Source: Candidatus Altimarinota bacterium
GTDB taxonomy: Bacteria; Patescibacteriota; Gracilibacteria; BD1-5; UBA2023
Length of the DNA: 64,000 nucleotides
Assembly (NCBI GenBank): GCA_043787675.1
Contig: JAYVUT010000003.1
Span: 2,418-66,417 of the forward strand
Direction: 5' to 3'
The notes beneath the pieces are model-generated. The model worked only from the letters and a program-made list of their open reading frames with translations, ran no database searches and had not been told where the DNA came from. The position numbers and the translations under genes were made by a program. Position 1 is the stretch's first letter; each line of letters starts with the position of its first letter. Shown here one piece after another: positions 1-64,000 of this stretch.

Positions 1-1077
1 GTCACTGTTCCTCAAGAATTCCTCGATGGACTCACTCCAGATCTCCAACTTCTCATTAAAAAATGAAAAGCTGAAGGGAGACTTGTCTATGATGAGGTTA
101 TATCTGCACTTCCCCCAGGCGATGATATTGAGATGATGGACGAGGTATTCTCTCGTCTTGCAAAACTACATATTGAGCTCGTAGATTCACTCGATCAGGA
201 AGATGTATTCAAAGATGCTGGCAAAAAGAAAGATGAGATCGATCTCTCTGAAATCTCTGATGACTCGATCCGTATGTATCTCAACGAGATCGGACGATTC
301 TCTCTTATTGATGCTGATGAAGAAGTCAGACTCGGTCATCTCATACAACAATGAGATCAAGAAGCTCGAAAAAGACTCGCTGAGGCCAATCTCCGTCTCG
401 TCGTATCGATCGCCAAGAAGTATATGGGACGATGACTCTGACTTCTAGATTTGGTGCAGGAGGGGAATGTTTGACTTTTTCGGGCCGTCGACAAGTTTGA
501 TCCGGATCGAGGATTCAAGTTCTCTACTTATGCCACATGGTGGATCCGTCAAGGGGTCACTCGTGCTATAGCGGATCAGGCTCGTACGATCCGAGTTCCT
601 GTGCACATGGTTGAGACTATCAATAAATTCAATCATACCTACCGTCGTCTCACTCAGGAACTGGCTCGTGAACCGCTCATGGAGGAGCTCGCACTCGAGC
701 TCGATATGGATGTTCGCAAGGTACGTCAGATCATGCGAATATCGCAAGATATACTATCACTCGATTCCCCTGTTGGAGGAGAAGAGGATACTACGCTCGG
801 TGACTTCGTAGAAGATGACAAGTATCTGACTCCAGAAAAAGCTACCAATCTTGCGATTCTCAAGGAGAACCTCTATGAGATGCTCGATTTTCTCACTCCT
901 CGAGAAAAAAAGATCGTCGTAATGCGGTTCGGTCTTGATGGAGGTGATATGCATACCCTCGAGGAGGTAGGACGAGAGTTCGGAGTGACACGTGAGCGAG
1001 TTCGTCAGATAGAGGCCAAGACTCTCGAGAAGCTCAGAACTCACCCGAGTGCCGATCGTATTAGGTTTTTTCACTAA
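1..1077 (+). CDS. rpoD: RNA polymerase primary sigma factor (sigma-70 family), 5' end outside window
   Basis: Frame 1 is open from base 1 to TAA 1075-1077 once TGA is read through. Region 2 reads [45 protein letters not shown] and region 4 reads [20 protein letters not shown]. In-frame TGA at 352, 433, 439 and 472 sit where sigma-70 proteins have Gly. Confidence 0.95.
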
Positions 1078-1085
1078 ATACTAAT

Positions 1086-1126
1086 AAAATATCCTTCTTG
1101 CAATTTATTGCAAGAAGGATATTTTA
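1086..1126. terminator. Bidirectional rho-independent terminator between rpoD and the convergent gene
   Basis: Perfect ~15-bp inverted repeat atatccttcttgcaa / ttgcaagaaggatat with loop ttta. It is flanked by an A-run and a T-run. Confidence 0.7.
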
Positions 1127-1137
1127 TTATATTAGGA

Positions 1138-1854
1138 CTATGCTGTGACTATTTCTTTTTCTTCATTTTTTTTGACAGCTATTCCTTGTTCTTTTTCGAG
1201 ATATTTCTTCATTTTTTCAGCATGCGAACGTTCTTCGAGATGTTTCTGATGTGTTGCCTCATCAGCTATCTCGAGTTCTGCGAAGTGCTCTTTTTGTCGT
1301 CTATGTTCATTCTCTGCAGCGATTGTATTTGCATCCTCAGCATCGATACCCTTGATCAAATCAGATACTTCCTCGATAGCATGACCTATATAGGTATTCG
1401 TATCATAGTATACTATCTCAGTTTCTTTTGTATCACTATTCGTCTCAAAGAGTCCTGATGAAGTTGTTTCAAGAGTATTTGCATCTACGAGAGATGATTG
1501 CATACTTGAGTCTGCCATATCAAATAATATTGATGTTTCAGCGATGCTCGCATCAGGTATAGCTATAGGAGTTATATCTTGTTGAGTTTGGATTGGTGTA
1601 GGTATTGCTATTTCTGGTACTGATTCATCGATGATAATCGAATCATCACTCTCAGTGATATTCATCGGTGTACCTGCCGGTACCTCGATGGGTGGTTGCA
1701 CGATATCTACTACTGATACCATCGGAGTTGCATCACTTATAATAATTGAATTTGCATTGATAAGTGGATCATCTTGTGAGGGATTACCTCATGTTTGTCC
1801 AGAGGATTGTGTTGTTGGAGCTGATTGCTTCAGGAGATCATCAAATAGTGACAT
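1138..1854 (-). CDS. Hypothetical acidic protein: N-terminus MSLFDDLL, disordered T/P/I/D/E-rich middle, C-terminal charged helix
   Basis: ATG at 1854, one in-frame TGA joins it to ORF 1138-1722, and there is a true TAG stop at 1138-1140. Its architecture parallels the gene at 11307-12251. Confidence 0.6.
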
Positions 1855-1961
1855 AGTGACTTGAGTTAAGAACTATATAGATATGATAGCAGTCTTCGAA
1901 ACAAAATGCAAATATCTGACTCTTTTTTGTATTTTTTCTACTTTTTCATATACTCTTCGGT

Positions 1962-4900
1962 ATGTCATTCGTTCATCTGCATACCCATACTCACTATACT
2001 TTCCAGCAGGCACTCGGAGATCCTGAATGACTCGTGAAACGAGCAAAAGAACTCGGTCAAACAGCGATTGCTATCACTGATGCTGGTAATATGTATGGAG
2101 CGTTTGAGTTCTATGAGGCATGTATCAAACATCAGATTCAGCCGATCATCTGAGTTGAGTTCCAGTTGTCAAAAAAATGACGATCTAATAGAGATAAGGA
2201 TAATGAAATATACGAGATCGTGCTGCTTGCTCGCAACTATGCTGGCTATAAGAATCTGATACAACTCGTGACTCTATCACAACTCGAGTGATATTATAAT
2301 GGACGACCTCGTATTGATTTTGATCTCCTTGAGGAGTATCATAGAGATATCATTGCTCTCTCCGGATCGATGTACGGTGAGATATGACAACATATTATCA
2401 CTGGTAAAACAGATGCCTATATTTGTGAAAGAATTGAATATTATATTGAGATTTTTGGTCGTGAGTGTTATTATCTAGAACTCCAGGAACATCCAGATCG
2501 AGCGATGCAGGCAAGTATCAACGAAACAATTCTCAGATTATCCAAGGCTCATGGATATAGTTATGTAGCTACAAATAATAGTTATTATCTCGCTCTCGAT
2601 GATGCAGGAGTGCAGGATATGATGTCATCAGTCGCATCTGGGCGGGCTCTCGATGACCCAGATCGTGCTACTCTGATGAACGGTGATTACTCTGTGAGGC
2701 CTGATCGAGAGATGGAAGAGATATTTGTCTATGCGCCCAGGGCTTATGAGAATACAGCAAAGATTGCGAGTATGATCGATCTCCATATCGATAGTGGTGG
2801 GTACAAGATTCCAGTATTTCCCCTCTCAGATGAGGAGAATATACGGTATGAGAAGTATACAACAATAGTAGGAAATAAAAATACATGAGAAAATACCTAT
2901 CAAGTACTTGGTACTGAGGAATGGTTACTTCGGGTGATGTGTATTGAGGGTCTTGATTTCCGATATGACTTTGCTCTCTCAGATATTGAGAGAGATATAT
3001 TATTGCACAAAATTGCAATAATAAAATCAGAGAAGAAAATTTCAGATAGATCAGTGGAGGAACTCTATACACTTGCTGAGTCATACTATTCACCAGAAAA
3101 AAAATCACTCATCGCGAGTTGGAGTGAAAAGAAAAAAAATATCATCCGTCGTCTCGAATATGAACTTGCTGTAGTAGAACTGATGGGGTTCAATGGATAT
3201 TTTTGTATTGTGGCAGACTTTATCCGCTATGGCAAAAATAATGGTGTACCTGTTGGTCCAGGTCGAGGATCTGCCGCTGGAGCTATTCTCGCCTATCTAT
3301 CAGGAATTACAGATATTGATCCACTCCGATATGGACTCCTATTTGAGCGATTTCTCAATCCTGCTCGTATCTCTATGCCAGATATAGATGTCGATTTTTC
3401 TGATGAGGGACGAGATCAGGTACTCGTCTACGTGAGACAAAAATATGGGGCTGATCGAGTTACTCAGGTATGTACGTTTGGTACTCTCGCTGCACGAGCA
3501 GCGGTGAAAGATGCTGGTCGAGCTCTCGGTGTCCCGTTCGAAGAGATGAATGTCTTTGCTAAGATGATCCCAGCTCGTCCTGGTATCACTCTACGTCAGG
3601 CTCTCGAGGAATCTAACGAGTTCAAAAAAGTATATGAAGAGGGTGGAGTCTATACCAAGGTGATCGATGCAGCGATTCGTCTCGAGTGAACTGTCCGACA
3701 GCTCGGAGTCCATGCGTGTGCCGTGATCATTGCACCTGAGCCGATGACCAATTTTTGTCCTCTCCAGCCACCCCCGAAGGATTCGACTACTACTGTGACG
3801 CAGTTCTCAGCTCATCCACTCGAGGCACTCGGGCTTCTCAAGATGGATTTTCTCGGGCTCCGCAATCTCGCCATATTGGATCGAGCGGTACGGATTGTAC
3901 GAGATGAACACGATATTGTAGTCGATCTTCTCAAAATAGATTTCGAAGATCCGAGAGTACTTGCTCTATTTGGCGAATGAGATATGACTGGAGTATTCCA
4001 GTTTGAGTCGGACGGGATGCGTCGCTATCTCAAGGAGCTCAAGCCGTCGAGTTTCGAAGATCTCATCGCGATGGTATCACTCTATCGTCCTGGTCCACTT
4101 GCCTATATTCCAGAGTTTATCGATCGCAAATTCGGTCGCAAAATAGTCGAATATCCACACCCCTCTCTTGAGGCTATCCTGAAGCCAACCTATGGAATTG
4201 CGGTCTATCAAGAGCAGATCATGCAACTAGTACAGGCATTTGCCTGATTCTCTCTCGGAGAAGCAGATATACTCAGACGGGCTATCGGTAAAAAAAAGCT
4301 CGATCTCCTCATGGAACAGCGGGACAAATTCATCTGAGCTGCCCATGAGCAATGACATAAGGAAGATCTTGCGATATATATATTCGATGAGATTATCGAG
4401 CCATTTGCAGGATATGGATTTAATAAGTCTCATGCAGCTTGCTACTCGATGATCGCCTATCAGACGGCCTATATGAAGACCTACTATCCTACAGAATTTA
4501 GCGTAGCTCTCATGGTATCTGATGAAGAAGATATGGATCGTATCCGTATGGAGATTGGTGAGGCAACAGCGAGGGGAGTCCGGATCCTCCCTCCCGATAT
4601 CAATCAGTCTCGCAAACACTTCACCTATGTGGATGCTACAACTATTCGATTTGGCCTGACGGCTATCAAAGGTCTTGGCGAATGACCTATCACAACTATT
4701 CGCAATAGTGTAAAAGAGGCTGGAAGATTCACGAGTATCGATGATCTCATCAAGCGAACTGGAGGTGATGTGATCAATAAAAAGTCTCTCGAGTCCCTCA
4801 TCTACTCTGGGGCTCTCGATGATTTTGGGGAACGCAATAGTTTACTCGCGAGTATAGTCAAGATGACTGCCTATCTCAAGGAGATCGAGTCAAAAAGAGA

Positions 4901-5927
4901 AACATCACAGATGGGATTGTTTGACTGACTCTCGAGTGATACCCATGCGGGAGTTCATTTTGTGATCGAAAAATCTAAAAATGAGATGACATTCGAAGAG
5001 CGTATGAGATGAGAAAAAGCGATGATCGGATATCCTGTCTCAGGTAATCCACTCGAGGGTACCTATGATTTTATCAGATCCAAGTCCAAAAATATCGGTA
5101 AGATATATGAGTGGCTCGAGAAACGAAAAGAGATAATACCTGTCGAAATACTTGAGTCAGATATGGGAGAATGAAATGATGAATGAATGATCCCTGGCAA
5201 TTCTGATACTATAGGAGTCAATAGTAGTGACGCTCCGGGTACAGATGGTGATTCCCCTGCTCCGCTCATAGATATTGCTATCCCGAGTCAGGCTGAGGTA
5301 TTGCAACATATGGAAATAGAAAAAGAAGATGAAACTGTGAACGCTACTGTCATCGGTCTCGTGACAGGTATTCGCAAGATACAGACCAAGACGGGTGGTA
5401 TGATGCTCATGGCAACTATGGAGAGTGCTGGATTCGATCTGCGTCTCGTGATATTCTCGCGTGACTATGATGCCTATGCCAGCAAGGTTGAGGAGGATCG
5501 TATCCTCATCATCGAAGGGCGGGTCAAGTATGATACCGAGCGAGATGAGATATCAGTATCACCAGGAGCCGGGTTTGCCAAAAAATGAGCTGCAAAAGAT
5601 GCTATCAGATCATTCTCGATATCACAGTTCCGTGACTTCGCAGGGGTGCAGGATCCAAAAGTAAAGCAAAAAAGTAATACTGAAAGTGTATCACTCTCAC
5701 TCGGTTCCCCTGTAGAACATATCGCACCAGAGAATTCTATCTACTATATCGATATACCGCCATATTGGACCAAAGATGATCTCCTCGATCTCAAGGATTA
5801 CCTATCAACTCTTGAGATCGGACTCATCCCAGTGTGGATCAGAGTCAGTGGCATAGAAAAAAATACAAAGTTCACTATAGGAGATGTAGGCAGGCTCGAG
5901 GAGTGGGTGAAGATGAAGAATATATAA
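1962..5927 (+). CDS. dnaE: DNA polymerase III alpha subunit
   Basis: ATG 1962 with a PHP-domain N-terminus [22 protein letters not shown] fragments 2505-2888, 2934-3689, 3723-3980, 3984-4247, 4449-4685, 5187-5588 and 5646-5927 share one frame and are separated only by TGA. TAA stop at 5925-5927. Confidence 0.95.
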
Positions 5928-5930
5928 AAA

Positions 5931-5957
5931 AAGAGGCTCGCTTGCGAGCCTCTTTTT
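5931..5957 (+). terminator. Rho-independent terminator after dnaE
   Basis: Stem aagaggctcg / cgagcctctt with loop cttg, followed by a T-run. Confidence 0.75.
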
Positions 5958-6520
5958 ACCAATTGAGATACTTCCATAGATTCTTGCGAATAGAGAAAAT
6001 ATCTTCGGTATTTTAGGAGACATCAGATGTATCCCTTGAGTTTTAGTACTTCCTCCAGTGATTTTCCATTTAAGTCACGGATTTCTTGACCTGATTGATT
6101 GGACCACCTTTTAGGATTTGACTCCCATTGACGAAGTCCTGTATTTTTTCCGCCGACCCAGAGGTCACCGTTGTTATATACATTGACGGATTTTCCGCCC
6201 ATTTTTGTTTCGAGACGCATGCCGATACTCCTATAAAATATTGATTGGCAAAAGTAGCATACCACACACACACCCACTCTGTCAAATAATCTTTTGCTTT
6301 TTCATATTTTTTCTATATATTCACCATACAATTTCTTGAATCACGAGGAGCTTATATCATGTTATATAGTCGCTTCTCCCCTATCTGAAGCGATTTACTA
6401 CCTTCTCTCACTCTATACCGAGAGACCTATTTTTCGAGTAAATCTCTTCTATAAACATAGAGAGATTGTACTTTACTTTTTTCTTGCGATACTTTTTTCG
6501 TTAGATAACCCATTTTTTCT

Positions 6521-8125
6521 ATGCTTTTCTCTGACCTTGCACTCCGTGCAGAGATCGTCTCCGCTGTTGCCAAGCTCGGCTATACTGAGCCTACTGAGGT
6601 ACAGGCTGCTGTCATACCAGTTGCCCTCGAAAACAAAAATATCATCGTTCAGTCCAACACTGGATCTGGTAAGACTGCTGCGTTCGTCATACCAGCACTC
6701 AACCGTATCGATCCTCGTCTCCGCAAACCACAGATCCTCATCCTAGAGCCAACTCGTGAGCTCGCTATGCAGACTCGTGAGGAGGTCGTCAATATTTCTC
6801 GAGATATGCGTATGGGATCTCTCGCTGTATTCGGTGGATTCCCGATCCGTCGTCAGATTGAGCAGTTGCGTGATGGACCACAGGTTATCGTCGCGACTCC
6901 AGGTCGTCTCATGGATATGATCGAGCGTCGTGCCATCGACCTCTCTGCTATCTCTATGCTTGTCATCGACGAGGTAGATCAGATGATGGATATGGGATTT
7001 TCTCGAGCGGTTGTCGAGATCTGGGAACAGCTCCAGTCACTCGAGCAGGTGATGACATTCTCAGCAACATATACTCGAGAGATCACGAGTCTCATCGATG
7101 ATAATATGAAGGGCGGATATGAGTCTCTCATCCTATCCAAGACTCCTACTGTCGATACTATCGATCATGTATTCATGCGTGTTGGATCTCGTGACAAGTA
7201 CCCACTTCTCAAGCGTACACTCGAGAGATTCCCTGATCACAAGGTGATCATATTCACCGCTCGCAAACACGAGACCGAGGAACTCGAGAGATATCTCCAT
7301 CGTGACGGATTCTCCGCTGCATATATCAACGGAGATATGATGCAACGAGATCGAGTGCGTGCTATCGAGGCGTTCAAGGCTGGAAAAGTCCGAATATTTA
7401 TCGGTACGGATGTCGCATCTCGCGGACTCAATCTCAACAATATCGGACTCGTAGTCAACTATCATGTCCCACACGATCCAGAGGCATATATCCATCGTAT
7501 CGGTCGTACTGGTCGAGCAGGTGCAGATGGTCATGCGATCATGTTCGTTTCGTCTGAGGAGGCTCGTCAGCTCCAGCGTATCGAGCGTATGCATCGTATC
7601 GAGATCAACGAGGTCGATGCTGAGGGTGTAGTTATCCCTAGACAAAAGGATACTCGTCCACCTCGCTCTAGTAGTGGATCAGGAGGAGGATATAGAGGAA
7701 ATGGAGGCGGTGGAGGATACCGAGGTGGTGCGTCATCAGGTTCTGGAAGTGGATACCGTGGAGGATCGAGCTCTGGAGGATCAGGAGGTGGATATCGAGG
7801 TGGTGCGTCCGGATCTGGTGGATCAGGAGGATATGACGGCAAGAGTCGAGAGGGTGGATCAGGAGGAGGATACTCATCTCCTCGTCGTGATGACAATGGA
7901 GGAGGATATAGAGGTGGAGCGTCATCAGGTTCTGGAGGTGGATACCGTGGAGGATCGAGCTCTGGAGGATCAGGAGGTGGATCTGGATATCGTGGGTCTC
8001 AGTGAGGAGGTAACGGAGGTCACTCATTCGGTGATGCTCCGAGCTCATCTGGATATCGTGAGCCACGACCAACTCAACATCGTGGAGATGCTGGACATCA
8101 TGCACACTCACAGCGAGGTGAATAA
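6521..8125 (+). CDS. DEAD-box ATP-dependent RNA helicase with a Gly/Arg/Tyr/Ser-rich (RGG/YRGG) C-terminal tail
   Basis: Q motif TEPTEVQ, Walker A SNTGSGKTAAF, motif II VIDEVDQM, then SAT and HRIGRTGRAG. The ORF reads through TGA 8003-8005 to TAA 8123-8125. Confidence 0.93.
7676..7982 (+). repeat. In-frame tandem duplication inside the helicase tail
   Basis: The 72-nt segment 7722-7793 recurs at 7911-7982 with 2 mismatches, an offset of 189 nt. The sequence tggatcaggaggaggata also recurs at 7676 and 7856. Confidence 0.85.
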
Positions 8126-8137
8126 TCTATTCATCAT

Positions 8138-8166
8138 AAAAAGAACTCCTTTCGGAGTTCTTTTTA
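8138..8166 (+). terminator. Rho-independent terminator after the helicase gene
   Basis: Stem aagaactcc / ggagttctt with loop tttc, followed by a T-run. Confidence 0.75.
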
Positions 8167-8250
8167 TGATCTCAAAAAATATACAAAAAACTTGCTTTTT
8201 TGATAATATTCACTATATTTCCCACATCAAATTTGGAGTATAGTGATCTT

Positions 8251-8326
8251 GGATTGGTAGCTCAGTTGGTAGAGCAGAAGACTCTTAATCTTTTGGTCGC
8301 GGGTTCGAATCCCGCCCAGTCCACCA
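8251..8326 (+). tRNA. tRNA-Lys (anticodon CUU), CCA encoded
   Basis: Cloverleaf by eye: acceptor ggattgg/ccagtcc, D arm gctc-agttggta-gagc, anticodon arm gaaga-ctCTTaa-tcttt, T arm gcggg-ttcgaat-cccgc, then A-CCA. Confidence 0.9.
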
Positions 8327-8344
8327 GGATTCAAAATTTGTAAA

Positions 8345-8375
8345 AACTCTCCTAAGTATTTGGGAGAGTTTTTTT
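8345..8375. terminator. Bidirectional terminator between tRNA-Lys and the convergent vWA gene
   Basis: Stem aactctcc / ggagagtt followed by a T-run. The reverse strand also ends in a T-run. Confidence 0.65.
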
Positions 8376-8390
8376 GGGAGTGGTCTCCAT

Positions 8391-9401
8391 CTAGATCAAT
8401 CGATATCTCTGCATAATCCATCTCAGATATACTCTCTCTACGGTAAGCCATATCATAAATAGGATGAGGAGAAGTGGTGTGATATCACTTTGCTTTGTTT
8501 CAGTTTTTGACTCAGTAGTACTCGGGAGCTCGGATCTGATATCTGAGAATATCTGAGTGAGTCATATCTTGTCCTCTGCATGGAAATACTGACCTCCTGT
8601 TATATCTGCCAATTGTCTCATCATCGGCTCATCGAGATCACTCCTGAGATGTCCACCACTTCCATCTGAGAAGTATTGCTTGCTCCCCCAGCTGTCTGTA
8701 TATGAGAGCTCAGCTCCAGAGAGTGATCCGATACCTACTGGGAATATTTTGATTCACTTTTCTCGAGACTCAGTTGCCGATATGATGGGATCTATGCCGA
8801 TATTGGCTCGTCAGTCGGTGAGGAGTATGATAGATCTTGCTTGAGACTGCGATCCAGAGTATGTCATATTCGCGAGGAGGAGTGCATCTCCGATATTGGT
8901 TCCAGATAGTCATGGGAGATCCTGGCGGATGAGATCTGGATATAGTCCACTCACGATACTCGATATCCCAGCATAATCAGTCGAAAATGGAATCGAAACG
9001 AATGGCTTGCCTGCGAATATGATGAGTCCGACTCGATCATTTTTTCTCTCTGCTATAAAGTCTCGAACGACACTCTTGGCGACCGTGATCCGACTCGGTG
9101 ATATATCCTCAGCCAGCATCGAGAGTGAGATGTCGAATACGATCATGATATCTTGTGGAATCGGACGTAGAGTAGTAGTCGTATATGTCATATGGACTCC
9201 TGCTATGACATATACGATACTACTGATCATCAGTGTACGTATGAGCCATAGTATCCATATTTTTTTGGGTGTTCGCAGATGTTTGGCTATGAGTGCGTTC
9301 GGATGTATGGTTCCGATTTTTTCACGACCAAAAATATACCAACCGATCATAATAGCTGGTATGAGTGTGAGAATAAGGGGATGAGAGATAATGAGAGACA
9401 A
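8391..9401 (-). CDS. Membrane-anchored von Willebrand factor A (vWA) protein, BatA-like
   Basis: N-terminal TM segments, MIDAS motif VFDISLSM, vWA core GTNIGDAL...ILLTDG-RAN and a C-terminal TM PLLLILFMIWL. Probable TTG start at 9401, several in-frame TGA, TAG stop at 8391-8393. Confidence 0.85.
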
Positions 9402-9419
9402 AGAAATATATATGATGGT

Positions 9420-9836
9420 TTAGGAGAGTTTTGCCATGAGTTCTCTCTGTATCTGTTCTTTTTGTATGGTTGTGAGTTCGTCTCCGCCATATTCTACTTG
9501 GTCGAGCTCTCACATGATCTCTATGAGTCTCTTGTCTGTGCTATACTCAGCGATATGATCTGGTGTATGAGCCCAGCTATGGTGAGGTTGGTAGCTATAG
9601 GTGAGATATCTCCTGATCTCGAAGAGAGTCAACTCTGCATAGTTCTCTCTACCTGGATCGATAGGATGGTATCTATAGGGTTCTCGGTCCTCTATCTGAT
9701 TTACTCTCTCGGCTCTATATCTATACCAGAGTCAGAACCATACGAGTAGTCCGGTACCGAGTGCCATGAGCCATGATGCAGGATGTATATCTCAGATCCA
9801 CCATATAGGATCAACTGCAAAAAATAAATCTGTCAT
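9420..9836 (-). CDS. DUF4381-like single-pass membrane protein, the small protein usually found upstream of batA
   Basis: ATG 9836 and TAA 9420-9422. The N-terminus DPIWWI-G-DIHPASWLMALGTGLLVWF fits the DUF4381 pattern. It ends 18 nt upstream of the vWA gene. Confidence 0.65.
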
Positions 9837-9877
9837 ATAGACAGATTATATTAAAAATAAAAAGGATTTCAATATGA

Positions 9878-10363
9878 TTATTTGTATACCCATGGAGCGA
9901 GGAACAAGAGTATATATCGGAAGAAAAATAGTATAGCGAGACCGATGATGATATTGATTGCCCATTTTTTGAGACTACTCTTCGCCTTGATATCATCTCC
10001 TCAGGCAAATGACCATGCGATACCGAGTCCGACCACCGCGAGTACACCGAGGAGGAGTACGATATTGATGACGAATCGGATCAATTGTGCAAAAATAGAC
10101 TGGAATCCAGCAATTCATGTTGGGACACTACATTCGTATTTGCGTTGCGGTACAGGACCCGTACATGCTACACCACTTTCTCACTTGATATCAGAGTTTT
10201 TATTTCCGTTATCATCATTTGGAGTTGTAGGACTCATTACACATACACAATTTCCTCCAGGAACCATCTCTGATGTATATACTTTCTGATCTTCAGCATA
10301 TCCCGTATGCCATACGAGTCCAGATGAGATGAGAGCGAGTATGAGTATGATAAGTTTTTGCAT
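9878..10363 (-). CDS. Secreted Cys-containing protein ending in one T4SS-pilin-like (TrbC/VirB2-like) two-helix unit
   Basis: Signal peptide MQKLIILILALISSGLVWHTGYA. The C-terminal unit is VLLLGVLAVVGLGIAWSFA-G-GDDIKAKSSLKKWAINIIIGLAILFF. Three in-frame TGA; TAA stop at 9878-9880. Confidence 0.7.
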
Positions 10364-10368
10364 AGATT

Positions 10369-11265
10369 TTAGAGTTGGAATGTGACGATATCAGTCATGA
10401 AACTGAGTCCTGCGAGGAGTATGATGAGAGCGATACCCGTATTGATGAGTATAGATTTTCATTTTTTGATCCGCTCCTCGTCTCCTGCTGATGTGATAAA
10501 GAGATAAGCACCCCATATCAACATAAATATAGCGATCGGAGCCGCGATATACATCACGAGGGCAAATAGAGTACCACTCACACTTGGTATATATGATCTG
10601 AAGTCACCCATTGCTACCAGATTGCCCCAGAGCTGTACAAATCCGAGGAATATGAGTCCGATAATACCGTAAATAATACGATTTTTTGCTTGTTTCCTTT
10701 TCTCATCATCACCTCCTGATACGAGCAAGTTAAATAGTCCCCATGTGAACATAGTGACTGCTACACCAAACGCGAATACCCTGAGGAATGCTATCATATT
10801 CCCTATGATTCCCTCGAATCCTGCAGTATTCCAAAACACACTCGATCCAGTAGTATTCGACCAGTTATCAACTATAGATACTGATCCCGCATTGCTCGGC
10901 GCAAATATAGTATATACAAATCCTGGAATATTGAGAAAAAGAAAACCGATCAAGGCATAGGTGATCTGTTTGCGTTGGGTCTTGACAGCTTCTTCACTAT
11001 CTGATCCGAGGATCATATATACTCCGATCATCACGAGGTATATCAGGGCAAATCCAGATATCACAATCCGTATCACACCGAGCATACGTAGTCCGAGATT
11101 TTTTGCATTGGTGATAGAGTCTCATGATCCCTGATCGATCGCTATAGATGCCGATTGTATAGTAGCCTCTGATCATGATGGGAGTACTGCAGTACCATAG
11201 CTGAGTATGTAGCTACTCATGAATCACATCAGGAGTATGAGGATGGTGGTGAGTATTCGCGACAT
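10369..11265 (-). CDS. Polytopic membrane protein made of three tandem T4SS-pilin-like units
   Basis: ATG 11265 with a signal/TM N-terminus MSRILTTILILLM. The motif recurs three times: GSDSEEAVKTQRKQITYALIGFLFL, SGGDDEKRKQAKNRIIYGIIGLIFLGF and SAGDEERIKK-G-KSILINTGIALIILLAG, each between hydrophobic helices. TAA stop at 10369-10371. Confidence 0.75.
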
Positions 11266-11306
11266 AGGGCGTAGAGTTTAGGATTTTAGAATCATAGTAT
11301 ATCTTT

Positions 11307-12251
11307 CTATCTTTTTTTCAGAGATGCAAGTGTATCATCGATAGCTGCCTCATCATCTCGAATCCGTTGTATCTCTGTATCGATCGCTATCTCAGCATCT
11401 TCTATTGCTTTTTTTGCATCCTCGAGTCTCTTTTTTGCATCTTGTTTCTCTTGCAATAGTATCTCATCCGCTGCCTTGAGTCATCGGAGTTCATCCGCGA
11501 ATCCTCCGATTTTTTCTCCGAGAGATCCTGACATCGGTGATCGCATAGCTGGAGTTGGTACATCTACTGCTGTAGCAATAGGAGATATGATAGGCTCAGG
11601 AGCTACTATATCTGCACCAATATCGAGTATGGATACCTGTGGAGTCGATTGTGTGATATCGAGAAGAGATGTGACTGGCTCAGTTGGCATGGTGTCAAGA
11701 TTATTGGTATCTATTGATGGTGTTGGAGTGGGTATATCTGCTGCTATGGCTGGGATGCTACTCGCTGTGTCAGTAGTTACTGATATGTCTATCATCGGTG
11801 TCTCTACAACTTGCTCTGAGATGATCTCTATAGTATTCTCTCTTGCATCAGATACTACCACAGCATCTCATAGAGTGAGCCCTATGGTGCTCATATCTCC
11901 ACCGATATCTATCTCGGATTCAGTTTCTACTTCTATTTTTACTTCAGGTGTGATAGCTGCCTCTTTGAGAAGATTTGTAGTCTCTATTTCATCGTTTATA
12001 TTCTCTTCTTTTCCACCCGCATCTATATGTTTCTTTTCTTTTTTCTTTTTTTTATCATCTTTGCTATCTCCACTAGATACTCCACCACTACCGCCACTCA
12101 TACTATTTCAGATACCACTTCATTCACTCGATGATTCATCTATAGTACTCGATATATCTTTGGGACGTGCCATATTTTCTATAATCGTATCCATATCTGT
12201 AGCAGCTTCGCCATCATTGGCTGTTCCGATAATATTGTCAAAAAGTCCCAT
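11307..12251 (-). CDS. Hypothetical acidic protein: N-terminus MGLFDNIIG, poly-K patch, T/P/I/D-rich middle, C-terminal coiled coil
   Basis: ATG 12251 and TAG 11307-11309, with all fragments joined by TGA. The C-terminus LKAADEILLQEKQDAKKRLEDAKKAIEDAEIAIDTEIQRIRDDEAAIDD is protein-like. It is the first gene of the minus-strand pilin/vWA string. Confidence 0.6.
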
Positions 12252-12331
12252 ACACGCAAAGAAAATGAATAATTACTCAAACAATATAGCATAAAAGATA
12301 CTATATTGCAAAAATATCCAAGTGTTTTATT

Positions 12332-12360
12332 TTGTACTTTTTCTGACTTTCACTTATACT
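12332..12360 (+). promoter_or_regulatory. Candidate sigma-70 promoter for the gene at 12393
   Basis: TTGTAC, a 17-nt spacer, then TATACT. It lies 33 nt upstream of the ATG. Confidence 0.35.
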
Positions 12361-12392
12361 AGATCTAGAATTTATTTTTTATTCTATATTTT

Positions 12393-12734
12393 ATGCGATT
12401 TGTACTCAGATTCATAGGAACGGCTCTAGCCATATATGTCCTCATCCACTATGGATATCTCTCAGGGATTACTCTAGTATCTGGCAATATCTCTCTCCTG
12501 ATATTTGTTGGAGTGCTCTCACTCGTGAACCTCGTTCTATGAGGTGTACTCAGGCTCATCACATTTCCGATTCGGTGGCTCACTCTGGGTGTAGTTGGTT
12601 TTGCAATCTCACTATTTGTTGTATGGATCACAGCGAACTATGGATCCAATATCACAGGAACTCAGGTAGTGGGATATCTGCCTATTATTATCATAGCACT
12701 CGTTATGGGACTCGTCACGTCGATAGTTGGGTAA
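12393..12734 (+). CDS. Small 4-TM membrane protein resembling the phage-holin-4 (DUF360-like) superfamily
   Basis: 113 aa. The central LVL-G-GVLRLITFPIRWLTLGVVGF resembles the ...IRPIL..LTLPL..LTLGLF... core of that family. One TGA falls on a Gly-like position; TAA stop at 12732-12734. Confidence 0.7.
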
Positions 12735-12749
12735 CGAGATATGTTTGCT

Positions 12750-12776
12750 AAACTCCCTATTTTGGGAGTTTTTCTT
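12750..12776. terminator. Bidirectional terminator
   Basis: Stem aaactccc / gggagttt followed by a T-run. The stop codon of the convergent gene lies inside the hairpin. Confidence 0.65.
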
Positions 12777-13479
12777 TGGTTATTATATCTGTGATGATGA
12801 CCGCTCCATTGCTCCCTACTTTCCACTCACCATACATATCACCATCTCGAATCTGTTTTTCTACATCGTGACCAGTTCACTCTCTCACGAACCATCTATC
12901 GGTCGCAGTGCTCTGGAATCGGTAGGTCCCATCACATATCGATTGAGATACGAGTGTACCAGTTGTATATCCATACTCATCGCCTGATAGACCTGATCCT
13001 GGTCGGATGAGTTGTATATCACCCACGACACCATAGCTCGATAGAGAGTAGAGTATTTTGCTGCCTATAGGTTCACTCTCGAGACATGATCATCCAGTAT
13101 ATCCGAGCTGTGTCCCAGACGCTGTTGCTATAGTATATTTTTGTGTAGCATTGCCTTGCCATCCATTTCGGATTTGGAAATAGACTCCAGATTCTGGTTG
13201 TACCTGAGTGATCTCTTGTATACCAGTGACAATATGGCCTGTGATGATTGGTATGAGATACTGCTTCCCACTAGAGTAGGACTGAGTACTACCACTATAT
13301 GGGAGCTCATAGGAGAGGTTGACGTAGTCACCACGGAGTATATCTGTAGGGTCGTAACCCCTGAGTGGTATATAGACAGTAGCACCTGTTTGTATGAGTA
13401 TCTCGTATCTGACGACGAAACTTGAGAGTATAGCGAGTTGGATAACTATAGCGATTATGATGAGGGATTTTCGAGACAT
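12757..13479 (-). CDS. GDYXXLXY-domain membrane-anchored protein
   Basis: N-terminal TM, then the literal motif RGDYVNLSY. The ORF reads through TGA at 13090 to TAG 12757-12759. Confidence 0.85.
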
Positions 13480-13491
13480 ATGTTGTAGGGT

Positions 13492-14718
13492 TTAGGGCTG
13501 AGGTGATATGGAGTCCATTGAGAGTAGTATCCTCTTACGGATCTTCTCAACGAGTACCGTCATAGCGATACATGCGAGCCCTCCTCCGATAAATATATAG
13601 GCACCATCCATCTTGGAATCAAATACGAATGCGAGATACTTGCCGAACAGATAGAGAGCGAGATAGATCATCGCGATGTTGATGAGTGATCGATTGTCAC
13701 GTCTCACACCGAGATAGATCATCAGAGCGAGTACAGCCAGGTAGACTATATTCATCCCTATAGTTGGCAGGAACATCGTCATATCATCCCATCTATCTAC
13801 TCATCTGCTGCTCATATCCCCTATTTGCATCTGGGAGAGCGTATAGAGAAGTATGAGCCCAATAGGAGCCAATGATAGGAGGAGTGGTGTGTCTGCAATC
13901 TTGTCGATTCGACCTCTTCTGAGCATATCTACTATGATAGCAAATACTCAGGCTCAGATGATCGCGAGAAGGATCCATATCGTAGCATGAGCATCATGAC
14001 TCGTAAACCAACTCTCACCTCCATATCTCCAAAAATCAATAAAAGTATATGCGAGTAGCCCACCCAGTATACTTGCTCATCCTGTCCATGAGAGGAGTTG
14101 ACTGAAGCTACGATACGTCTCTCTGTGATATCTCAGGAGGGTGAGTGAGAGATATCAGACACTGATGAATATATTGGCAATAACGAATCCAGAGAATGCA
14201 AAATCAGTTGCGAGTTCTGTAAAAATATATGCGTATATGAGCCCTATAGCCAGGAAAAATAGAGTGATAAATCATGTAGCATAGGCGAGCAGTACTACTG
14301 GAATAGACCACACGAGGAGTGCTCCTGCAAATGTGCCGCCGAGATTGTAGACTTGACCCAATAGGAATATGGATGCTCCATAAAGTAGAGATCCGAGGAG
14401 CATGAGGGAGTGCCCCGTCTTTGTATAGTTGGTATTGGTATAGCTAAAATAATATCCGAGTACATACACCATACCAGTTGCTCCTATCATGAGAAGTGTC
14501 TTCGTCATATCAGATATCGTATCCCAGTTCGCAGCTATAAGGAGTATGACACCGAGTCCTGTGACGACTGATCCAAATGTGGCGAGTATCTGTATGAGTC
14601 TAGATGCTCACTCTGTATGCTCACTCCGTTTTTGCCATGTGAGTATCTCATCTCGCTGAATGCTCGTGATGATATGTGATGTGACAAGTGCATCGAGATC
14701 GAGAGTGGTATTGGACAT
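13492..14718 (-). CDS. Polytopic membrane protein, DUF2157-like
   Basis: ATG 14718 and TAA 13492-13494. All fragments share one frame. It has many TM helices and sits directly upstream of the GDYXXLXY gene, which is the conserved pairing for these families. Confidence 0.75.
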
Positions 14719-14723
14719 AATAA

Positions 14724-14752
14724 TAAAAAAGGATACAGATATTGTATCCTTT
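14724..14752 (-). terminator. Rho-independent terminator after the MBL-fold gene
   Basis: Stem ggataca / tgtatcc, followed on the minus strand by a T-run. Confidence 0.7.
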
Positions 14753-14768
14753 CTTTCTAAAATGCAAA

Positions 14769-15878
14769 TTAGAGTTCCCAACTGGTTCCACTCTCTCCTA
14801 CCCTGAAATCTTGTCCAGCAAATTGAGTATCTCGCTTGGCAATCTCGAGATCTTCGAGTGGCTCGTCCTGGAGATCTGCTGCAAGTGGGAATGTTCCATA
14901 GTGGATGCCGACAGCTTTTGCTATCCTGAGATCTCGTTGCATCTGCATCCCCTCATATGGACTCGTATGCATAGATGCCATGAACCATCTCGGGTTATAG
15001 GCTCCGATCGGGAGGAGTCCAACATCGAATCCATCTGGAAATCTCTCATCGATATCCTCTATGAATGGACCATACCCAGTATCTCCAGCGAAGTATCCAG
15101 TTGTCTCGCCTATCTGCCAAGCAAATCCACCCCAGAGTGTTCGGTTACGATCTGATATTCCTCTCGCTGAGAAGTGTTGACTTGGTACAAATGTGATTTT
15201 TGTAGAACAGTCCCTCTCTCATAAGTCGATAGTATCCCACCAGTCCATCTCTATTACATTTCCTATTCCCCTATCTTCTAGATACTTTTTGTTACCGAGC
15301 CCGGTATATATCGGCATATGGTGTTTCGTCGCTAGAGCTCGGAGTGTCACGAGATCCATATGGTCATAGTGATTGTGTGAGAGCAGGATGGCATCTATAG
15401 GTGGGAGATCCTCTAGTATGATCCCTGGCTCTGTATATCTGCGGGGTCATGCCCACTGGACTGGACTTGCTCTCTTACTCCAGACTGGATCTGTGAGGAG
15501 ATTGATCCCATGAGTCTGGATGAGTACAGTTGCATGTCCGATATACGTCACCTGAGTCGTTGCTCCATCATGTTTTTTCTCTGGTTTGACTGGTGTGATA
15601 GGTCTATCTTTCCAGAGTGATATTTTCTGATTGAGTATCCATTTGCAAAATGATAGGAGCCCATTTTTATGTTTTTTGCCGAAAAACTCTTCTTCAGTTT
15701 CCGTCATGCGAAATGTCTCGCCAGCATTCCACCGGATATTGTAGAATTTTTGGCCATCAAAGTGATCACTCATATCACCTCTATATCATCTGCTCGCATG
15801 ATGACGATCCATCAGTAGTACAACTATAGCAAAGCAGAGACAACTCAATAGGATAGATAAGATAACACTCTCAAACAT
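14769..15878 (-). CDS. MBL-fold metallo-hydrolase (beta-lactamase superfamily, NAPE-PLD-like) with an N-terminal TM anchor
   Basis: Motifs ILLSHNHYDHMD and GDTGY. The in-frame upstream ATG at 15878 adds the TM segment MFESVILSILLSCLCFAIVVLL; an alternative start is at 15773. TAA stop at 14769-14771. Confidence 0.85.
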
Positions 15879-15970
15879 AGATTATAACTTTAGAATTTGC
15901 AACCCTGAATCTGGAAATAATAGCAAGAGTATAGATAAAAATAGAGTTCTCGCAATATGAAATAGTGGAT

Positions 15971-18900
15971 TTATCTCGCTACTCGTAGTGTGATGATGGT
16001 ATCTTCATCGAGGGTTTCATTTTTCTCGATATCAGGTGTCTCTATATCTCAAAAAGTCGATAGAGTCTCAGAGGTGATCATATCACCAAATTGTGTTAGA
16101 ATCTCTTCACTTCCCTTTCCACTCATCGAGAGTGATATACGATCAGTGACACTATAGTCTGCTTCTTTTCGCATATCCTGGATGAGACGAATGATGTCAC
16201 GAGCATATCCCTCGAGCCGCAGTATATCAGTGATAGTAGTATCGAGTGCGACAACCATACCATATCCTCACACGACATCTCCTACTCACTCGAGTGGTAT
16301 ATACTCCATTGTGTACTCTCCAGGTTCCAGGATATATCCCCCGACATCTATGATACCATTCTCTTTTTCTACGAAGTTTCCATTTTTGGCTTCGGTGATG
16401 ACTTTTTGGACATCTTTTCCATACTTCGGACCGATCTTGCGGGCATCTGGCTTGCAGATTTTTTTGGCGAGGTTTTCTGGATTCTCATATCGGACTTCTT
16501 TGACATTGAGCTCGTCACGGATGATAGCTTGATAATACGCGGAGAGTTCGCGAGTGATCGTGACCGATGCGAGTGGTTGTCTCACACGGATATTTTTCTG
16601 TGAGCGGAGTGCGAGTCCGAGTGAGACGATCTGCTCACATATCTGCATATCACGATTGAGATCATTTGCAACAAGGTACTTATTAGGACGAGTGATATAC
16701 TCGAGATGGACAGATTCTCTTCCTGTGAGACCCTGGAAGATATTCTCAGAGAGAAATGGCATGAGCGGAGCCAGGAGCTTCGATACCTCTGTGAGAACCG
16801 TATAGAGTGTTTCGTAGGCTGATTTTTTGTCTGGAGTCATTCATGATTCCCAGAATCTGCGTCGTGAGAGACGAACATACCAATTGGTGAGCTCATCCAT
16901 ATACTCAGTGATGGCACGACATCCACGAGAGATATCGTATCATTCCATAGCATCATGAACCTGTCCGATGAGAACCTGTAGTTTCGAGAGGATCCAGCTA
17001 TCGAGAGGATTGACTATCTGAGTCGTCATGAGACGGAATGGATCAGCATTGAGAATACTCGTATTATAATATGCTTGTTCCATATCCATTCCCATGTATT
17101 TGTGGAGTATTGGACGAGGTGTACCAGCATGAGCCACGATCAATATTCGTTTTCCAGCATATTTCGTGAAGATTTCTTCGTATGTTTTGATGATTCTACT
17201 TTCGAATTGCTCGATATTTTCTACTGAGTTATTTTTGTAGAGTTTTCTGAGTTCTACATGTGAAGTATCCTTAGGCAGATTTCCCATCTCAGCAATCTCT
17301 GTGAGTGTTTTGTTTGCATATTCTCCTGCCGTCTGTTCTGCGAATCCATCCTCTATGATATACTCCCCAGAGAATCATATCTCTTCCCCTATGATACGAG
17401 CGGTATCATAGGTACGGATACGATCTGTATGGATAATTACGTCAAAATTCTTTCCCTGATCTCGGAGTGTTTTTCCTGCATTTTTTGCCTGTTCTCTTCC
17501 CTTCTCTGTGATATGTGGATTATCACTTCCATCACTCATCTTGGATTCTACATTCGATGTGCTCTCTGCATGACGAGAGAACCATACCTCGGTAGTATCT
17601 GATTCCCACTTATCGATATTCGCATACGTCGTGAAGAATGAATAGGTATTCCATATTGGGAGCATTACTCACTTGATCGTTTCCATAATTCCTTCTTCTT
17701 TGAAGTCCATATCTCCCCCAGAGAGGAGTGGCGAATTGAGCATATAAAAACGAATCGGATCAGCACCGTATTTCTCTATCGCCATACGAGGATCTGGATA
17801 GTTCCCGAATGATTTGCTCATCTTGCGTCCATCATTACCATTGACTACTCCAGTAGTTATCACATTCCTGAAGCTCGGAGTTGGTTTCTCTTGTCCAGTA
17901 GGATTGAGGAGTACTCCGAGAACATGCATCACATAGAACCAGGCACGGAGTTGCCCAACATATTCCGCGATGAAGTCTGCAGGAAAACTGGCTTGCATCG
18001 CTTCACGGTTCTCGAATGGATAGTGCATCTGAGCATATGGCATAGATCCTGAATCCATCCATACATCGAGAACCTCAGGTATACGGGTAAGGGTATTTCC
18101 AGTTGTTGGTGACTTGAGCTTGATAGCATCGATATACGGCTTGTGGAGATTGAATTCTGTGCCATCATATTCTCCTCATTTGAAGAAATATGTAGTCTTT
18201 CCATCTATTTCTCATTTTTCAAGCTGATCAAAAGACTGATTATACTGAAATATCTCATCCCGTGATGATACTACCAACTGTTCTTTGCTATCTTCTGATA
18301 TCCATACTGGCATCGGAGCTCCCCAATAGCGAGTTCGAGAGATACACCAGTCTGGAGCGGTTTCGATTCCTTTTTTGAATCTTCATTCTTTGAGGTATTC
18401 TGGGAACCAATTGATCTGTTCATTGGCTTCGACGAGTTTATCTTTTTGACTCTGGATATCGATGAACCATGAGTCCTGAGCCTTTTGCATGAGAGGAGTT
18501 CCAGATCTAGGACAAAATGGGACACGATGCGTTATTCCCTCCAGTTTGAAGAGTGTATTATTTGCCTTCATACGCTCGATATTGATCCGATTCACTCACT
18601 TCTCAGGATTCTCGAGATCGAGGTAGTGTACTCATTCCATATTAGAAATTTCAGCCGTATATCTTCCAGCCTCATCCATGGCCTCTGAGATGAATATTCC
18701 TTCTTTTTTCGCAAGTTGGAAATCCACTTCACCGAACTCTGGAGCCTCATGTCCGATACCCGTACCATCAGTATCCGTGATGAAGTCCGCATGGTAGATC
18801 TTATGATTTTTCTCGCCATTTTTCTGATAATAATACTCTGGAAATGGTGGAATATATCCGAGTCAGACGAGTTCAGATCCCTTGAACTCACGGATAACGG

Positions 18901-19822
18901 TGTATTCTCATTTTCCCTTGAATACCGTCTCTAGACGATTTTTTGCTACTATAAAATTAGAATTAATATAGGTTCTTTCTACATAAGTTCCGTCATCTTT
19001 TATACGAGGTGCAAATTCAGGATTGAGGGATATTTTTCAGTCATTTTGAGCTTCTAAATATGTTACCAATACATATTCGATATCATTCCTCACCGCGAGT
19101 GCCATATTCGCAGGAATAGTCCATGGAGTAGTTGTCCAGGCGAGGATTTCTGTTCATTCTGCAAATATAGAATTAGACTCTAATTTGAACTTCACTGTAA
19201 TAGCTGGATCATTGACCTCCTGATACGTATCATCCATAGCCACTTCAAAATTGGAAATCGGAGTACCCAGTTTCCAAGAGTAGAGTGATACACGTTTTCC
19301 CTTGTAGATGAGTCATTTTTTCCAGAGCTCAGAGAATACCCACATCACAGACTCCATATAGTCCTGATCCATGGTGCGATATGCATTGTCCATATCTACC
19401 CAACGACCGATCTTGTCAATATACCAATTCCACTCTGATGATACATCACGAGTATAGTTGTAGCATTCATCGATGAAGTTTTTTACTCCATTTTCTTCGA
19501 TTTCTTTGTTGGATTTGAGTCCGAGTTTTTTCTGAACCTTCTCTTCGATCGGGAGACCATGACAATCCCATCCCCACGTACGGTCAACACGACGTCCTTG
19601 CATCGTCCAATATCGCCCTACGACATCCTTCACAATAGATGAGAGGAGTGATCCGTAGTGAGGCATACCCGTGATGAATGGAGGTCCATCATAGAATCTA
19701 TATGGATTATCCTCTGGACGAGAATCTACAGATTTTTGGAAAGTATTATTTGCTTTCCAGTATGCGAGTACCTCTGATTCGAGAGCTGGAAATGATTGTT
19801 TTGGGGAGACTGATGGAAACAT
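15971..19822 (-). CDS. ileS: Isoleucyl-tRNA synthetase (type 2) carrying an inserted histidine-phosphatase-like domain
   Basis: ATG 19822 ([23 protein letters not shown]), [11 protein letters not shown] (HIGH region) and KMSKS. ORFs 19313-19975, 18383-18595, 17669-18058, 17375-17665, 16940-17287, 16286-16840 and 16049-16258 are all in one frame, joined by TGA. TAA stop at 15971-15973. The product is 1283 aa. Confidence 0.95.
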
Positions 19823-20015
19823 AGTAAAAAAAGCACACAAAATAAAATTGCGTGCTTTTGGCTCTCTTTCGAGAGAGGTACCACCGAAAGCGTATACTTG
19901 ATTATATATTTTTTGACGGAGCATTTCAGCTTCGGGTTGTTCTAATCGGTTTTTATACCTTTCTTCAGCCAGCATTGCGGATGATAGCCGCTCGATTGCT
20001 TTTGACTACTTTTTT
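19823..20015 (-). promoter_or_regulatory. T-box leader (Ile specifier) with competing antiterminator and terminator, upstream of ileS
   Basis: On the minus strand: hairpin GCGG-CUAUCAU-CCGC presents AUC (19983-19985), and the T-box core is GGUGGUACC (19877-19885). Helix GCUUU...AAAGC encloses the hairpin CUCUCU-CGAA-AGAGAG and would form the antiterminator. Its 3' strand overlaps the terminator AAAAGCACGCA-loop-UGUGUGCUUUUUUU (19826-19860). Confidence 0.7.
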
Positions 20016-20068
20016 AGTATAGAGATTTTATGAGAATTGCAAGTTTTATGCAAAGGCAAATGATAGAG

Positions 20069-20611
20069 TTATTTCTGATAAAATGTATTGAAAAAAGGAG
20101 CTATAGCACATTGTGTCGCCATGATAAATTGCTCCTTTCGCGAGAGCATACCATCAGTCCAGGCATGGTATGACCCCTGTTTGTCGCCGATATTTGCCTC
20201 TCCTCCGAGTGAGTGTACTACCTGTTCTAGGTCTCGCTGTTGTCCATCGAAGAGTCCATCTACAACTGCATCAGGAACCCTGAGGTGACAAGAGTATCCA
20301 TAGTATCACTGACCCTCCGAGTTCTCGATATACACGACTCCGATGAGCCAGTATTCTTCTCACCCAGAGTCCTGATATACTCCTCCCTCCATCCCGACAT
20401 AGTAGTCTGCATTTGACTCTTCTCGTCTTGTATATATTGCCCGATTTTTGGCTCCAGTTCGTAGCTCTTCGAGTGTTGTAGGCATATCTGGAACTCCAGA
20501 GGCTACCTTGTGATTCGAGAAGGTCGCTCCACTCGTATAGGGTGAAGTCGATAGGACATACTCTATGGCTGCAGATTTTGGTTGATTGGTGGTACCGATG
20601 GCGAAGTGCAT
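20069..20611 (-). CDS. Non-canonical purine NTP phosphatase (inosine/xanthosine triphosphatase, YjjX/NTPase_I-T family)
   Basis: ATG 20611. HKVASGVPDMPTTLEELRTGAKNRA matches the SGV..QP...E...GA.NRA core of the family. Reads through TGA to TAA 20069-20071. Confidence 0.75.
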
Positions 20612-20680
20612 ATAGTGTGATTAGTTAGAATTTATCATATCTCTTTTTGACAAAAAGCAACTCCACTATACACTCACTTC

Positions 20681-21247
20681 ATGATACAAATACTCAAAAA
20701 AATCCTCCTCGGACTCTGGATAGTAGGAATTATCTCGCTTGCCTATTATATATGAGATCATCCAGAACTCCTGGATCCTCACAATTTGCTCACTTTTTTC
20801 CAGTCATTTGGATCATTTGCTCTGATAGTTTATATCCTCGTATCGTTCATCCGTGGACTTGTACTCCTCCCGAGCCTACCCCTCGTCTTGGTCTGAGTAT
20901 TATTTTTTCCTATGAGTCCTCATATGGTCTTCATTATCTCGATGACCGGTATCATATTCTCTAGTATTCTCATTTACCGATTCTCGGGTCTGATGGGGTT
21001 CGATGATGTATTTGCCGAACACAATCATAGCAAAAAAGTGAAAAATATCATCGAGAAATATTGATTTTATGCCATATTATTCTGGTCATTTGCTCCTATA
21101 GTTCCTACTGATCTTATCTGTTATGTGGCAGGGACAGTGCAGTATCACTTTTGGCGATTCATCCTCGCGCTCACGATCTGAGAATGACTCATCGTCGGTA
21201 TCATCGTCTATGGGTGAAGAGAGATGATGGTGATATTTTGATTATAA
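20681..21247 (+). CDS. TVP38/TMEM64 (DedA/SNARE-associated) family membrane protein
   Basis: ATG 20681, multiple TM helices, and the C-terminal signature APIVPTDLICYVAGT. TAA stop at 21245-21247. Confidence 0.8.
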
Positions 21248-21260
21248 GAATTTCTAAAAT

Positions 21261-21290
21261 AAAAACTGCCTGAGTGGCAGTTTTTATTTA
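21261..21290. terminator. Bidirectional terminator
   Basis: Stem aaaaactgcc / ggcagttttt with loop tgagt. Confidence 0.7.
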
Positions 21291-22433
21291 TTTTTTGAGG
21301 CCTACCAGAGATAATACAAATAACCCTCACATGACTCATGCAGATACAAAAAATGGGAGTGAATGCCCCATTGCATAGAGTGTTCCAACGGCGAATGGTC
21401 CAATAATATTGGCAATCGATATGACAGATGTGTTGTATCCCATGACTTTGCCGACTTCTGGTCCTGCCTTCCCTGCGATGAGAGAGTTGATCGACGGCTG
21501 GAATGATCCCATCCCAATAGGAAAGAGTGCGATGATCATATAGAGAAATACGATATCACGATTAACTGCAAAGAGTAATAGTGAAACTGCGATGAGAGCA
21601 AGAGCTGATTGGAGCATCTGTGTATCAGTGAGGGAGGCTCTGACATACCGGATGAGTCCACCTTGATAGATGATCGCCACGAGTCCTACGACTGAGAGTG
21701 TATATCCTATCTGAGTTGCTGTAAATCCGAATACATCTCTATAGAACTGGCTGGATCCAGTTTGGATACCTGAGAACGCGAGTGCTCCACCGAAAGACAG
21801 GACGAAGAGTACAATCATCACTCGTGAAAAGTGGAACGGTACATGATCAGCATACATCTCTACCTCATGACGTACGGGCTCTCTGAGTACTGTGAGTATG
21901 AGTATCAGATTCATCGTGATGGCAGTGATACAAGCGAAGATCACATACTCTATTCCCCAGCTCGAGAGGATTCCTCAGATCGCAGGCCCGATGAGAAAGG
22001 CAAGACCAAATGCAGCCCCAATCATTCCCATGTTCTTAGTTTTGTTAGTAGGAGTTGATATATCCGATATGTATGCGAGTACTACTGGGAATCCTGCCCC
22101 GCCGAGTCCTGATATGAAACGAGCAATGAGGAATATGATAAAAAGAAATCCGAGATTGCTCGAGATAATCCCTGACGAGAGAGAGGCCCATAGGATAATA
22201 TATCCGATGAGATTGAATCCAGTAGTCACAGAAAGTAGGTTCTTGCGACCATACTTGTCTGAGAGTCGCCCGAATATGAGCCCCCCGAGAAACATACCTA
22301 TTGAGTATACTCCCTGAGAGTATGGATTCCAGGCTTCACTCACGCCAAAGTGAGTGATGATATCTGGGAGTACGGGTATGAGGATGCCGATACCGAGTAT
22401 ATCGAGAAAAGCGGTTGCGAGTATAAGGAGCAT
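21288..22433 (-). CDS. MFS transporter
   Basis: ATG 22433. GRLSDKYGRKN is the MFS motif A. ORFs 21975-22433 and 21336-21944 are joined by TGA and extend to TAA 21288-21290. About 12 hydrophobic segments. Confidence 0.88.
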
Positions 22434-22508
22434 ATTTGCAGTGATATTTGGAAATAAAATTGAATGTTGGTTGGTTTGGTATTGAGAGGGAGGATAGGGA
22501 TATTGTTT

Positions 22509-25500
22509 CTATTTCACTTTTCTCAGCTTTCTCTCTCTGAGTTTTCGCTTGATCTTGTTCAGCAGTCACTCGTGTTCTGCTACATAGATCTCATAGTAGA
22601 TCCCTTTCACGACGAAGAGCGTGAGAAAAGATGCAGCGATAATACCGAATATAATGGTGAATCCCATACCTGCCCAGAATCGATCCCGTAGTGCAATCGG
22701 GAGGATACCGAGAACAGTCGTGACGGTCGTGAGTGTCATAGGCTCGAGACGGGAGGCTCCTGCTTCGATGAGTCAGTTGATACCTCACATACCTTTTTGG
22801 AGATTCTGATTGATCGCATCGATGAGGATGATACCATGATTGACAGCGATCCCGGTAAACGCTATGAATCCTATACCAAACGGCATGGAGAATTGGTTCC
22901 CAGTGAGGAGGAGCCCAATCATGACAAATGGTAGTGACATCACGACTGAGTAGAGGATGATTGCTGGTTGCGAAAAGCTATTGAACTGCAGAGTGAGGAT
23001 CGAGAATATCACCATCACGGCTATAAAGAATGCTGATACTACTGCGACGATGAGTTCATTATTGGCATCATTTTCTCCTCCTGCCTTGTACGAGATTCAT
23101 ACTGGGAACTTGTAGCTCTTTGCGTAGTCGACAAACACTCATTGACTCGATACGCTATCTATTCATTTTTCGAGGTCTGCTTCCACCGCTATCTGGACTT
23201 TTCCATTTTCTCGGTTGACGGATGCGATGGCATTTTGAGTTTTCGTATCTATGAAGTTGCCGACTGTATAGGTTGTCGGTCATACGGTGAATGGTATCGA
23301 GAGGATATCCTCCATACGAGATTCTTTTTGGAAAGTATCATTTTTGAGAACGACATTCATATCTTCACCATTATCTTCGATACTACCCACTATGACACCA
23401 TTCATACTCGTTGTGATTGCTTGATAGATCACAGATGATGGTACACCGTAGAGTGCGAGGAGATCCTTGCGAAGTGAGAAGACAAATTGTCCAGGAGTAT
23501 CTTGAGATGATACCGTGACATTCTTGGTACCTGGAATAGTTTTGAGATATTCTCGGAATTCTTTTGCTACTTTGATCAGTGTTGGGAGTTCACTGGCTTC
23601 GTTGGATATGATTTTGAGTCCGACTGCTTTGGACGACGGAGGTCATCCAGCGACTACTTTGCTCGTGACCTTGAGTCACTTGGATTCGAGTTTCGAGAGA
23701 CTCGCGAGCCAGATTTTTTCGAGATCGAACACACTTTTTTCTCCTCGTTTTTTTCGTATTTCTTTTTTGGTGAGCTCTATAGATATATTCATCTGATTCC
23801 CGGCAATTGACGTAGATACGTAGCGGATCTCGTTGTATCATTTGAAATATGGTGCAATATCTCCGACGAGCGCACTCATGACCTCAGTACGCACTCCGAC
23901 TGGACCCTCGATGACAAATGTAGTGAGATTGTTATCATCACTTGGGAAGAGCTCGAATCCAACAAGTGGTGCGAGAAATATGAACGATAGGATAAAAAGT
24001 CCAAATGGAATAACGATAGCAAGTCGTCTGAGATACGTATGTTCGAGAAAGTTACGCAATACTCGCTTGTACCACTCGATACAATTATGGATGATTCGAG
24101 TACGCAGTGATGCTTCGCTACTTTGGAGTTTGATTTTTCATACTCGTTCGAGTGACAGGAGCTCATGTTCATCTGGTGTCGCATATTCTAGAGTTGTATC
24201 GCTCTCGACATAGGTTTTTGATTTTCTCACAAACAAGAGATAGAGGGCACTATTGACCGTGAGTGCGAGTACGAGTCCTGAGGCGAGCACACCAAATATA
24301 GTGATCGGAATATAGGCGAGAAACTTGCCGAGAATACCAGGGAGGAACATCATCGGTATGAATACGACGATCGTCACAGAGACTCATGAGATGATCGGAA
24401 CAGAGTACTCACGCAGAGCGAGCATGATAGCCGTACGAGGATCATATCCCGTACGCAGTCTCGCACTTGCTCATTGTACGATCACGATGATCGTATCGAC
24501 CGCTATACCAAACGAGAGAATCAGTGAAAAATTGGTGAGAAAATTGAGCGTGAAACCAAAATAATACAGGAGCATAAATGTCGCGAGAAACGCCAGAGGC
24601 AGAGTCAAGCTCGCAAAGAGTGAGTCACGGAATCCAACAAATATATACATCGCTATAAATACGAGTACCAGAGTCGTGATAGCCTCACGAGTGAGCTCAC
24701 CATAGTCATCTCGGATATTGTCCGCGAGATCAGAGGTATAGAGATACCTGAGTCCAGTGAACTCACTGGTAGCAAATACTTGTTCGATTTCTTTTTTGGC
24801 AGCATCACTCGCTGTGAATATATTTGCTGAGTCATTTTTGTTGATAGTCAGACCGATATATGGAGCACTCTCTCAGCCCGATCCCATGATAACACGGTTT
24901 TCATTGGTATTCTTGTACTTGCGTTCTATTTTTGCGATATCTCCGAGTCGGATCTGTGAACCACCGGGGAGCGTGATAGCAGTATCAAGAAAGTCTATCG
25001 ATTTTCTATTTTTTCACTCGATTCGGTAATCATATTTTTTATCACCGAGAGAATAGTTCCCTATCGGTTGATCGAGATTGGCTGATCGTATAGTGCTCGC
25101 GATACTCGAGAGTGTGAGTCCGAGTGATGCGAGCTTGTCACTTGGGATGATGATCTGAGCATCATAGGTGGTTTCGTTGCCACCACCAGCAGATACGGCT
25201 GAGGTATTCGCACTTGCAGAGAGATCGACACTCTCTATTCAGGAGATGAGCTTGACCTTGTTTTGTAGCTCTATAGCTCTTGCCACGAGTACAGATCTCG
25301 ATGCTTTGTCACTCGGATCATAGATAAATACCGAAAATGCTCGTCCTGTGTCTGTTTTGATCTCTGTGATCACTGGTGTCTTGGCATCAGCAGGCAGTAT
25401 GACACTTCCTACTTTGTTGCGGATATCATCGAGGACATCTTTGACTTTTGCACTTGTTTTGACATTGACCGTCACACTGGATATACCGAGTGCAGATCTC

Positions 25501-25781
25501 GTCGTGATCTTATCGACTCACTTGATATCTTTGATCTGCTTGTATATCTTATCCGTGATGAGGGAGTCCATATCTTCAGGATTGGTTCCTGGATAGATAG
25601 TAGATATAGATACGATACCGAGATTGATTGATGGAGATGACTCCTTGGGTATAGCAAATGCAGCGAGGAGTCCCATGATGATCACGAGGAGGACGATGAG
25701 GTATGAGATACGATACTTGCGTACCCAGAATCCGAGAAATCCTGATTCGATATGAGATTGCAATTCTGACAGACGAGACAT
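22509..25781 (-). CDS. RND efflux transporter (AcrB/AcrD/AcrF family inner-membrane pump)
   Basis: ATG 25781. The 1090-aa ORF is assembled from fragments 25518-25790, 25239-25475, 24138-24377, 23838-24059 and 22785-23018 (same frame, joined by TGA). Typical TM/porter alternation with a C-terminal AGASRLEPMTLTTVTTVLGILP. TAG stop at 22509-22511. Confidence 0.93.
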
Positions 25782-25809
25782 ATATGACAATGAATTATGA
25801 ATTATTTCT

Positions 25810-27666
25810 TTATTCTCCCGTTCCAGTTTTTATCTGAGGAGATGGTATTGCGATTTTTTTCTTCTCGATTGTTTGTTTGGTAGCATCATAGTTGCTCATA
25901 TCTGTGATGATGACTTGTGATCCGACGGTGAGTGGAGAGAGTATCTCCATAGTATCTCCAGAAGTCTGCCCTATGGCGACAGTTTGTCTGATAATACCTG
26001 TACTGGTATAGATCGAGATCTCACCTTCTCACTCGGCGATGATCGCGACCGCATCGAGAGGGAGAGTGATGCTTGCCTTGTCTCATTCTCTGTATGTAGG
26101 GGCAAATATCACCGTAGCACTCTCACCGAGATATGGTCCACCATCTGCGATGGCTATACGGATAGTTGAGAGGAGATTGGCATTGGCGACGGTCGAGAGA
26201 GCAGTGATGATACCCGTCAGAGACTTGCCTGACACGAGTACTCCTACACTATCCCCGACTCATAGAGATGCGACCAGTGATGGTGCGACATCGATGATAA
26301 TCTGTGGTTGTTTTCCAGTAAAATCAGCTATCTGCGATCCTATATTGACGGAGAGCCCAACACTCGCGATCACTCTAGAGATAACTCCATCGACTGGAGC
26401 GGTGACTCTGAGTTTGCTCGCATCTCGCTCTGCTTGCTGGAGTGCGATTTTTGCATTTTCTCTATTGGCATCGAGTTGTACGAGAGTTGCTCACTTGAGT
26501 GCCTGAGCCGTATCATAGGATTTTTTGGCTTGTTCAAAATTGAGCCGAGCATTTTCGATCTTATCCTTGAGATCGATTCGAGCATTCTCATAGGTTATAT
26601 GGATATCATTATTGCTATTTATGAGAGTATTCTCATCTGCCGTGAGAGGTCTTGTCAAGCTCGCGAGTGCGAGTCGATTCGCAGTTTCTGTATTTTTGTA
26701 TCACTTAAAAAATGTCAGCGTCCCAGCTCTCCAGCCATTGTATCCTCACTCAGATCATTGTATAGTGGCTCTCTGTCCATTCCATGCTGCAACCCATCCA
26801 GAGAGGAGTTCCTGTGGGAGTCCACCTCCGACGACACTATTTTGGAGCATATAGAGCATCGCATCGGCGAGCTTGCGTGATTGATCATAGCTCTTGGATA
26901 TGGTATCAAAATCTGCAATAGGGTCAGTGAGATTGATTGTCTTGGATTTCTCGATCTTGGCTCTGAGATCTCATCGGATAGAGTAGGTAGTATTCCACTC
27001 ATTGTTGGCGAGAGCTCGTGAGTCACCGACTCGAGTTCCGAGATATGGTTCCCAGGCGTCATTCGCATATTCGAAATTGGTCGTGATACCGAGGATCTTG
27101 TCTGCCTCATAGAGCATCGATGTCATGATACGCTCAGCATCTGATAGGTAGGTTTTGTAGCTCTCATTGTACGCGTCGAGAGTTTTTGAATTCGTATTTA
27201 CCAGTGTATCATAGCTGAGTGCATTTTTGCCTGTGAGTGTATCGTAGGCCTGACGAGACCTCTCATAGTTGATACGAGCTGCATCGACGGATTGTATGAG
27301 ATTGATACGAGTAGTTTCGATACTTGCATTCTGTACCTTGATAGTATTGACCGCTTGCGAATACCTGAGATCGTAGTTATTTTGAGTATCTTTGAGTGTT
27401 GCTATGACAGTACCAGCTTTGACAGATTGTCACTCTCGGACATTGATCTTCGAGATCTCTCAGGCTCATTGGGCCGTGAGTGTGAGAGATGAGCTCGCAG
27501 TGATACGCCCAGTTTTCTCGATAGTCACACCTGTCTGAGTTTGTCCGATAGTATATGTCTCTATGACAAACGGAGTTTTGCTCGCTGGAGCAACACTGAG
27601 TATGGTAGATCCACAACTCGAGAGTACGAGAGTAGATGAGAGCAATATGGCGATGAGTGGCTTCAT
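25810..27666 (-). CDS. Efflux periplasmic adaptor (HlyD/MFP family) lipoprotein with a very long coiled-coil hairpin
   Basis: ATG 27666 and lipobox LVLSSC. First lipoyl half ISKINVRE-G-QSVKAGTVIATL; second half LRVTAPVDGVISRV lies about 330 aa later. No TAA/TAG in frame until 25810-25812, giving 618 aa. Confidence 0.85.
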
Positions 27667-27752
27667 GGTAGCAGGTATTAGAAATTTAGAATCGGGAACA
27701 CCTCTATATTGTATAGAGGGATTATCATCGTAGGATGAGGGTCATATTGGTA

Positions 27753-27998
27753 TTATTTTTCTATATTGCATTCGGCCTTGAGGAGATCGATGAAGTCACC
27801 CATATCCTCAGCCTTGATGAATCCGACGAATTTGCCATATTTGGTCATAGACATGAGAGTATCTCACTCGACTATACCGAGCATATCGCGGACATCCTTG
27901 GGTATGACGATCTGTCATTTTGTACCGACAGTAACTGATCCGTGCATCTTGACACCGACTACAGCCTTTACTGGTACATCTTTTTTGGATCCGAACAT
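27753..27998 (-). CDS. AbrB/MazE/SpoVT-family DNA-binding protein, first gene of the efflux operon
   Basis: ATG 27998 and TAA 27753-27755. The SpoVT-AbrB core is [25 protein letters not shown], and TGA at 27915-27917 falls on the conserved G of GQ(I/V)xIP. Confidence 0.8.
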
Positions 27999-28076
27999 AG
28001 GAGAAAAGTTAGAAAAGTAATACAAAACCCACTATATAGACTTTTCTCACCGATGCAAATCTATTTGAAATATCTA

Positions 28077-28103
28077 TTGATTTTTCTCATATACGAATAT
28101 AAT
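28077..28103 (+). promoter_or_regulatory. Candidate promoter for htpX
   Basis: TTGATT and TATAAT with a short 15-nt spacer, about 25 nt upstream of the ATG. Confidence 0.3.
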
Positions 28104-28127
28104 AATCACATCCTAACTTTCTATACT

Positions 28128-29033
28128 ATGCAATTTTTCAAGCGTATTTTCTTCTTTCTTCTCACGAATATGGCAGTTCTCGCACTCCTGTCTATAGTGA
28201 TGATGGTAGTGAACTACTTTTTCCCTGGTATACTCTCGGCTAACGGTGGTATGGTACAACTCCTGATCTACGCTCTTGTGATCGGTTTTGGTGGTGCGAT
28301 CATCTCGCTCCTCATCTCCCGCTGGAGTGCCAAGCGAGCATACTCTATCGTGCTCCTCGATGCTCAGACGGCGAGTCGTGATCCTCAGCTCCAGGTTGTC
28401 TGGTCTACCGTCGAGCGGATTGCTCAGATGCATCAGATCACTATGCCAGAGGTCGGATACTATGAGTCTGCAGAGCCCAATGCTTTCGCAACTGGTGCGA
28501 GCAAGAACAAGTCTCTCGTCGCTGTCTCGACTGGACTCCTAGCTCAGATGGAGAAAAAAGAAATCGAATGAGTCGTAGGGCATGAGATGGCACATATCCT
28601 CAACGGTGATATGGTGACACTCACTCTCCTGCAGTGAGTGATGAATACATTCGTCGTGTTCTTCGCGAATATCGCTGCTCGACTCGTCGCATCATCGATT
28701 GCTCGAGACAATGAGACTGTAGGATATTTCACATACAGTCTCATCTCTATGGGATTCCAGCTCGTATTCGGTGCTCTCGCCTCACTCGTGGTCATGTGGT
28801 TCTCTCGTACTCGAGAATATAGAGCCGATCTCGGTGGTGCACAATATACATCTCGTGCGAGCATGGTAGCAGGACTCAGGAGACTCCAACAGATGCAAAA
28901 TGTGAAACCAACACAACATCCAGATGGGAACCTGACAGCGTTTATGATCACAGAGCAAGACTCGTTCTGGTCTACGCATCCATCTCTCGATAATCGTATA
29001 CGGGCACTCGAGGAGAACTATAGTCTGGTATAA
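28128..29033 (+). CDS. htpX: Zinc metalloprotease HtpX (peptidase M48)
   Basis: ATG 28128, TM helices, and the HEXXH motif as VVGHEMAHI. Fragments 27942-28571 and 28638-29033 share a frame and are joined by two TGA. TAA stop at 29031-29033. Confidence 0.92.
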
Positions 29034-29045
29034 TTCTATAGAAAT

Positions 29046-29074
29046 AAAAACCCCTCCAAACTGGAGGGGTTTTG
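29046..29074. terminator. Bidirectional terminator
   Basis: Stem cccctcc / ggagggg preceded by an A-run and followed by a T-run. Confidence 0.7.
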
Positions 29075-29105
29075 ATTAGCAATCATATCTCTCAGAATAA
29101 CGGAT

Positions 29106-32100
29106 TTATTCGCTAGATATATTATAGAGTTTATTTACTATTTCATCTCGCTCCCCCTCTAGTTTTTTCATCTCTGGATTGGATGATCTCACGAGCTTCA
29201 GTATCTCTTTCGGGAGTGGCATACCGATATCCATGACCGGACTGAGAACATGAGCGACATAGATATACTCACTCCGTATATCCCCTACTCTCTCATCGAG
29301 TCCATCGATCCTCGTCTCATAGAGATCACGATATGTCCTGATATTCTGGGTGGATTTCGCGAGGGCTATGATCTTCTCACTATTTTCGATAAGGGATTGT
29401 TTGAGAGATTCTTGAGTATGAGAGTTAATATCTGGTACAACGAGGAGTTGCAGATTCGTCATATTACATATTCATCAGAAATCATCTTGAAGTTGTCTAA
29501 AAATAGACTCAGAGTTGAGCAATCAAAATAAATAAAATAATTCTGGTAGATTCTCTTCGTTATCTATCCCAATAGAAGTGAATGCGTTCCAATTATGTAT
29601 GTGCTTATAATCAGTGAATGTGAATATATGTCTCTTTTGTCTCCCTGAAACACTACTCCAGGTAAGTCGATATTTTTTAGAAATTATATTCTTTGTTGTT
29701 GGATACTCTTCAATTGCACCCAGGCTATTATAATCATACCATCTTTCATTTTCATGTTGCAATGTAATATATGAATTTTGGAGGAAGATTGGCAGTCATA
29801 ATCAGACAGTATTTGATTGATCATTTTTTCATCAAATAGGTATTCGTGAATAAATTGAAAGGTGAAAGTCTCATTTAGACTCCAATATAGTAAGAATTTT
29901 TGCAAAAAGTAATCATGATTTTACTGTAAATAATTTATTATTCTCTATTTTTTCATCAATACAATTTTCAAGAAAATCTTTTAATACAATTTTTTGAGTA
30001 ACCCCAGTATATTTCTTAAGAATGACTGGATATTGCGGCTTTTTTCATTTTTCGATGATAATAATTGTTGAGTCAGTTGCTACTAATATATTTTGATCTA
30101 GCCCTCTTCAATAAAATAGACTTCATATTCAAAAGTCATATATTTTTTGAATTGAGCATTTATCTTTTAGGAAAGAACGAAGTTTATGAAAAGATGGTTG
30201 TTGTAGTATGCTTCGAGGAGTAATAAATGCTATTTTTGCATTATCATTCATCAAATAATATCAAAGATAATAAAAATATCCATAAATATTAAATTGAGAA
30301 TTTCATATACGAAGAAAATTTCAGTCACCTAAATCAATTTTAGAGTATTTTGGATCATTGATATTGATACCAAATAAATTCGCATTATCATATTTTGCAT
30401 CTCACTTTACATATGGAGGATTTCCTACTACAAAATCAAATTTTACCCGCTTGGTCTCATGTCGGAGGATGATCTCATCGATTTTTGTATCGAGACTCCT
30501 CAGATCATCTTTCTTCTTTTTTAGCTCTATAGGTATACTCTTGCGTATATACTCCTCTTCGGTTGTCTCACCTATACGCTCTATCGATGTTTTCTTCTCG
30601 AAGTCTTCTATACTCGTAGACTTATCATATACCTTGAGTATATCAGGAGAGTATTTCGACTCGATGAATTCTCGGATATATGCTTTCCTGATATTTATCC
30701 TGAGACTAGTAGGATCGATATCTCGTATATCGAGATAGATCTTGAGTATCTCTTCTTCATCACGCTTCGAGAGGAGAGTATTCGATAGAGTATCACCACG
30801 GAATGCTCTGATCGTAGTATCTATGATGGTCTCTCCACTATTCGCGAACTCAGCGATACTATCTGTAGTCGAGAATATACGGATCTGTCTATTGATCGGA
30901 TTGGTGATATTCCCCTCATTATCTATGTTGTGATAGAGGAGAGTCATGAGGATATTCATCTCTGCGAGATAGAGTGGGAAAGCCTCGATATCGAATCAGA
31001 CGATATTGTTGATGATGAGAGCCTCGGCAAGGAGTCACTTCTCGTGAGATGTGAGATCGAGTGTATTGATAGTATTGACTATGCGACTTGCTGCCTTATA
31101 GAGAAATGTTCCTGATCCACATGCAGGATCGATGATCGAGAGACCTGGGATATTGAAATATTGTTTCTCTATTTCCTCAGCTGTGAAGTTCGACTTTCCT
31201 ATAGGAGCAGACTGAGCAAAGGTGTTTTTTATATTTTGTATTCCGTAGGATTCTATAGTATTTTTGATATAGATCTCTGTATATCCGACCTCTTCGAGCA
31301 TATATTCGACGATATCTGGGGGTGTGAATACCTGTCACTTCTTAGTATCGTCTTCTTTGTAGCGTTCTTTGAGATAGTTTTCATAGACGGTACCGAATAT
31401 ATCTTGTTTCACACTCTTGAAATTGTATTTGATGATGAACACATAGAGATCCAGAAATGGTCGAAGAGCGACGAGTTCTCACTCATAGATACCCTCTTCG
31501 CTATATTTGGTTCGGATTTTCTCGAGTATTGTTTCTTGTTCATTTTTGTAGCTCGTGTAGAATCGTGCGAGAAACCCGAGTTTTTTGAATATATGTTGGG
31601 TGAGCTTGTTCCACTCTTCTCGCTCGAGGAGGTCGACCAGTTCAGATACTGAGAGGAGATCGATATTTTTTTTATCTTGTATGATCTTCAGGAGGATGAA
31701 TTGTATGATAAAACTATATACTCCCTTGATCTTCATACCATCATCATACTCAGATCCAAATGCTCCAGCAAGCTCGAAATCAGCAAGCACATCTTCGGCA
31801 AGTCTGATCAGATCGGCATGAAAATCTTCGATAATAAATTCACTCTGAGATACGAGCGTCGAAAGCGAGGTAAATGATGTGAGATAATAATCTTTCTTTT
31901 CAAATAGTTTATCTTTTTTGCGTTTTCAATCTTCTGTCGCGAGTTCTGGGAGTGTCAGAGTCGTATATCCACCATGGTATCCTCGAGTATAGAATCTCCA
32001 TGTCCACCCATCAGTGAGTATCCCATAGAGAGCATTTTTTCGCTTCATATATTTTTCTATCTGCCATTCTCATTTCTTCAGATTCTCATACATTTCTACT

Positions 32101-32345
32101 TCTACTGGTACTATGATACCATCGATGTTGAGTATGAAGTCATCACCCCTATCACCATCATCACCACGAGTTGCTTCATATCTATAGGTATGAGATATCT
32201 TGGCATTTCCAGGAGAGAGGGAGAATATATCACTCTCGAGGATATCTTTCGAGAATCACTGAGTGCCATCTCCGATTTCTTTTCCACGATAGAATTCTCT
32301 ATTTTTTTGATACTTTTCGATGAGTTTTTGGATCGATATAGGCAT
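29106..32345 (-). CDS. Single-polypeptide type IIG-like restriction-modification enzyme / gamma-class N6-adenine DNA methyltransferase (Eco57I-like) with an N-terminal HsdR_N/PD-(D/E)xK-like domain and a C-terminal specificity domain
   Basis: ATG 32345. One frame contains no TAA/TAG down to TAA 29106-29108, giving 1079 aa. It fuses ORFs 31479-31790, 31035-31301, 30402-30959, 29523-29762 and 29106-29462. Motif X VFTPPDIVEYM, motif I IIDPACGSGTFL and motif IV FDFVVGNPPYV are present. The N-terminal DDFILNIDGIIVPVEVEMY...YGILTDGWTWRFY resembles HsdR_N. Confidence 0.85.
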
Positions 32346-32381
32346 ATACGAAAAGTAAAATTCTGAATGATATTCTATAAT

Positions 32382-33161
32382 CTACGATAGAGTCAATATC
32401 TCATATCCTGTCTCGGTGACGAGGATAGTGTGTTCGAACTGAGCGGAGAGTGATCCATCCTTGGTTCTCGCTGTCCAGTTATCTCGGTCGAGTTTTGATG
32501 CGAATTTGCCGAGATTGATCATCGGCTCTATGGTGAATACCATCCCTACTTGCATCTTGGGTCCAGTATTGCGTTCAGCCTTGTGATAGACATAGGGCTC
32601 CTCATGGAACGCTATACCAACACCATGTCCCGTGTAGTCTCTCACGACCGAGTATCATCTCGACTCTGCATACTGCGATATGGCGTATCCGATATTCCCG
32701 AACTGATTGCCTGGTCTCACCTCTGCGATCCCGATCTCCCATGACTTCTTCGTCACTGCGATCAGCTCTCTCGCCTTCTCACTCACATCACCGACACTAT
32801 ACATACGAGATGCATCACCGAAGTATCCATCGACGATCGTCGTGACATCGATATTGAGTATATCTCACTCCTGGAGTATCTCATCTGCTCTGGGTATACC
32901 ATGACAGATGACGTCGTTGAGTGATATACAGGTAGATCTCGGGTAGCCTCACTTGCCCCAGCTATTGTTGCCCTTGTAGTCTATGCAGGCAGAGGTACCT
33001 CCATTCGATAGGATAAAGGTATTCATGATATTATCCAGCTCTAGCGTCGAGACTCCGGATCGAACATATGACCCGATCATATCGAGTGTACGAGCGGTGA
33101 GATTCCCTGCTTTGCGGATTCCTGCGATTTGCTCAGGTGTTTTGATGAGTATTTTGGACAT
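32382..33161 (-). CDS. map: Methionine aminopeptidase type I
   Basis: ATG 33161. GHGVGIAFHEEP and FTIEPM motifs. The two fragments are joined by TGA. TAG stop at 32382-32384. Confidence 0.95.
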
Positions 33162-33234
33162 ATTGGAGTAAAATTATTTGCAGTATAGAAAAAAAAGAAT
33201 ATATTGCAAATATTGACAAATAATATTCATTATT

Positions 33235-34059
33235 ATGAATTCATCATACAATGAACTCGCAAATGAGGTAGATCTCTATCGTTCCCTTTTTCAGCTCATT
33301 TCTATACATCCTGGAGTCAATGGTTGATATAACTGGAAACTCGGTGAAAAGTGAAAAGAGAAGCAGATATTCGTATCGTCTACAGGGATACAAGAGAAGC
33401 CACTAAAACCCAAAGAGCTCGCAGTACTCGCCATAGCACTATCAGAATGAAATGAGAGATCTGAACTCGATAGATTATCCGCACAATCAAAAATAATGGA
33501 CGCTGGTATCATAACGGTATGAGATATCGTGAGTACTACCCAGCATCTTGTCACGATAACCCGTAGAGAGCATATAACGAATAAGAGATTCATCGCGAAT
33601 GCTACAGAAAATACTGCAAAAATAACTGTACTCCTCTGAGCCTATCATAGTATTGCAAAGCATCTCATAGCAAATCATGATGATATCAATGATCCTGAGT
33701 ATATGATTCTTTTGGGATACATTATAGCTATTTTATGATATAGATATGAGTTCCGACCATATATGATCAATCATAATTTGACTGATACGAATTGGGTACA
33801 AGTGTACGATTCTATGTTTTCTAGTTTCAGTGAAACAAGCAAGGCACACTATGCTGATGAGTGATACTATGCACTTTGGGAGGTGTTTCGCTCTATTCGC
33901 AATGAGATAGAAACCAAAATACTCATCAAAAAAACTAAACAAGATCTCCTCGTGAGTTCCCCGATTACGCCTACACTTGTTTCGTGATTGCTCGTAGGTA
34001 TATTTAGCCGATCACTTCCCTCGGCTTCGACCCATCTGCAGGACCCACTATCCCCATAG
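33235..34059 (+). CDS. Hypothetical protein (274 aa)
   Basis: ATG 33235. There is no TAA/TAG in frame for 274 codons, with 8 in-frame TGA; TAG stop at 34057-34059. I recognise no motif. The 3' end overlaps ftsK by 56 nt. Confidence 0.6.
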
Positions 34060-36250
34060 ACTCGAGTATATCCACGACACGAGCAGCACGACCGTATCCG
34101 AGCTTCATATGACGCTGGAGCATAGAGGTAGAGCACTTGCCTGCTGATCTCACGAGCTCTATAGCAGCCTCGATCACTGCCTGATCCTCAGATCCTGCAT
34201 CACTCGGATTGTTGGTGCTAGATCACTCCCAGTTGGTAGCACGATCCCCATCCACGATAGATGAGTCATATATATCTGCGAGCATCTGAGGATCTATCGT
34301 CCGCTTGATATGTCCGACTACTCGCTCGACCTCATCTGTCTCGACGAGTACTCACTGTATACGAGTCGTCGCCATAGCTCCAGTCGGGAAATAGAGCATA
34401 TCTCCACGACCGAGGAGATCCTCTGCTCCATACGCATCGAGAATAGTACGAGAGTCTATACCAGATGCTACGGTAAATGCGACTCGAGATGGCACATTGG
34501 CCTTGATGAGACCTGTGATGACATCGACTGATGGTCGCTGGGTTGCGAGGATCATATGGAGTCCTACGGCTCGAGCCTTTTGTGCTATGCGTGTGATAGC
34601 TGACTCGACTTCTTTTTTGTTACCACTCATCATGAGATCGGCGAGCTCATCTATGATGATGACTATAGCAGGCATACGGTCCTTGTCGCTTACTTTCGCA
34701 TTATACTCTTCGAGGTTACGAGCGTTGAGCGGCTTGAGTGTCGAGTATCGTCTCTCCATCTCAGCGACTCCCCACTTGAGAGCGTTGAGTGCCTTATCTG
34801 GTGAGTTGATCACTGGAGTGAGGAGATGTGGGATACCATCATAGACTCCGAGTTCGACTTGCTTGGGATCTACCATGATCATACGGAGTTCTGAGGGAGT
34901 ATTTTTGTAGAGGAGTGATAGTATGAATCCGTTCATTCCTACAGATTTGCCACTTCCTGTCTGACCTGCGATGAGGAGATGTGGCATCTTTGCGAGATCT
35001 CCGACGATGAAGTCACCATTGATATCCTTGCCCACAGCGATCGCGAGCTTGGACTTGTGTCTGGTGAATGCAGTATCCTCGAGGACCTCTTTGATACCCA
35101 CAGTATCTCGTTTCTCATTTGGCACCTCGATACCTACGAGTCCGAGCCCTGGGATTGGTGCCTGTATTCGTATAGATTTTGCCTTGAGTGCGAGTGTGAG
35201 ATCTTTTTTGAGGGCTTCGATTTTGGCGAGGCGGACTCACTCTGATGGTCGGAGTCGATACTGGATCACAGTGGGTCCAACACACTCATCCTCCATCTCG
35301 ACATCGATACCGAACTGGAGGAATGTACGTTGTATCAGGAGTGACTTCTCCTCGATCTCTTCTGGAGAGACGACATTGATATGCTCTATATCATTGAGTA
35401 GACGCAGACTCGGGAAAACCCAAGTCCCGAAGTCGACAGCTCTGGCTGGATGATTGGATTCGATTTTTTTGCCTTCTGGGGTTTCGAGTGGGATTTTTTT
35501 GGTGAGACCTGAGAGTGCATTCGCGAGGAGTGACTTTCCTGTTTGAGGTTTTCCGGATTTTTCTATGAGTTCTGGATTTTTTTTGTTATGGATAGCTGCG
35601 AGTTTTCGCTCGAGTTCCTCAGCTTTCTTTTTGTAGATATCATCGACTTTTCATTTTTTTGTGACAACGATATCCTCATCATCTGATGGTATGACCATAT
35701 CTCGCATATTGCGGATGCTCGGTACCGATTCTCTGACTCGAGACAATATAGCCCTATATGAGATGCGGAGTGTGAGGTAGAGGGCGACGAACCAGAGGAC
35801 GATGAGTGCGATAAAAGCTGGTGCCGATCCAAGGAGTAACTTCAGTAGGCCAAATATATCAAGTATACCTATAGCACTGTGTATATTGGTACTCAGATTG
35901 CCTATCTGGTAGTCAGCGTACCAACCCAGGAGAGATGTACTGGCGACAAAAAATAAAAGAATCCCAACAAATCGAGATATCGACCAACTCGCTCGCTTCA
36001 CGAGTATCATCACACCGAGAGCCATCAAGAGAGGAGAGCATATCCATCTGAATGAATCCCCAAAAAAGAGACGTCATCATTGGGATAGATATTTGCCGAC
36101 AAATGGCTCTGCAATACTCGGATCTGTCAGCTCTCGAGTAGAGAGTACCATGAGTACGGCGAGAGTGACGAGGATACCTCATGCGATGATATTGGTCAGT
36201 TCGTACGAGAGGAGCGGTGTATGATGTGGAGTGGATTTGCGACGAGACAT
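34004..36250 (-). CDS. ftsK: DNA translocase FtsK
   Basis: ATG 36250, N-terminal TM helices, Walker A GQTGSGKSVGMN, and a gamma domain [34 protein letters not shown]. TAA stop at 34004-34006. Confidence 0.93.
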
Positions 36251-36329
36251 ATGATGTTAGTATATACAAAAACGAGGCAGAGGCAAAAGGAAAAGAGAAA
36301 TATATTTTGCAAGGAAAAAAGAAAAAGTC

Positions 36330-36357
36330 TTGACTTGGTATCTTTAATTTTTATTAT
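36330..36357 (+). promoter_or_regulatory. Candidate promoter, possibly giving a leaderless mRNA for the gene at 36365
   Basis: TTGACT (36330-36335), a 16-nt spacer, then TATTAT (36352-36357). The ATG at 36365 begins 8 nt after the -10 element. Confidence 0.4.
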
Positions 36358-36364
36358 ACATCAT

Positions 36365-37324
36365 ATGTTAATTTGTTCACACATTCCTATTTCTGGACTT
36401 TCTGTAATGCAGGGAGTTAATAACGGGCTATCGGATAGGACTATACCTGAAACGATAGAGTATATTATTCGCGATGGACTCAACTGAAATCTTACATTAG
36501 ATGAATCCAAAAAATATGAGCATTTTTTTTCTGAAGCATGCAAAGTTCTCTGAATTGGGGAATCTTCCGATTGAGATGATCATATATCAAGATTTATTAG
36601 CATAGAACAATATCCAAGACTTATTAAGTTGTACTTGTCGATATGCATAAACAATAAAAGCAAGATTTCTACTCTCTTACAACGTCAATATCAAGAAACA
36701 TTTATACATTGAGATACTAGAATTTCAATATGAGAAAACTCATTCTATGAAGTATCTCAGAATATGCATGGTGATGTATCCCTCAGGCAATATCCTCGTA
36801 TTGATAAGATACAAAGTGAACTTTTTCAAAAGGATTGGCTTGATATTAGTGATATAAAATGAGATCACATATCTATGTATCAACACACTATGAGTTTTGT
36901 ATCGGCACTTCTTAAGTCTTTCAGGCTTGCATGATGAGATAATTCAAAGCTAGCAAAGATACTTCTGGAATTAGACTGAGAATTTGTTAAGGTAGTACAC
37001 GCAGCTGATAGTGGAACAGATGATGGAGCAATTGATAGATGACTATATGCAGCAAATAGCAAACAAAATCAATCAGAGAAATATCTAGGAATCTATATAC
37101 ATTCTCATCATAGTAGTTGATACCAATCAGCCTTTAATAAGGATTCCAAAGAACTAGAATTCTGGGAGGTAAAAAGAAATGAAGATGCTTCCTTTGAAGA
37201 AAAAAAAGTAATGAGTATATCTAGTGAAGACATACATCTTTTATTAAAAGATGTATGTATACTTTCTGGAAGAGATTGATATTGACCAAGAATACTTATA
37301 TCAAAATTTATTGAAAATAGCTAA
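36365..37324 (+). CDS. Hypothetical protein (319 aa) in an AT-rich segment
   Basis: The frame is free of TAA/TAG from 36221 to TAA 37322-37324 despite AT-rich sequence, with about 17 in-frame TGA. No motif recognised. Confidence 0.6.
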
Positions 37325-37394
37325 TTCTATACTTCGTAGTTTTTTCTTATTTTATATTGCTTTTTTCTAAAAATCGATAAAATACTTTTTGTTC

Positions 37395-37471
37395 GCGAGC
37401 ATAGCTCAATTGGCTAGAGTACCGCCTTGCCATGGCGGCCGTTGTGGGTTCGAGTCCCATTGCTCGCTCCA
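37395..37471 (+). tRNA. tRNA-Gly (anticodon GCC), CCA encoded
   Basis: Acceptor gcgagca/tgctcgc, anticodon arm ccgcc-ttGCCat-ggcgg, T arm gtggg-ttcgagt-cccat, discriminator U. Confidence 0.9.
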
Positions 37472-37483
37472 GAAAAATCAAAT

Positions 37484-37513
37484 TCTCATCCGTCAGGATG
37501 GGATTTTATTTTT
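37484..37513 (+). terminator. Terminator after tRNA-Gly
   Basis: Stem tctcatcc / ggatggga (one G-U pair) with loop gtca, followed by a T-run. Confidence 0.55.
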
Positions 37514-37585
37514 CTAGGAGTGTATGGGATGAGAATCGCAGTAAAAATACCCACTGCTCTTGGTATTTTTACTGAGAGAGCCGGC

Positions 37586-37614
37586 ACGCGGCGAAGAGCG
37601 TGGAGTCCCATTGC
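37586..37614 (+). pseudogene. Degenerate copy of the 3' half of tRNA-Gly
   Basis: gagtcccattgc (37603-37614) exactly repeats tRNA-Gly positions 37452-37463. The preceding cgcggcgaagagcgtg loosely resembles ggcggccgttgtggg. Confidence 0.4.
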
Positions 37615-37671
37615 ATCTATTTTTCCTTGCTTTTTTCACTCTTTTCTATAGAGTTTGCAGAGTCTGATTTT

Positions 37672-37760
37672 GGAGAGGTCGCATAGTGGCAGTCGTTCTC
37701 ACCCATTGGAACGGGTGCGTGGGGTAACTCACCGGGCTTCGATCTCCTCGCGTCTCCGCC
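37672..37760 (+). pseudogene. tRNA-Ser-like pseudogene
   Basis: The first 19 nt (ggagaggtcgcatagtggc) are identical to tRNA-Ser at 37786. It retains a ...TTGGAA... anticodon-loop remnant and a gtctccgcc tail, but the D and T arms no longer pair. Confidence 0.55.
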
Positions 37761-37785
37761 TCATCATACTTGTTCTTATATATTC

Positions 37786-37873
37786 GGAGAGGTCGCATAG
37801 TGGCCTAGTGCACACCCTTGGAAAGGGTGCATATCGCAAGATATCGGGAGTTCGAATCTCCCTCTCTCCGCCA
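37786..37873 (+). tRNA. tRNA-Ser (anticodon GGA), long variable arm, CCA encoded
   Basis: Acceptor ggagagg/tctctcc, anticodon arm caccc-ttGGAaa-gggtg, variable arm atatc-gcaa-gatat, T arm gggag-ttcgaat-ctccc, discriminator G. Confidence 0.9.
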
Positions 37874-37973
37874 GTAGATAAAATAGACACACTTCCCAGG
37901 GAGATGAGAAGTTTATGCCCGTAGGGGTAAATCTCCCTCTCTCCGCCAGTTAATAAAATAGACACACTTCCCA
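37855..37973 (+). repeat. Two 44-bp direct repeats, each made of the tRNA-Ser 3' end plus 25 nt of downstream sequence
   Basis: 37855-37898 and 37930-37973 (aatctccctctctccgccagtWRataaaatagacacacttccca) differ at 2 positions and are separated by 31 bp. Confidence 0.85.
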
Positions 37974-38001
37974 ATTTTCATATTTCCAACTTTTTCTCAT
38001 C

Positions 38002-38520
38002 ATGATGAATCTCATATCCAAACTTGCTCAGAAGCCAACTGATAAAACTATCCGTATCACTCGTATTATATTTGCAATTATTCTCATACTCACCATCGTT
38101 CTTGGTTGGACTGTCACTCGTACAGAGTTCGATCTACCAGAGCAGATCAGATATATTCTCTTCGTATTTCCTCTTATTGGGCTGATCCGTTGAGTGTTTG
38201 ATCCAGGTGTGTTCCGTAAAAAGATCTGGAAATGGACAGTAGTCGGACTTGGGATCACTATGATACTCATATCTCTCTTTGTTATCGAGGATCAGGCTAT
38301 CGTATCCCAGACTCAGGCTACAATTATCAGTACTGGGAGTATCAATATCGCAGATATAGCTGCAGCTCCAGTCCTTTCGGTTCCGTTTACTCTATCTACT
38401 GATAACTTTTTTGGATTCTTTGGATTTGTTCTCACTCTCATGGGGCTCATACTCAACAGCAAGAATATCACCCTCAAAAATGAACGATATGGTGAGGTAG
38501 TCAAGAAAATACGAGTATAG
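38002..38520 (+). CDS. Hypothetical membrane protein (172 aa)
   Basis: ORFs 38002-38193 and 38194-38520 share a frame and are joined by one TGA. Four hydrophobic helices. TAG stop at 38518-38520. Confidence 0.7.
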
Positions 38521-38535
38521 TTATATCATATTAAG

Positions 38536-38563
38536 AAAACACTCAATTATGGGTGTTTTTTTT
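38536..38563 (+). terminator. Rho-independent terminator
   Basis: Stem acactc / gggtgt (one G-U pair) followed by a long T-run. Confidence 0.55.
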
Positions 38564-38864
38564 GACAAAAAAAGAAGTACGTGATAGAGTTCTCTTATCT
38601 ACTTCATGAGATGGTATACTTCACATACCAAACAAACAAATATACATACTTTTTTGTACATTTTTTATACAAATCGTGCACACCATACAGGTGGCACACC
38701 CCAATCAATACACGAGCTGGTCATACTCACGAAAACAGACCAAAATGCAGTAGATCGCAGATGATGTCAAAAGTGAAGAGAAGACATCATAAAATCCCCA
38801 ATCTCGGCTACAAATTCACTTTTAACAGCCAATTATGAGAGAGGGATTTTTTTTATCTAAGTAC

Positions 38865-39215
38865 TTACTTTTTTTCTAATATTTTTTCTCACTCTCTTAT
38901 TATTTCAGAGTCTATCCGAATATTTCTTCGTGTTATAAAATAACCTATAATAAATATTATTAAACTTACGGGCAGAGTCATAATAAGATAAATCAATGGA
39001 ATCCATGAAAATTCACTACTTCTCATTCAGACAAGCATTATCCAAATAAAGATTATACTATTTGTGATTAAGAAGAAATATAGGGGTTTTATTATCTCTT
39101 TGGATTCCATTACTTTGCTACTAGCATATATATGAAAGTATATTCAATACAATATAGCAAAACTAGCTATATTGATAGGAGGATACATGAATATAATAGC
39201 AGGAAATGACAACAT
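38865..39215 (-). CDS. Possible small membrane protein (116 aa) in a very AT-rich segment
   Basis: ATG 39215 and TAA 38865-38867 with three in-frame TGA. Hydrophobic segments PLYFFLITNSIIFIWIMLV and IPLIYLIMTLPVSLIIFIIGYF. No similarity recognised. Confidence 0.35.
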
Positions 39216-39253
39216 GTTTAATATTAACATCTTTTTTAAGATTAGAATTTGAA

Positions 39254-40342
39254 TTACGCCCCAAACTTAAACAACATCACATCACCATCTTGGACTATAT
39301 ACTCCTTCCCTTCCATTTTGACTTTTCACTTTTCCCGGGCACCTGCCCAGCCTCCGAACTCGATGAGATCTTTGTAGTTGACGGTTTCTGCTTTGATGAA
39401 TTTTTTCTGAAAGTCAGTATGGATGACTCCTGCTGCCTCTGGTGCTGTGTCGCCACGATGGATCGTCCAGGCTCTCACCTCGATCTCACCTGCGGTGAAG
39501 TAGTACTGGAGACCAAGGAGATCATAGCACTTGCGGATAATAGCGTCCATAGGATTGAACTCTACCCCCATATCTGCGAGGAACATTTTTTTATCCTCAT
39601 CAGTGAACTCGAGCATATCCATCTCGATTTTCGCTGATACTGGTAGTACTGGGATCTGAGGATCCATGATACCTGTCATAGCTCTGAGATCTCACTCAGG
39701 AGTATTGATAGCATCTTCAGCGATATTGACTGCATAGACAAATGGCTTGTTCGTGAGGAGGTGGAGATCTGCGATCATGAGTTTTTCCTCACTCGTCATC
39801 TCCATGAGAGATACGATCTTGCCATCCTCGAGCTGGGTTTTGACTCGTGTATAGATTTCCTCACGAGCCTTTGCTTCTTTATCACCAGCTCTGACTTTTT
39901 TCTGATTATCACCGATTCTACGATCGATCGTATCGATATCTGCGAATATGAGTTCGAGATTGATGATCTCGATATCCCGCTTGGGATCGAGTGATCCTGA
40001 TACATGGTGTACATTGGAATCATCGAATGCTCTCACTACCTGGAGTATCGCATCCACAGAGCGTATATGAGAGAGGAACTTGTTCCCGAGTCATTCTCCT
40101 TTTGATGCTCACTCGACGAGACCCGCGATATCGACGAACTCGACGGTTGCAGGGATGATCTTGGCACCATTTACTACTCTACGGATCTGTTCTAGGCGTT
40201 CATCATTGACATTGACGATACCAGTATTGGGCTCGATAGTACAAAATGGAAAATTCGCAGCCTCAGCAGCATATGACTTCGTGAGAGCATTGAATAATGT
40301 AGACTTACCGACATTTGGGAGACCGACGATACCGACTTGCAT
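39254..40342 (-). CDS. ychF: Ribosome-binding ATPase YchF
   Basis: [21 protein letters not shown], then AGLVE-G-ASKGE-G-LGNKFL with both TGA on invariant Gly. C-terminal TGS-like end. TAA stop at 39254-39256. Confidence 0.95.
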
Positions 40343-40353
40343 TTTTTGTGGGG

Positions 40354-40590
40354 TTATAGATTGATCCTCTGGATTGGCGACTTGGTCTGTGGAAATATAG
40401 TTCCCGTGAGAATATGATATCCTCCGAATATCGCTATAACTATCATGAGGATGAGATATATTCGTGTGATCGGTGTGACGTATCGTGAGTACTGTCGGTA
40501 ATCACGTATATGCATCATAAAAACTGCGAGAAATCCGAAGATTCCTAGAAGCAGGAACAAATAGAGACCGAAGAAAATATAGTTAGACAT
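40354..40590 (-). CDS. Small two-TM membrane protein (78 aa)
   Basis: Intact ATG-to-TAA ORF with no TGA, 11 nt upstream of ychF. Confidence 0.55.
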
Positions 40591-40635
40591 AGGCGGATTA
40601 TATCAAAAAATTGCTTACTTGCAAATGAGAATCAA

Positions 40636-41685
40636 TTATCTACAGTCTCATTTTTTGTAGCATCGTTTGCCTATTTGTTGGTTACTCGACGAGAGTCCTA
40701 GGAGCTCAGATACAGTTACGAAACTAAATCCTCGAGACTTGAGATCGGCTATGATAGCACTCATACTTGCTACACTTGTTTCATGGATATCATGCATGAT
40801 GAGGATATCTCCATTTTTTGCGTGAGATATTCCGGCTATATTTTTCTCTATACTATGAGTCTGCCAGTCTCGTGTATCGATCGACCACATAGCAAATGGC
40901 ATAGCTATATCTGCGAGTATGCCTGTATTGGTCGCTCCATATGGTGGACGAAAAGTATGCGGATACTCTCAGATGGCTCTATATATTGCCTGATCCGTGA
41001 TATAGAGTTCATCTCGAATTTGTCCAGATCCCAGCTTGGTGAATGCTGTATGTGAATAGGAGTGATTGCCGATCTCATGTCACTCTCTATGCTCCCGTCT
41101 GAGAATATCAGGGTATTTCTCTGCATTGCGACCGAGTACATAGAATGTTGCATGTACGCCTTCTTTTTGCAATATATCGAGAAGTGTATTTGTATAGAGT
41201 TCTGACGGACCATCATCGAATGTGAGGGCAATCACTTTTTTGCTCATTGGTACCACTTCACCAGAGATAGTAGACTGATTACGAGCATGATATAGGTCAA
41301 AAAAGAAGCTCAAAGTCGGCATATGTACTGGCTCATTGCTCCCAAAATGGAATACAAAATCATCCCCCTCTAGAGTGATATCTCTATAATTCGCATATGA
41401 TGGATCGATCTGCACGCCCGATCATATCGATTGTTTGAGTTGCACCATGACGGCTCGGCTCAGGGTATCGAGATAACGCTTTGATATTATTTTCTCTATT
41501 TCGATTTTTGGTGGAGCTATTGGCGTAGGATGGGTACTCGTATCTGATCTTGTATTGGCTGAGATAGTCTCATGGATGAGTTCGGAGAGAGTCATATCTG
41601 ACTCACTCGCCAATACAAAAACACCAACTCCCGAGAGAGTGGTGAGAATGAGTGCTATGTATATCCTATATGATCAAGTAGACAT
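40636..41685 (-). CDS. Polysaccharide deacetylase (NodB homology domain) with an N-terminal TM anchor
   Basis: ATG 41685. ALTFDDGP and GNHSYSH motifs. Fragments 41422-41613, 41080-41415 and 40648-40902 share a frame. TAA stop at 40636-40638. Confidence 0.88.
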
Positions 41686-41723
41686 ATGGCGAGTATAGGA
41701 AAAACCTGATTTGAGTCAATCGA

Positions 41724-42863
41724 TTATTGTATATATTGTTGTATCTTTGTATTCATCACTGTGACACCAAAATCTCGTGCTCGACTCCGACAATCTCACT
41801 GCATATTTCTGAGGGTTTCTTGGCTTGTTTTTTGGATTATTTCTACGAGATTATTCTCGAGATCATCTACCCCAATGAGATATCCAGTCTTGCCTGGTAT
41901 CATGCTCTCTCTATATCCTCATTCTCAGACTGCTATAGTGGGGACTCCACATGCCATCGACTCTATAGCTACCATTCCGAAGTCCTCATGGGCACTAATA
42001 CAGATACTCGAGAGAGCACCAGCAATCAATTGTGAGAGATTATTGTTATCTGAGAGTTCATGAAAAATAATATTGGCATAGCCTCTTCAGAGTTGTATGA
42101 ATTCATCCTTTTGACTATCATGTTTTCCATAGAGTATGACGATATTTTTATCTTGCATTTGCTGAAAAGCTCGGATGATAGTATCGACTCGCTTGGCATG
42201 AGTGAGTCTCGAAAATGATATATAGTATCACTTATATGATATTGTTATTCATTCTATTGCGATTATTTGCGATATCGATTTCTCATCAAAAATATTGAAT
42301 TTTTCTAGATCAACACCTGGATATATGATGATGGCATCATCTCTCCCGCACCATTCGGACATCCGTTTTTTGTTTGCCTCTGAGTTTACGAAAATAGTCC
42401 CTATTTTTGCGAGTTCTCTCCTATAGAGGCATCTCAACAATAGAGAGAATATGAGAAAAAATGGACGAGCGAGAAGTGGCACTTTTGCGAGATATTGTGA
42501 TCTCTGATCAAACAGATGACGAGAGATAGAGTGAGCATAGTAGTATGTTTTTGTGCCAGGTTTTACTCTCCATATTCCTGTGATGGCTTCGTTTGAGAAG
42601 AGGATACTATCATAATTCGCAGTTATCTTCTCTGATGTATAGAATTGCCACTTCATCCGGAGAAACCCGAACATTCCCCTCCGCCATCCTGGATCTACCT
42701 CGAATATATCTCATATGAATCACATAGACCAGGCATCATAACAATCCGGAGACCATATAGCTGTGGCGATATCGGCAAGCGATCATTTTGCTATCTCGAT
42801 ATTCATCCGTTCTGCTCAGCCTCTCATCAGGTATGTATCGTGGAAAACGAGGATTTTTGACAT
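41724..42863 (-). CDS. Glycosyltransferase family 4 (GT-B, group 1)
   Basis: ATG 42863. N-terminus MSKILVFHDTYLMRG-G-AER and the EX7E region HEDFGMVAIESMACGVPTIA. TAA stop at 41724-41726. Confidence 0.88.
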
Positions 42864-42945
42864 AGGTGGATTATATCAATATTTGTTTGAATTCCAAAGG
42901 AAAATAGATATAGTAATAACAGTTGATATCTCTAAATCCAAAAAT

Positions 42946-43566
42946 ATGTCTAAGAAAGCAGTCAGCTCAAAAATCAAAAGAAAACCAATATCAGACTTCC
43001 TCATACCGACGATCATCGACAAGGTTGGTGGTCAAGAAAGGGCTTATGATATATATTCTCGGCTTCTCGAGGATCGTGTGATATTTCTCTGAGATGCTAT
43101 CGACTCGATGGTTGCTAATACGGTGATTGCTCAGCTCCTATTTCTCGAGAAACAAGATCCCAAGGCTCCGATCACTCTCTATGTGAACTCTCCAGGAGGT
43201 CATGTGACTGCTGGACTCGCGATCTATGATACTATGCAGTCGATCAAGCCTGATGTCATCACCGTCGCTGTCGGTCTCGCGGCAAGTATGGGATCTATCA
43301 TCCTCGCAGGTGGAGCCAAGGGGAAGCGATATGCTCTCCCGCATGCTGAGATCATGATCCATCAGCCACTCGGAGGTATGGAGGGTCAGGCGATCGATAT
43401 CAAGATCGCAGCAGAACATATCATCCGTACTGGAGAAGTCCTCTACAAGATACTTGCCAAACACTCAGGACAAGATATCGACACGGTTCGTCGTGACTGT
43501 GATCGTGACAACTTCATGACAGCAGAACAAGCAATGAAGTATGGGTTGATCGATAAGGTAATATAA
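42946..43566 (+). CDS. clpP: ATP-dependent Clp protease proteolytic subunit
   Basis: [23 protein letters not shown] has TGA 43090-43092 on a conserved Gly. [16 protein letters not shown] and MIHQP motifs. TAA stop at 43564-43566. Confidence 0.95.
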
Positions 43567-43569
43567 AAT

Positions 43570-44775
43570 ATGAATTCCCAAATACACAATCTCCTCAATA
43601 AGTGAGTCTCTCGTATCATCGATGGAGATCACTTGCGTGATGCTCTCGACTCGGGTAAGAAACTGAAAATCAAACTCGGTATCGACCCATCAGGAACTGT
43701 TATCCACCTTGGACATATGGTTCCTATTTTGAAACTGAAACAATTCCAAGAACTCGGACATGAGATCATCATCATCATCGGAGATGCTACGGGTATGGTG
43801 GGAGATGCGAGTGACAAGGACTCTGAGCGACCCATGCTCCAGAGAGAGCAGACCCGTGAGAATGGTCGGATATTTATCGAGAAATTCTCGAAAGTCCTCG
43901 ACCTCTCGAAAACCAAAATCGTCTATAATAGTGACTGGCTCGATAAGGTGAACTTTGCTGGAGTTGGCGAACTCGCGAAGCACTTCTCTGTTGCTGAGAT
44001 GCTCGACCGAGATAACTTCTCGAAGAGATACAAGGGTGGAGTTCGTATCTCTCTCCAAGAGTTCCTCTATCCACTCATGCAGTGATATGATAGTGTCGCA
44101 CTCGACTGTGATGTGGAGCTCGGTGGCACAGAGCAATATTTTAACTTGCTCGCAGGTCGTAGACTCCAAGAGGCCTATGGGCAGAGGAAGCAAGATATCA
44201 TGATGTTCGACCTCCTCGTCGGATCTGATGGGAAGAAAATGTCTAAAACGAGCCCCAATACGATCGCGATCGATGAGAAAAAAAACCCAATGTATCAAAA
44301 GCTTATAAACATCCAAGATGATCTCATCGTGAAGTACTACGAGCTCGCGACAGATATGACTCTCGAAGAAGTCGCAGTCGTCAAAAATCGTCTCGAGTGA
44401 GGCGAGCATCCGAATATCTTAAAAGATGAACTCGCTCAAAGAGTTATTATGATGTATCATGGTAGTAGATACGATCCAAATGATAAAGATGATGAAGATA
44501 ATATTGAAAGCTATAACATACTTACACATGAAAATTATAGTTTACATAAGAATATGTGAAGCTGAATCCTTCAGTTTACTTGAACTCCTATAGCAAATTT
44601 ACTTTGTCATATGTGATTTTGTGGAACTATGGGTGATGCAAAAAATGCTATTAATTGATGAAGTGTTCGTGTTGATTGAGAAGTAGTTGATATAAAATGT
44701 ATGATCCGACCAGAATGAAAGAATTTTATTCTAGTTGAAATGTGAAAGAAAAAGGCGAAGCGAGTATTTTTATAA
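43570..44775 (+). CDS. tyrS: Tyrosyl-tRNA synthetase with a C-terminal S4-like domain
   Basis: ATG 43570, 3 nt after clpP. HLGH (HIGH) and KMSKT motifs. The C-terminus is GDAKNAIN-GG-SVRVD-G-EVV. TAA stop at 44773-44775. Confidence 0.9.
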
Positions 44776-44787
44776 TTCATTTTTCTT

Positions 44788-45153
44788 ATGCCATTCATAC
44801 TCGTCTATGTCACTCATCCATCCAAGCCTGAAGCTCTGAGAATAACTGCCGAACTCCTGAATTCTCATCTCATCGCTTGTGCCAATTTTTTCCCTATAGA
44901 GAGTATGTACTGGTGGGATGGGAGACTCAGTAGTACAGAGGAGATCGTCACGATCTACAAGACTCCTACGCAGAACTGGGAATCTCTCAAGACAGCTATA
45001 CAATCATCTCACAAGTATGATATCCCGTGTATCATCAAGATACAAGAGGTCGAAGCAAATCAATCATACGAGAACTGGATACATACTGAGACTGATAGTA
45101 GCAAGAGCGTATCACCTCCCCCTCAGCAAGATTCTTTTAATCAACTTTTTTAA
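44788..45153 (+). CDS. cutA: Divalent-cation tolerance protein CutA
   Basis: Intact 121-aa ORF. AELLNSHLIACANFFPIESMYWWDG fits the CutA core. Confidence 0.85.
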   Translation: MPFILVYVTHPSKPEALRITAELLNSHLIACANFFPIESMYWWDGRLSSTEEIVTIYKTPTQNWESLKTAIQSSHKYDIPCIIKIQEVEANQSYENWIHTETDSSKSVSPPPQQDSFNQLF

Positions 45154-45156
45154 AAT

Positions 45157-45561
45157 ATGTTCCCATCTCTCCTCTCCTACATCTCAGGTATTCTCACGCT
45201 CCTCATACTCGATGGAGTGATGATATGGTTCGTGATATTGCCAACGTTCAAGAAATATATACCAGCATATCTCAACACAGATATGAACTTCCTGGCTGCT
45301 ATAGCGTTTTATCTCCTCTATATCCTCGTACTCCTTCTTCTCGTAGTGTTACCAGGAGCCGAGCAAGGACTCTGACTGCAGAAGATCATCATCAATAGTG
45401 CTCTCCTTGGATTCTGAGCATATATGACCTATGAGCTCACTTCGATGAGTGTGATGAAGTGATGGAGTTGGGAGATGGTGATGATCGATACGATCTGGTG
45501 AACACTACTCACTGCTATCATCGGAGCAGTTATGTATATTGTATATCGTTATTTTGTATAA
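45157..45561 (+). CDS. DUF2177-family membrane protein
   Basis: LILDGVMIWFV...AYMTYELTSMSVMK-G-WSWEMVMIDTIW-G-T matches the DUF2177 pattern. TAA stop at 45559-45561. Confidence 0.8.
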
Positions 45562-46131
45562 ATGAGATATATTTCACTTATTTTCATCTGTATTTTTTGT
45601 ATTTTTCTTGATCTTGGATCAAAGTATTATTTTGATAATCACTTTGTGATAGACTATTGTGAATATGAGGAGTGAAAAAATTTTTCTGATGAAAGATCAT
45701 TGGGATGATTATCTCCTGAACTCCTTTGTTCGAGTGATTATGGAGAAGCACAAATACTAAATTCCTATATAAAAAAAGCAAATGTCTCTATAGTTTGAGA
45801 ATATATTACATTCCAACTCTCTCATAATCAATGAATAGCATTCTCATTCCCAATAGAGGGAATATATCTCAAAATAGTTACTATATGACTTATTTTTGCT
45901 ATATTTTTTTATTATGTATCAGTAGAATATCCAAAAAATATCAGACTTCTTGATATTGCCTATTCTCTCATATTTGCTGGAGCTCTGTCGAATGGATATG
46001 AGAGAATATTCAAATGATATGTTATAGACTTCATCTCTATAGAATACTTTGCTATTTTGAACTTTGCGGATATATTTATATTCATTGGTGCCTGCATATT
46101 ATTCATCTCCTATTATGTCCGAAAACAGTAA
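45562..46131 (+). CDS. lspA: Lipoprotein signal peptidase II
   Basis: The ATG directly abuts the preceding stop. LDLGSK, LSHNQ-G-IAFSF, GALSNGYERIFK-G-YVIDF and NFADIFI motifs. TAA stop at 46129-46131. Confidence 0.85.
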
Positions 46132-46204
46132 TACATTATCAGATATATCTCTCTCTGCGGAGGAGTTGCTGGGTCCACCACGAGTAGATATTATCGGTAT
46201 TGGT

Positions 46205-46888
46205 ATGATGGTACTTGTTGCTATTGTTGTCTGATTTCTCTCCTCGATTGGGGTAGTTATATTCGCATTTCTCTCTCTTGGTACTTTCTCCCTCGGGAGT
46301 GGTATATCCCCGATACTCCTTGCTATGATCACATTCTTCGCACTGACCGTCAGCAATATGCTCTACCTCTGGAGTGTGAAGGGTATATTCCCTCATATAT
46401 ATACAGGGAGTAGGACAACATATCTCCATGCATCCGTATTCTCTATTATCCTCTATATCGCGATTGCCCCTCTCTATCTGATCGTCAACTCTATGGTCGT
46501 AGATGGATCTGGGATACTGATCGCCTATATTGCCCATGTTCTTCTCAACATATTCGGACTCGAGATCATCGTGAGTATCCTCTCTAACTATCGCTATTCC
46601 CTCCTCTCTATCTACTCGAGTATCGTAAGTTTGATACTCACAGCAAGTATACTATTTCTTGTATATATACAGACGCACTCAGATTCGAGCAATGCCCTAT
46701 TTGTTCTCCTTGGGCTCTCTATGCTCGCATTTGTAGTGGCTATTTTTGTGACATTTTTGATCAGATACTGTTACTATCGTATCTATATATCTTCTGGATA
46801 TGACCCTATTGGTGATGTGTTTGCTCAGGTCGAGCGTGATGCCAAACTGACTGAAAAAGAAGTCGAAAAACAACTCTTTGCTCAATAA
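46205..46888 (+). CDS. Hypothetical polytopic membrane protein
   Basis: The frame of ORF 46325-46888 stays open upstream, and the first ATG is at 46205. Six hydrophobic segments. The start is uncertain. Confidence 0.6.
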
Positions 46889-46900
46889 TCAACTCACTCT

Positions 46901-47446
46901 ATGCATCAACTTGTCCGCAAAACTCTCGAAACCTATATACATGAGAAACGTATCATCACACAATGAGATATCCCAACAGATATGCTCCCGATGATGTCGA
47001 CTCGACAATCAGTATTTGTCACTCTCTATATGGATGGACGTGTTATTGCCTCATCTGGCCGTATCCAGTGTCAGAAGGAGAATACTGTCTATGAGGCTAT
47101 AGATGCGACTATGCTCTGTCTCAAGGATATACGGTTTGCGACCAATATGCAATCCAGTGAAAATATATCCAATATCCATATACGAGTTGATCTATTTGCT
47201 CCAGAAGATCGCCGTATGATCCAGAGTTCATCAGAACTCAATATACGAGACGAGTGACTGATCCTGCTCTCACAGAATCTCGGAGTCATATCAGTAGTGC
47301 TCCCCCATATGATACACCTTGATCCTACTCCTGAGAGATATTTTGCACTTGCATGCCAAAAAGTATGACTCGATCCGAATAAGCTCACTCATGCCGACTA
47401 TGTTCTCTATGCACTCAAAACAAGAGAATTCACTGATATGGTGTAA
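46901..47446 (+). CDS. AMMECR1-domain protein
   Basis: ATG 46901. SVFVTLYMDGRVIASSGRI resembles the AMMECR1 vFVTL...LRGCiG segment. Three in-frame TGA; TAA stop at 47444-47446. Confidence 0.7.
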
Positions 47447-47465
47447 ATGTACTTTTTAAAAAAAT

Positions 47466-48119
47466 TTAAGTCTTAATTTTAGAGTTTCACAGGAAGCTCT
47501 TTTTATAATATTTACATTCTTTCTGGAGTTTGCAGCTTTCGCATTTTGGTCGTCTTGCGATACAGTGATATCTCCCGAAGAGTACGAGTGGATGATGGAG
47601 GAGTTGCTTGGTGGCAATATCAAAAATCCGATCTATTTCTCTGTCTGTCTCATTGGGGGTATGGGTATCGACTATTCCAATCCTATTCATCACACGATGT
47701 ATATGTGTATCGACACCGACATATGGCATATCATAGAGAACAGCAAGGACGACTTTGGCTGTCTTGATCCCGATACCTGGGAATGTCTGTATGAGTTTGA
47801 GGTCATTTGGGATGATACCATCATACTGTGTTGCGAGTATCGTTCCAGTTTCTTTGATATATTTGGATTTATTTCGAAAAAAATTCACATATTTCAGATG
47901 TTCCTCGATATCCTCAAGAGGTATATCAATTACATCTTTCGCTTCTCGAACTCGAGCAAAAAATGGTGGAGTTATTTTATTCACTTGTTTGTCCGTCGTC
48001 TGAGCCGATAGTATGACTGCACAGAGCAATTGGAACGGTGTATCATAGTTGAGTTCGATCTTATTTCCACCATATTCATCTATGATTGGACCCAAGATTT
48101 TTCACCAGTTTTTTTTCAT
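47466..48119 (-). CDS. nth: Endonuclease III
   Basis: ATG 48119. HhH region LIQTFPGIGIKTAKVVL, catalytic VDTHIHRV and Fe-S cluster CIARRPKCESCKLQKEC. Reads through TGA 47487 to TAA 47466-47468. Confidence 0.92.
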
Positions 48120-48147
48120 ATTATAGAATTATATATTGTACCATATT

Positions 48148-48990
48148 CTATTTTGCAGTCTCTCCATATATGAGATCGAGATTTTTCTGGCATATTACAG
48201 TATCAGAACAGACGAAGAGTTTACCAGGGATACGGGCATCGATATAGAGAACAGATCAGTCAGTCAGTTTCAGAGGATTGTTAGCTATATAGGTACGTAG
48301 AGTGATGAGTTGACCTAGGATATTTTTTGGAATAGTTCTATTTTGGATCTCGTTATCATCTTGTAGGGCAAACATAATATGTGTATGTGACTCGAGAATG
48401 ATATGGAGTTCATTCTCATCTACATAGTACCGAGATCGTGCTAAGTGCAATGTTGCCCATTCTGTAGAGAATACCTGAAATATCTGAGATATGATGTTCA
48501 TATTATATTCTTCTATTGCCTGTTTATAGCTCAAAAATAAGTCTCCGATCATTGCGGGTGCTGTGATATCGAGATGATATTTTGCTACGGTATCTCAGAG
48601 ATCTCTCTCAGGGATAAGGACTCCATTGCTCGATAGTCACCACTTCTTGTTCGCTATCCCACTGATAATAGTATCAAATGGTACTTGAGCTCCTGTTATG
48701 AGTACTTTGACGCCATTAGGATAGTATCTGTCGATACTCACTCAGGCGAGATTGTGCATACTCAATTTGAGTCTACGAGCTATATCTGCTTCATCAAGGA
48801 GGAATATACTCTGTCCATAGATCCCCTCGAGTGATCGGTATGCAATTGCTATATCCACTCATGGAGTCATAGCCTCTACCATGACTTGATTTGGACTGAT
48901 TTTGAAATATGGAGAAAAAACTACTATATATACTGATAATAGTATGAGCATCATACCAATCATACTCATCATATATCCGTAGTTTTTCAT
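48148..48990 (-). CDS. FtsQ/DivIB-like cell-division protein (TM plus POTRA)
   Basis: ATG 48990 and TM IGMMLILLSVYIVVF. The POTRA-like stretch is ISPNQVMVEAMTP-G-VDIAIAYRSLEGIYGQSIFLLDEADIARRLKL...YYPNGVKVLI. TAG stop at 48148-48150. Confidence 0.7.
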
Positions 48991-49204
48991 GATATTTCCA
49001 GTGATAATTTTCTCCTGGAAAAATGTCGAAAAAGCCCGATATCATGATCTATGATTGTTGATCTTGCTCGTATTTCTGGAACTCTGGAATCGATCATCAC
49101 TATTTGCTCCACCAAAAAGGTACTTTTGTTTTTTTTCACTTTGTACCTCTTTTTTCCATTTTTTTTGACCTCATTTGGTGAGTTTGGAGATGTAGTATGC
49201 TATC

Positions 49205-49558
49205 TTATTTCGAAAGTCCATATTGCTTATCGAGTTCTTGGATGAGTGAGAGTATATCGCCTTTTTTATCGATATTTTTTGCTACGCGAAATCGGATCCG
49301 AGGAGTCCGACGCAAACCGAGCTCTCGAGATATACGACTATGGATAGTTCCTGCGATCGGTGCGAGAAATGCCGTGAGTTCCTTATCATCTCACTGACCG
49401 TGTATCATCACATCAGCATAGCTCTTGTCACTCGAGATGATAATCTCGAGTACTGATATGATACCATGATTGTGCTCATAGTCACGGGAGAATGCGAGTA
49501 TCTCTTCTATAGCGAGAGTGCGGATACATTCAGAGAGGCGGTCACTTTTTATAGTCAT
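49205..49558 (-). CDS. rbfA: Ribosome-binding factor A
   Basis: ATG 49558. MTIKSDRLSECIRTLAIEEI...SDKSYADVMIHGQ...IHSRISRELGLRRTPRIRF fits the RbfA pattern. TAA stop at 49205-49207. Confidence 0.85.
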
Positions 49559-49636
49559 TATTTATAGATTATTTTTGAGTATTGGAGATGAGAGATGCAG
49601 GATTCCAGTATAGAGAAAATATATAAAAAAGAAAAT

Positions 49637-50611
49637 CTAATCCAGGAATTTTTTCAGATCACTCTTGAGTGGGGCCTCAAAATTGTATTCATGGTCGAAT
49701 AGGTTAAAATTGAGCCTGAATGCATGGAGCCACTGTCTCGTGAGTCAATACGATTCGAGAGCTTCTATATTCGCTCTATCATTGCCGTAGACCTTGTCTC
49801 CTACGATCGGATATCCGATCGATGAGAGATGTACTCGGATCTGATGAGTACGGCCCGTGAGGAGATCTACCTCGAGGAGTGTATATTTGCCAGCAATGAT
49901 GGCTTTATTGAGAAATTTTGTTTTAGCGAGTTTCGGATTGCTGGGATCTAGCGTTGTCATCTTTTTGCGATCGTAGGGATCTCGTCCGATGAATGACTCG
50001 ATATATCACTCACGATCCTTCACGATACCAACGACGAGTGCAAGATAGGTCTTGTGAATAGTGCGTTTGGCGATCTTGAGTTGGAGAGTGTGCATCGACT
50101 TATCATTTTTTGCTATGATGATGAGTCCAGACGTATCCTTGTCGAGACGATGGACGATACCAGGTCGCTCGACTCCATTGATGATGGATGGATGGAACTC
50201 TGGATCTTCATGACGGATACCCAGATTCTTGAAATGATACAAGAGAGCATTCACCAGTGTGCCTACTCTTCCTCATTCACCAGGGGTAGGATGAGTATTG
50301 ATTCCTGCTTCTTTCGATATGATTGCAAAATCATCATTCTCATAGATGATCTCGAGTGGCATATCCTCAGCTATGAGTGCCATCTGATCAATTTGCCAAT
50401 GTATCTCTATAATATCTCCCCGGTATATTTTTTTATTTTTGTTGAATGATGTTCCATTGCATGATATTTTCCCTTCTTCGATCATCTTCTGGAGGTAGCT
50501 TCTGGATTTTTCTGGAAAAAGAGCCGACAGGTAAGTGTCGACTCTTCTTGTTTCTCTCGGATCCGCCAGGACACAAAAGGTGGAGATGCAATAGGAATTG
50601 GATGATCGCAT
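49637..50611 (-). CDS. rluD: 23S rRNA pseudouridine synthase, RluA/RluD family, with an S4 domain
   Basis: ATG 50611, 10 nt after the ndk stop. [18 protein letters not shown] and RQWLHA motifs. TAG stop at 49637-49639. Confidence 0.9.
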
Positions 50612-50621
50612 AGCTACGGGG

Positions 50622-51062
50622 TTATGCGGCGAGCTCTCGTCCATATGAGAAGAGCTCATTATCTGCAAAGAATCGAGCTACCTCAAGAGTAGCTGCAGCC
50701 TCACTATCTGAAGAATGGATAATATTGTTGTCGATATTTTTGGCATAGTCACCACGGATTGTTCCTGGAAGTGCATCAGCAGGATTGGTTGCTCCACACA
50801 TAGTTCGTACTACTCGGATAGCGTCGTGTCCTTCGATAGCTATAGCGACGATCGGTCCAGCCATCATAAATGCTGCAAGAAACTTGTAGAATCCTTTGCT
50901 CACATGATCACTATAGTGTGAATCACAGAGTGCCTGATCCATTTGGAGCATTTTGAGTCCAACAATCTTGAGTCCTTTTTTCTCGAGACGGGCTATGATA
51001 TCACCTATGAGCGATTTTTGGATAGTATCTGGTTTGAGTAAGATGAGTGTACGTTCTGCCAT
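50622..51062 (-). CDS. ndk: Nucleoside diphosphate kinase
   Basis: MAERTLILLKPD, GATNP and NIIHSSDS (active-site His). True TAA stop at 50622-50624. Confidence 0.95.
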   Translation of the reverse strand: MAERTLILLKPDTIQKSLIGDIIARLEKKGLKIVGLKMLQMDQALCDSHYSDHVSKGFYKFLAAFMMAGPIVAIAIEGHDAIRVVRTMCGATNPADALPGTIRGDYAKNIDNNIIHSSDSEAAATLEVARFFADNELFSYGRELAA

Positions 51063-51125
51063 AAGAAAAATGAAAAATAATAAAGTGAATGTATAGTACG
51101 AAAATATGCAAAAAAGCAAGTTTTT

Positions 51126-52007
51126 CTACTTCTCGAGTCTGATTTTGCGAACTCTATATTGCTCTGCCCAGGCGATGATGAGTTGTTTGCGTTCTATATT
51201 GCGTCGCCACTTCCCTACCAGTCCAATCGTGATGATGATACACTTATCTTCGAGGTAGTCGATATCCATCTTGTACTTGTAGCCGATATATGTCTGGAAG
51301 TTACCACAATTTTTTTTTGTCATGGTCGAACATATGATATCGAGTTCCCCTCGTAGTCCATCTATGAACTCGGTGAATGAGAGTGAATAGGTTTCGTGAT
51401 CGTATGGTATACGTACTAGCTCCTTGCGGATACTCTCGACTTGGAGCTCTTCTCGACGGATTGTTTCTGTGAGGAATCGATGACTCGGTATCGTGAAGTG
51501 TCGTCCTGTATTGTCTCCGTCACTATCTTTGCCGAGTATCCCGATCGTGAACATACGGATCGAGATGATCTGTCCTTGTGTATCACCTATTGCTATCGTC
51601 TCACCGATCTTGTACCGACGCAATATGATAAAAAATGCAACGATAGACAGGATAAAATCTCGAAAAGTCACTACTAGTGCTGCTGCCGTCACGATAAAAA
51701 AGTTGGCACCAATAGTAGTCCAAGTCACAAGAAGTACCCCGAGAGCCACAAATATAGTAGCTACACGAACGATATCAACAAGTTGTCCCTTGCGATAGTA
51801 CTCGAGATAGTACTCAGGATTCTCAGTATCGAGAGCGACATCTGTGCGTATTGCCCATATGCGTTGTTTCATAGAACGCTTCATCAATATAGCAATGCTC
51901 TCCACGATGAGTACAGCAAATATGACACTGATAATGAGAGCATCTTTATCCCAGAGTTTTTCGAGAGAAATAACGATAGTAGAGAAAATATTTTCGACTG
52001 ACAGCAT
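51126..52007 (-). CDS. Mechanosensitive ion channel (MscS family)
   Basis: Intact 293-aa ORF with no TGA. TM helices followed by IGETIAIGDTQGQIISIRMFTIGIL...FTIPSH. Confidence 0.85.
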   Translation of the reverse strand: MLSVENIFSTIVISLEKLWDKDALIISVIFAVLIVESIAILMKRSMKQRIWAIRTDVALDTENPEYYLEYYRKGQLVDIVRVATIFVALGVLLVTWTTIGANFFIVTAAALVVTFRDFILSIVAFFIILRRYKIGETIAIGDTQGQIISIRMFTIGILGKDSDGDNTGRHFTIPSHRFLTETIRREELQVESIRKELVRIPYDHETYSLSFTEFIDGLRGELDIICSTMTKKNCGNFQTYIGYKYKMDIDYLEDKCIIITIGLVGKWRRNIERKQLIIAWAEQYRVRKIRLEK

Positions 52008-52022
52008 GAAGTAGTGATGGGT

Positions 52023-53906
52023 TTATTTTTTGAGTATATTCACAAAAGTTTCTGAAGGAATACTCACTCGTCCAAATTGTTTCATTTTTTTCTTTCCTTC
52101 CTTTTGTTTTTCTAGGAGCTTACGTTTGCGAGTGATATCTCATCCATACAACTTTGCTGTCACATCCTTTCGCAGAGCAGATATATCTTCACGAGCGACC
52201 ACATCAGCCCCGACTACCGCTTGTATTGCGATAGCAAATTGGGCTTTTGGGATATTTTCCTTGAGTTTTTCGCAGATCTTGCCTCCGAGATAACGAGTCC
52301 GTCCACGGTGTGCCATCATAGAGAATGCCTCGACTATATCTCCTGCTACACGGATATCCATCTTCACGATATCATCAATCTTGAATCTGATCGTTTCATA
52401 GTGCAGACTCGCGTAGCCAGAGGAGAGTGACTTCAGATCGTCATAGTAGTCTCCTACGAGCTCACTCATCGGGATCTCATAGTGGAGGATGACACGGTTA
52501 GCATCGAGATTGGTTTGGTTTTTGAACACTCATCGTCTCTCTTGTGCGAGTCCCATCAGGTTTCCGATATACTCGTTTGGAGTTATCATTTCTACCTTTG
52601 CAATCGGCTCCTCGATATGGATATAGGTTCCAGGTTTTGGTACATCCTCAGGATTGGAGATATAGAGATAGGTACACTCGCGACCACCGAACTCGATGAG
52701 TTCCCCTCTCGCTCGTGGATAGAGTGCGACCTTGTCCCCTCCGATTAGGAGCCTGTAGGTGACCTGTGGACTCGTGATGATCACATCCATATCGTATTCT
52801 CGCCAGAGTCGCTCCTTGACTATATCGAGATGGAGGAGTCCGAGAAATCCACAACGAAATCCATATCCGAGTGCAGGAGATGCCTCGTGTTCTGCCACGA
52901 GTGATGAGTCATTGAGCATGAGTTTTTCCATAGCATCTTTCATCTTTGGGTACTCATCTGTTTCTACTGGGAATATACCGGCATAGATATATGGAGTGAT
53001 TTTTTTGAATCCTTTGATTGCATTTTTGGACTCGAGAGGACCCGAGAATACAGTATCACCGACACGAGCCTCGGCAATAGACTTGAGACCAGTCACTACA
53101 TAGCCGATTTCTCACTCATAGAGAGCCTCTCGGGGTGTATACTTGGGACGAAAACATCCCACTTCGAGACACTCTATCTTGGCTCCTGTATTGATGAATT
53201 CGAGTTTATCTCATTTTTTGATCTCACCTGAGAAGAGCTTGAGATAAACAACGACTCCCTTGTATGGGTCGTATTGTGAGTCAAAAATGAGAGCTTTGGT
53301 TACTCAGGACTGATTTTCTCAAGACTCGAATGGAAGAAGTTCTGAGAGGCGAGAGAGTTTGCGTGGCTCGGGGATACGATCGAGTACAGCATCAAGGATT
53401 GTTTCCACATTTTCTCATGTTTTTGCAGATACAGGGATGATATCTTCCCGAGTACAGCCAAGGAGATTCATCACCTCCTCACTCACTCGCTCAACATCAG
53501 ATGATGGGAGATCGATCTTGTTGAGTACTGGGATGATCTGGAGATCGTTCTCCATAGCGAGATACACATTCGATAGAGTCTGTGCCTCGATCCCTTGAGT
53601 CGCATCGACTACGAGGATAGCTCATTCGACTGATGCGAGAGAACGAGAGACCTCATATTGGAAATCCACATGCCCAGGAGTATCGATGAGATTGAGTTCA
53701 ACTCACTTCCACTCCATACGTACTGGAGTGAGCTTGATAGTGATACCTCGCTCACGCTCGAGATCCATCTGGTCGAGTGTTTGTGATTGCATCTCTCGTT
53801 TCTGGAGAGTTCCTGTGATTTCCATGAGACGATCAGCGAGTGTAGACTTACCATGATCGATATGGGCAATGATACAAAAGTTGCGGATAGAGATAGGTTT
53901 GGACAT
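52023..53906 (-). CDS. lepA: Translation elongation factor 4
   Basis: [21 protein letters not shown] at the N-terminus. The C-terminus [29 protein letters not shown] is diagnostic of LepA. TAA stop at 52023-52025. Confidence 0.95.
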
Positions 53907-54051
53907 ATTATTTTTGGTTTTGAGTACTCGTATTCTAGACTAGAAGATACCCAAAAAGATGAAAAAGGCAAAAAGAAGTCTCAGAAATTTGCTTTACCAG
54001 AATTATTGTGCTAATCTATATTTACCTTATATTTTTCTTACCAATACAAAT

Positions 54052-54198
54052 ATGGAAAAGCACCTCGCTCCTTCTCGTGAGTACCTCGCTCAGCGTGGTC
54101 ACATGGTATCATTTCTCATGATGGCCCTCATGGTCACTGCTTGGCTCAATATATTCCAAGAGTCAGTCAATGCAGCAGCTATCTCTACATACTTTTAG
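54052..54198 (+). CDS. Possible small membrane protein (48 aa)
   Basis: ATG-to-TAG ORF with one hydrophobic helix, followed directly by a strong terminator. Confidence 0.35.
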   Translation: MEKHLAPSREYLAQRGHMVSFLMMALMVTAWLNIFQESVNAAAISTYF

Positions 54199-54213
54199 GC
54201 CTAAACCTACAAA

Positions 54214-54246
54214 AAAACTTCCTCATATACTGAGGAAGTTTTTTTA
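54214..54246 (+). terminator. Rho-independent terminator
   Basis: Stem aaacttcctca / tgaggaagttt with loop tatac, followed by a T-run. Confidence 0.7.
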
Positions 54247-54328
54247 TTCGGATTCTCATCCCTCAAATTCAAAATTTATAAAAACAAAAAATCACCCTAA
54301 GAATTCAAGGTGAGTTTTGATTTTTATA

Positions 54329-54402
54329 TGGTTGGGAATGAGGGATTCGAACCCCCGATGGGGGATTCAGAGTCCCCTGCCTTACCACTTGGCGAATTCC
54401 CA
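54329..54402 (-). tRNA. tRNA-Gln (anticodon CUG), CCA encoded
   Basis: The reverse complement tgggaattcgccaagtggtaaggca-gggga-ctCTGaa-tcccc-...-ttcgaat-...-attccca-a-cca has a U1-A72 pair and a D arm like E. coli tRNA-Gln. Confidence 0.88.
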
Positions 54403-54451
54403 ATACAATAGTGCGAGACGGATTGTATCGAAAGGGTTTTATTTTGCAAAT

Positions 54452-55036
54452 TTATTTTCTCGAAGAGATATCCTGTTCTCTGTATATCTGTATGAGGACA
54501 CGCTTGATAACTCATATGAGTAGAGTATGGATATCATATCTGCCAAAAAGATACTGGAAATAGTTGAAGTGGTTGATTGGTTGTCATTTCGAGATGAGCC
54601 TCGGTCAATCAGTTCCAAATTTTCGAATATAGGATATACGAATATCTCTGATAGATATCCTCTTGGTATCTGGCTCTCAGGATCATATATCTGGGTACTC
54701 GCTAATATGGTATAGAGGAATACCGATAGTGAACTTATATTTTTTACTTCAGTCTTCTATGAATAGAGTTATTTCTGTGAATGATTGTCACTCTCTTGCT
54801 TCTTGATGTATATAGGTATGAGTTTTTGTATTTTTTGGGATGGTAACTCGGTATTCGTATTCTCCTATATGTATGAGTTCTTCTCTTGCATATTTATACT
54901 TCTGATGAACTCATGTTGAGAGTATTTTTTCGGTTTTTGATGCAGTATCTTGATGCAACTCTACAACTCATGATCCAATTGTTCATCTCTCAGAGGTGAA
55001 ATCAAATTCGAGTTGCCCAGGCATACCTGTTGCCAT
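54452..55036 (-). CDS. Hypothetical protein (194 aa)
   Basis: ATG 55036. There are 194 codons without TAA/TAG, including 9 in-frame TGA. TAA stop at 54452-54454. The sequence MATGMPGQLEFDFTSER... has no motif I recognise. Confidence 0.6.
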
Positions 55037-55104
55037 AATTGATATTGCAAAAAATAAATAATTCTCTACAATTCTTTCATATTATATCACAAAAAGCAAA
55101 TCCT

Positions 55105-55347
55105 ATGCGACTCCTCACTGGGCTCATCCTCATTACTATCTGAGTAGCGATCATATACTATCGGTTTGCTATATATGAGTTCACTGGTGAGTGGGGTTGG
55201 GCCAATACCTACCTCGGTAATACTATGAATGCCATAGTCCTCATCGGTATGATTCTCATCGGTATGGGATCAGCATATCCGTTTGGTGCATTCGACGGGT
55301 TTGGTGGTACGAGCAATATCATAGAGTCCCCTAGTTCATCGAGATAA
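55105..55347 (+). CDS. Small two-TM membrane protein (80 aa)
   Basis: ATG 55105, one in-frame TGA, TAA stop at 55345-55347. Confidence 0.5.
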
Positions 55348-57586
55348 GTCGCATATCGATGAGCTCCTCGATATCGAAACGGAGTCTCGCCTCGAGACGA
55401 TCATAGATATAGTAGTCATCCTCGCTATACTCGAGTGTGAATGTGTCACGCACCTGTCATCCACCGATATCCTCGGTGCGTACAGAGTTGATACTGATAC
55501 CCATATGATAGAGGAGCGTCGTGAGCTCCATGAGGAGTCATCGCTTGTTCCTGAGAGTACATTCGATATCGAAAACGATACCAGAGTCCTCACTATCATT
55601 GCTCCACTTGGCGAGCATACGACGTTCGAGTTCTATTTTTGCTACATTCTCACAGTCGACTCGATGTATGGTGATGATTCCCTGCCCTATCGCTCAGACA
55701 ATACGCTTGTTCTCTGGTGTTGGCTCACAACACTTGGCAATTTTGTATGGGATATCGCGAGACTTGCCTATGATGACATAGATTCACTCTGGAGCTGAGG
55801 GGGATTTTTCATCCTGTGATTTTTTCTTGCTTGTTCCATTTTTGTCATCTATTTTGCGTCATCCGAGCTCTGTCTCTATGACTTCATCATGGATCACTCT
55901 GAGTATGCTCCCTGGTTTGCGAGAGAGATTGCCGAGTTGGACGAGTACATCTTCGCGTTCTTTCATATCGAGAGTATGTCCATCTATACTGCGTAGTATA
56001 GTGAGTTCTTTGTCGAGACCATGGGCATAGTTTTTGGTGAGATAGGAGTTCAGGATAGTTCGTCACTTCTCCACAAAAAATGTTCTCTCTTCACGATTGA
56101 TGAATTGTCTGATATATTCCTTTGCTTTGGCTGTCGCAACAAAAGAGAGCCAAATTGGTTTGGGTTTGCGATCGCGGTCTGTGATGATCTCGATACTCTC
56201 ACCATTGTGGAGTACATAATCAAGTGGTACAACTCGGCCATTGACCTTGGCTATGGTGACTGTATTGCCGAGGTTGGAGTGGATAGAATATGCGAAATCG
56301 ATCGGAGTCGATCATTTGGGCAGCGTCATGATATCTCCACGAGGTGTGAATACGAATATCTGATCCTCGAAGACATTCATCTTCATATCATTCATGAACT
56401 CACCTCCGCCTTGATCTATATCAACAATTCCCTTGATCGTCTGTACCCAATAGCTATCTTTGGATTTGTGACTGTGACCTGTTTCTGAGTATTCAAAATG
56501 AGCAGCCACTCCGACCTCTGCCTGGAGGTGCATCTCTCGTGTTCGTATCTGGATCTCTGTTGGTTGAGAGCGGAGATCAGGAAATAGTCATACCACTGTT
56601 GTATGGAGGGACTGATATCCGTTTTCTTTTGGGAGTGCTATATAGTCCTTGAACCGTTTTGGCATCGGGACGAATATATTATGGAGCACTCAGAGTATCT
56701 CATAGCAGTGTCTGATATCATCGGTGATGATGCGTATAGCAAAGAGGTCATAGAGATCACCCGTATGCGTGTATGAGTAGTCCTTGCGTGAGAGCTTGCG
56801 ATAGATAGAAAATGGAGCCTTGATACGATACGAAATATCGATAATGGGGACTTCATCTGAGATGACTCATCTGATGACTTCTTTGGCCTTATGGATAAAA
56901 AAATCTTGCTCCTCACGCAAACTCGCAAGCTCAGTGGTAATACGGATGAACTCAGATGGATGCAATATTCGAAAACACTCTGTTTCGAGAGCTTCTTTGA
57001 ACTCGAATATACCGAGACGATCGGCTATTGGGGCATATATATTGAGTGTCTCGAGTGCTATACGCTGACGTTTGGCTGGATCTGGATGATGATCGAGCGT
57101 CTGCATATTGTGGAGTCTATCTGCGAGCTTCACCATGATGACTCTCAGATCGCTCACCATAGCGAGGAGCATCTTGCGGAGAGACTCGATAGTCCGTTCC
57201 TCTCCTCTGTATCTGATAGTCGAGAGCTTGGATAGTCACTGACATATCTCAGCAACTTGCCGTCCAAATAGTCTCTCTATATCCGCCTCTGTCTGAGGTG
57301 TATCTTCGATCACATCATGGAGGATACATGATTGTACTGTTACTAGATCGGGACTCAGTTTCAGGAGCAACTTCGCAGCTTGGAGAGGATGCTCGATATA
57401 GGGTTCTCCACTCTTGCGGATCTGCGTAGCGTGAGCCTCACGAGCAAATACATAAGTATCCCATATCGTCTTTTGTACCCGTGATCTCGTATCTTCTCAG
57501 AAATATCCTACCATAGCATCTATGATCTCATTGGTGAGTTGATCTGATCTTGTATAGTCCAGAGATGTATGGGTAGTAGTATTCAA
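55331..57586 (-). CDS. Bifunctional (p)ppGpp synthetase/hydrolase (RelA/SpoT homologue)
   Basis: HD domain [12 protein letters not shown]...ILHDVIEDT, a synthetase domain, a TGS segment [15 protein letters not shown] and a C-terminal ACT-like end. Fragments 56867-57172 and 56312-56533 share a frame. TAG stop at 55331-55333. The start is either TTG 57586 or ATG 57514. Confidence 0.9.
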
Positions 57587-57606
57587 TAGAAGAATTTAGA
57601 GTATTA

Positions 57607-60075
57607 TTATGATCTGATTTCACATCCTACAGATTTCATTTTTTCTATGATATCGGTTTGTATCACGAGAGCCTCGTCATCAGAGATAGTGTGTTCATGA
57701 CTCGTGAGTGAGAATACAAAATTGACACTCTTGCGATCTTTCCCGAGGCGTGACTCATCTCTATATATAGATTCGACGGTGACTGTCGATATCCATGGAT
57801 GATATGACTCAATCAGGATAGATATAGGTCCAGTGTGGACTCTCTCATCCATCACGAAGCTGAGTTCTCGAGGTATCGACTGGAATCTAGAGATCGGAGC
57901 TATATGAGTTTCTTTGTCTGCAAAATGAGATAAGAGAAGTCAAATATCAGCTTCCCAATAGAGTGTCTCTGGTGATATATCAAATGCCTCAGCAGTGGCA
58001 GGATGTACTCGACCGAATCGTATGAATATATTCTCTCATGCCCGATATTCTCCAGATACCCCCGGATGGAGAAATGGGAGACTATTGGACTGATGAAGAG
58101 GTGGAACATATCAGAGTGTCTCTATGAGATATGACTCCAGTGATCTACGGAGTGACTCGATCGTATCAATAGTACTCACGCCTGCTATCATCGGGAGCTC
58201 TCCATATGGTTTGGTATCGATATCTGATAAGAGATCTATCACGACACTCGTATGGGTGAGATTTTTGCTATAGACTCGTCCGATCTCATAGAATCTGAGT
58301 GTATTTGATATGTTGCGATTTTTTGCAATATTATCAAATAATCGTACAGAGAGAGATCTTCGCATATGGGTATAGTCTATATTGAACGCATTCTGTATCG
58401 CAACAGAATCACTCATATCATCGTACCCGATAGCACTATCGAGGGATACATTGGTGAAGCTGTAATTATATACTTCGTTCCAGTTTTGTCCTTTCCAGTA
58501 GTTGAGTGAGATATCTCTGAGTTGCCTATTTATATTTCTTGTACTGATTCCTGAGTTGGACCCGAGAGGTGTAGGAACTATATTTTCATACCCGTATATT
58601 CGGATTACCTCTTCTGCTATATCTTCTTGTATTGATATATCTTTGGATGCTCGCCAAGATGGGACCGCTATAGTGAGATCACGAGTTGTTTGACTGATCA
58701 GATCGAATCCGAGACTTTTTAGTATTTTTATTACTTTTTCAGGAGATATTGAGGTACCTGCTTTCGTATTGATGAACTCATATGTTACATTGAGTATTAT
58801 ATGATTCACTTTTGACTCATTGAGATATGATCCAATTGCTGTTATATTGATATTTTTGTTCAGGAATGTGAGATACTCATATATACGAGGTACCGCAGCA
58901 GACGCAAGGAGTGGGTCGAGTGACTTCTCATACCGTGATGATGCGTCAGTACGCACTCCATGTCGCTGAGCTGAGAGTCGGACAGATACAGCATCGAAAG
59001 TCGCAGATTCCCAGATGACATTTCTCGTTGCGAGTGATACTGCCGAGTCCATACCACCGATGACTCCTGCGAGTGCTATTGGTCAGTTATCATCCGCTAT
59101 CACCATATCTTCAGTGGTGAGCTCATATTCGATTCCATTGAGGGCCAACATCTTCTCGCCAAATTTCGCAAGACGTACTGTGATGATTCCAGCTACTTTT
59201 TCCGCATCGAATACATGCATCGGCTGACCGAACTCGGTGAGTATCAGATTGGTGATATCTACGAGATCCATTTTTGGCGTCAGACCAGCCCGTTCCATCA
59301 TCAGTGATATACCAAAAGGAGATTGACTCACTGAAATATTCTCCATCTTTATTGTGTTGTAGGCGAGACAACGATCTGTTTCTATTTTGAGTTGGAGAGT
59401 TTTTGCTTCTATTTTTGTAGTAGTATCATACTGGGTGAATGGCAGATCAAATATAGCTCCCCACTCTCTCGCATTCCCATATACGCCGAATAAATCGGGA
59501 CGGTTGGTGATGAACTTGTTATCGATCTCGAATGTTGTATCTCGTAGAGTATAGTTATATATCTCTCCAGATATCCCTGGGAATGGCAATGTCAGGTCAA
59601 AAATGGACTTCCCAATCATTGATTCGAGGATACCCGCATCCCATATCTTCTCGAGTATCATGATCCCACCATCTGACTCCATAGCGAGTCCGATCTCATC
59701 AGCTCCACAGATCATCCCACGACTCATCATCCCTGCCATCTTGCGTTCTCCGATAACGAAGTCTCCTCCCAATACAGCACCGACCATCGCCACTGGTACA
59801 TAGGTAGCCTCGACTATATTCGCAGCTCCTGTGAGTATAGTCTCCTCCCCATACTCACCGAGATAGACTCGTACGATAGAGAGCTTGGTGCTATCAGGGT
59901 GTTTTGAGCATGATATGACTCGACCTACGACAACCTTGTCGAGAAAATGAGACTCGATACCATCGATCTCAGCGGTATGGATCGAGTACTTATGTGCGAG
60001 TTCGGTGGTATTATTTTTGCTTAGTAGCGATGCGAGTGGTGTATAGAGTGAGATCCAGTTGAGCGGGGTTTTCAT
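57607..60075 (-). CDS. pheT: Phenylalanyl-tRNA synthetase beta subunit
   Basis: ATG 60075. N-terminus MKTPLNWISLY with the tRNA-binding domain VVVGRVISCSKHPDSTKL. Fragments 59083-60075, 58111-59052 and 57607-57855 share a frame. TAA stop at 57607-57609. Confidence 0.95.
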
Positions 60076-60211
60076 AGAGATGATGACAAAAAGAGACTAA
60101 AAACTGATATCCAGTATATGAAAATGAGTATATAAATCAATACAAGACGAAAAGTTTGTATTTTTTGCGACTATTGGATATACTTTTTATGTATTTTATT
60201 ATTGTTTGATT

Positions 60212-60601
60212 ATGAGAAAATTATTATTTTTGCTTGTATTGTTTTTTGTAACAATTCTATCCTCTGTCGAACTATATGCTGATGAGACTGCCGGGATACT
60301 ATGAGCCAATAATAGTATCACTGATACTGATCTCCGATCTGGTAATGTAGATATGAATACTATTCCCCAGATTATCGTATCTGTCATACAGACACTCCTG
60401 GCTATAGCTGGTACTGTAGCCATATTCTCCCTCATCTATCATGCTGTGCAGATGCAGATCAACTCTGGTATCACGGGAGATAGCTCTGGAGTCGATAAGG
60501 CAAAAAAATGAATGCAATGAGCACTCGTCGGATTCGTCATTGCTATTGCTGCATGGTTCCTCGTCACACGAGCAGTAGATCTCCTCTCGAGTATTAGCTA
60601 A
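60212..60601 (+). CDS. T4SS-pilin-like (TrbC/VirB2-like) small secreted membrane protein
   Basis: Signal peptide MRKLLFLLVLFFVTILSS, helix IVSVIQTLLAIAGTVAIFSLIY, loop SGITGDSSGVDKAKK-G-MQ-G, and helix ALVGFVIAIAAWFLV. TAA stop at 60599-60601. Confidence 0.7.
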
Positions 60602-60619
60602 TTCCCCATTATTGCATCT

Positions 60620-61072
60620 ATGTTCACTTGGTCATTCGCATCTCGCAGAGATCACTCAGCATCATGGTACCTCGTTGCTATCGTTGTCATCCTGATGCTC
60701 GTCGTCTATGGTATCGTCGAGGGACTCTATCTGATGTCTGTTGTCGCATTTTTGTTTGCCGGAGTATATCTCCTCATGGAGAATAACTCGACTCCAGTAC
60801 TCCAGGTGACCGTGACCGAGAGAGGTATACAGGTTGGGGCATCATTTTATGACTATAGTCAGTTCTCTCGATTTGCGATGGTATCACGAGACAATATTCC
60901 AGCATTTATCCGGCTCTATCCAGTACGCAAGCTCTCCCCTATTATAGATATTCCTCTCTCAGACGAGATATCTCCCATCGATCTGAGATCCTATCTCGCG
61001 AGTATGATGGAGGAGGAACGTAATAATACAATATCCAATGCTGATGCTCTCATCCATGCGATGAAGCTCTAG
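60620..61072 (+). CDS. Hypothetical membrane protein (150 aa: two TM helices plus a soluble C-terminal domain)
   Basis: Intact ATG-to-TAG ORF starting 18 nt after the pilin-like gene. Confidence 0.6.
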   Translation: MFTWSFASRRDHSASWYLVAIVVILMLVVYGIVEGLYLMSVVAFLFAGVYLLMENNSTPVLQVTVTERGIQVGASFYDYSQFSRFAMVSRDNIPAFIRLYPVRKLSPIIDIPLSDEISPIDLRSYLASMMEEERNNTISNADALIHAMKL

Positions 61073-61159
61073 GGAATAAAAAATAAAAAGACCAAAAAGT
61101 TACGCTTTACTTATTGGTCTTTTTTCATATCATAACTCCCGAAATAATCCCATCTCACT

Positions 61160-63070
<1,911 letters not shown>

Positions 63071-63073
63071 TCC

Positions 63074-63106
63074 AAATTTCTCTGAGTTATCTCAGAGAAA
63101 TTTTTA
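63074..63106. terminator. Bidirectional terminator between gyrB and folC
   Basis: 13-bp perfect stem aaatttctctgag / ctcagagaaattt with loop ttat. Confidence 0.75.
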
Positions 63107-64000
63107 TTTGCTCAAGAACTCTCCCATCATATAGAGACTACCGAATACTACGAAAAGATTATTCGGATATCTTTTTGCTTCAACAAAAATATCGTCAGTA
63201 GTCAATATGGTACTATTTTTTCAGAGTTTCTCTACCTCATCTGAGAGGAGTATTGCATCACATACACAGAATCCTTTTGATTTGATGATATTCCAGGATT
63301 CTATCTCTGGGAATATATCGAGTACGAGATGAGCTGATTTTCCTGATTTGAGATTGAACGCATATATGATATTATCCCATTTTCATTTTTCTCACTTGAG
63401 ATATTTTTTGAGTTCCACCATCCCTGCTATATTGTGAGCTCCATCGATGAGGATATTGGTCCTGAGATATTGGAGCCTCCCTGGATGATCGACCTCGAGG
63501 AGAGCCTTTTCGATGATTGCATATGGAGTTCACAAAAATATACCAGCCTCATAGGCAATACGGGCATTGGATATCTGATGACTTCCGAGGAGATTGGTTA
63601 TCACGGATCTCTCCTTTGGATACAGTATTCGAGATTGTCGATCATTCGCTATACTCTCGAGAGTTGTATTTTGTCCATAGAGTATGACAGGGGTTCTGGA
63701 CTTGATGATGCCTCACTTTTCTGTAGCGATCTCCTCTAGAGTATTGCCGAGGAACTCCATATGATCATATGATATACTCGTGATGATCGATATGAGTGGA
63801 GTGATGATATTGGTTGCATCGAGGCGACCTCACATCCCTACTTCCATGATAGCGTATTCACAGCCAATATCTCGAAAATAGAGCAGAGCAAGTAGTGTAC
63901 AACGCTCATAGTATGAGAGTACTCCATCATACTCCATGATCTGAGTGATATATATGACAAAATCAGATTCGGATATCAGTCACTTCTCAGTCTCAAATCG
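63104..64000 (-). CDS. folC: Folylpolyglutamate synthase / dihydrofolate synthase, 5' end outside window
   Basis: The minus frame is open from 64000. [49 protein letters not shown] is the Mur-ligase/FolC core. TAA stop at 63104-63106. Confidence 0.88.

What the first reader, a model, noticed from the sequence alone, without database searches (positions are those of the whole stretch)
8391..12251. Candidate cell-surface module: T4SS-pilin-like proteins fused into an operon with DUF4381 and a BatA-type vWA protein
Five co-directional minus-strand genes have gaps of 5-41 nt and terminators only at the two ends.
- The M-G-LFD acidic coiled-coil protein (11307-12251).
- A six-helix protein made of three pilin-like units (10369-11265).
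- A signal-peptide, Cys-containing protein ending in one pilin-like unit (9878-10363).
- A DUF4381-like single-pass protein (9420-9836).
- A TM-anchored vWA/MIDAS protein (8391-9401).
In classical Bat operons, DUF4381 and BatA follow a MoxR ATPase and a DUF58 protein. Here those are replaced by pilin-like genes, and no VirB4/VirB6-type partner is nearby. This combination is not a described system as far as I know. It could be an adhesion or appendage module relevant to an epibiotic lifestyle. That functional idea is inference only.
Basis: partly seen in the sequence, partly recalled or inferred. Interest (0 to 1): 0.7.

Follow-up and report, generated by a model that had tools for sequence, protein, structure and literature searches.

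The report
Gracilibacteria pilin-like plus vWA membrane cluster
Five real, co-directional genes encode a probable cell-membrane complex: a protein made of three fused conjugation-pilin-like units, a second pilin-like protein, a small one-pass protein, a metal-dependent "sticky" vWA protein and an acidic coiled-coil protein; the arrangement is conserved in one clade of tiny UGA-recoded Gracilibacteria, I found no paper describing it, and its function is still inferred.

Summary
All five minus-strand genes exist at the stated coordinates once UGA is read as Gly, with gaps of 41, 5, 41 and 18 nt.

**Assignments**
- g2 holds three T4SS_pilin (PF18895) hairpins at 88 bits, well above threshold.
- g3 is a signal-peptide, 4-Cys protein ending in one VirB2-like hairpin. 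It is below threshold here, but orthologues pass.
- g5 has BatA-type architecture: two TM helices, an external vWA domain with an invariant MIDAS motif, then a C-terminal TM helix.
- g4 as DUF4381 is not demonstrated. The window protein has no Pfam hit, the best relative scores 19.5 bits against a cut-off of 27.2, and profile comparison fails its controls.

**Conservation**
- The cluster is conserved in one Gracilibacteria clade of 32 loci despite changing flanks.
- The constant core is g2 plus g4. g1 (N-terminal MGLFDN motif) usually precedes it.
- g3 and g5 are frequent but dispensable. g5 is adjacent in 25 of 32 loci and inverted in 7.
- Sister clades carry PilT–g2–g3 instead.
- A paralogous triple pilin sits beside a coupling-protein-like ATPase elsewhere in a relative's genome.
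- I found no MoxR, DUF58, VirB4 or VirB6 gene among the window's ORFs.

**Best reading:** an ATPase-less membrane complex that displays a MIDAS vWA domain. Adhesion is inference only. I class it as a new variant of known parts, of moderate interest.

The parts
11307..12251 (-). g1: 314-aa acidic protein with no TM helix. It has a conserved N-terminal MGLFDN motif, a central (F/I)DIGGD motif, a variable S/T/P/D/E-rich middle and a C-terminal coiled coil. It is lineage-specific.
   Evidence: Translation. Family alignment with M1, L3, F4, D5, G117 and G118 invariant. It lies immediately upstream of g2 in most clade-I loci. No Pfam or PDB sequence match. Only 9 homologues in 5.8 billion proteins.
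10369..11265 (-). g2: 298-aa membrane protein. A signal-like N-terminal helix is followed by three tandem VirB2-type (T4SS_pilin) helical hairpins, each with a cytoplasmic (S/A)GGD(D/E)E..K loop.
   Evidence: Pfam PF18895 at 88.3 bits in 3 stretches (cut-off 26.6); NCBIfam NF045849 at 53.8 bits (cut-off 40). The AF2 model of an 89%-identical orthologue shows an N-terminal helix plus three hairpins (pLDDT 64.6). Hydropathy and charge give 7 hydrophobic segments. The three units align with each other. 128 homologues, nearly all about 300 aa.
9878..10363 (-). g3: 161-aa protein with a signal peptide, an ectodomain with 4 Cys (conserved PG..C.C ... R.Y.C motif), one VirB2-like hairpin and a C-terminal APW(V/I)Y.
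   Evidence: Pfam TrbC 23.8 bits (cut-off 27.9) and T4SS_pilin 15.9 bits for the window copy. Orthologues score 34.9 and 26.2 bits for T4SS_pilin. An orthologue has precomputed PF18895 and PF04956 hits. Family sequences.
9420..9836 (-). g4: 138-aa single-pass protein. It has a short acidic N-terminus with a D/GLFF..PIWW motif (predicted outside), one TM helix, a basic stretch, and a small helical cytoplasmic domain of four short helices with invariant His, Tyr and Glu. It resembles DUF4381 in architecture only.
   Evidence: AF2 model of an orthologue, pLDDT 86.9. Family of only 44 clusters in 1.84 billion representatives. Alignment. No Pfam hit at E<=1. hhalign with controls. It always lies next to g2.
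8391..9401 (-). g5: 336-aa BatA-architecture protein. Order: TM1, basic cytoplasmic loop, TM2, extracytoplasmic vWA domain with an intact MIDAS motif (DxSxS...T...D), TM3, basic tail.
   Evidence: Pfam VWA_2 70.4 bits and VWA 57.7 bits; BatA N-terminal domain only 13 bits (cut-off 25.9). NCBIfam BatA_Lepto 122 bits, far below its 380 cut-off. MIDAS residues are invariant in 25 distinct orthologues, and topology follows from hydropathy and charge. Full-length (96%) match at 28% identity to the BatA gene of a classical Bat operon.
12283..12312 (-). Promoter-like site upstream of g1, in the 141-nt gap between the start of g1 and the start of the + strand neighbour.
   Evidence: TTGCAA-17-TATATT, 9 of 12 with an extended TG. 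This is a consensus match only.
9845..9872 (-). Internal promoter-like site in the g3-g4 gap.
   Evidence: TTGAAA-16-TATAAT, 11 of 12, the best match in the region. It fits g4-g5 behaving as a separable sub-unit in relatives. Not tested.
9827..9847 (-). Stable hairpin whose loop holds the g4 start codon, followed by a U-run that also encodes the conserved LFF.
   Evidence: z -4.0. Its role as attenuator or translational control is unknown.
8333..8373 (-). Intrinsic-terminator-like hairpin and U-tract just after the g5 stop codon.
   Evidence: 11-bp stem, dG -17.3 kcal/mol, z -3.66, none of 200 shuffles as stable.

Best explanation
This is a lineage-specific envelope gene cluster of one UGA=Gly Gracilibacteria clade. 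It most likely encodes a single cytoplasmic-membrane complex without its own ATPase.

**Proposed layout**
- The constant core is g2 plus g4. g2 is three VirB2/T4SS-pilin hairpins fused into one polypeptide. g4 is a small N-out single-pass protein with a cytoplasmic helical domain.
- g1, an acidic cytoplasmic protein (MGLFDN motif, FDIGGD motif, coiled coil), usually precedes the core and probably docks on its cytoplasmic face.
- g3 and g5 are frequent accessories. g3 is a Cys-rich, Sec-exported single-hairpin VirB2-like protein. g5 is a BatA-architecture protein held by three TM helices.
- g5 exposes a vWA domain with an invariant MIDAS site outside the membrane. There it would bind an acidic ligand through a bound metal ion. 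The ligand could be a host-cell surface component or a partner protein.
- The hairpins of g2 and g3 would form the membrane-embedded platform, possibly a short stub rather than a long pilus.

**Shown:** gene structure, domain identities, predicted topologies, MIDAS conservation, conserved linkage, and no ATPase found nearby.

**Inferred:** physical complex formation, surface display and the adhesion role.
For: - Gene models and recoding.
- g2 is three PF18895 hairpins. The g3 family lies in the same superfamily.
- g5 has a vWA domain, an invariant MIDAS motif and an outside-facing topology.
- Linkage holds in 32 clade-I loci whose flanking genes differ.
- g4 follows g2 or g2-g3 on the same strand in 30 of 32 loci. 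Even the most divergent g4 relatives follow a g2 gene.
- g5 lies within 6 kb in 25 of 32 loci.
- g1 lies directly upstream of g2 across the clade.
- GC content of the cluster (0.421) equals the window (0.423), so it is native rather than recently acquired.
- No ATPase lies in the cluster or within about 8 kb of it. The only large P-loop ATPase I recognised elsewhere in the window is housekeeping FtsK.
- Precedent exists for vWA modules as pilus-borne adhesins in monoderms (PMC8179133). A VWA membrane protein was proposed as an attachment factor in Vampirococcus (PMC8080830).
- VirB2-like pilin arrays are essential in an epibiotic Saccharibacterium (PMC10633639).
Against: - There is no direct evidence that the five proteins interact.
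- g5 and g3 are dispensable in parts of the clade. g5 is absent despite enough flank in L004, L031, L039 and L041, and inverted in 7 loci. g3 is missing in about 11 loci. The five-gene unit is therefore not obligate.
- An internal promoter-like site and hairpin before g4 suggest two transcription units.
- The function of BatA-type proteins is unknown even in model bacteria.
- The g2 model has low confidence (pLDDT 64.6) and has no significant structural match.
- Three hairpins fused in one chain may not be able to polymerise as a pilin does.
Confidence: 0.4

Rival explanations
1. These are two unrelated modules that are neighbours by descent. g2 and g3, possibly with g1, would supply pilin or membrane parts to the dispersed T4SS encoded elsewhere in Gracilibacteria. 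g4 and g5 would be a stripped-down Bat-type envelope stress module (DUF4381-like plus BatA) working on its own.
For: - g4-g5 moves as a pair away from g2-g3 in L026 and L036, and g5 is inverted in 7 loci.
- An internal promoter-like site lies before g4.
- g5's best plasmid relatives are BatA genes, and g4 occupies the DUF4381 position with a similar architecture.
- T4SS parts are reported to be dispersed in Gracilibacteria (10.1101/2025.01.22.634366).
Against: - g4 stays directly behind g2 in 30 of 32 loci, including loci where g5 is gone. It behaves as a partner of g2, not of BatA.
- Homology of g4 to DUF4381 is not demonstrated.
- No MoxR, DUF58, BatB, BatC or BatD gene lies nearby.
- The neighbourhood persists although the flanking genes change.
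Confidence: 0.25
2. It is a true extracellular VirB2-type filament. g3, perhaps with g2, polymerises into a pilus. g5 acts as its base or tip adhesin. Energy comes from an ATPase encoded elsewhere, such as a PilT-type or coupling-protein/VirB4-type enzyme.
For: - Sister clades place a T2SSE/PilT ATPase (168.8 bits) directly upstream of g2-g3.
- A paralogous triple pilin sits next to a T4SS-DNA_transf/DUF87 ATPase in a close relative.
- CPR pilin arrays are proposed to build pili (PMC12857230).
- vWA adhesins on pili are well known (PMC8179133).
Against: - No ATPase, VirB6 or VirB5 was found in the cluster or the window.
- g5 is pinned to the membrane by TM helices at both ends, which does not suit a tip adhesin.
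- A covalent three-hairpin chain is unprecedented as a pilus subunit.
- g3 is absent in about a third of the clade.
Confidence: 0.15
3. g2 is not a pilin in function. It is a polytopic platform or channel built from VirB2 repeats that stands in for the VirB6 missing from Gracilibacteria. The cluster would then be one piece of a dispersed T4SS-like translocon, with g1 as a cytoplasmic adaptor or substrate.
For: - VirB6 homologues are reported absent in Gracilibacteria (10.1101/2025.01.22.634366).
- g2 has seven hydrophobic helices, comparable to a VirB6-type polytopic protein.
- The paralogue is adjacent to a coupling-protein-like ATPase.
- The nominal top Foldseek hit is TrwI/VirB6, but it is not significant (E 0.09, TM 0.14).
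Against: - The structural match is meaningless at that score.
- This copy has no ATPase beside it.
- No substrate or relaxase is evident.
Confidence: 0.1

Closest known systems
Bat (Bacteroides aerotolerance) / MoxR-vWA operons: MoxR - DUF58 - DUF4381 - BatA - BatB - BatC(TPR) - BatD
   Same: g5 has the full BatA layout: two N-terminal TM helices, a vWA domain with MIDAS, and a C-terminal TM helix. Its best plasmid matches are BatA genes of such operons (28% identity over 96% of its length). A small N-out single-pass gene (g4) sits directly upstream of it, where DUF4381 sits.
   Different: No MoxR ATPase, DUF58, BatB, BatC or BatD was found in the cluster or the window. g4 does not reach DUF4381 thresholds, and the profile signal fails controls. 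g4 is linked more tightly to the pilin-like g2 than to g5.
VirB2-like pilin arrays of Patescibacteria T4SS (for example Southlakia epibionticum SEML1_0006-0019; PF18895/PF04956 genes near virB4)
   Same: g2, g3 and a further gene at 60206-60601 belong to the same pilin families. Several divergent pilin-like genes lie side by side, as in the described arrays (10.1101/2025.01.22.634366; PMC10633639; PMC12857230).
   Different: Here three hairpins are fused in one chain. There is no VirB4, VirB3, VirB6 or VirB8 nearby. The partners are a vWA protein, a small single-pass protein and an acidic coiled-coil protein, none of which appears in those papers.
vWA-bearing pilus adhesins (Streptococcus sanguinis PilB modular type IV pilin; also PilY1, TadG and sortase-pilus tip adhesins, the last four from my own knowledge)
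   Same: A MIDAS vWA module is genetically coupled to pilin-type proteins in a monoderm, with adhesion as the plausible role (PMC8179133).
   Different: The vWA domain here is not fused to a pilin. It is anchored by TM helices at both ends. The pilin-like proteins are VirB2-type, not type IV (N-methyl) pilins; no N_methyl match was listed.
Archaeal Ced/Ted DNA-import systems (polytopic CedA plus small VirB2-like CedA1/TedC) - recalled from my own knowledge, not tested
   Same: A polytopic membrane protein is paired with a small VirB2-like hairpin protein outside a classical conjugation locus.
   Different: Those systems include a VirB4/HerA-type ATPase (CedB), and CedA is not built of pilin repeats. 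No sequence or structure comparison was made here.

Membership tests
T4SS_pilin / TrbC-VirB2 (PF18895, PF04956) | Profile HMM score above the curated cut-off | tested here: met
   g2: PF18895 88.3 bits against 26.6, in 3 stretches; NF045849 53.8 against 40. The window g3 is below cut-off (TrbC 23.8 against 27.9; PF18895 15.9), but g3 orthologues score 34.9 and 26.2 against 26.6.
T4SS_pilin / TrbC-VirB2 (PF18895, PF04956) | Two-helix hydrophobic hairpin with a short charged cytoplasmic loop, preceded by a signal sequence | tested here: met
   Hydropathy and charge, the AF2 secondary structure and the unit alignment with the shared GGD(D/E)E..K loop. Signal-peptide cleavage itself was not predicted with a dedicated tool.
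T4SS_pilin / TrbC-VirB2 (PF18895, PF04956) | Encoded with T4SS assembly machinery (VirB4, VirB6 and others) | tested here: not met
   No such gene was found in the 64-kb window or within 8-10 kb in orthologous loci. A paralogue in a relative does sit next to a T4SS-DNA_transf/DUF87 ATPase.
T4SS_pilin / TrbC-VirB2 (PF18895, PF04956) | Polymerises into an extracellular pilus | not testable with these tools
   Needs microscopy or biochemistry.
Bat operon (MoxR-DUF58-DUF4381-BatA-BatB-BatC-BatD) | MoxR AAA+ ATPase and DUF58 genes immediately upstream | tested here: not met
   Reference operons show them. Here the upstream genes are g3, g2 and g1, and no MoxR or DUF58 was found among the window's ORFs. 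The rest of the genome could not be checked.
Bat operon (MoxR-DUF58-DUF4381-BatA-BatB-BatC-BatD) | BatA-type protein: BatA N-terminal TM domain, vWA domain, C-terminal TM helix | tested here: inconclusive
   The architecture and vWA domain are met and there is a 96%-coverage match to a BatA gene. But the PF07584 BatA domain scores only 13 bits against 25.9, and NCBIfam BatA scores 122 bits against 380.
Bat operon (MoxR-DUF58-DUF4381-BatA-BatB-BatC-BatD) | Second vWA protein (BatB), TPR protein (BatC) and BatD downstream | tested here: not met
   g5 is followed by a terminator and tRNA-Lys. Only one vWA gene is seen in the orthologous loci.
DUF4381 (PF14316) | Profile HMM score above the gathering cut-off (27.2 bits) | tested here: not met
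   The window g4 has no hit at E<=1. Among 26 family members, 2 give weak hits, the best being P0130 at 19.5 bits, E 0.0013.
DUF4381 (PF14316) | Profile-profile similarity to bona fide DUF4381 proteins beyond the TM segment | tested here: inconclusive
   hhalign gives probability 61%, P 8e-5 over 91 columns. Reversing both alignments gives P 2e-4, and the cytoplasmic domains alone give P 0.37. The signal is therefore architectural or compositional.
DUF4381 (PF14316) | N-out single-pass topology with a W-rich motif before the TM helix, a small helical C-terminal domain, and a position just upstream of a BatA-type gene | tested here: met
   AF2 model, family alignment, and comparison with six DUF4381 sequences from Bat operons. 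g4 is directly upstream of g5 in 18 loci.
vWA / MIDAS domain | vWA HMM above cut-off and an intact DxSxS...T...D metal site | tested here: met
   VWA_2 70.4 bits against 27 and VWA 57.7 against 23.8. D, S, S, T and D are invariant in 25 distinct orthologues.
Known anti-phage defence systems (PADLOC) | Any component model hit | tested here: not met
   No hit for any of the five proteins at E<=0.01.

The most novel reading that the evidence does not exclude
The cluster encodes a previously unrecognised kind of CPR surface organelle. A covalently fused tri-VirB2 protein would form a membrane platform or stub in these Gracilibacteria, for which VirB6 homologues are reported absent. It would be organised from the cytoplasm by g1 and g4, decorated with a Cys-rich VirB2-like subunit, and carry a membrane-tethered MIDAS vWA adhesin for host contact. 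It would be assembled either without a dedicated ATPase or by a PilT-type or coupling-protein-type ATPase acting in trans.
Probability: 0.15. Interest if true: 0.8.

Novelty: new variant of a known kind. Interest (0 to 1): 0.55.

Why it matters
Gracilibacteria and other CPR bacteria are ultrasmall, and the few that have been cultivated grow attached to host cells. How they attach to and exploit hosts is a central open question. VirB2-like pilins are essential in the one CPR species tested genetically, yet their role is unknown.

This cluster gives a clade-wide, testable candidate in which pilin-fold membrane proteins are coupled to an outward-facing metal-dependent binding domain rather than to a secretion ATPase. 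It also shows that the pilin fold has been fused into a polytopic protein with at least three alternative genomic partners: the g1/g4/vWA set, PilT, or a coupling-protein-like ATPase. That bears on how the dispersed T4SS of Gracilibacteria, in which VirB6 is reported absent, is built.

The oral GN02 lineage carries g2-g3-g4-g5, so the module is present in the human microbiome.

Tried and rejected
- I pasted table-25 translations and used database orthologues instead.
- **Foldseek.** The g2 model gave nothing significant against the PDB (best E 0.09, TM 0.14-0.25). The confident g4 model gave nothing either (best E 3.7).
- **g1.** No Pfam family beyond chance coiled-coil hits, no PDB sequence relative, and only 9 close homologues.
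- **DUF4381 homology of g4.** I pursued this with Pfam scans of 26 family members, hhalign against six genuine DUF4381 proteins, and reversed-sequence and domain-split controls. It is rejected as unproven.
- **Other libraries.** PADLOC gave no hits. IMG/VR viral contigs held no relative of g2. Rfam found only the tRNA.
- **Context of the most divergent g4 relatives.** The contigs were very short, but they still showed g2 immediately upstream.
- **Recent horizontal acquisition** is rejected because the GC content matches the window.
- **Gene-calling artefact** is rejected because all five proteins have conserved orthologues.

Full report
**Observation**

The window uses a genetic code in which UGA is a sense codon. 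ORFs of 100 aa or more sum to 14,182 aa under table 11 and 50,747 aa under table 25. In alignments of orthologues, positions that database entries translated as W across a UGA are Gly in sequences with ordinary codons. An example is the KK[W/G/A]K column. This fits table 25 and Gracilibacteria.

| Gene | Coordinates | Length |
|---|---|---|
| g1 | 11307-12251 | 314 aa |
| g2 | 10369-11265 | 298 aa |
| g3 | 9878-10363 | 161 aa |
| g4 | 9420-9836 | 138 aa |
| g5 | 8391-9401 | 336 aa, TTG start |

Each has 3-4 in-frame UGA codons. The gaps are 41, 5, 41 and 18 nt.

The cluster is bounded downstream by a strong hairpin plus U-tract (dG -17.3 kcal/mol, z -3.7) and then tRNA-Lys on the other strand. 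Upstream lies a 141-nt gap with a promoter-like site, then a + strand gene at 12393-12734 that I call holin_4_2-like. That call rests on the same-sized syntenic gene in L001; the window copy was not scanned.

The g3-g4 gap holds the best promoter-like match of the region (TTGAAA-16-TATAAT, 11 of 12). It also holds a stable hairpin whose loop contains the g4 start codon (z -4.0). Two transcription units are therefore possible.

**What the five proteins are**

- **g2** matches Pfam T4SS_pilin (PF18895) three times, at 88.3 bits against a cut-off of 26.6. It also matches NCBIfam's Mbov_0395 pilin-like conjugal transfer family (53.8 against 40).
  - An AlphaFold2 model of an 89%-identical orthologue (pLDDT 64.6) shows an N-terminal helix followed by three helical hairpins.
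  - The three units align with each other, with the hairpin of g3, and with a separate small pilin gene. They share a (S/A)GGD(D/E)E..K loop between the two hydrophobic helices.
  - Charge distribution puts these loops in the cytoplasm and the inter-hairpin linkers outside.
- **g3** has a signal-like N-terminus and a variable ectodomain with four Cys in a conserved PG..C.C ... R.Y.C motif. It ends in one such hairpin and APW(V/I)Y. The window copy is just below threshold (TrbC 23.8 against 27.9). Orthologues reach 34.9 and 26.2 bits on T4SS_pilin, and one carries precomputed PF18895 and PF04956 hits.
- **g5** is a vWA protein (VWA_2 70.4 bits, VWA 57.7 bits).
  - It has two N-terminal TM helices separated by a basic loop, a 240-residue vWA region, a third TM helix and a basic tail. 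By the positive-inside rule the vWA domain faces outwards.
  - The MIDAS residues (DxSxS, T, D) are invariant in 25 distinct orthologues.
  - Its best matches among 72,556 plasmids are the BatA genes of classical MoxR-DUF58-(DUF4381)-BatA-BatB-BatD operons. The top match has 28% identity over 96% of its length.
  - It does not reach the curated cut-offs of the BatA models.
- **g1** is strongly acidic (64 D+E against 29 K+R) and has no hydrophobic segment.
  - Across relatives it keeps an N-terminal MGLFDN(I/L) motif, a central (F/I)DIGGD motif and a C-terminal coiled coil. The middle is long, variable and rich in S, T, P, D and E.
  - It has no Pfam or PDB sequence relative and only nine close homologues in 5.8 billion proteins.

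**g4 and the DUF4381 question**

g4 belongs to a small family. There are 8 hits in the indexed search. A full profile search of 1.84 billion representatives found 44 clusters, all about 135-150 aa.

A confident model (pLDDT 86.9) shows a TM helix followed by a small helical domain of four short helices. No PDB fold matches it. The N-terminus is acidic, carries a (D/G)LFF..PIWW motif and is followed after the TM helix by basic residues, so it is N-out. His, Tyr and Glu are invariant in the cytoplasmic domain.

The window protein has no DUF4381 hit at E<=1. Among 26 family members DUF4381 is the commonest weak hit, but only 2 members match. The best is P0130 at 19.5 bits against a cut-off of 27.2.

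I built an alignment of six genuine DUF4381 proteins taken from Bat operons. hhalign against it gives probability 61% and P 8e-5. Reversing both alignments gives nearly the same score (P 2e-4), and the cytoplasmic domains alone give P 0.37. The resemblance therefore lies in architecture and position. Homology is not shown.

**Surroundings**

Within 8 kb on either side lie ordinary genes:

- On one side: DnaE, a DEAD-box helicase and tRNA-Lys.
- On the other side: the holin_4_2-like gene, a GDYXXLXY protein, a DUF2157 protein, a metallo-beta-lactamase-fold protein and IleRS.

These assignments come from precomputed Pfam hits on syntenic orthologues and from my own translations.

The rest of the window holds the following (several identified by reading only):

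- An RND pump with its adaptor, and an Eco57I-type restriction-modification enzyme.
- FtsK, YchF, LepA, RelA/SpoT, PheT and GyrB.

I found no MoxR, DUF58, VirB4, VirB6 or VirD4. The cluster's GC content (0.421) equals that of the window (0.423), so there is no sign of recent acquisition.

**Conservation**

I scanned one genome per GTDB species with an alignment of g2. It found 196 relatives, of which 79 loci were kept. I mapped all five families onto six-frame table-25 ORFs with iterated local HMMs and built a neighbour-joining tree of g2. Four groups appear.

| Group | Context of the g2-type gene | Notes |
|---|---|---|
| Clade I (32 loci, includes the window) | g1, g2, g3, g4, g5 in varying combinations | Details below |
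| Clade II | T2SSE/PilT-type ATPase (168.8 bits) directly upstream of g2-g3 | No g1, g4 or g5 |
| Clade III | Two tandem g2 genes plus a small pilin | |
| Paralogue clade (24-28% identity) | Single triple-pilin gene | Present in the same genomes as clade I |

In the closest relative's genome, the paralogue is followed by an 814-aa ATPase. That ATPase matches T4SS-DNA_transf (32.8 bits) and DUF87 (35.3 bits).

Within clade I:

- g4 is always present. In 30 loci it follows g2 directly, or follows g2-g3, on the same strand. In two loci (L026, L036) a g4-g5 pair lies 1.5-2.7 kb away on the other strand.
- g5 is within 6 kb in 25 of 32 loci. It is co-directional right after g4 in 18 and convergent in 7.
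- g5 is absent despite adequate flank in L004, L031, L039 and L041.
- g3 is missing in about 11 loci.
- g1, recognised by its MGLFD motif, precedes g2 almost everywhere. The exceptions are the subgroup that includes the oral GN02 genomes (L006, L007, L042-L045) and two further loci (L024, L028).
- Flanking genes differ between these loci, so general collinearity does not explain the linkage.
- Even the most divergent g4 relatives, on short contigs, lie immediately after a g2 gene.

The stable core is thus g2 plus g4, usually with g1. g3 and the vWA protein are common accessories.

**Comparison with known systems**

*Bat operons.* g5 has BatA architecture and a small single-pass gene lies before it. 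Every other defining part is absent nearby: MoxR, DUF58, BatB, BatC and BatD. g4 follows g2 rather than g5 when the two are separated. The view that pilin genes "replaced" MoxR and DUF58 in a Bat operon is not supported.

*Patescibacterial T4SS.* Recent work reports the following (10.1101/2025.01.22.634366; PMC10633639; PMC12857230):

- VirB2-like pilins (PF04956, PF18895) occur in arrays of 2-11 genes, mostly near virB4.
- These pilins are essential in Southlakia epibionticum.
- T4SS parts are dispersed in Gracilibacteria, and VirB6 is absent there.

None of these papers mentions fused multi-hairpin pilins or a vWA/BatA partner. Literature searches for such a link found nothing.

*vWA adhesins.* The Streptococcus sanguinis PilB pilin carries a vWA adhesion module (PMC8179133). 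A VWA membrane protein was listed as a likely attachment factor in Vampirococcus (PMC8080830). These show what the module could work like, not what it is.

**Mechanism**

I consider one membrane complex the most likely reading (confidence about 0.4). In it:

- The hairpins of g2 and g3 form a membrane platform or stub.
- g4 and the acidic coiled-coil g1 sit at its cytoplasmic face.
- g5 holds a MIDAS vWA domain just outside the membrane for metal-dependent binding of a host or partner ligand.
- No ATPase is dedicated to it.

The domain identities, predicted topologies, MIDAS conservation and linkage are shown. Assembly into one complex, surface display and adhesion are inferred.

The main rival (0.25) is that g2-g3 serve the dispersed T4SS while g4-g5 is an independent Bat-like envelope module. 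The internal promoter-like site, the mobility of g5 and its dispensability favour this rival. The fidelity of the g2-g4 pairing argues against it.

A true pilus powered in trans (0.15) is suggested by the PilT and coupling-protein contexts in relatives. It fits poorly with a vWA protein tethered at both ends and with a covalent three-hairpin subunit.

A VirB6-substitute role for g2 (0.1) is attractive because VirB6 is reported missing in this lineage. It rests on no significant structural evidence.

**Verdict**

The parts are known families: VirB2-type pilin fold, vWA/BatA-type protein, and lineage-specific small proteins. The conserved combination, the triple-hairpin fusion and its alternative partners are not described in the literature I could search. 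I rate it a new variant of a known kind, of moderate interest.

**Limits**

- The MAGs could not be scanned genome-wide for MoxR, DUF58 or VirB4.
- No multimer prediction was possible.
- Topology comes from hydropathy and charge rules, not from dedicated predictors.
- Promoter and terminator calls are pattern matches only.
- The tree is a simple neighbour-joining tree.

Noticed in passing
window 60206-60601 (+): This is a further stand-alone pilin gene: 131 aa, a signal peptide plus one hairpin. It passes the Pfam T4SS_pilin cut-off (33.2 bits against 26.6). It lies between PheT and GyrB, far from any secretion gene.
   Followed up: partly
window 1138-1854 (-): A 238-aa acidic protein starts MSLFDDLL and ends in a coiled coil. 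The design matches g1 (22% identity in alignment A5) and there is no Pfam hit. It may be a paralogue of g1. It lies next to the sigma-70 gene.
   Followed up: partly
L077 7176-10881 (JACMPW010000004.1, same MAG as the closest relative of the window): A paralogous triple-pilin gene (24-28% identity to g2) is followed by an 814-aa ATPase. The ATPase matches T4SS-DNA_transf and DUF87, so it is coupling-protein-like. The same single-paralogue arrangement recurs in L074-L094.
   Followed up: partly
L046-L063, for example L056 6794-9663: In a sister clade the g2-g3 pair lies directly downstream of a roughly 355-aa T2SSE/PilT-type ATPase (168.8 bits). None of g1, g4 or g5 is present. This suggests a link between VirB2-fold proteins and a type IV pilus-type motor.
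   Followed up: partly
L073, L083, L092, L095 (Peregrinibacteria and others): Two tandem triple-pilin genes are followed by a giant 1,490-1,630-aa protein that also matches the pilin HMM (scores 80-87).
   Followed up: no
window 15971-19975 (-): The isoleucyl-tRNA synthetase (1,334 aa) carries an inserted histidine-phosphatase (His_Phos_1) domain. This is seen in the precomputed Pfam hits on orthologues and as an SRHAEST motif in the window protein.
   Followed up: partly
window 6521-8125 (+): The DEAD-box helicase has a C-terminal tail of about 170 aa made of Gly/Ser/Arg/Tyr repeats (GGGYRGG...). Its GC content is 0.513 against 0.423 for the window.
   Followed up: no
window 9822-9880 (-): An 8-bp hairpin encloses the g4 AUG in its loop and is followed by a U-run that also encodes the conserved LFF. 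The strongest sigma-70-like match of the region lies just upstream. This could be translational control or attenuation between g3 and g4.
   Followed up: partly
window 22509-27918 (-) and 29106-32345 (-): The first stretch encodes an RND (AcrB-family, 426 bits) transporter with a HlyD-like adaptor, an unusual find in a monoderm CPR genome. The second encodes a 1,079-aa Eco57I/MmeI-type restriction-modification enzyme.
   Followed up: no
L006 5965-7076 (-): In one clade-I relative a type IV pilin-like (N_methyl) gene lies immediately upstream of g2 on the opposite strand.
   Followed up: no

Follow-up and report, generated by a model that had tools for sequence, protein, structure and literature searches.

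An isoleucyl-tRNA synthetase of Gracilibacteria with a predicted accessory histidine phosphatase in a surface loop

Introduction

The ileS gene considered here raises the question of why a complete domain of a different enzyme family should be found inside an isoleucyl-tRNA synthetase (IleRS), in the place of a loop of a few residues, and what this domain may do there. It is well established that aminoacyl-tRNA synthetases can carry extra domains. To our knowledge, in bacterial synthetases these domains nearly always have a role in charging, editing or tRNA binding. An earlier note on this locus had suggested that the gene contains an in-frame histidine phosphatase domain. We analysed the window, that is, the entire 64-kb stretch of DNA in which the gene is situated, together with related genes and proteins from other genomes. 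All features of ileS described below are on the minus strand.

The ileS gene and its genetic code

When only TAA and TAG are counted as stops, a single open frame covers positions 15974..20005. The ileS coding part starts at Met62 of this frame (19822..15974) and is followed by a TAA codon at 15971-15973. The gene with its stop codon (15971..19822) encodes a type-2 IleRS of 1283 aa in genetic code 25. ORF calling with table 11 breaks the same region into short fragments. The gene contains 17 in-frame TGA codons, read as glycine. Five of them are in conserved alignable columns (residues 170, 305, 320, 397 and 480), and in the alignment, read by eye, all five are opposite glycines of the IleRS2 structure 8c8v, which favours code 25 over code 4. 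No tRNA-Gly(UCA) was found in the window by tRNA and Rfam scans, and thus the code assignment rests on the TGA/Gly alignment.

The protein scores 820.9 bits with the ileS model TIGR00392 (cutoff 621.4), and its best matches among solved structures are IleRS2 8c8v and 8c8u. The class I catalytic core with the CP1 editing domain (Pfam tRNA-synt_1, residues 18-701; 17720..19771) contains PHYGS at the HIGH position (19649-19663), the KMSKS motif (residue 667; 17810-17824), and an intact WTTTPWT motif. The anticodon-binding helical domain (Pfam Anticodon_1, residues 941-1086; 16565..17002) resumes directly past the insert. The C-terminal DUF5915 domain (residues 1099-1264; 16031..16528) is common to all related type-2 IleRS scanned. 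Outside the insert, the whole protein aligns with IleRS2 of Priestia megaterium (8C8V) and IleRS of Thermus thermophilus (1ILE), with the same domain order and DUF5915. It differs from 8C8V in having about 190 extra residues in place of a 6-residue loop and HYGS as the HIGH motif.

HYGS is also found in L001, L004, L088 and P0155, and HYGN in L002. The canonical HYGH is kept by many other insert-bearing relatives. The CP1 motif of the HYGS subclade is GTGIGHEAP in place of GTG[IV]VH.AP. In a published set of 379 IleRS, the only motifs reported at this position were HXGH and G/AXHH, and IleRS2 enzymes tolerate some changes in the HIGH motif (PMC10485003). The window protein appears to be an otherwise complete type-2 IleRS, and, given HYGS, its charging activity is assumed.

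Position and authenticity of the insert

The helix preceding the insert ends with a segment of 17 residues (residues 721-737; 17612..17662), and the IleRS sequence resumes with a segment of 11 residues (residues 938-948; 16979-17011). Comparison with insert-less close relatives places the inserted domain at residues 747-935 (17018..17584), with a net insertion of 188 aa; the boundaries relative to 8c8v are residues 745-938 (17009-17590), and the Pfam His_Phos_1 envelope covers residues 746-918 (17069-17587). The range given in the earlier note (17030-17611, residues 738-931), stated with no strand, denotes this feature with an offset of about 20 nt. The insertion point maps to a loop of the type-2 structure 8c8v: residue 744 is opposite residue 666 of 8c8v, and residue 939 is opposite residue 673, so that about 194 residues occupy the place of a 6-residue loop. 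This loop is situated between helices 1 and 2 of the anticodon-binding domain. FFxTYA and NWYxR are separated by 67-75 aa in a comparison set of about 60 bacterial genomes from outside the clade (82-85 in two of them), as compared to 234-265 aa here. The linkers flanking the insert are only about seven residues long on each side. In the model of homolog P0003, both linkers have pLDDT of about 89-95, and the helix before the insert (residues 294-322 of that protein) has pLDDT of about 91-94; in this model the attachment of the insert to IleRS looks rigid.

The code-25 frame is continuous through the insert, with no TAA or TAG, confirming the proposal of a domain insertion rather than a neighbouring gene. 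The cosine between the codon usage of the insert and that of the rest of the gene is 0.918 (control pieces, 0.900 +/- 0.016), and the GC content is 0.402 in the insert and 0.429 in the rest. Identity to homologs in the insert and in the IleRS body is 0.70 vs 0.84, 0.38 vs 0.52, and 0.26 vs 0.41. The in-frame TGA, the matching codon usage and the identity tracking that of the IleRS body indicate that the insert belongs to this genome. A foreign origin by composition was rejected, as the codon usage does not depart from that of the control pieces.

No meaningful repeats were observed at the insert boundaries, where only chance-level 10-nt matches occur. A single pair of matches falls close to both boundaries; its spacing of 581 nt is not divisible by three, and it was rejected as a recombination scar. 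The one domain reported by Pfam for the insert is His_Phos_1, with no intein/Hint or homing endonuclease domain. The same junctions are present in dozens of independent assemblies (ENA, JGI, NCBI, Logan). The relatives L008, L040 and L007, which use the standard code, have the same architecture with zero TGA codons.

The inserted domain

The HMM scan agrees with the family assignment of the earlier note. Pfam His_Phos_1 (PF00300) matches with E = 6e-29 and 101.5 bits in the whole protein, and with 106.5 bits when the insert is considered alone (cutoff 21.7). None of the six catalytic residues is missing, and the motifs follow each other at the places where the note had set them. The RHAESTSN motif (17552..17575), the RHxEST..N signature within a segment of 11 residues, contains R750, the nucleophile H751 (17570-17572) and N757. 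The second arginine of the phosphate pocket, R803 (17414..17416), is in IRTYDTA, within a segment of 12 residues. The general acid/base E829 (17336..17338) is in FAEQ, and the second catalytic histidine H898 (17129..17131) is in VAHAG. The R, H and N of the RHAESTSN motif are conserved across the embedded copies. The sole deviation from the signature is alanine in place of glycine at position 752 (RHA for the usual RHG). One in-frame TGA (Gly816; 17375..17377) lies within the insert, at a position occupied by glycine in most homologs.

At the site occupied here (site B), 34 of 39 copies have the complete hexad R-H-N-R-E-H, as do 33 of 38 copies at a second site of related IleRS (site A), about 87% at both sites. 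The hexad is retained even in copies that are only 26-30% identical to the insert of the window, which would be difficult to account for if catalysis were not under selection. RHA is found in other embedded copies having every remaining catalytic residue. In a few of the embedded copies elsewhere, a catalytic residue has been lost (VHNREH, RHNWEH, RH-RSH).

The structural evidence comes from the homologs P0011 and P0003, the domains of which are 64-69% identical to that of the window. In the AF2 model of P0011 (69% identity) pLDDT is 85-98 over the domain, and Foldseek with this model yields probability 1.00 to many His_Phos structures. The lowest rmsd values are to PspA (2.3-2.6 A), PhoE (2.6 A), HFP (2.8 A) and CobC (3.1 A). 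Many structures of cofactor-dependent phosphoglycerate mutase (dPGM) and BPGM are listed at E ~1e-11; the dPGM superpositions are worse, with rmsd of 4-10 A. Full-length sequence alignments exist to PhoE (1ebb/1h2e), PspA and CobC at about 21-23% identity, whereas dPGM chains align only with the N-terminal ~50 residues (insert residues ~8-76).

The best NCBIfam match by score is the archaeal-type dPGM NF038349, with 75.8-80.8 bits, which does not reach the cutoff of 225. The dPGM models TIGR01258 (30.4-36.7 bits, cutoff 81.7) and NF010713 (31.5-37.5 bits, cutoff 305) are not reached either, and all remaining dPGM equivalogs are far under their cutoffs. The same holds for PspA NF045917 (45 bits, cutoff 350), phosphoserine phosphatase 1 NF009994 (PRK13463; 58.5 bits, cutoff 277) and CobC TIGR03162 (56.5 bits, cutoff 162.9). 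The insert resembles PspA, PRK13463 and CobC in size and fold, and does not qualify as a member of any of these families. The sequence after the second histidine is VAHAGTPRP; dPGMs carry HGNS there. The domain terminates directly past the last strand, seven residues short of the resumed IleRS helix, and has no C-terminal tail. The embedded domains are neutral to acidic, with a mean net charge of -3 at site B. On sequence and fold, the insert is assigned to the compact (~190 aa) branch-1 histidine phosphatases, where it groups with the PhoE/PspA/CobC type.

Inserts in related synthetases

A search of other CPR IleRS, as the earlier note had envisaged, yielded insert-bearing proteins from dozens of independent assemblies of Gracilibacteria, Peribacteria and Peregrinibacteria. 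As judged from their sequences, the domain has been passed vertically with the synthetase across these groups. The related IleRS have the His_Phos domain at site A, at both sites, or in two to four copies. Site A lies in the region where LeuRS carries the leucine-specific domain. The domains at sites A and B of one protein are only 28-30% identical, and the two lineages are at least as far from each other as from free-standing homologs. We regard them as two old, distinct embedded lineages.

L088 retains site A where the window protein retains site B. NUDIX and serine-hydrolase inserts were also found in IleRS of close relatives. Relatives that are 74-82% identical differ by clean whole-domain indels (the IleRS body of the window is 82% identical to L001 over 1252 aligned residues), and insert-less forms nest among the insert-bearing ones. 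The gene of P0019 has no insert at site B but contains His_Phos at site A; thus the insert-less close relatives of this type have lost the domain at site B and are not free of His_Phos altogether. In these comparisons, the IleRS of the clade gains and loses several hydrolase modules, namely His_Phos at two sites, NUDIX, and serine hydrolase. All long proteins (at least 700 aa) checked by motifs or Pfam are IleRS, although this specificity may in part reflect a bias of the queries. P0173 contains several His_Phos repeats and has no synthetase domain match; it may be a fragment.

The automatic JGI name of one homolog is 'isoleucyl-tRNA synthetase/bisphosphoglycerate-dependent phosphoglycerate mutase'. 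Public entries are mostly fragments labelled 'class I tRNA ligase' and, separately, 'histidine phosphatase family protein, partial'; this splitting is due to TGA being read as Gly in these genomes. Literature searches aimed at the architecture found no published description of an IleRS carrying a histidine-phosphatase insert, and the architecture appears to be undescribed. The impression of the earlier note that no such insertion was known thus agrees with the literature searched, but not with the databases, where dozens of IleRS carry it.

Genomic context and free-standing relatives

In the window, the neighbours of ileS are NTPase_I-T (PF01931) and membrane proteins. No gene is conserved beside insert-bearing ileS across the loci compared. 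PheT and DnaE of the same window are canonical and have no inserts. The nearest non-embedded relatives form a large family of free-standing Patescibacteria (CPR) proteins of 190-193 aa, annotated only as PhoE-like. In the three contexts examined, the free-standing homologs adjoin neither ileS nor any synthetase gene. The genes around one of them encode NUDIX, nucleoside deoxyribosyltransferase and HAD proteins, pointing to nucleotide salvage for that homolog. Since the contexts vary and none is next to ileS, they provide no Rosetta-stone support, and given also the lack of conserved neighbours, only the fusion itself links the phosphatase and IleRS.

Comparison with known systems

PhoE (YhfR) of Geobacillus stearothermophilus (1EBB/1H2E), PspA (4IJ5) and CobC (6NRU/6E4B) have the same branch-1 fold of about 200 aa and the same R-H-N-R-E-H residues. 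However, they are free-standing, whereas the window domain is embedded and has RHA for RHG. dPGM/GpmA and BPGM belong to the same superfamily, with a common catalytic core and a clearly similar N-terminal RHG region, but the insert has no full-length match to them and lacks the C-terminal tail and the dPGM-specific segment.

A curated precedent for a bacterial IleRS with an unrelated enzymatic domain is NF040702 (ileS_w_GNAT), where the domain is GNAT and not His_Phos. The window protein is not a member of this family: it scores 251.7 bits (cutoff 1999) and has no acetyltransferase match. His_Phos is fused to a nucleic-acid enzyme in the RNase H/acid phosphatase NF005567 (PRK07238), which we take to be the Rv2228c type of M. 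tuberculosis; there the fusion is end-to-end and the partner is different. This model is the second-best NCBIfam match of the insert (68.7 bits, below the cutoff of 326). Finally, class Ia synthetases contain modules that are also inserted in loops of the class I core, such as CP1 editing and the leucine-specific domain of LeuRS. However, these serve aminoacylation or editing, whereas the inserts considered here are autonomous hydrolase folds with free-standing homologs.

Possible function

The insert is probably a conserved accessory phosphatase, predicted to be active. The joint claim, covering the identity of the insert, phosphatase rather than mutase activity, and an accessory role, seems to us well founded and quite likely to be correct. 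The protein would be bifunctional, a type-2 IleRS with a histidine phosphatase grafted into a surface loop. The domain would act as a phosphomonoesterase by the standard mechanism of the superfamily: H751 would attack the phosphate to form a phospho-histidine, R750, R803, N757 and H898 would hold the phosphate, and E829 would protonate the leaving group. Clean losses in relatives suggest that the phosphatase is accessory to tRNA charging and dispensable for it.

Several other explanations of the locus were considered. That the fusion is an artefact (an assembly chimera, a separate gene, or an intein-like element removed after translation) could be suspected from the short, broken table-11 ORFs and the 'partial' phosphatase entries in the databases, but is next to impossible given the continuous code-25 frame, identical junctions in dozens of independent assemblies, the host-like codon usage with TGA as Gly in the insert, the same architecture in standard-code relatives with no TGA, and the lack of intein or endonuclease domains and of meaningful boundary repeats. 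It is very improbable that the insert is a glycolytic dPGM fused to IleRS. The top NCBIfam score (80.8 bits), the many dPGM/BPGM structures listed by Foldseek and the JGI name of one homolog do point that way; however, every dPGM cutoff is missed, the sequences align over the first ~50 residues only, the superpositions are poorer than those to the short phosphatases, and HAGT, not HGNS, is followed by no C-terminal tail. Moreover, most or all of glycolysis is reported to be missing in Gracilibacteria (PMC8406219). Hence, of the 'phosphatase or mutase-type' activity proposed earlier, we retain the phosphatase and consider the mutase unlikely. A module with no turnover, serving as a structural, regulatory or phosphate-binding element, for example one contacting the tRNA backbone, would be consistent with the replacement of the RHG glycine by alanine in this subclade, with the loss of a catalytic residue in a few copies elsewhere, and with the seemingly rigid attachment. 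We give it little credence, as ~87% of the copies at each site retain all six residues, among them copies with only 26-30% identity to the insert of the window, the RHA copies elsewhere keep every catalytic residue, and an acidic-to-neutral domain is unsuited to backbone binding. It is also improbable, if less extremely so, that the protein is a neofunctionalised paralog, in which a diverged HYGS copy serves as a hydrolase scaffold and another ileS does the charging. Serine (asparagine in L002) in the fourth HIGH position, the GTGIGHEAP motif and the unusually fluid domain content would fit such a copy, but the IleRS body is strongly conserved, the ileS equivalog cutoff is passed, KMSKS and WTTTPWT are intact, many insert-bearing relatives have the canonical HYGH, changes in the HIGH motif are tolerated by IleRS2 (PMC10485003), and no second ileS was seen within the window.

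More doubt concerns the substrate. There is an appreciable, if lesser, chance that it is a free metabolite, IleRS being only a carrier: a broad-specificity small-molecule phosphatase of housecleaning or salvage would be lodged in tolerant loops of a large, constitutive, essential protein and have no connection to charging. This would agree with the free-standing PhoE-like proteins being the best non-embedded relatives, with the nucleotide-related surroundings of one of them, with the domain not being basic, with variable position and copy number, clean losses and no conserved neighbour gene, and with the other inserts, NUDIX and serine hydrolases, being likewise typical housecleaning enzymes. 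However, it leaves unexplained why His_Phos occurs at two sites of the same host, in lineages at least as distant from each other as from free-standing forms, why two further hydrolase types are found in IleRS, why PheT and DnaE of the window have no inserts, and why every long match checked is IleRS (possibly a bias of the queries). Our tentative preference, short of probable, is that the substrate is a phosphate ester tied to the ligands or products of IleRS, with the synthetase as a targeting scaffold. Candidate substrates would be tRNA(Ile) with a phosphate at its 3' end, a nucleotide formed as a by-product, or IleRS itself, phosphorylated at some site. Such coupling is supported by the two old embedded lineages, by the retention of site A in L088 and site B in the window protein, by the presence of up to four copies, by the two further hydrolase types, and by the finding that all long proteins checked are IleRS.

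The use of two different loops and the variable copy number argue against a precise geometric role. The domains are neutral to acidic, with no sign of an RNA-binding surface, and the glycine of RHG is replaced by alanine; both observations weigh against the overall reading preferred here.

A more specific form of the coupled reading is speculative and on balance unlikely. The IleRS of Gracilibacteria and Peregrinibacteria may be equipped with interchangeable 'guard' hydrolases (NUDIX, histidine phosphatase, serine esterase) that would repair chemical damage directed at this step of translation, or detoxify it, the synthetase recognising the substrate. toxSAS-type toxins pyrophosphorylate the CCA end of tRNA (10.1101/2021.04.30.441581; tRNA-specific in PMC11559606), and NUDIX together with the phosphatase may restore the 3'-OH. 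Where a HipA-like kinase (PMC6581861) has phosphorylated and thereby inhibited the synthetase, the phosphatase may undo this. Where an ItaT-like toxin (PMC6125619) has acetylated Ile on tRNA(Ile), the esterase may free N-acetyl-Ile from the tRNA. An arms race would then be the reason why these domains come and go so quickly among close relatives.

Conclusions

An autonomous, apparently active phosphatase is carried in IleRS across a lineage of candidate-phylum level, at two sites and in up to four copies. The locus also exposes an annotation problem, as the protein is split across database fragments because of TGA being read as Gly. Should tRNA(Ile), IleRS or its by-products be the targets of the hydrolases, the fusion would represent a novel type of quality control or damage repair, directly coupled to a synthetase. 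Otherwise, a housekeeping enzyme would be serving as a carrier of metabolic domains in reduced genomes.

The ileS gene and its reading frame

Under the standard bacterial code the ileS region of the window is broken up into short ORFs. With only TAA and TAG as stops, a frame is open at 15974..20005 (minus strand), and the insertion lies in frame within a single ORF of 1283 aa, as had been stated in the earlier note. The gene runs from 19822 to 15974 and is terminated by TAA. The start methionine is the one that aligns with the N-terminal end of solved IleRS structures, a homology-based and unproven choice; upstream of it the frame is open for 61 more codons (19823-20005) and contains earlier in-frame methionines, e.g. 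at 19975.

TGA occurs in frame 17 times in the gene. Five of these codons (aa 170, 305, 320, 397, 480) fall in conserved, alignable columns, and by our reading of the alignment all five are opposite glycine in the solved type-2 structure 8c8v, which supports genetic code 25 (TGA = Gly). According to the record titles, from which the taxonomy of all relatives given here is taken, the nearest relatives in the databases carry the label Candidatus Gracilibacteria or Patescibacteria group. In public gene calls of this protein family (P0001-P0120), TGA mostly cuts the protein into fragments, or is rendered as tryptophan: the homolog P0001 shows VWHAGS, and its relatives V[AG]HAGS. Separate database entries name one half a tRNA ligase and the other a histidine phosphatase.

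Four Pfam domains follow one another in the window protein: tRNA-synt_1 (aa 18-701), His_Phos_1 (aa 746-918), Anticodon_1 (aa 941-1086), and DUF5915 (aa 1099-1264). The PF00300 scan (E = 6e-29, 101.5 bits against a cutoff of 21.7) bears out the original assignment of the insert to the histidine phosphatases. The ileS equivalog model TIGR00392 scores 820.9 bits, the cutoff being 621.4. The HIGH signature (19649-19663, aa 54-58) reads PHYGS, with serine instead of histidine at the fourth position. HYGS is common to the related loci L001, L004, L088 and to P0155, HYGN occurs in L002, and HYGH in other relatives. A survey of 379 IleRS found only HXGH and G/AXHH, the latter tied to mupirocin hyper-resistance (PMC10485003). 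In the HYGS subclade the CP1 editing motif GTG[IV]VH.AP is GTGIGHEAP (approximately aa 413-421 of the window protein). A CP1 segment of about 25 aa (aa 263-288, approximately 18959-19036), in which no domain was detected, is present in the window and absent from L001 and L088.

A phosphatase within the anticodon-binding domain

Alignment with 8c8v places the insertion between residues 666 and 673 of that structure, corresponding to aa 744 and 939 of the window protein. Therefore about 194 residues replace a six-residue loop of the solved type-2 IleRS. This loop, site B, connects the first two helices of the anticodon-binding domain. Across it, very close relatives that lack the insert have the sequence …TTYANIDGWEKSDTQVSIVNPLDRWILSKL, the loop of P0016, which also has no site-B insert, is …NIDGWEKSDTQVSIVNPLD…, and the stretch inserted in the window starts with WFSRHAES and finishes with FRLMTTQ. 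Relative to the insert-less close relatives the net gain is 188 aa, and the insert occupies aa 747-935, that is 17018-17584 on the minus strand; the earlier note had recognised the same feature at 17030-17611, about 20 nt off. The distance between FFxTYA and NWYxR is 67-75 aa in some 60 genomes of other phyla (82-85 aa in two) and 234-265 aa in genomes with the insert.

In the structural model of the homolog P0003 (654 aa), the helix 294-322 is joined by a seven-residue linker to the first phosphatase strand (330-335), and the last phosphatase strand (515-517) by another seven-residue linker to the helix 525-546. As pLDDT is about 89-95 across helices, linkers and strands, the module probably forms a rigid extension at the tip of the anticodon-binding domain's first helical hairpin.

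None of the superfamily's six core residues is missing (R750, H751, N757, R803, E829, H898), and the catalytic residues are indeed intact, as had been supposed. The sole deviation in the core motifs is RHA in place of RHG. Among solved structures, only PhoE (1EBB/1H2E), PspA (4IJ5) and CobC (6NRU, 6E4B) match the insert over its full length at the sequence level; alignments with true phosphoglycerate mutase structures are confined to its first 50 residues or so. The structural evidence on the domain comes from models of homologs throughout. The AlphaFold2 model of P0011, whose domain is 69% identical to that of the window, has pLDDT 85-98 over this domain. Its best Foldseek superpositions are with PspA (rmsd 2.3-2.6 A), PhoE (2.6 A), the riboflavin-pathway phosphatase HFP (2.8 A), and CobC (3.1 A); dPGM and BPGM structures have comparable E-values and rmsd of 4-10 A. 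The insert falls below the NCBIfam cutoffs of dPGM_arch (80.8 vs 225), pgm_1 (36.7 vs 81.7), PspA (45 vs 350) and CobC (56.5 vs 162.9). All named models are missed widely. Taken with the sequence and fold matches, this makes it a member of the short-phosphatase part of the superfamily, with no named family. Thus, of the two activities suggested originally, phosphatase or mutase-type, the former is favoured. A role as phosphoglycerate mutase is unlikely, because the mutase models are missed, the matches to mutases are partial, and Gracilibacteria reportedly do without most of glycolysis (PMC8406219).

The fusion is not an assembly artefact. Identical junctions recur, at 35-91% identity, in dozens of proteins and contigs whose assemblies were made independently (ENA, JGI, NCBI, Logan), as well as in L007, L008 and L040, loci with the standard code whose ileS genes have no TGA at all. 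Within the insert, Gly816 is encoded by TGA, and most homologs have glycine there. In codon usage the insert is indistinguishable from the remainder of the gene (cosine 0.918; control pieces 0.900 +/- 0.016). A Pfam scan of the insert revealed no intein or endonuclease domain, and a search for boundary repeats gave nothing meaningful. A 10-nt near-repeat, TATCTGAGTC / TATCTGATTC, occurs near both insert edges (17015-17024 and 17596-17605); it was judged to be due to chance, as the copies are 581 nt apart, which is not a multiple of 3, and lie in different reading frames. Identity to homologs in the insert parallels that in the IleRS body, somewhat below it (0.70 vs 0.84 for L001, 0.38 vs 0.52 for P0021, 0.26 vs 0.41 for P0060), which would fit vertical co-inheritance under slightly weaker constraint.

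Inserted domains in related synthetases

Comparison of P0011 with 1.84 billion cluster representatives produced, among others, many hits of 1000-1470 aa, which local profile searches and Pfam identified as type-2 IleRS with an embedded domain. Some have it at site B only, as in the window (e.g. P0122, P0123, P0149). In P0140, P0185, P0230 and many others it is at site A, about 40 residues past WxISR and upstream of KMSKS; a domain at site A is also found in L011. Both sites are occupied in P0121, P0124, L002 and L005. Tandem copies at site A are found in the Peregrinibacteria loci L015, L057 and L069 and in P0138, and P0148 has four copies of the domain. Of 39 site-B copies, 34 have the complete catalytic hexad, as do 33 of the 38 copies at site A. 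The nearest neighbour of a site-B copy is another site-B copy in 29 cases out of 31, and the A and B copies of one protein are 28-30% identical, being no closer to each other than either is to free-standing homologs. Therefore the two sites hold old, separate domain lineages.

Public databases already contain this architecture, and in one case JGI auto-annotation has named both halves. Moreover, NCBIfam includes an exception model for IleRS with a GNAT domain, so there is precedent for synthetases that carry foreign enzymatic domains. In an incomplete literature collection, no paper described an IleRS containing a histidine phosphatase, NUDIX or serine hydrolase. The initial impression that no synthetase was known with such an insertion thus holds for the publications searched, but not for database sequences.

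In a neighbour-joining tree of the flanks (insert removed, no support values), forms without the site-B insert are scattered among those bearing it. Ordinary insert-free IleRS of 1056-1057 aa are encoded in the Gracilibacteria loci L031, L032 and L053, one of them from a complete genome. The closest genome relative of the window, L001 (JAVHOR010000065.1; IleRS 82% identical over 1252 aligned residues), has both the site-B phosphatase and, before WTTTPWT (aa 214-381), a NUDIX insertion some 156 aa long that is absent from the window. P0019, one of the forms in the tree without the site-B insert, is a fragment of the 1569-aa IleRS of the close relative L088 (logan SRR33526132_996, 6938-11647), a single ORF under code 25. 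Its site B is empty, and it contains three inserts, each over its Pfam cutoff: NUDIX with a perfect Nudix box (aa 241-342, 55 bits) directly before the WTTTPWT editing motif, a phosphatase at site A (aa 661-811, 125 bits), and Ser_hydrolase (aa 922-1022, 34 bits) before an 11-residue IleRS segment. The site-A domain of L088 groups with the site-A lineage and is not a relocated B copy. Between the IleRS of the window, L001 and L088, whole domains are cleanly present or absent. Of the 323 IleRS-like sequences examined, 8 have a Nudix box at the position before WTTTPWT, L006, P0153, P0169, P0176, P0195 and P0240 among them, and at least four have a serine hydrolase insert. In the IleRS fragments P0052, P0129 and P0205, a PF06821 serine hydrolase is inserted directly before the 11-residue segment.

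Possible function

As read from the sequence, one polypeptide combines a complete IleRS with a histidine phosphatase whose catalytic apparatus is complete and conserved. The domain probably hydrolyses a phosphomonoester through a phospho-H751 intermediate. Since the insert has been lost cleanly several times, it is probably accessory to tRNA charging.

The genes neighbouring ileS provide no clue to the substrate. Directly upstream, an NTPase_I-T protein is encoded (PF01931, 117.9 bits; 20069-20611, minus strand), with synteny in L001 only. Elsewhere on the minus strand of the window are genes for an Eco57I/MmeI-type restriction-modification methylase of 1079 aa (29106-32345), a long RelA/SpoT homolog (HD_4, RelA_SpoT and TGS; 55331-57514), and a PheRS beta subunit of canonical form that lacks inserted domains (57607-60075). 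The nearest non-embedded relatives of the domain are generic Patescibacteria phosphatases of about 190 aa in varied genomic contexts. One free-standing Patescibacteria homolog lies in a same-strand cluster (L081:1324-6576) with two NUDIX genes, a nucleoside deoxyribosyltransferase-like gene and a small tRNA_bind protein, echoing the pairing of NUDIX and phosphatase inside IleRS. The embedded domains are not basic in charge.

The reading that we slightly prefer, and put forward tentatively, is that the phosphatase activity is coupled to IleRS function. Two independent old lineages share one host protein, close relatives keep either of them, up to four copies occur per protein, two more hydrolase types have been taken up by the same protein, and PheT and DnaE of the same window have no inserts. 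Close to it in plausibility, though still doubtful, is that IleRS merely carries the phosphatase: the relatives of the domain are generic, its position and copy number vary, and the host comparison in the window covers PheT and DnaE only. A silent module, a paralog, a mutase and an artefact are unlikely even when taken together, and partially overlap with these two explanations; as for a second ileS, which the paralog explanation would call for, none was seen in the 64 kb of the genome available.

Known toxins pyrophosphorylate the CCA end of tRNA (10.1101/2021.04.30.441581; PMC11559606) or acetylate Ile-tRNA(Ile) (PMC6125619), and HipA and HipT phosphorylate synthetases (PMC6581861). As such toxins modify the very substrates handled by IleRS, it is conceivable that the domain has a repair or antidote role.
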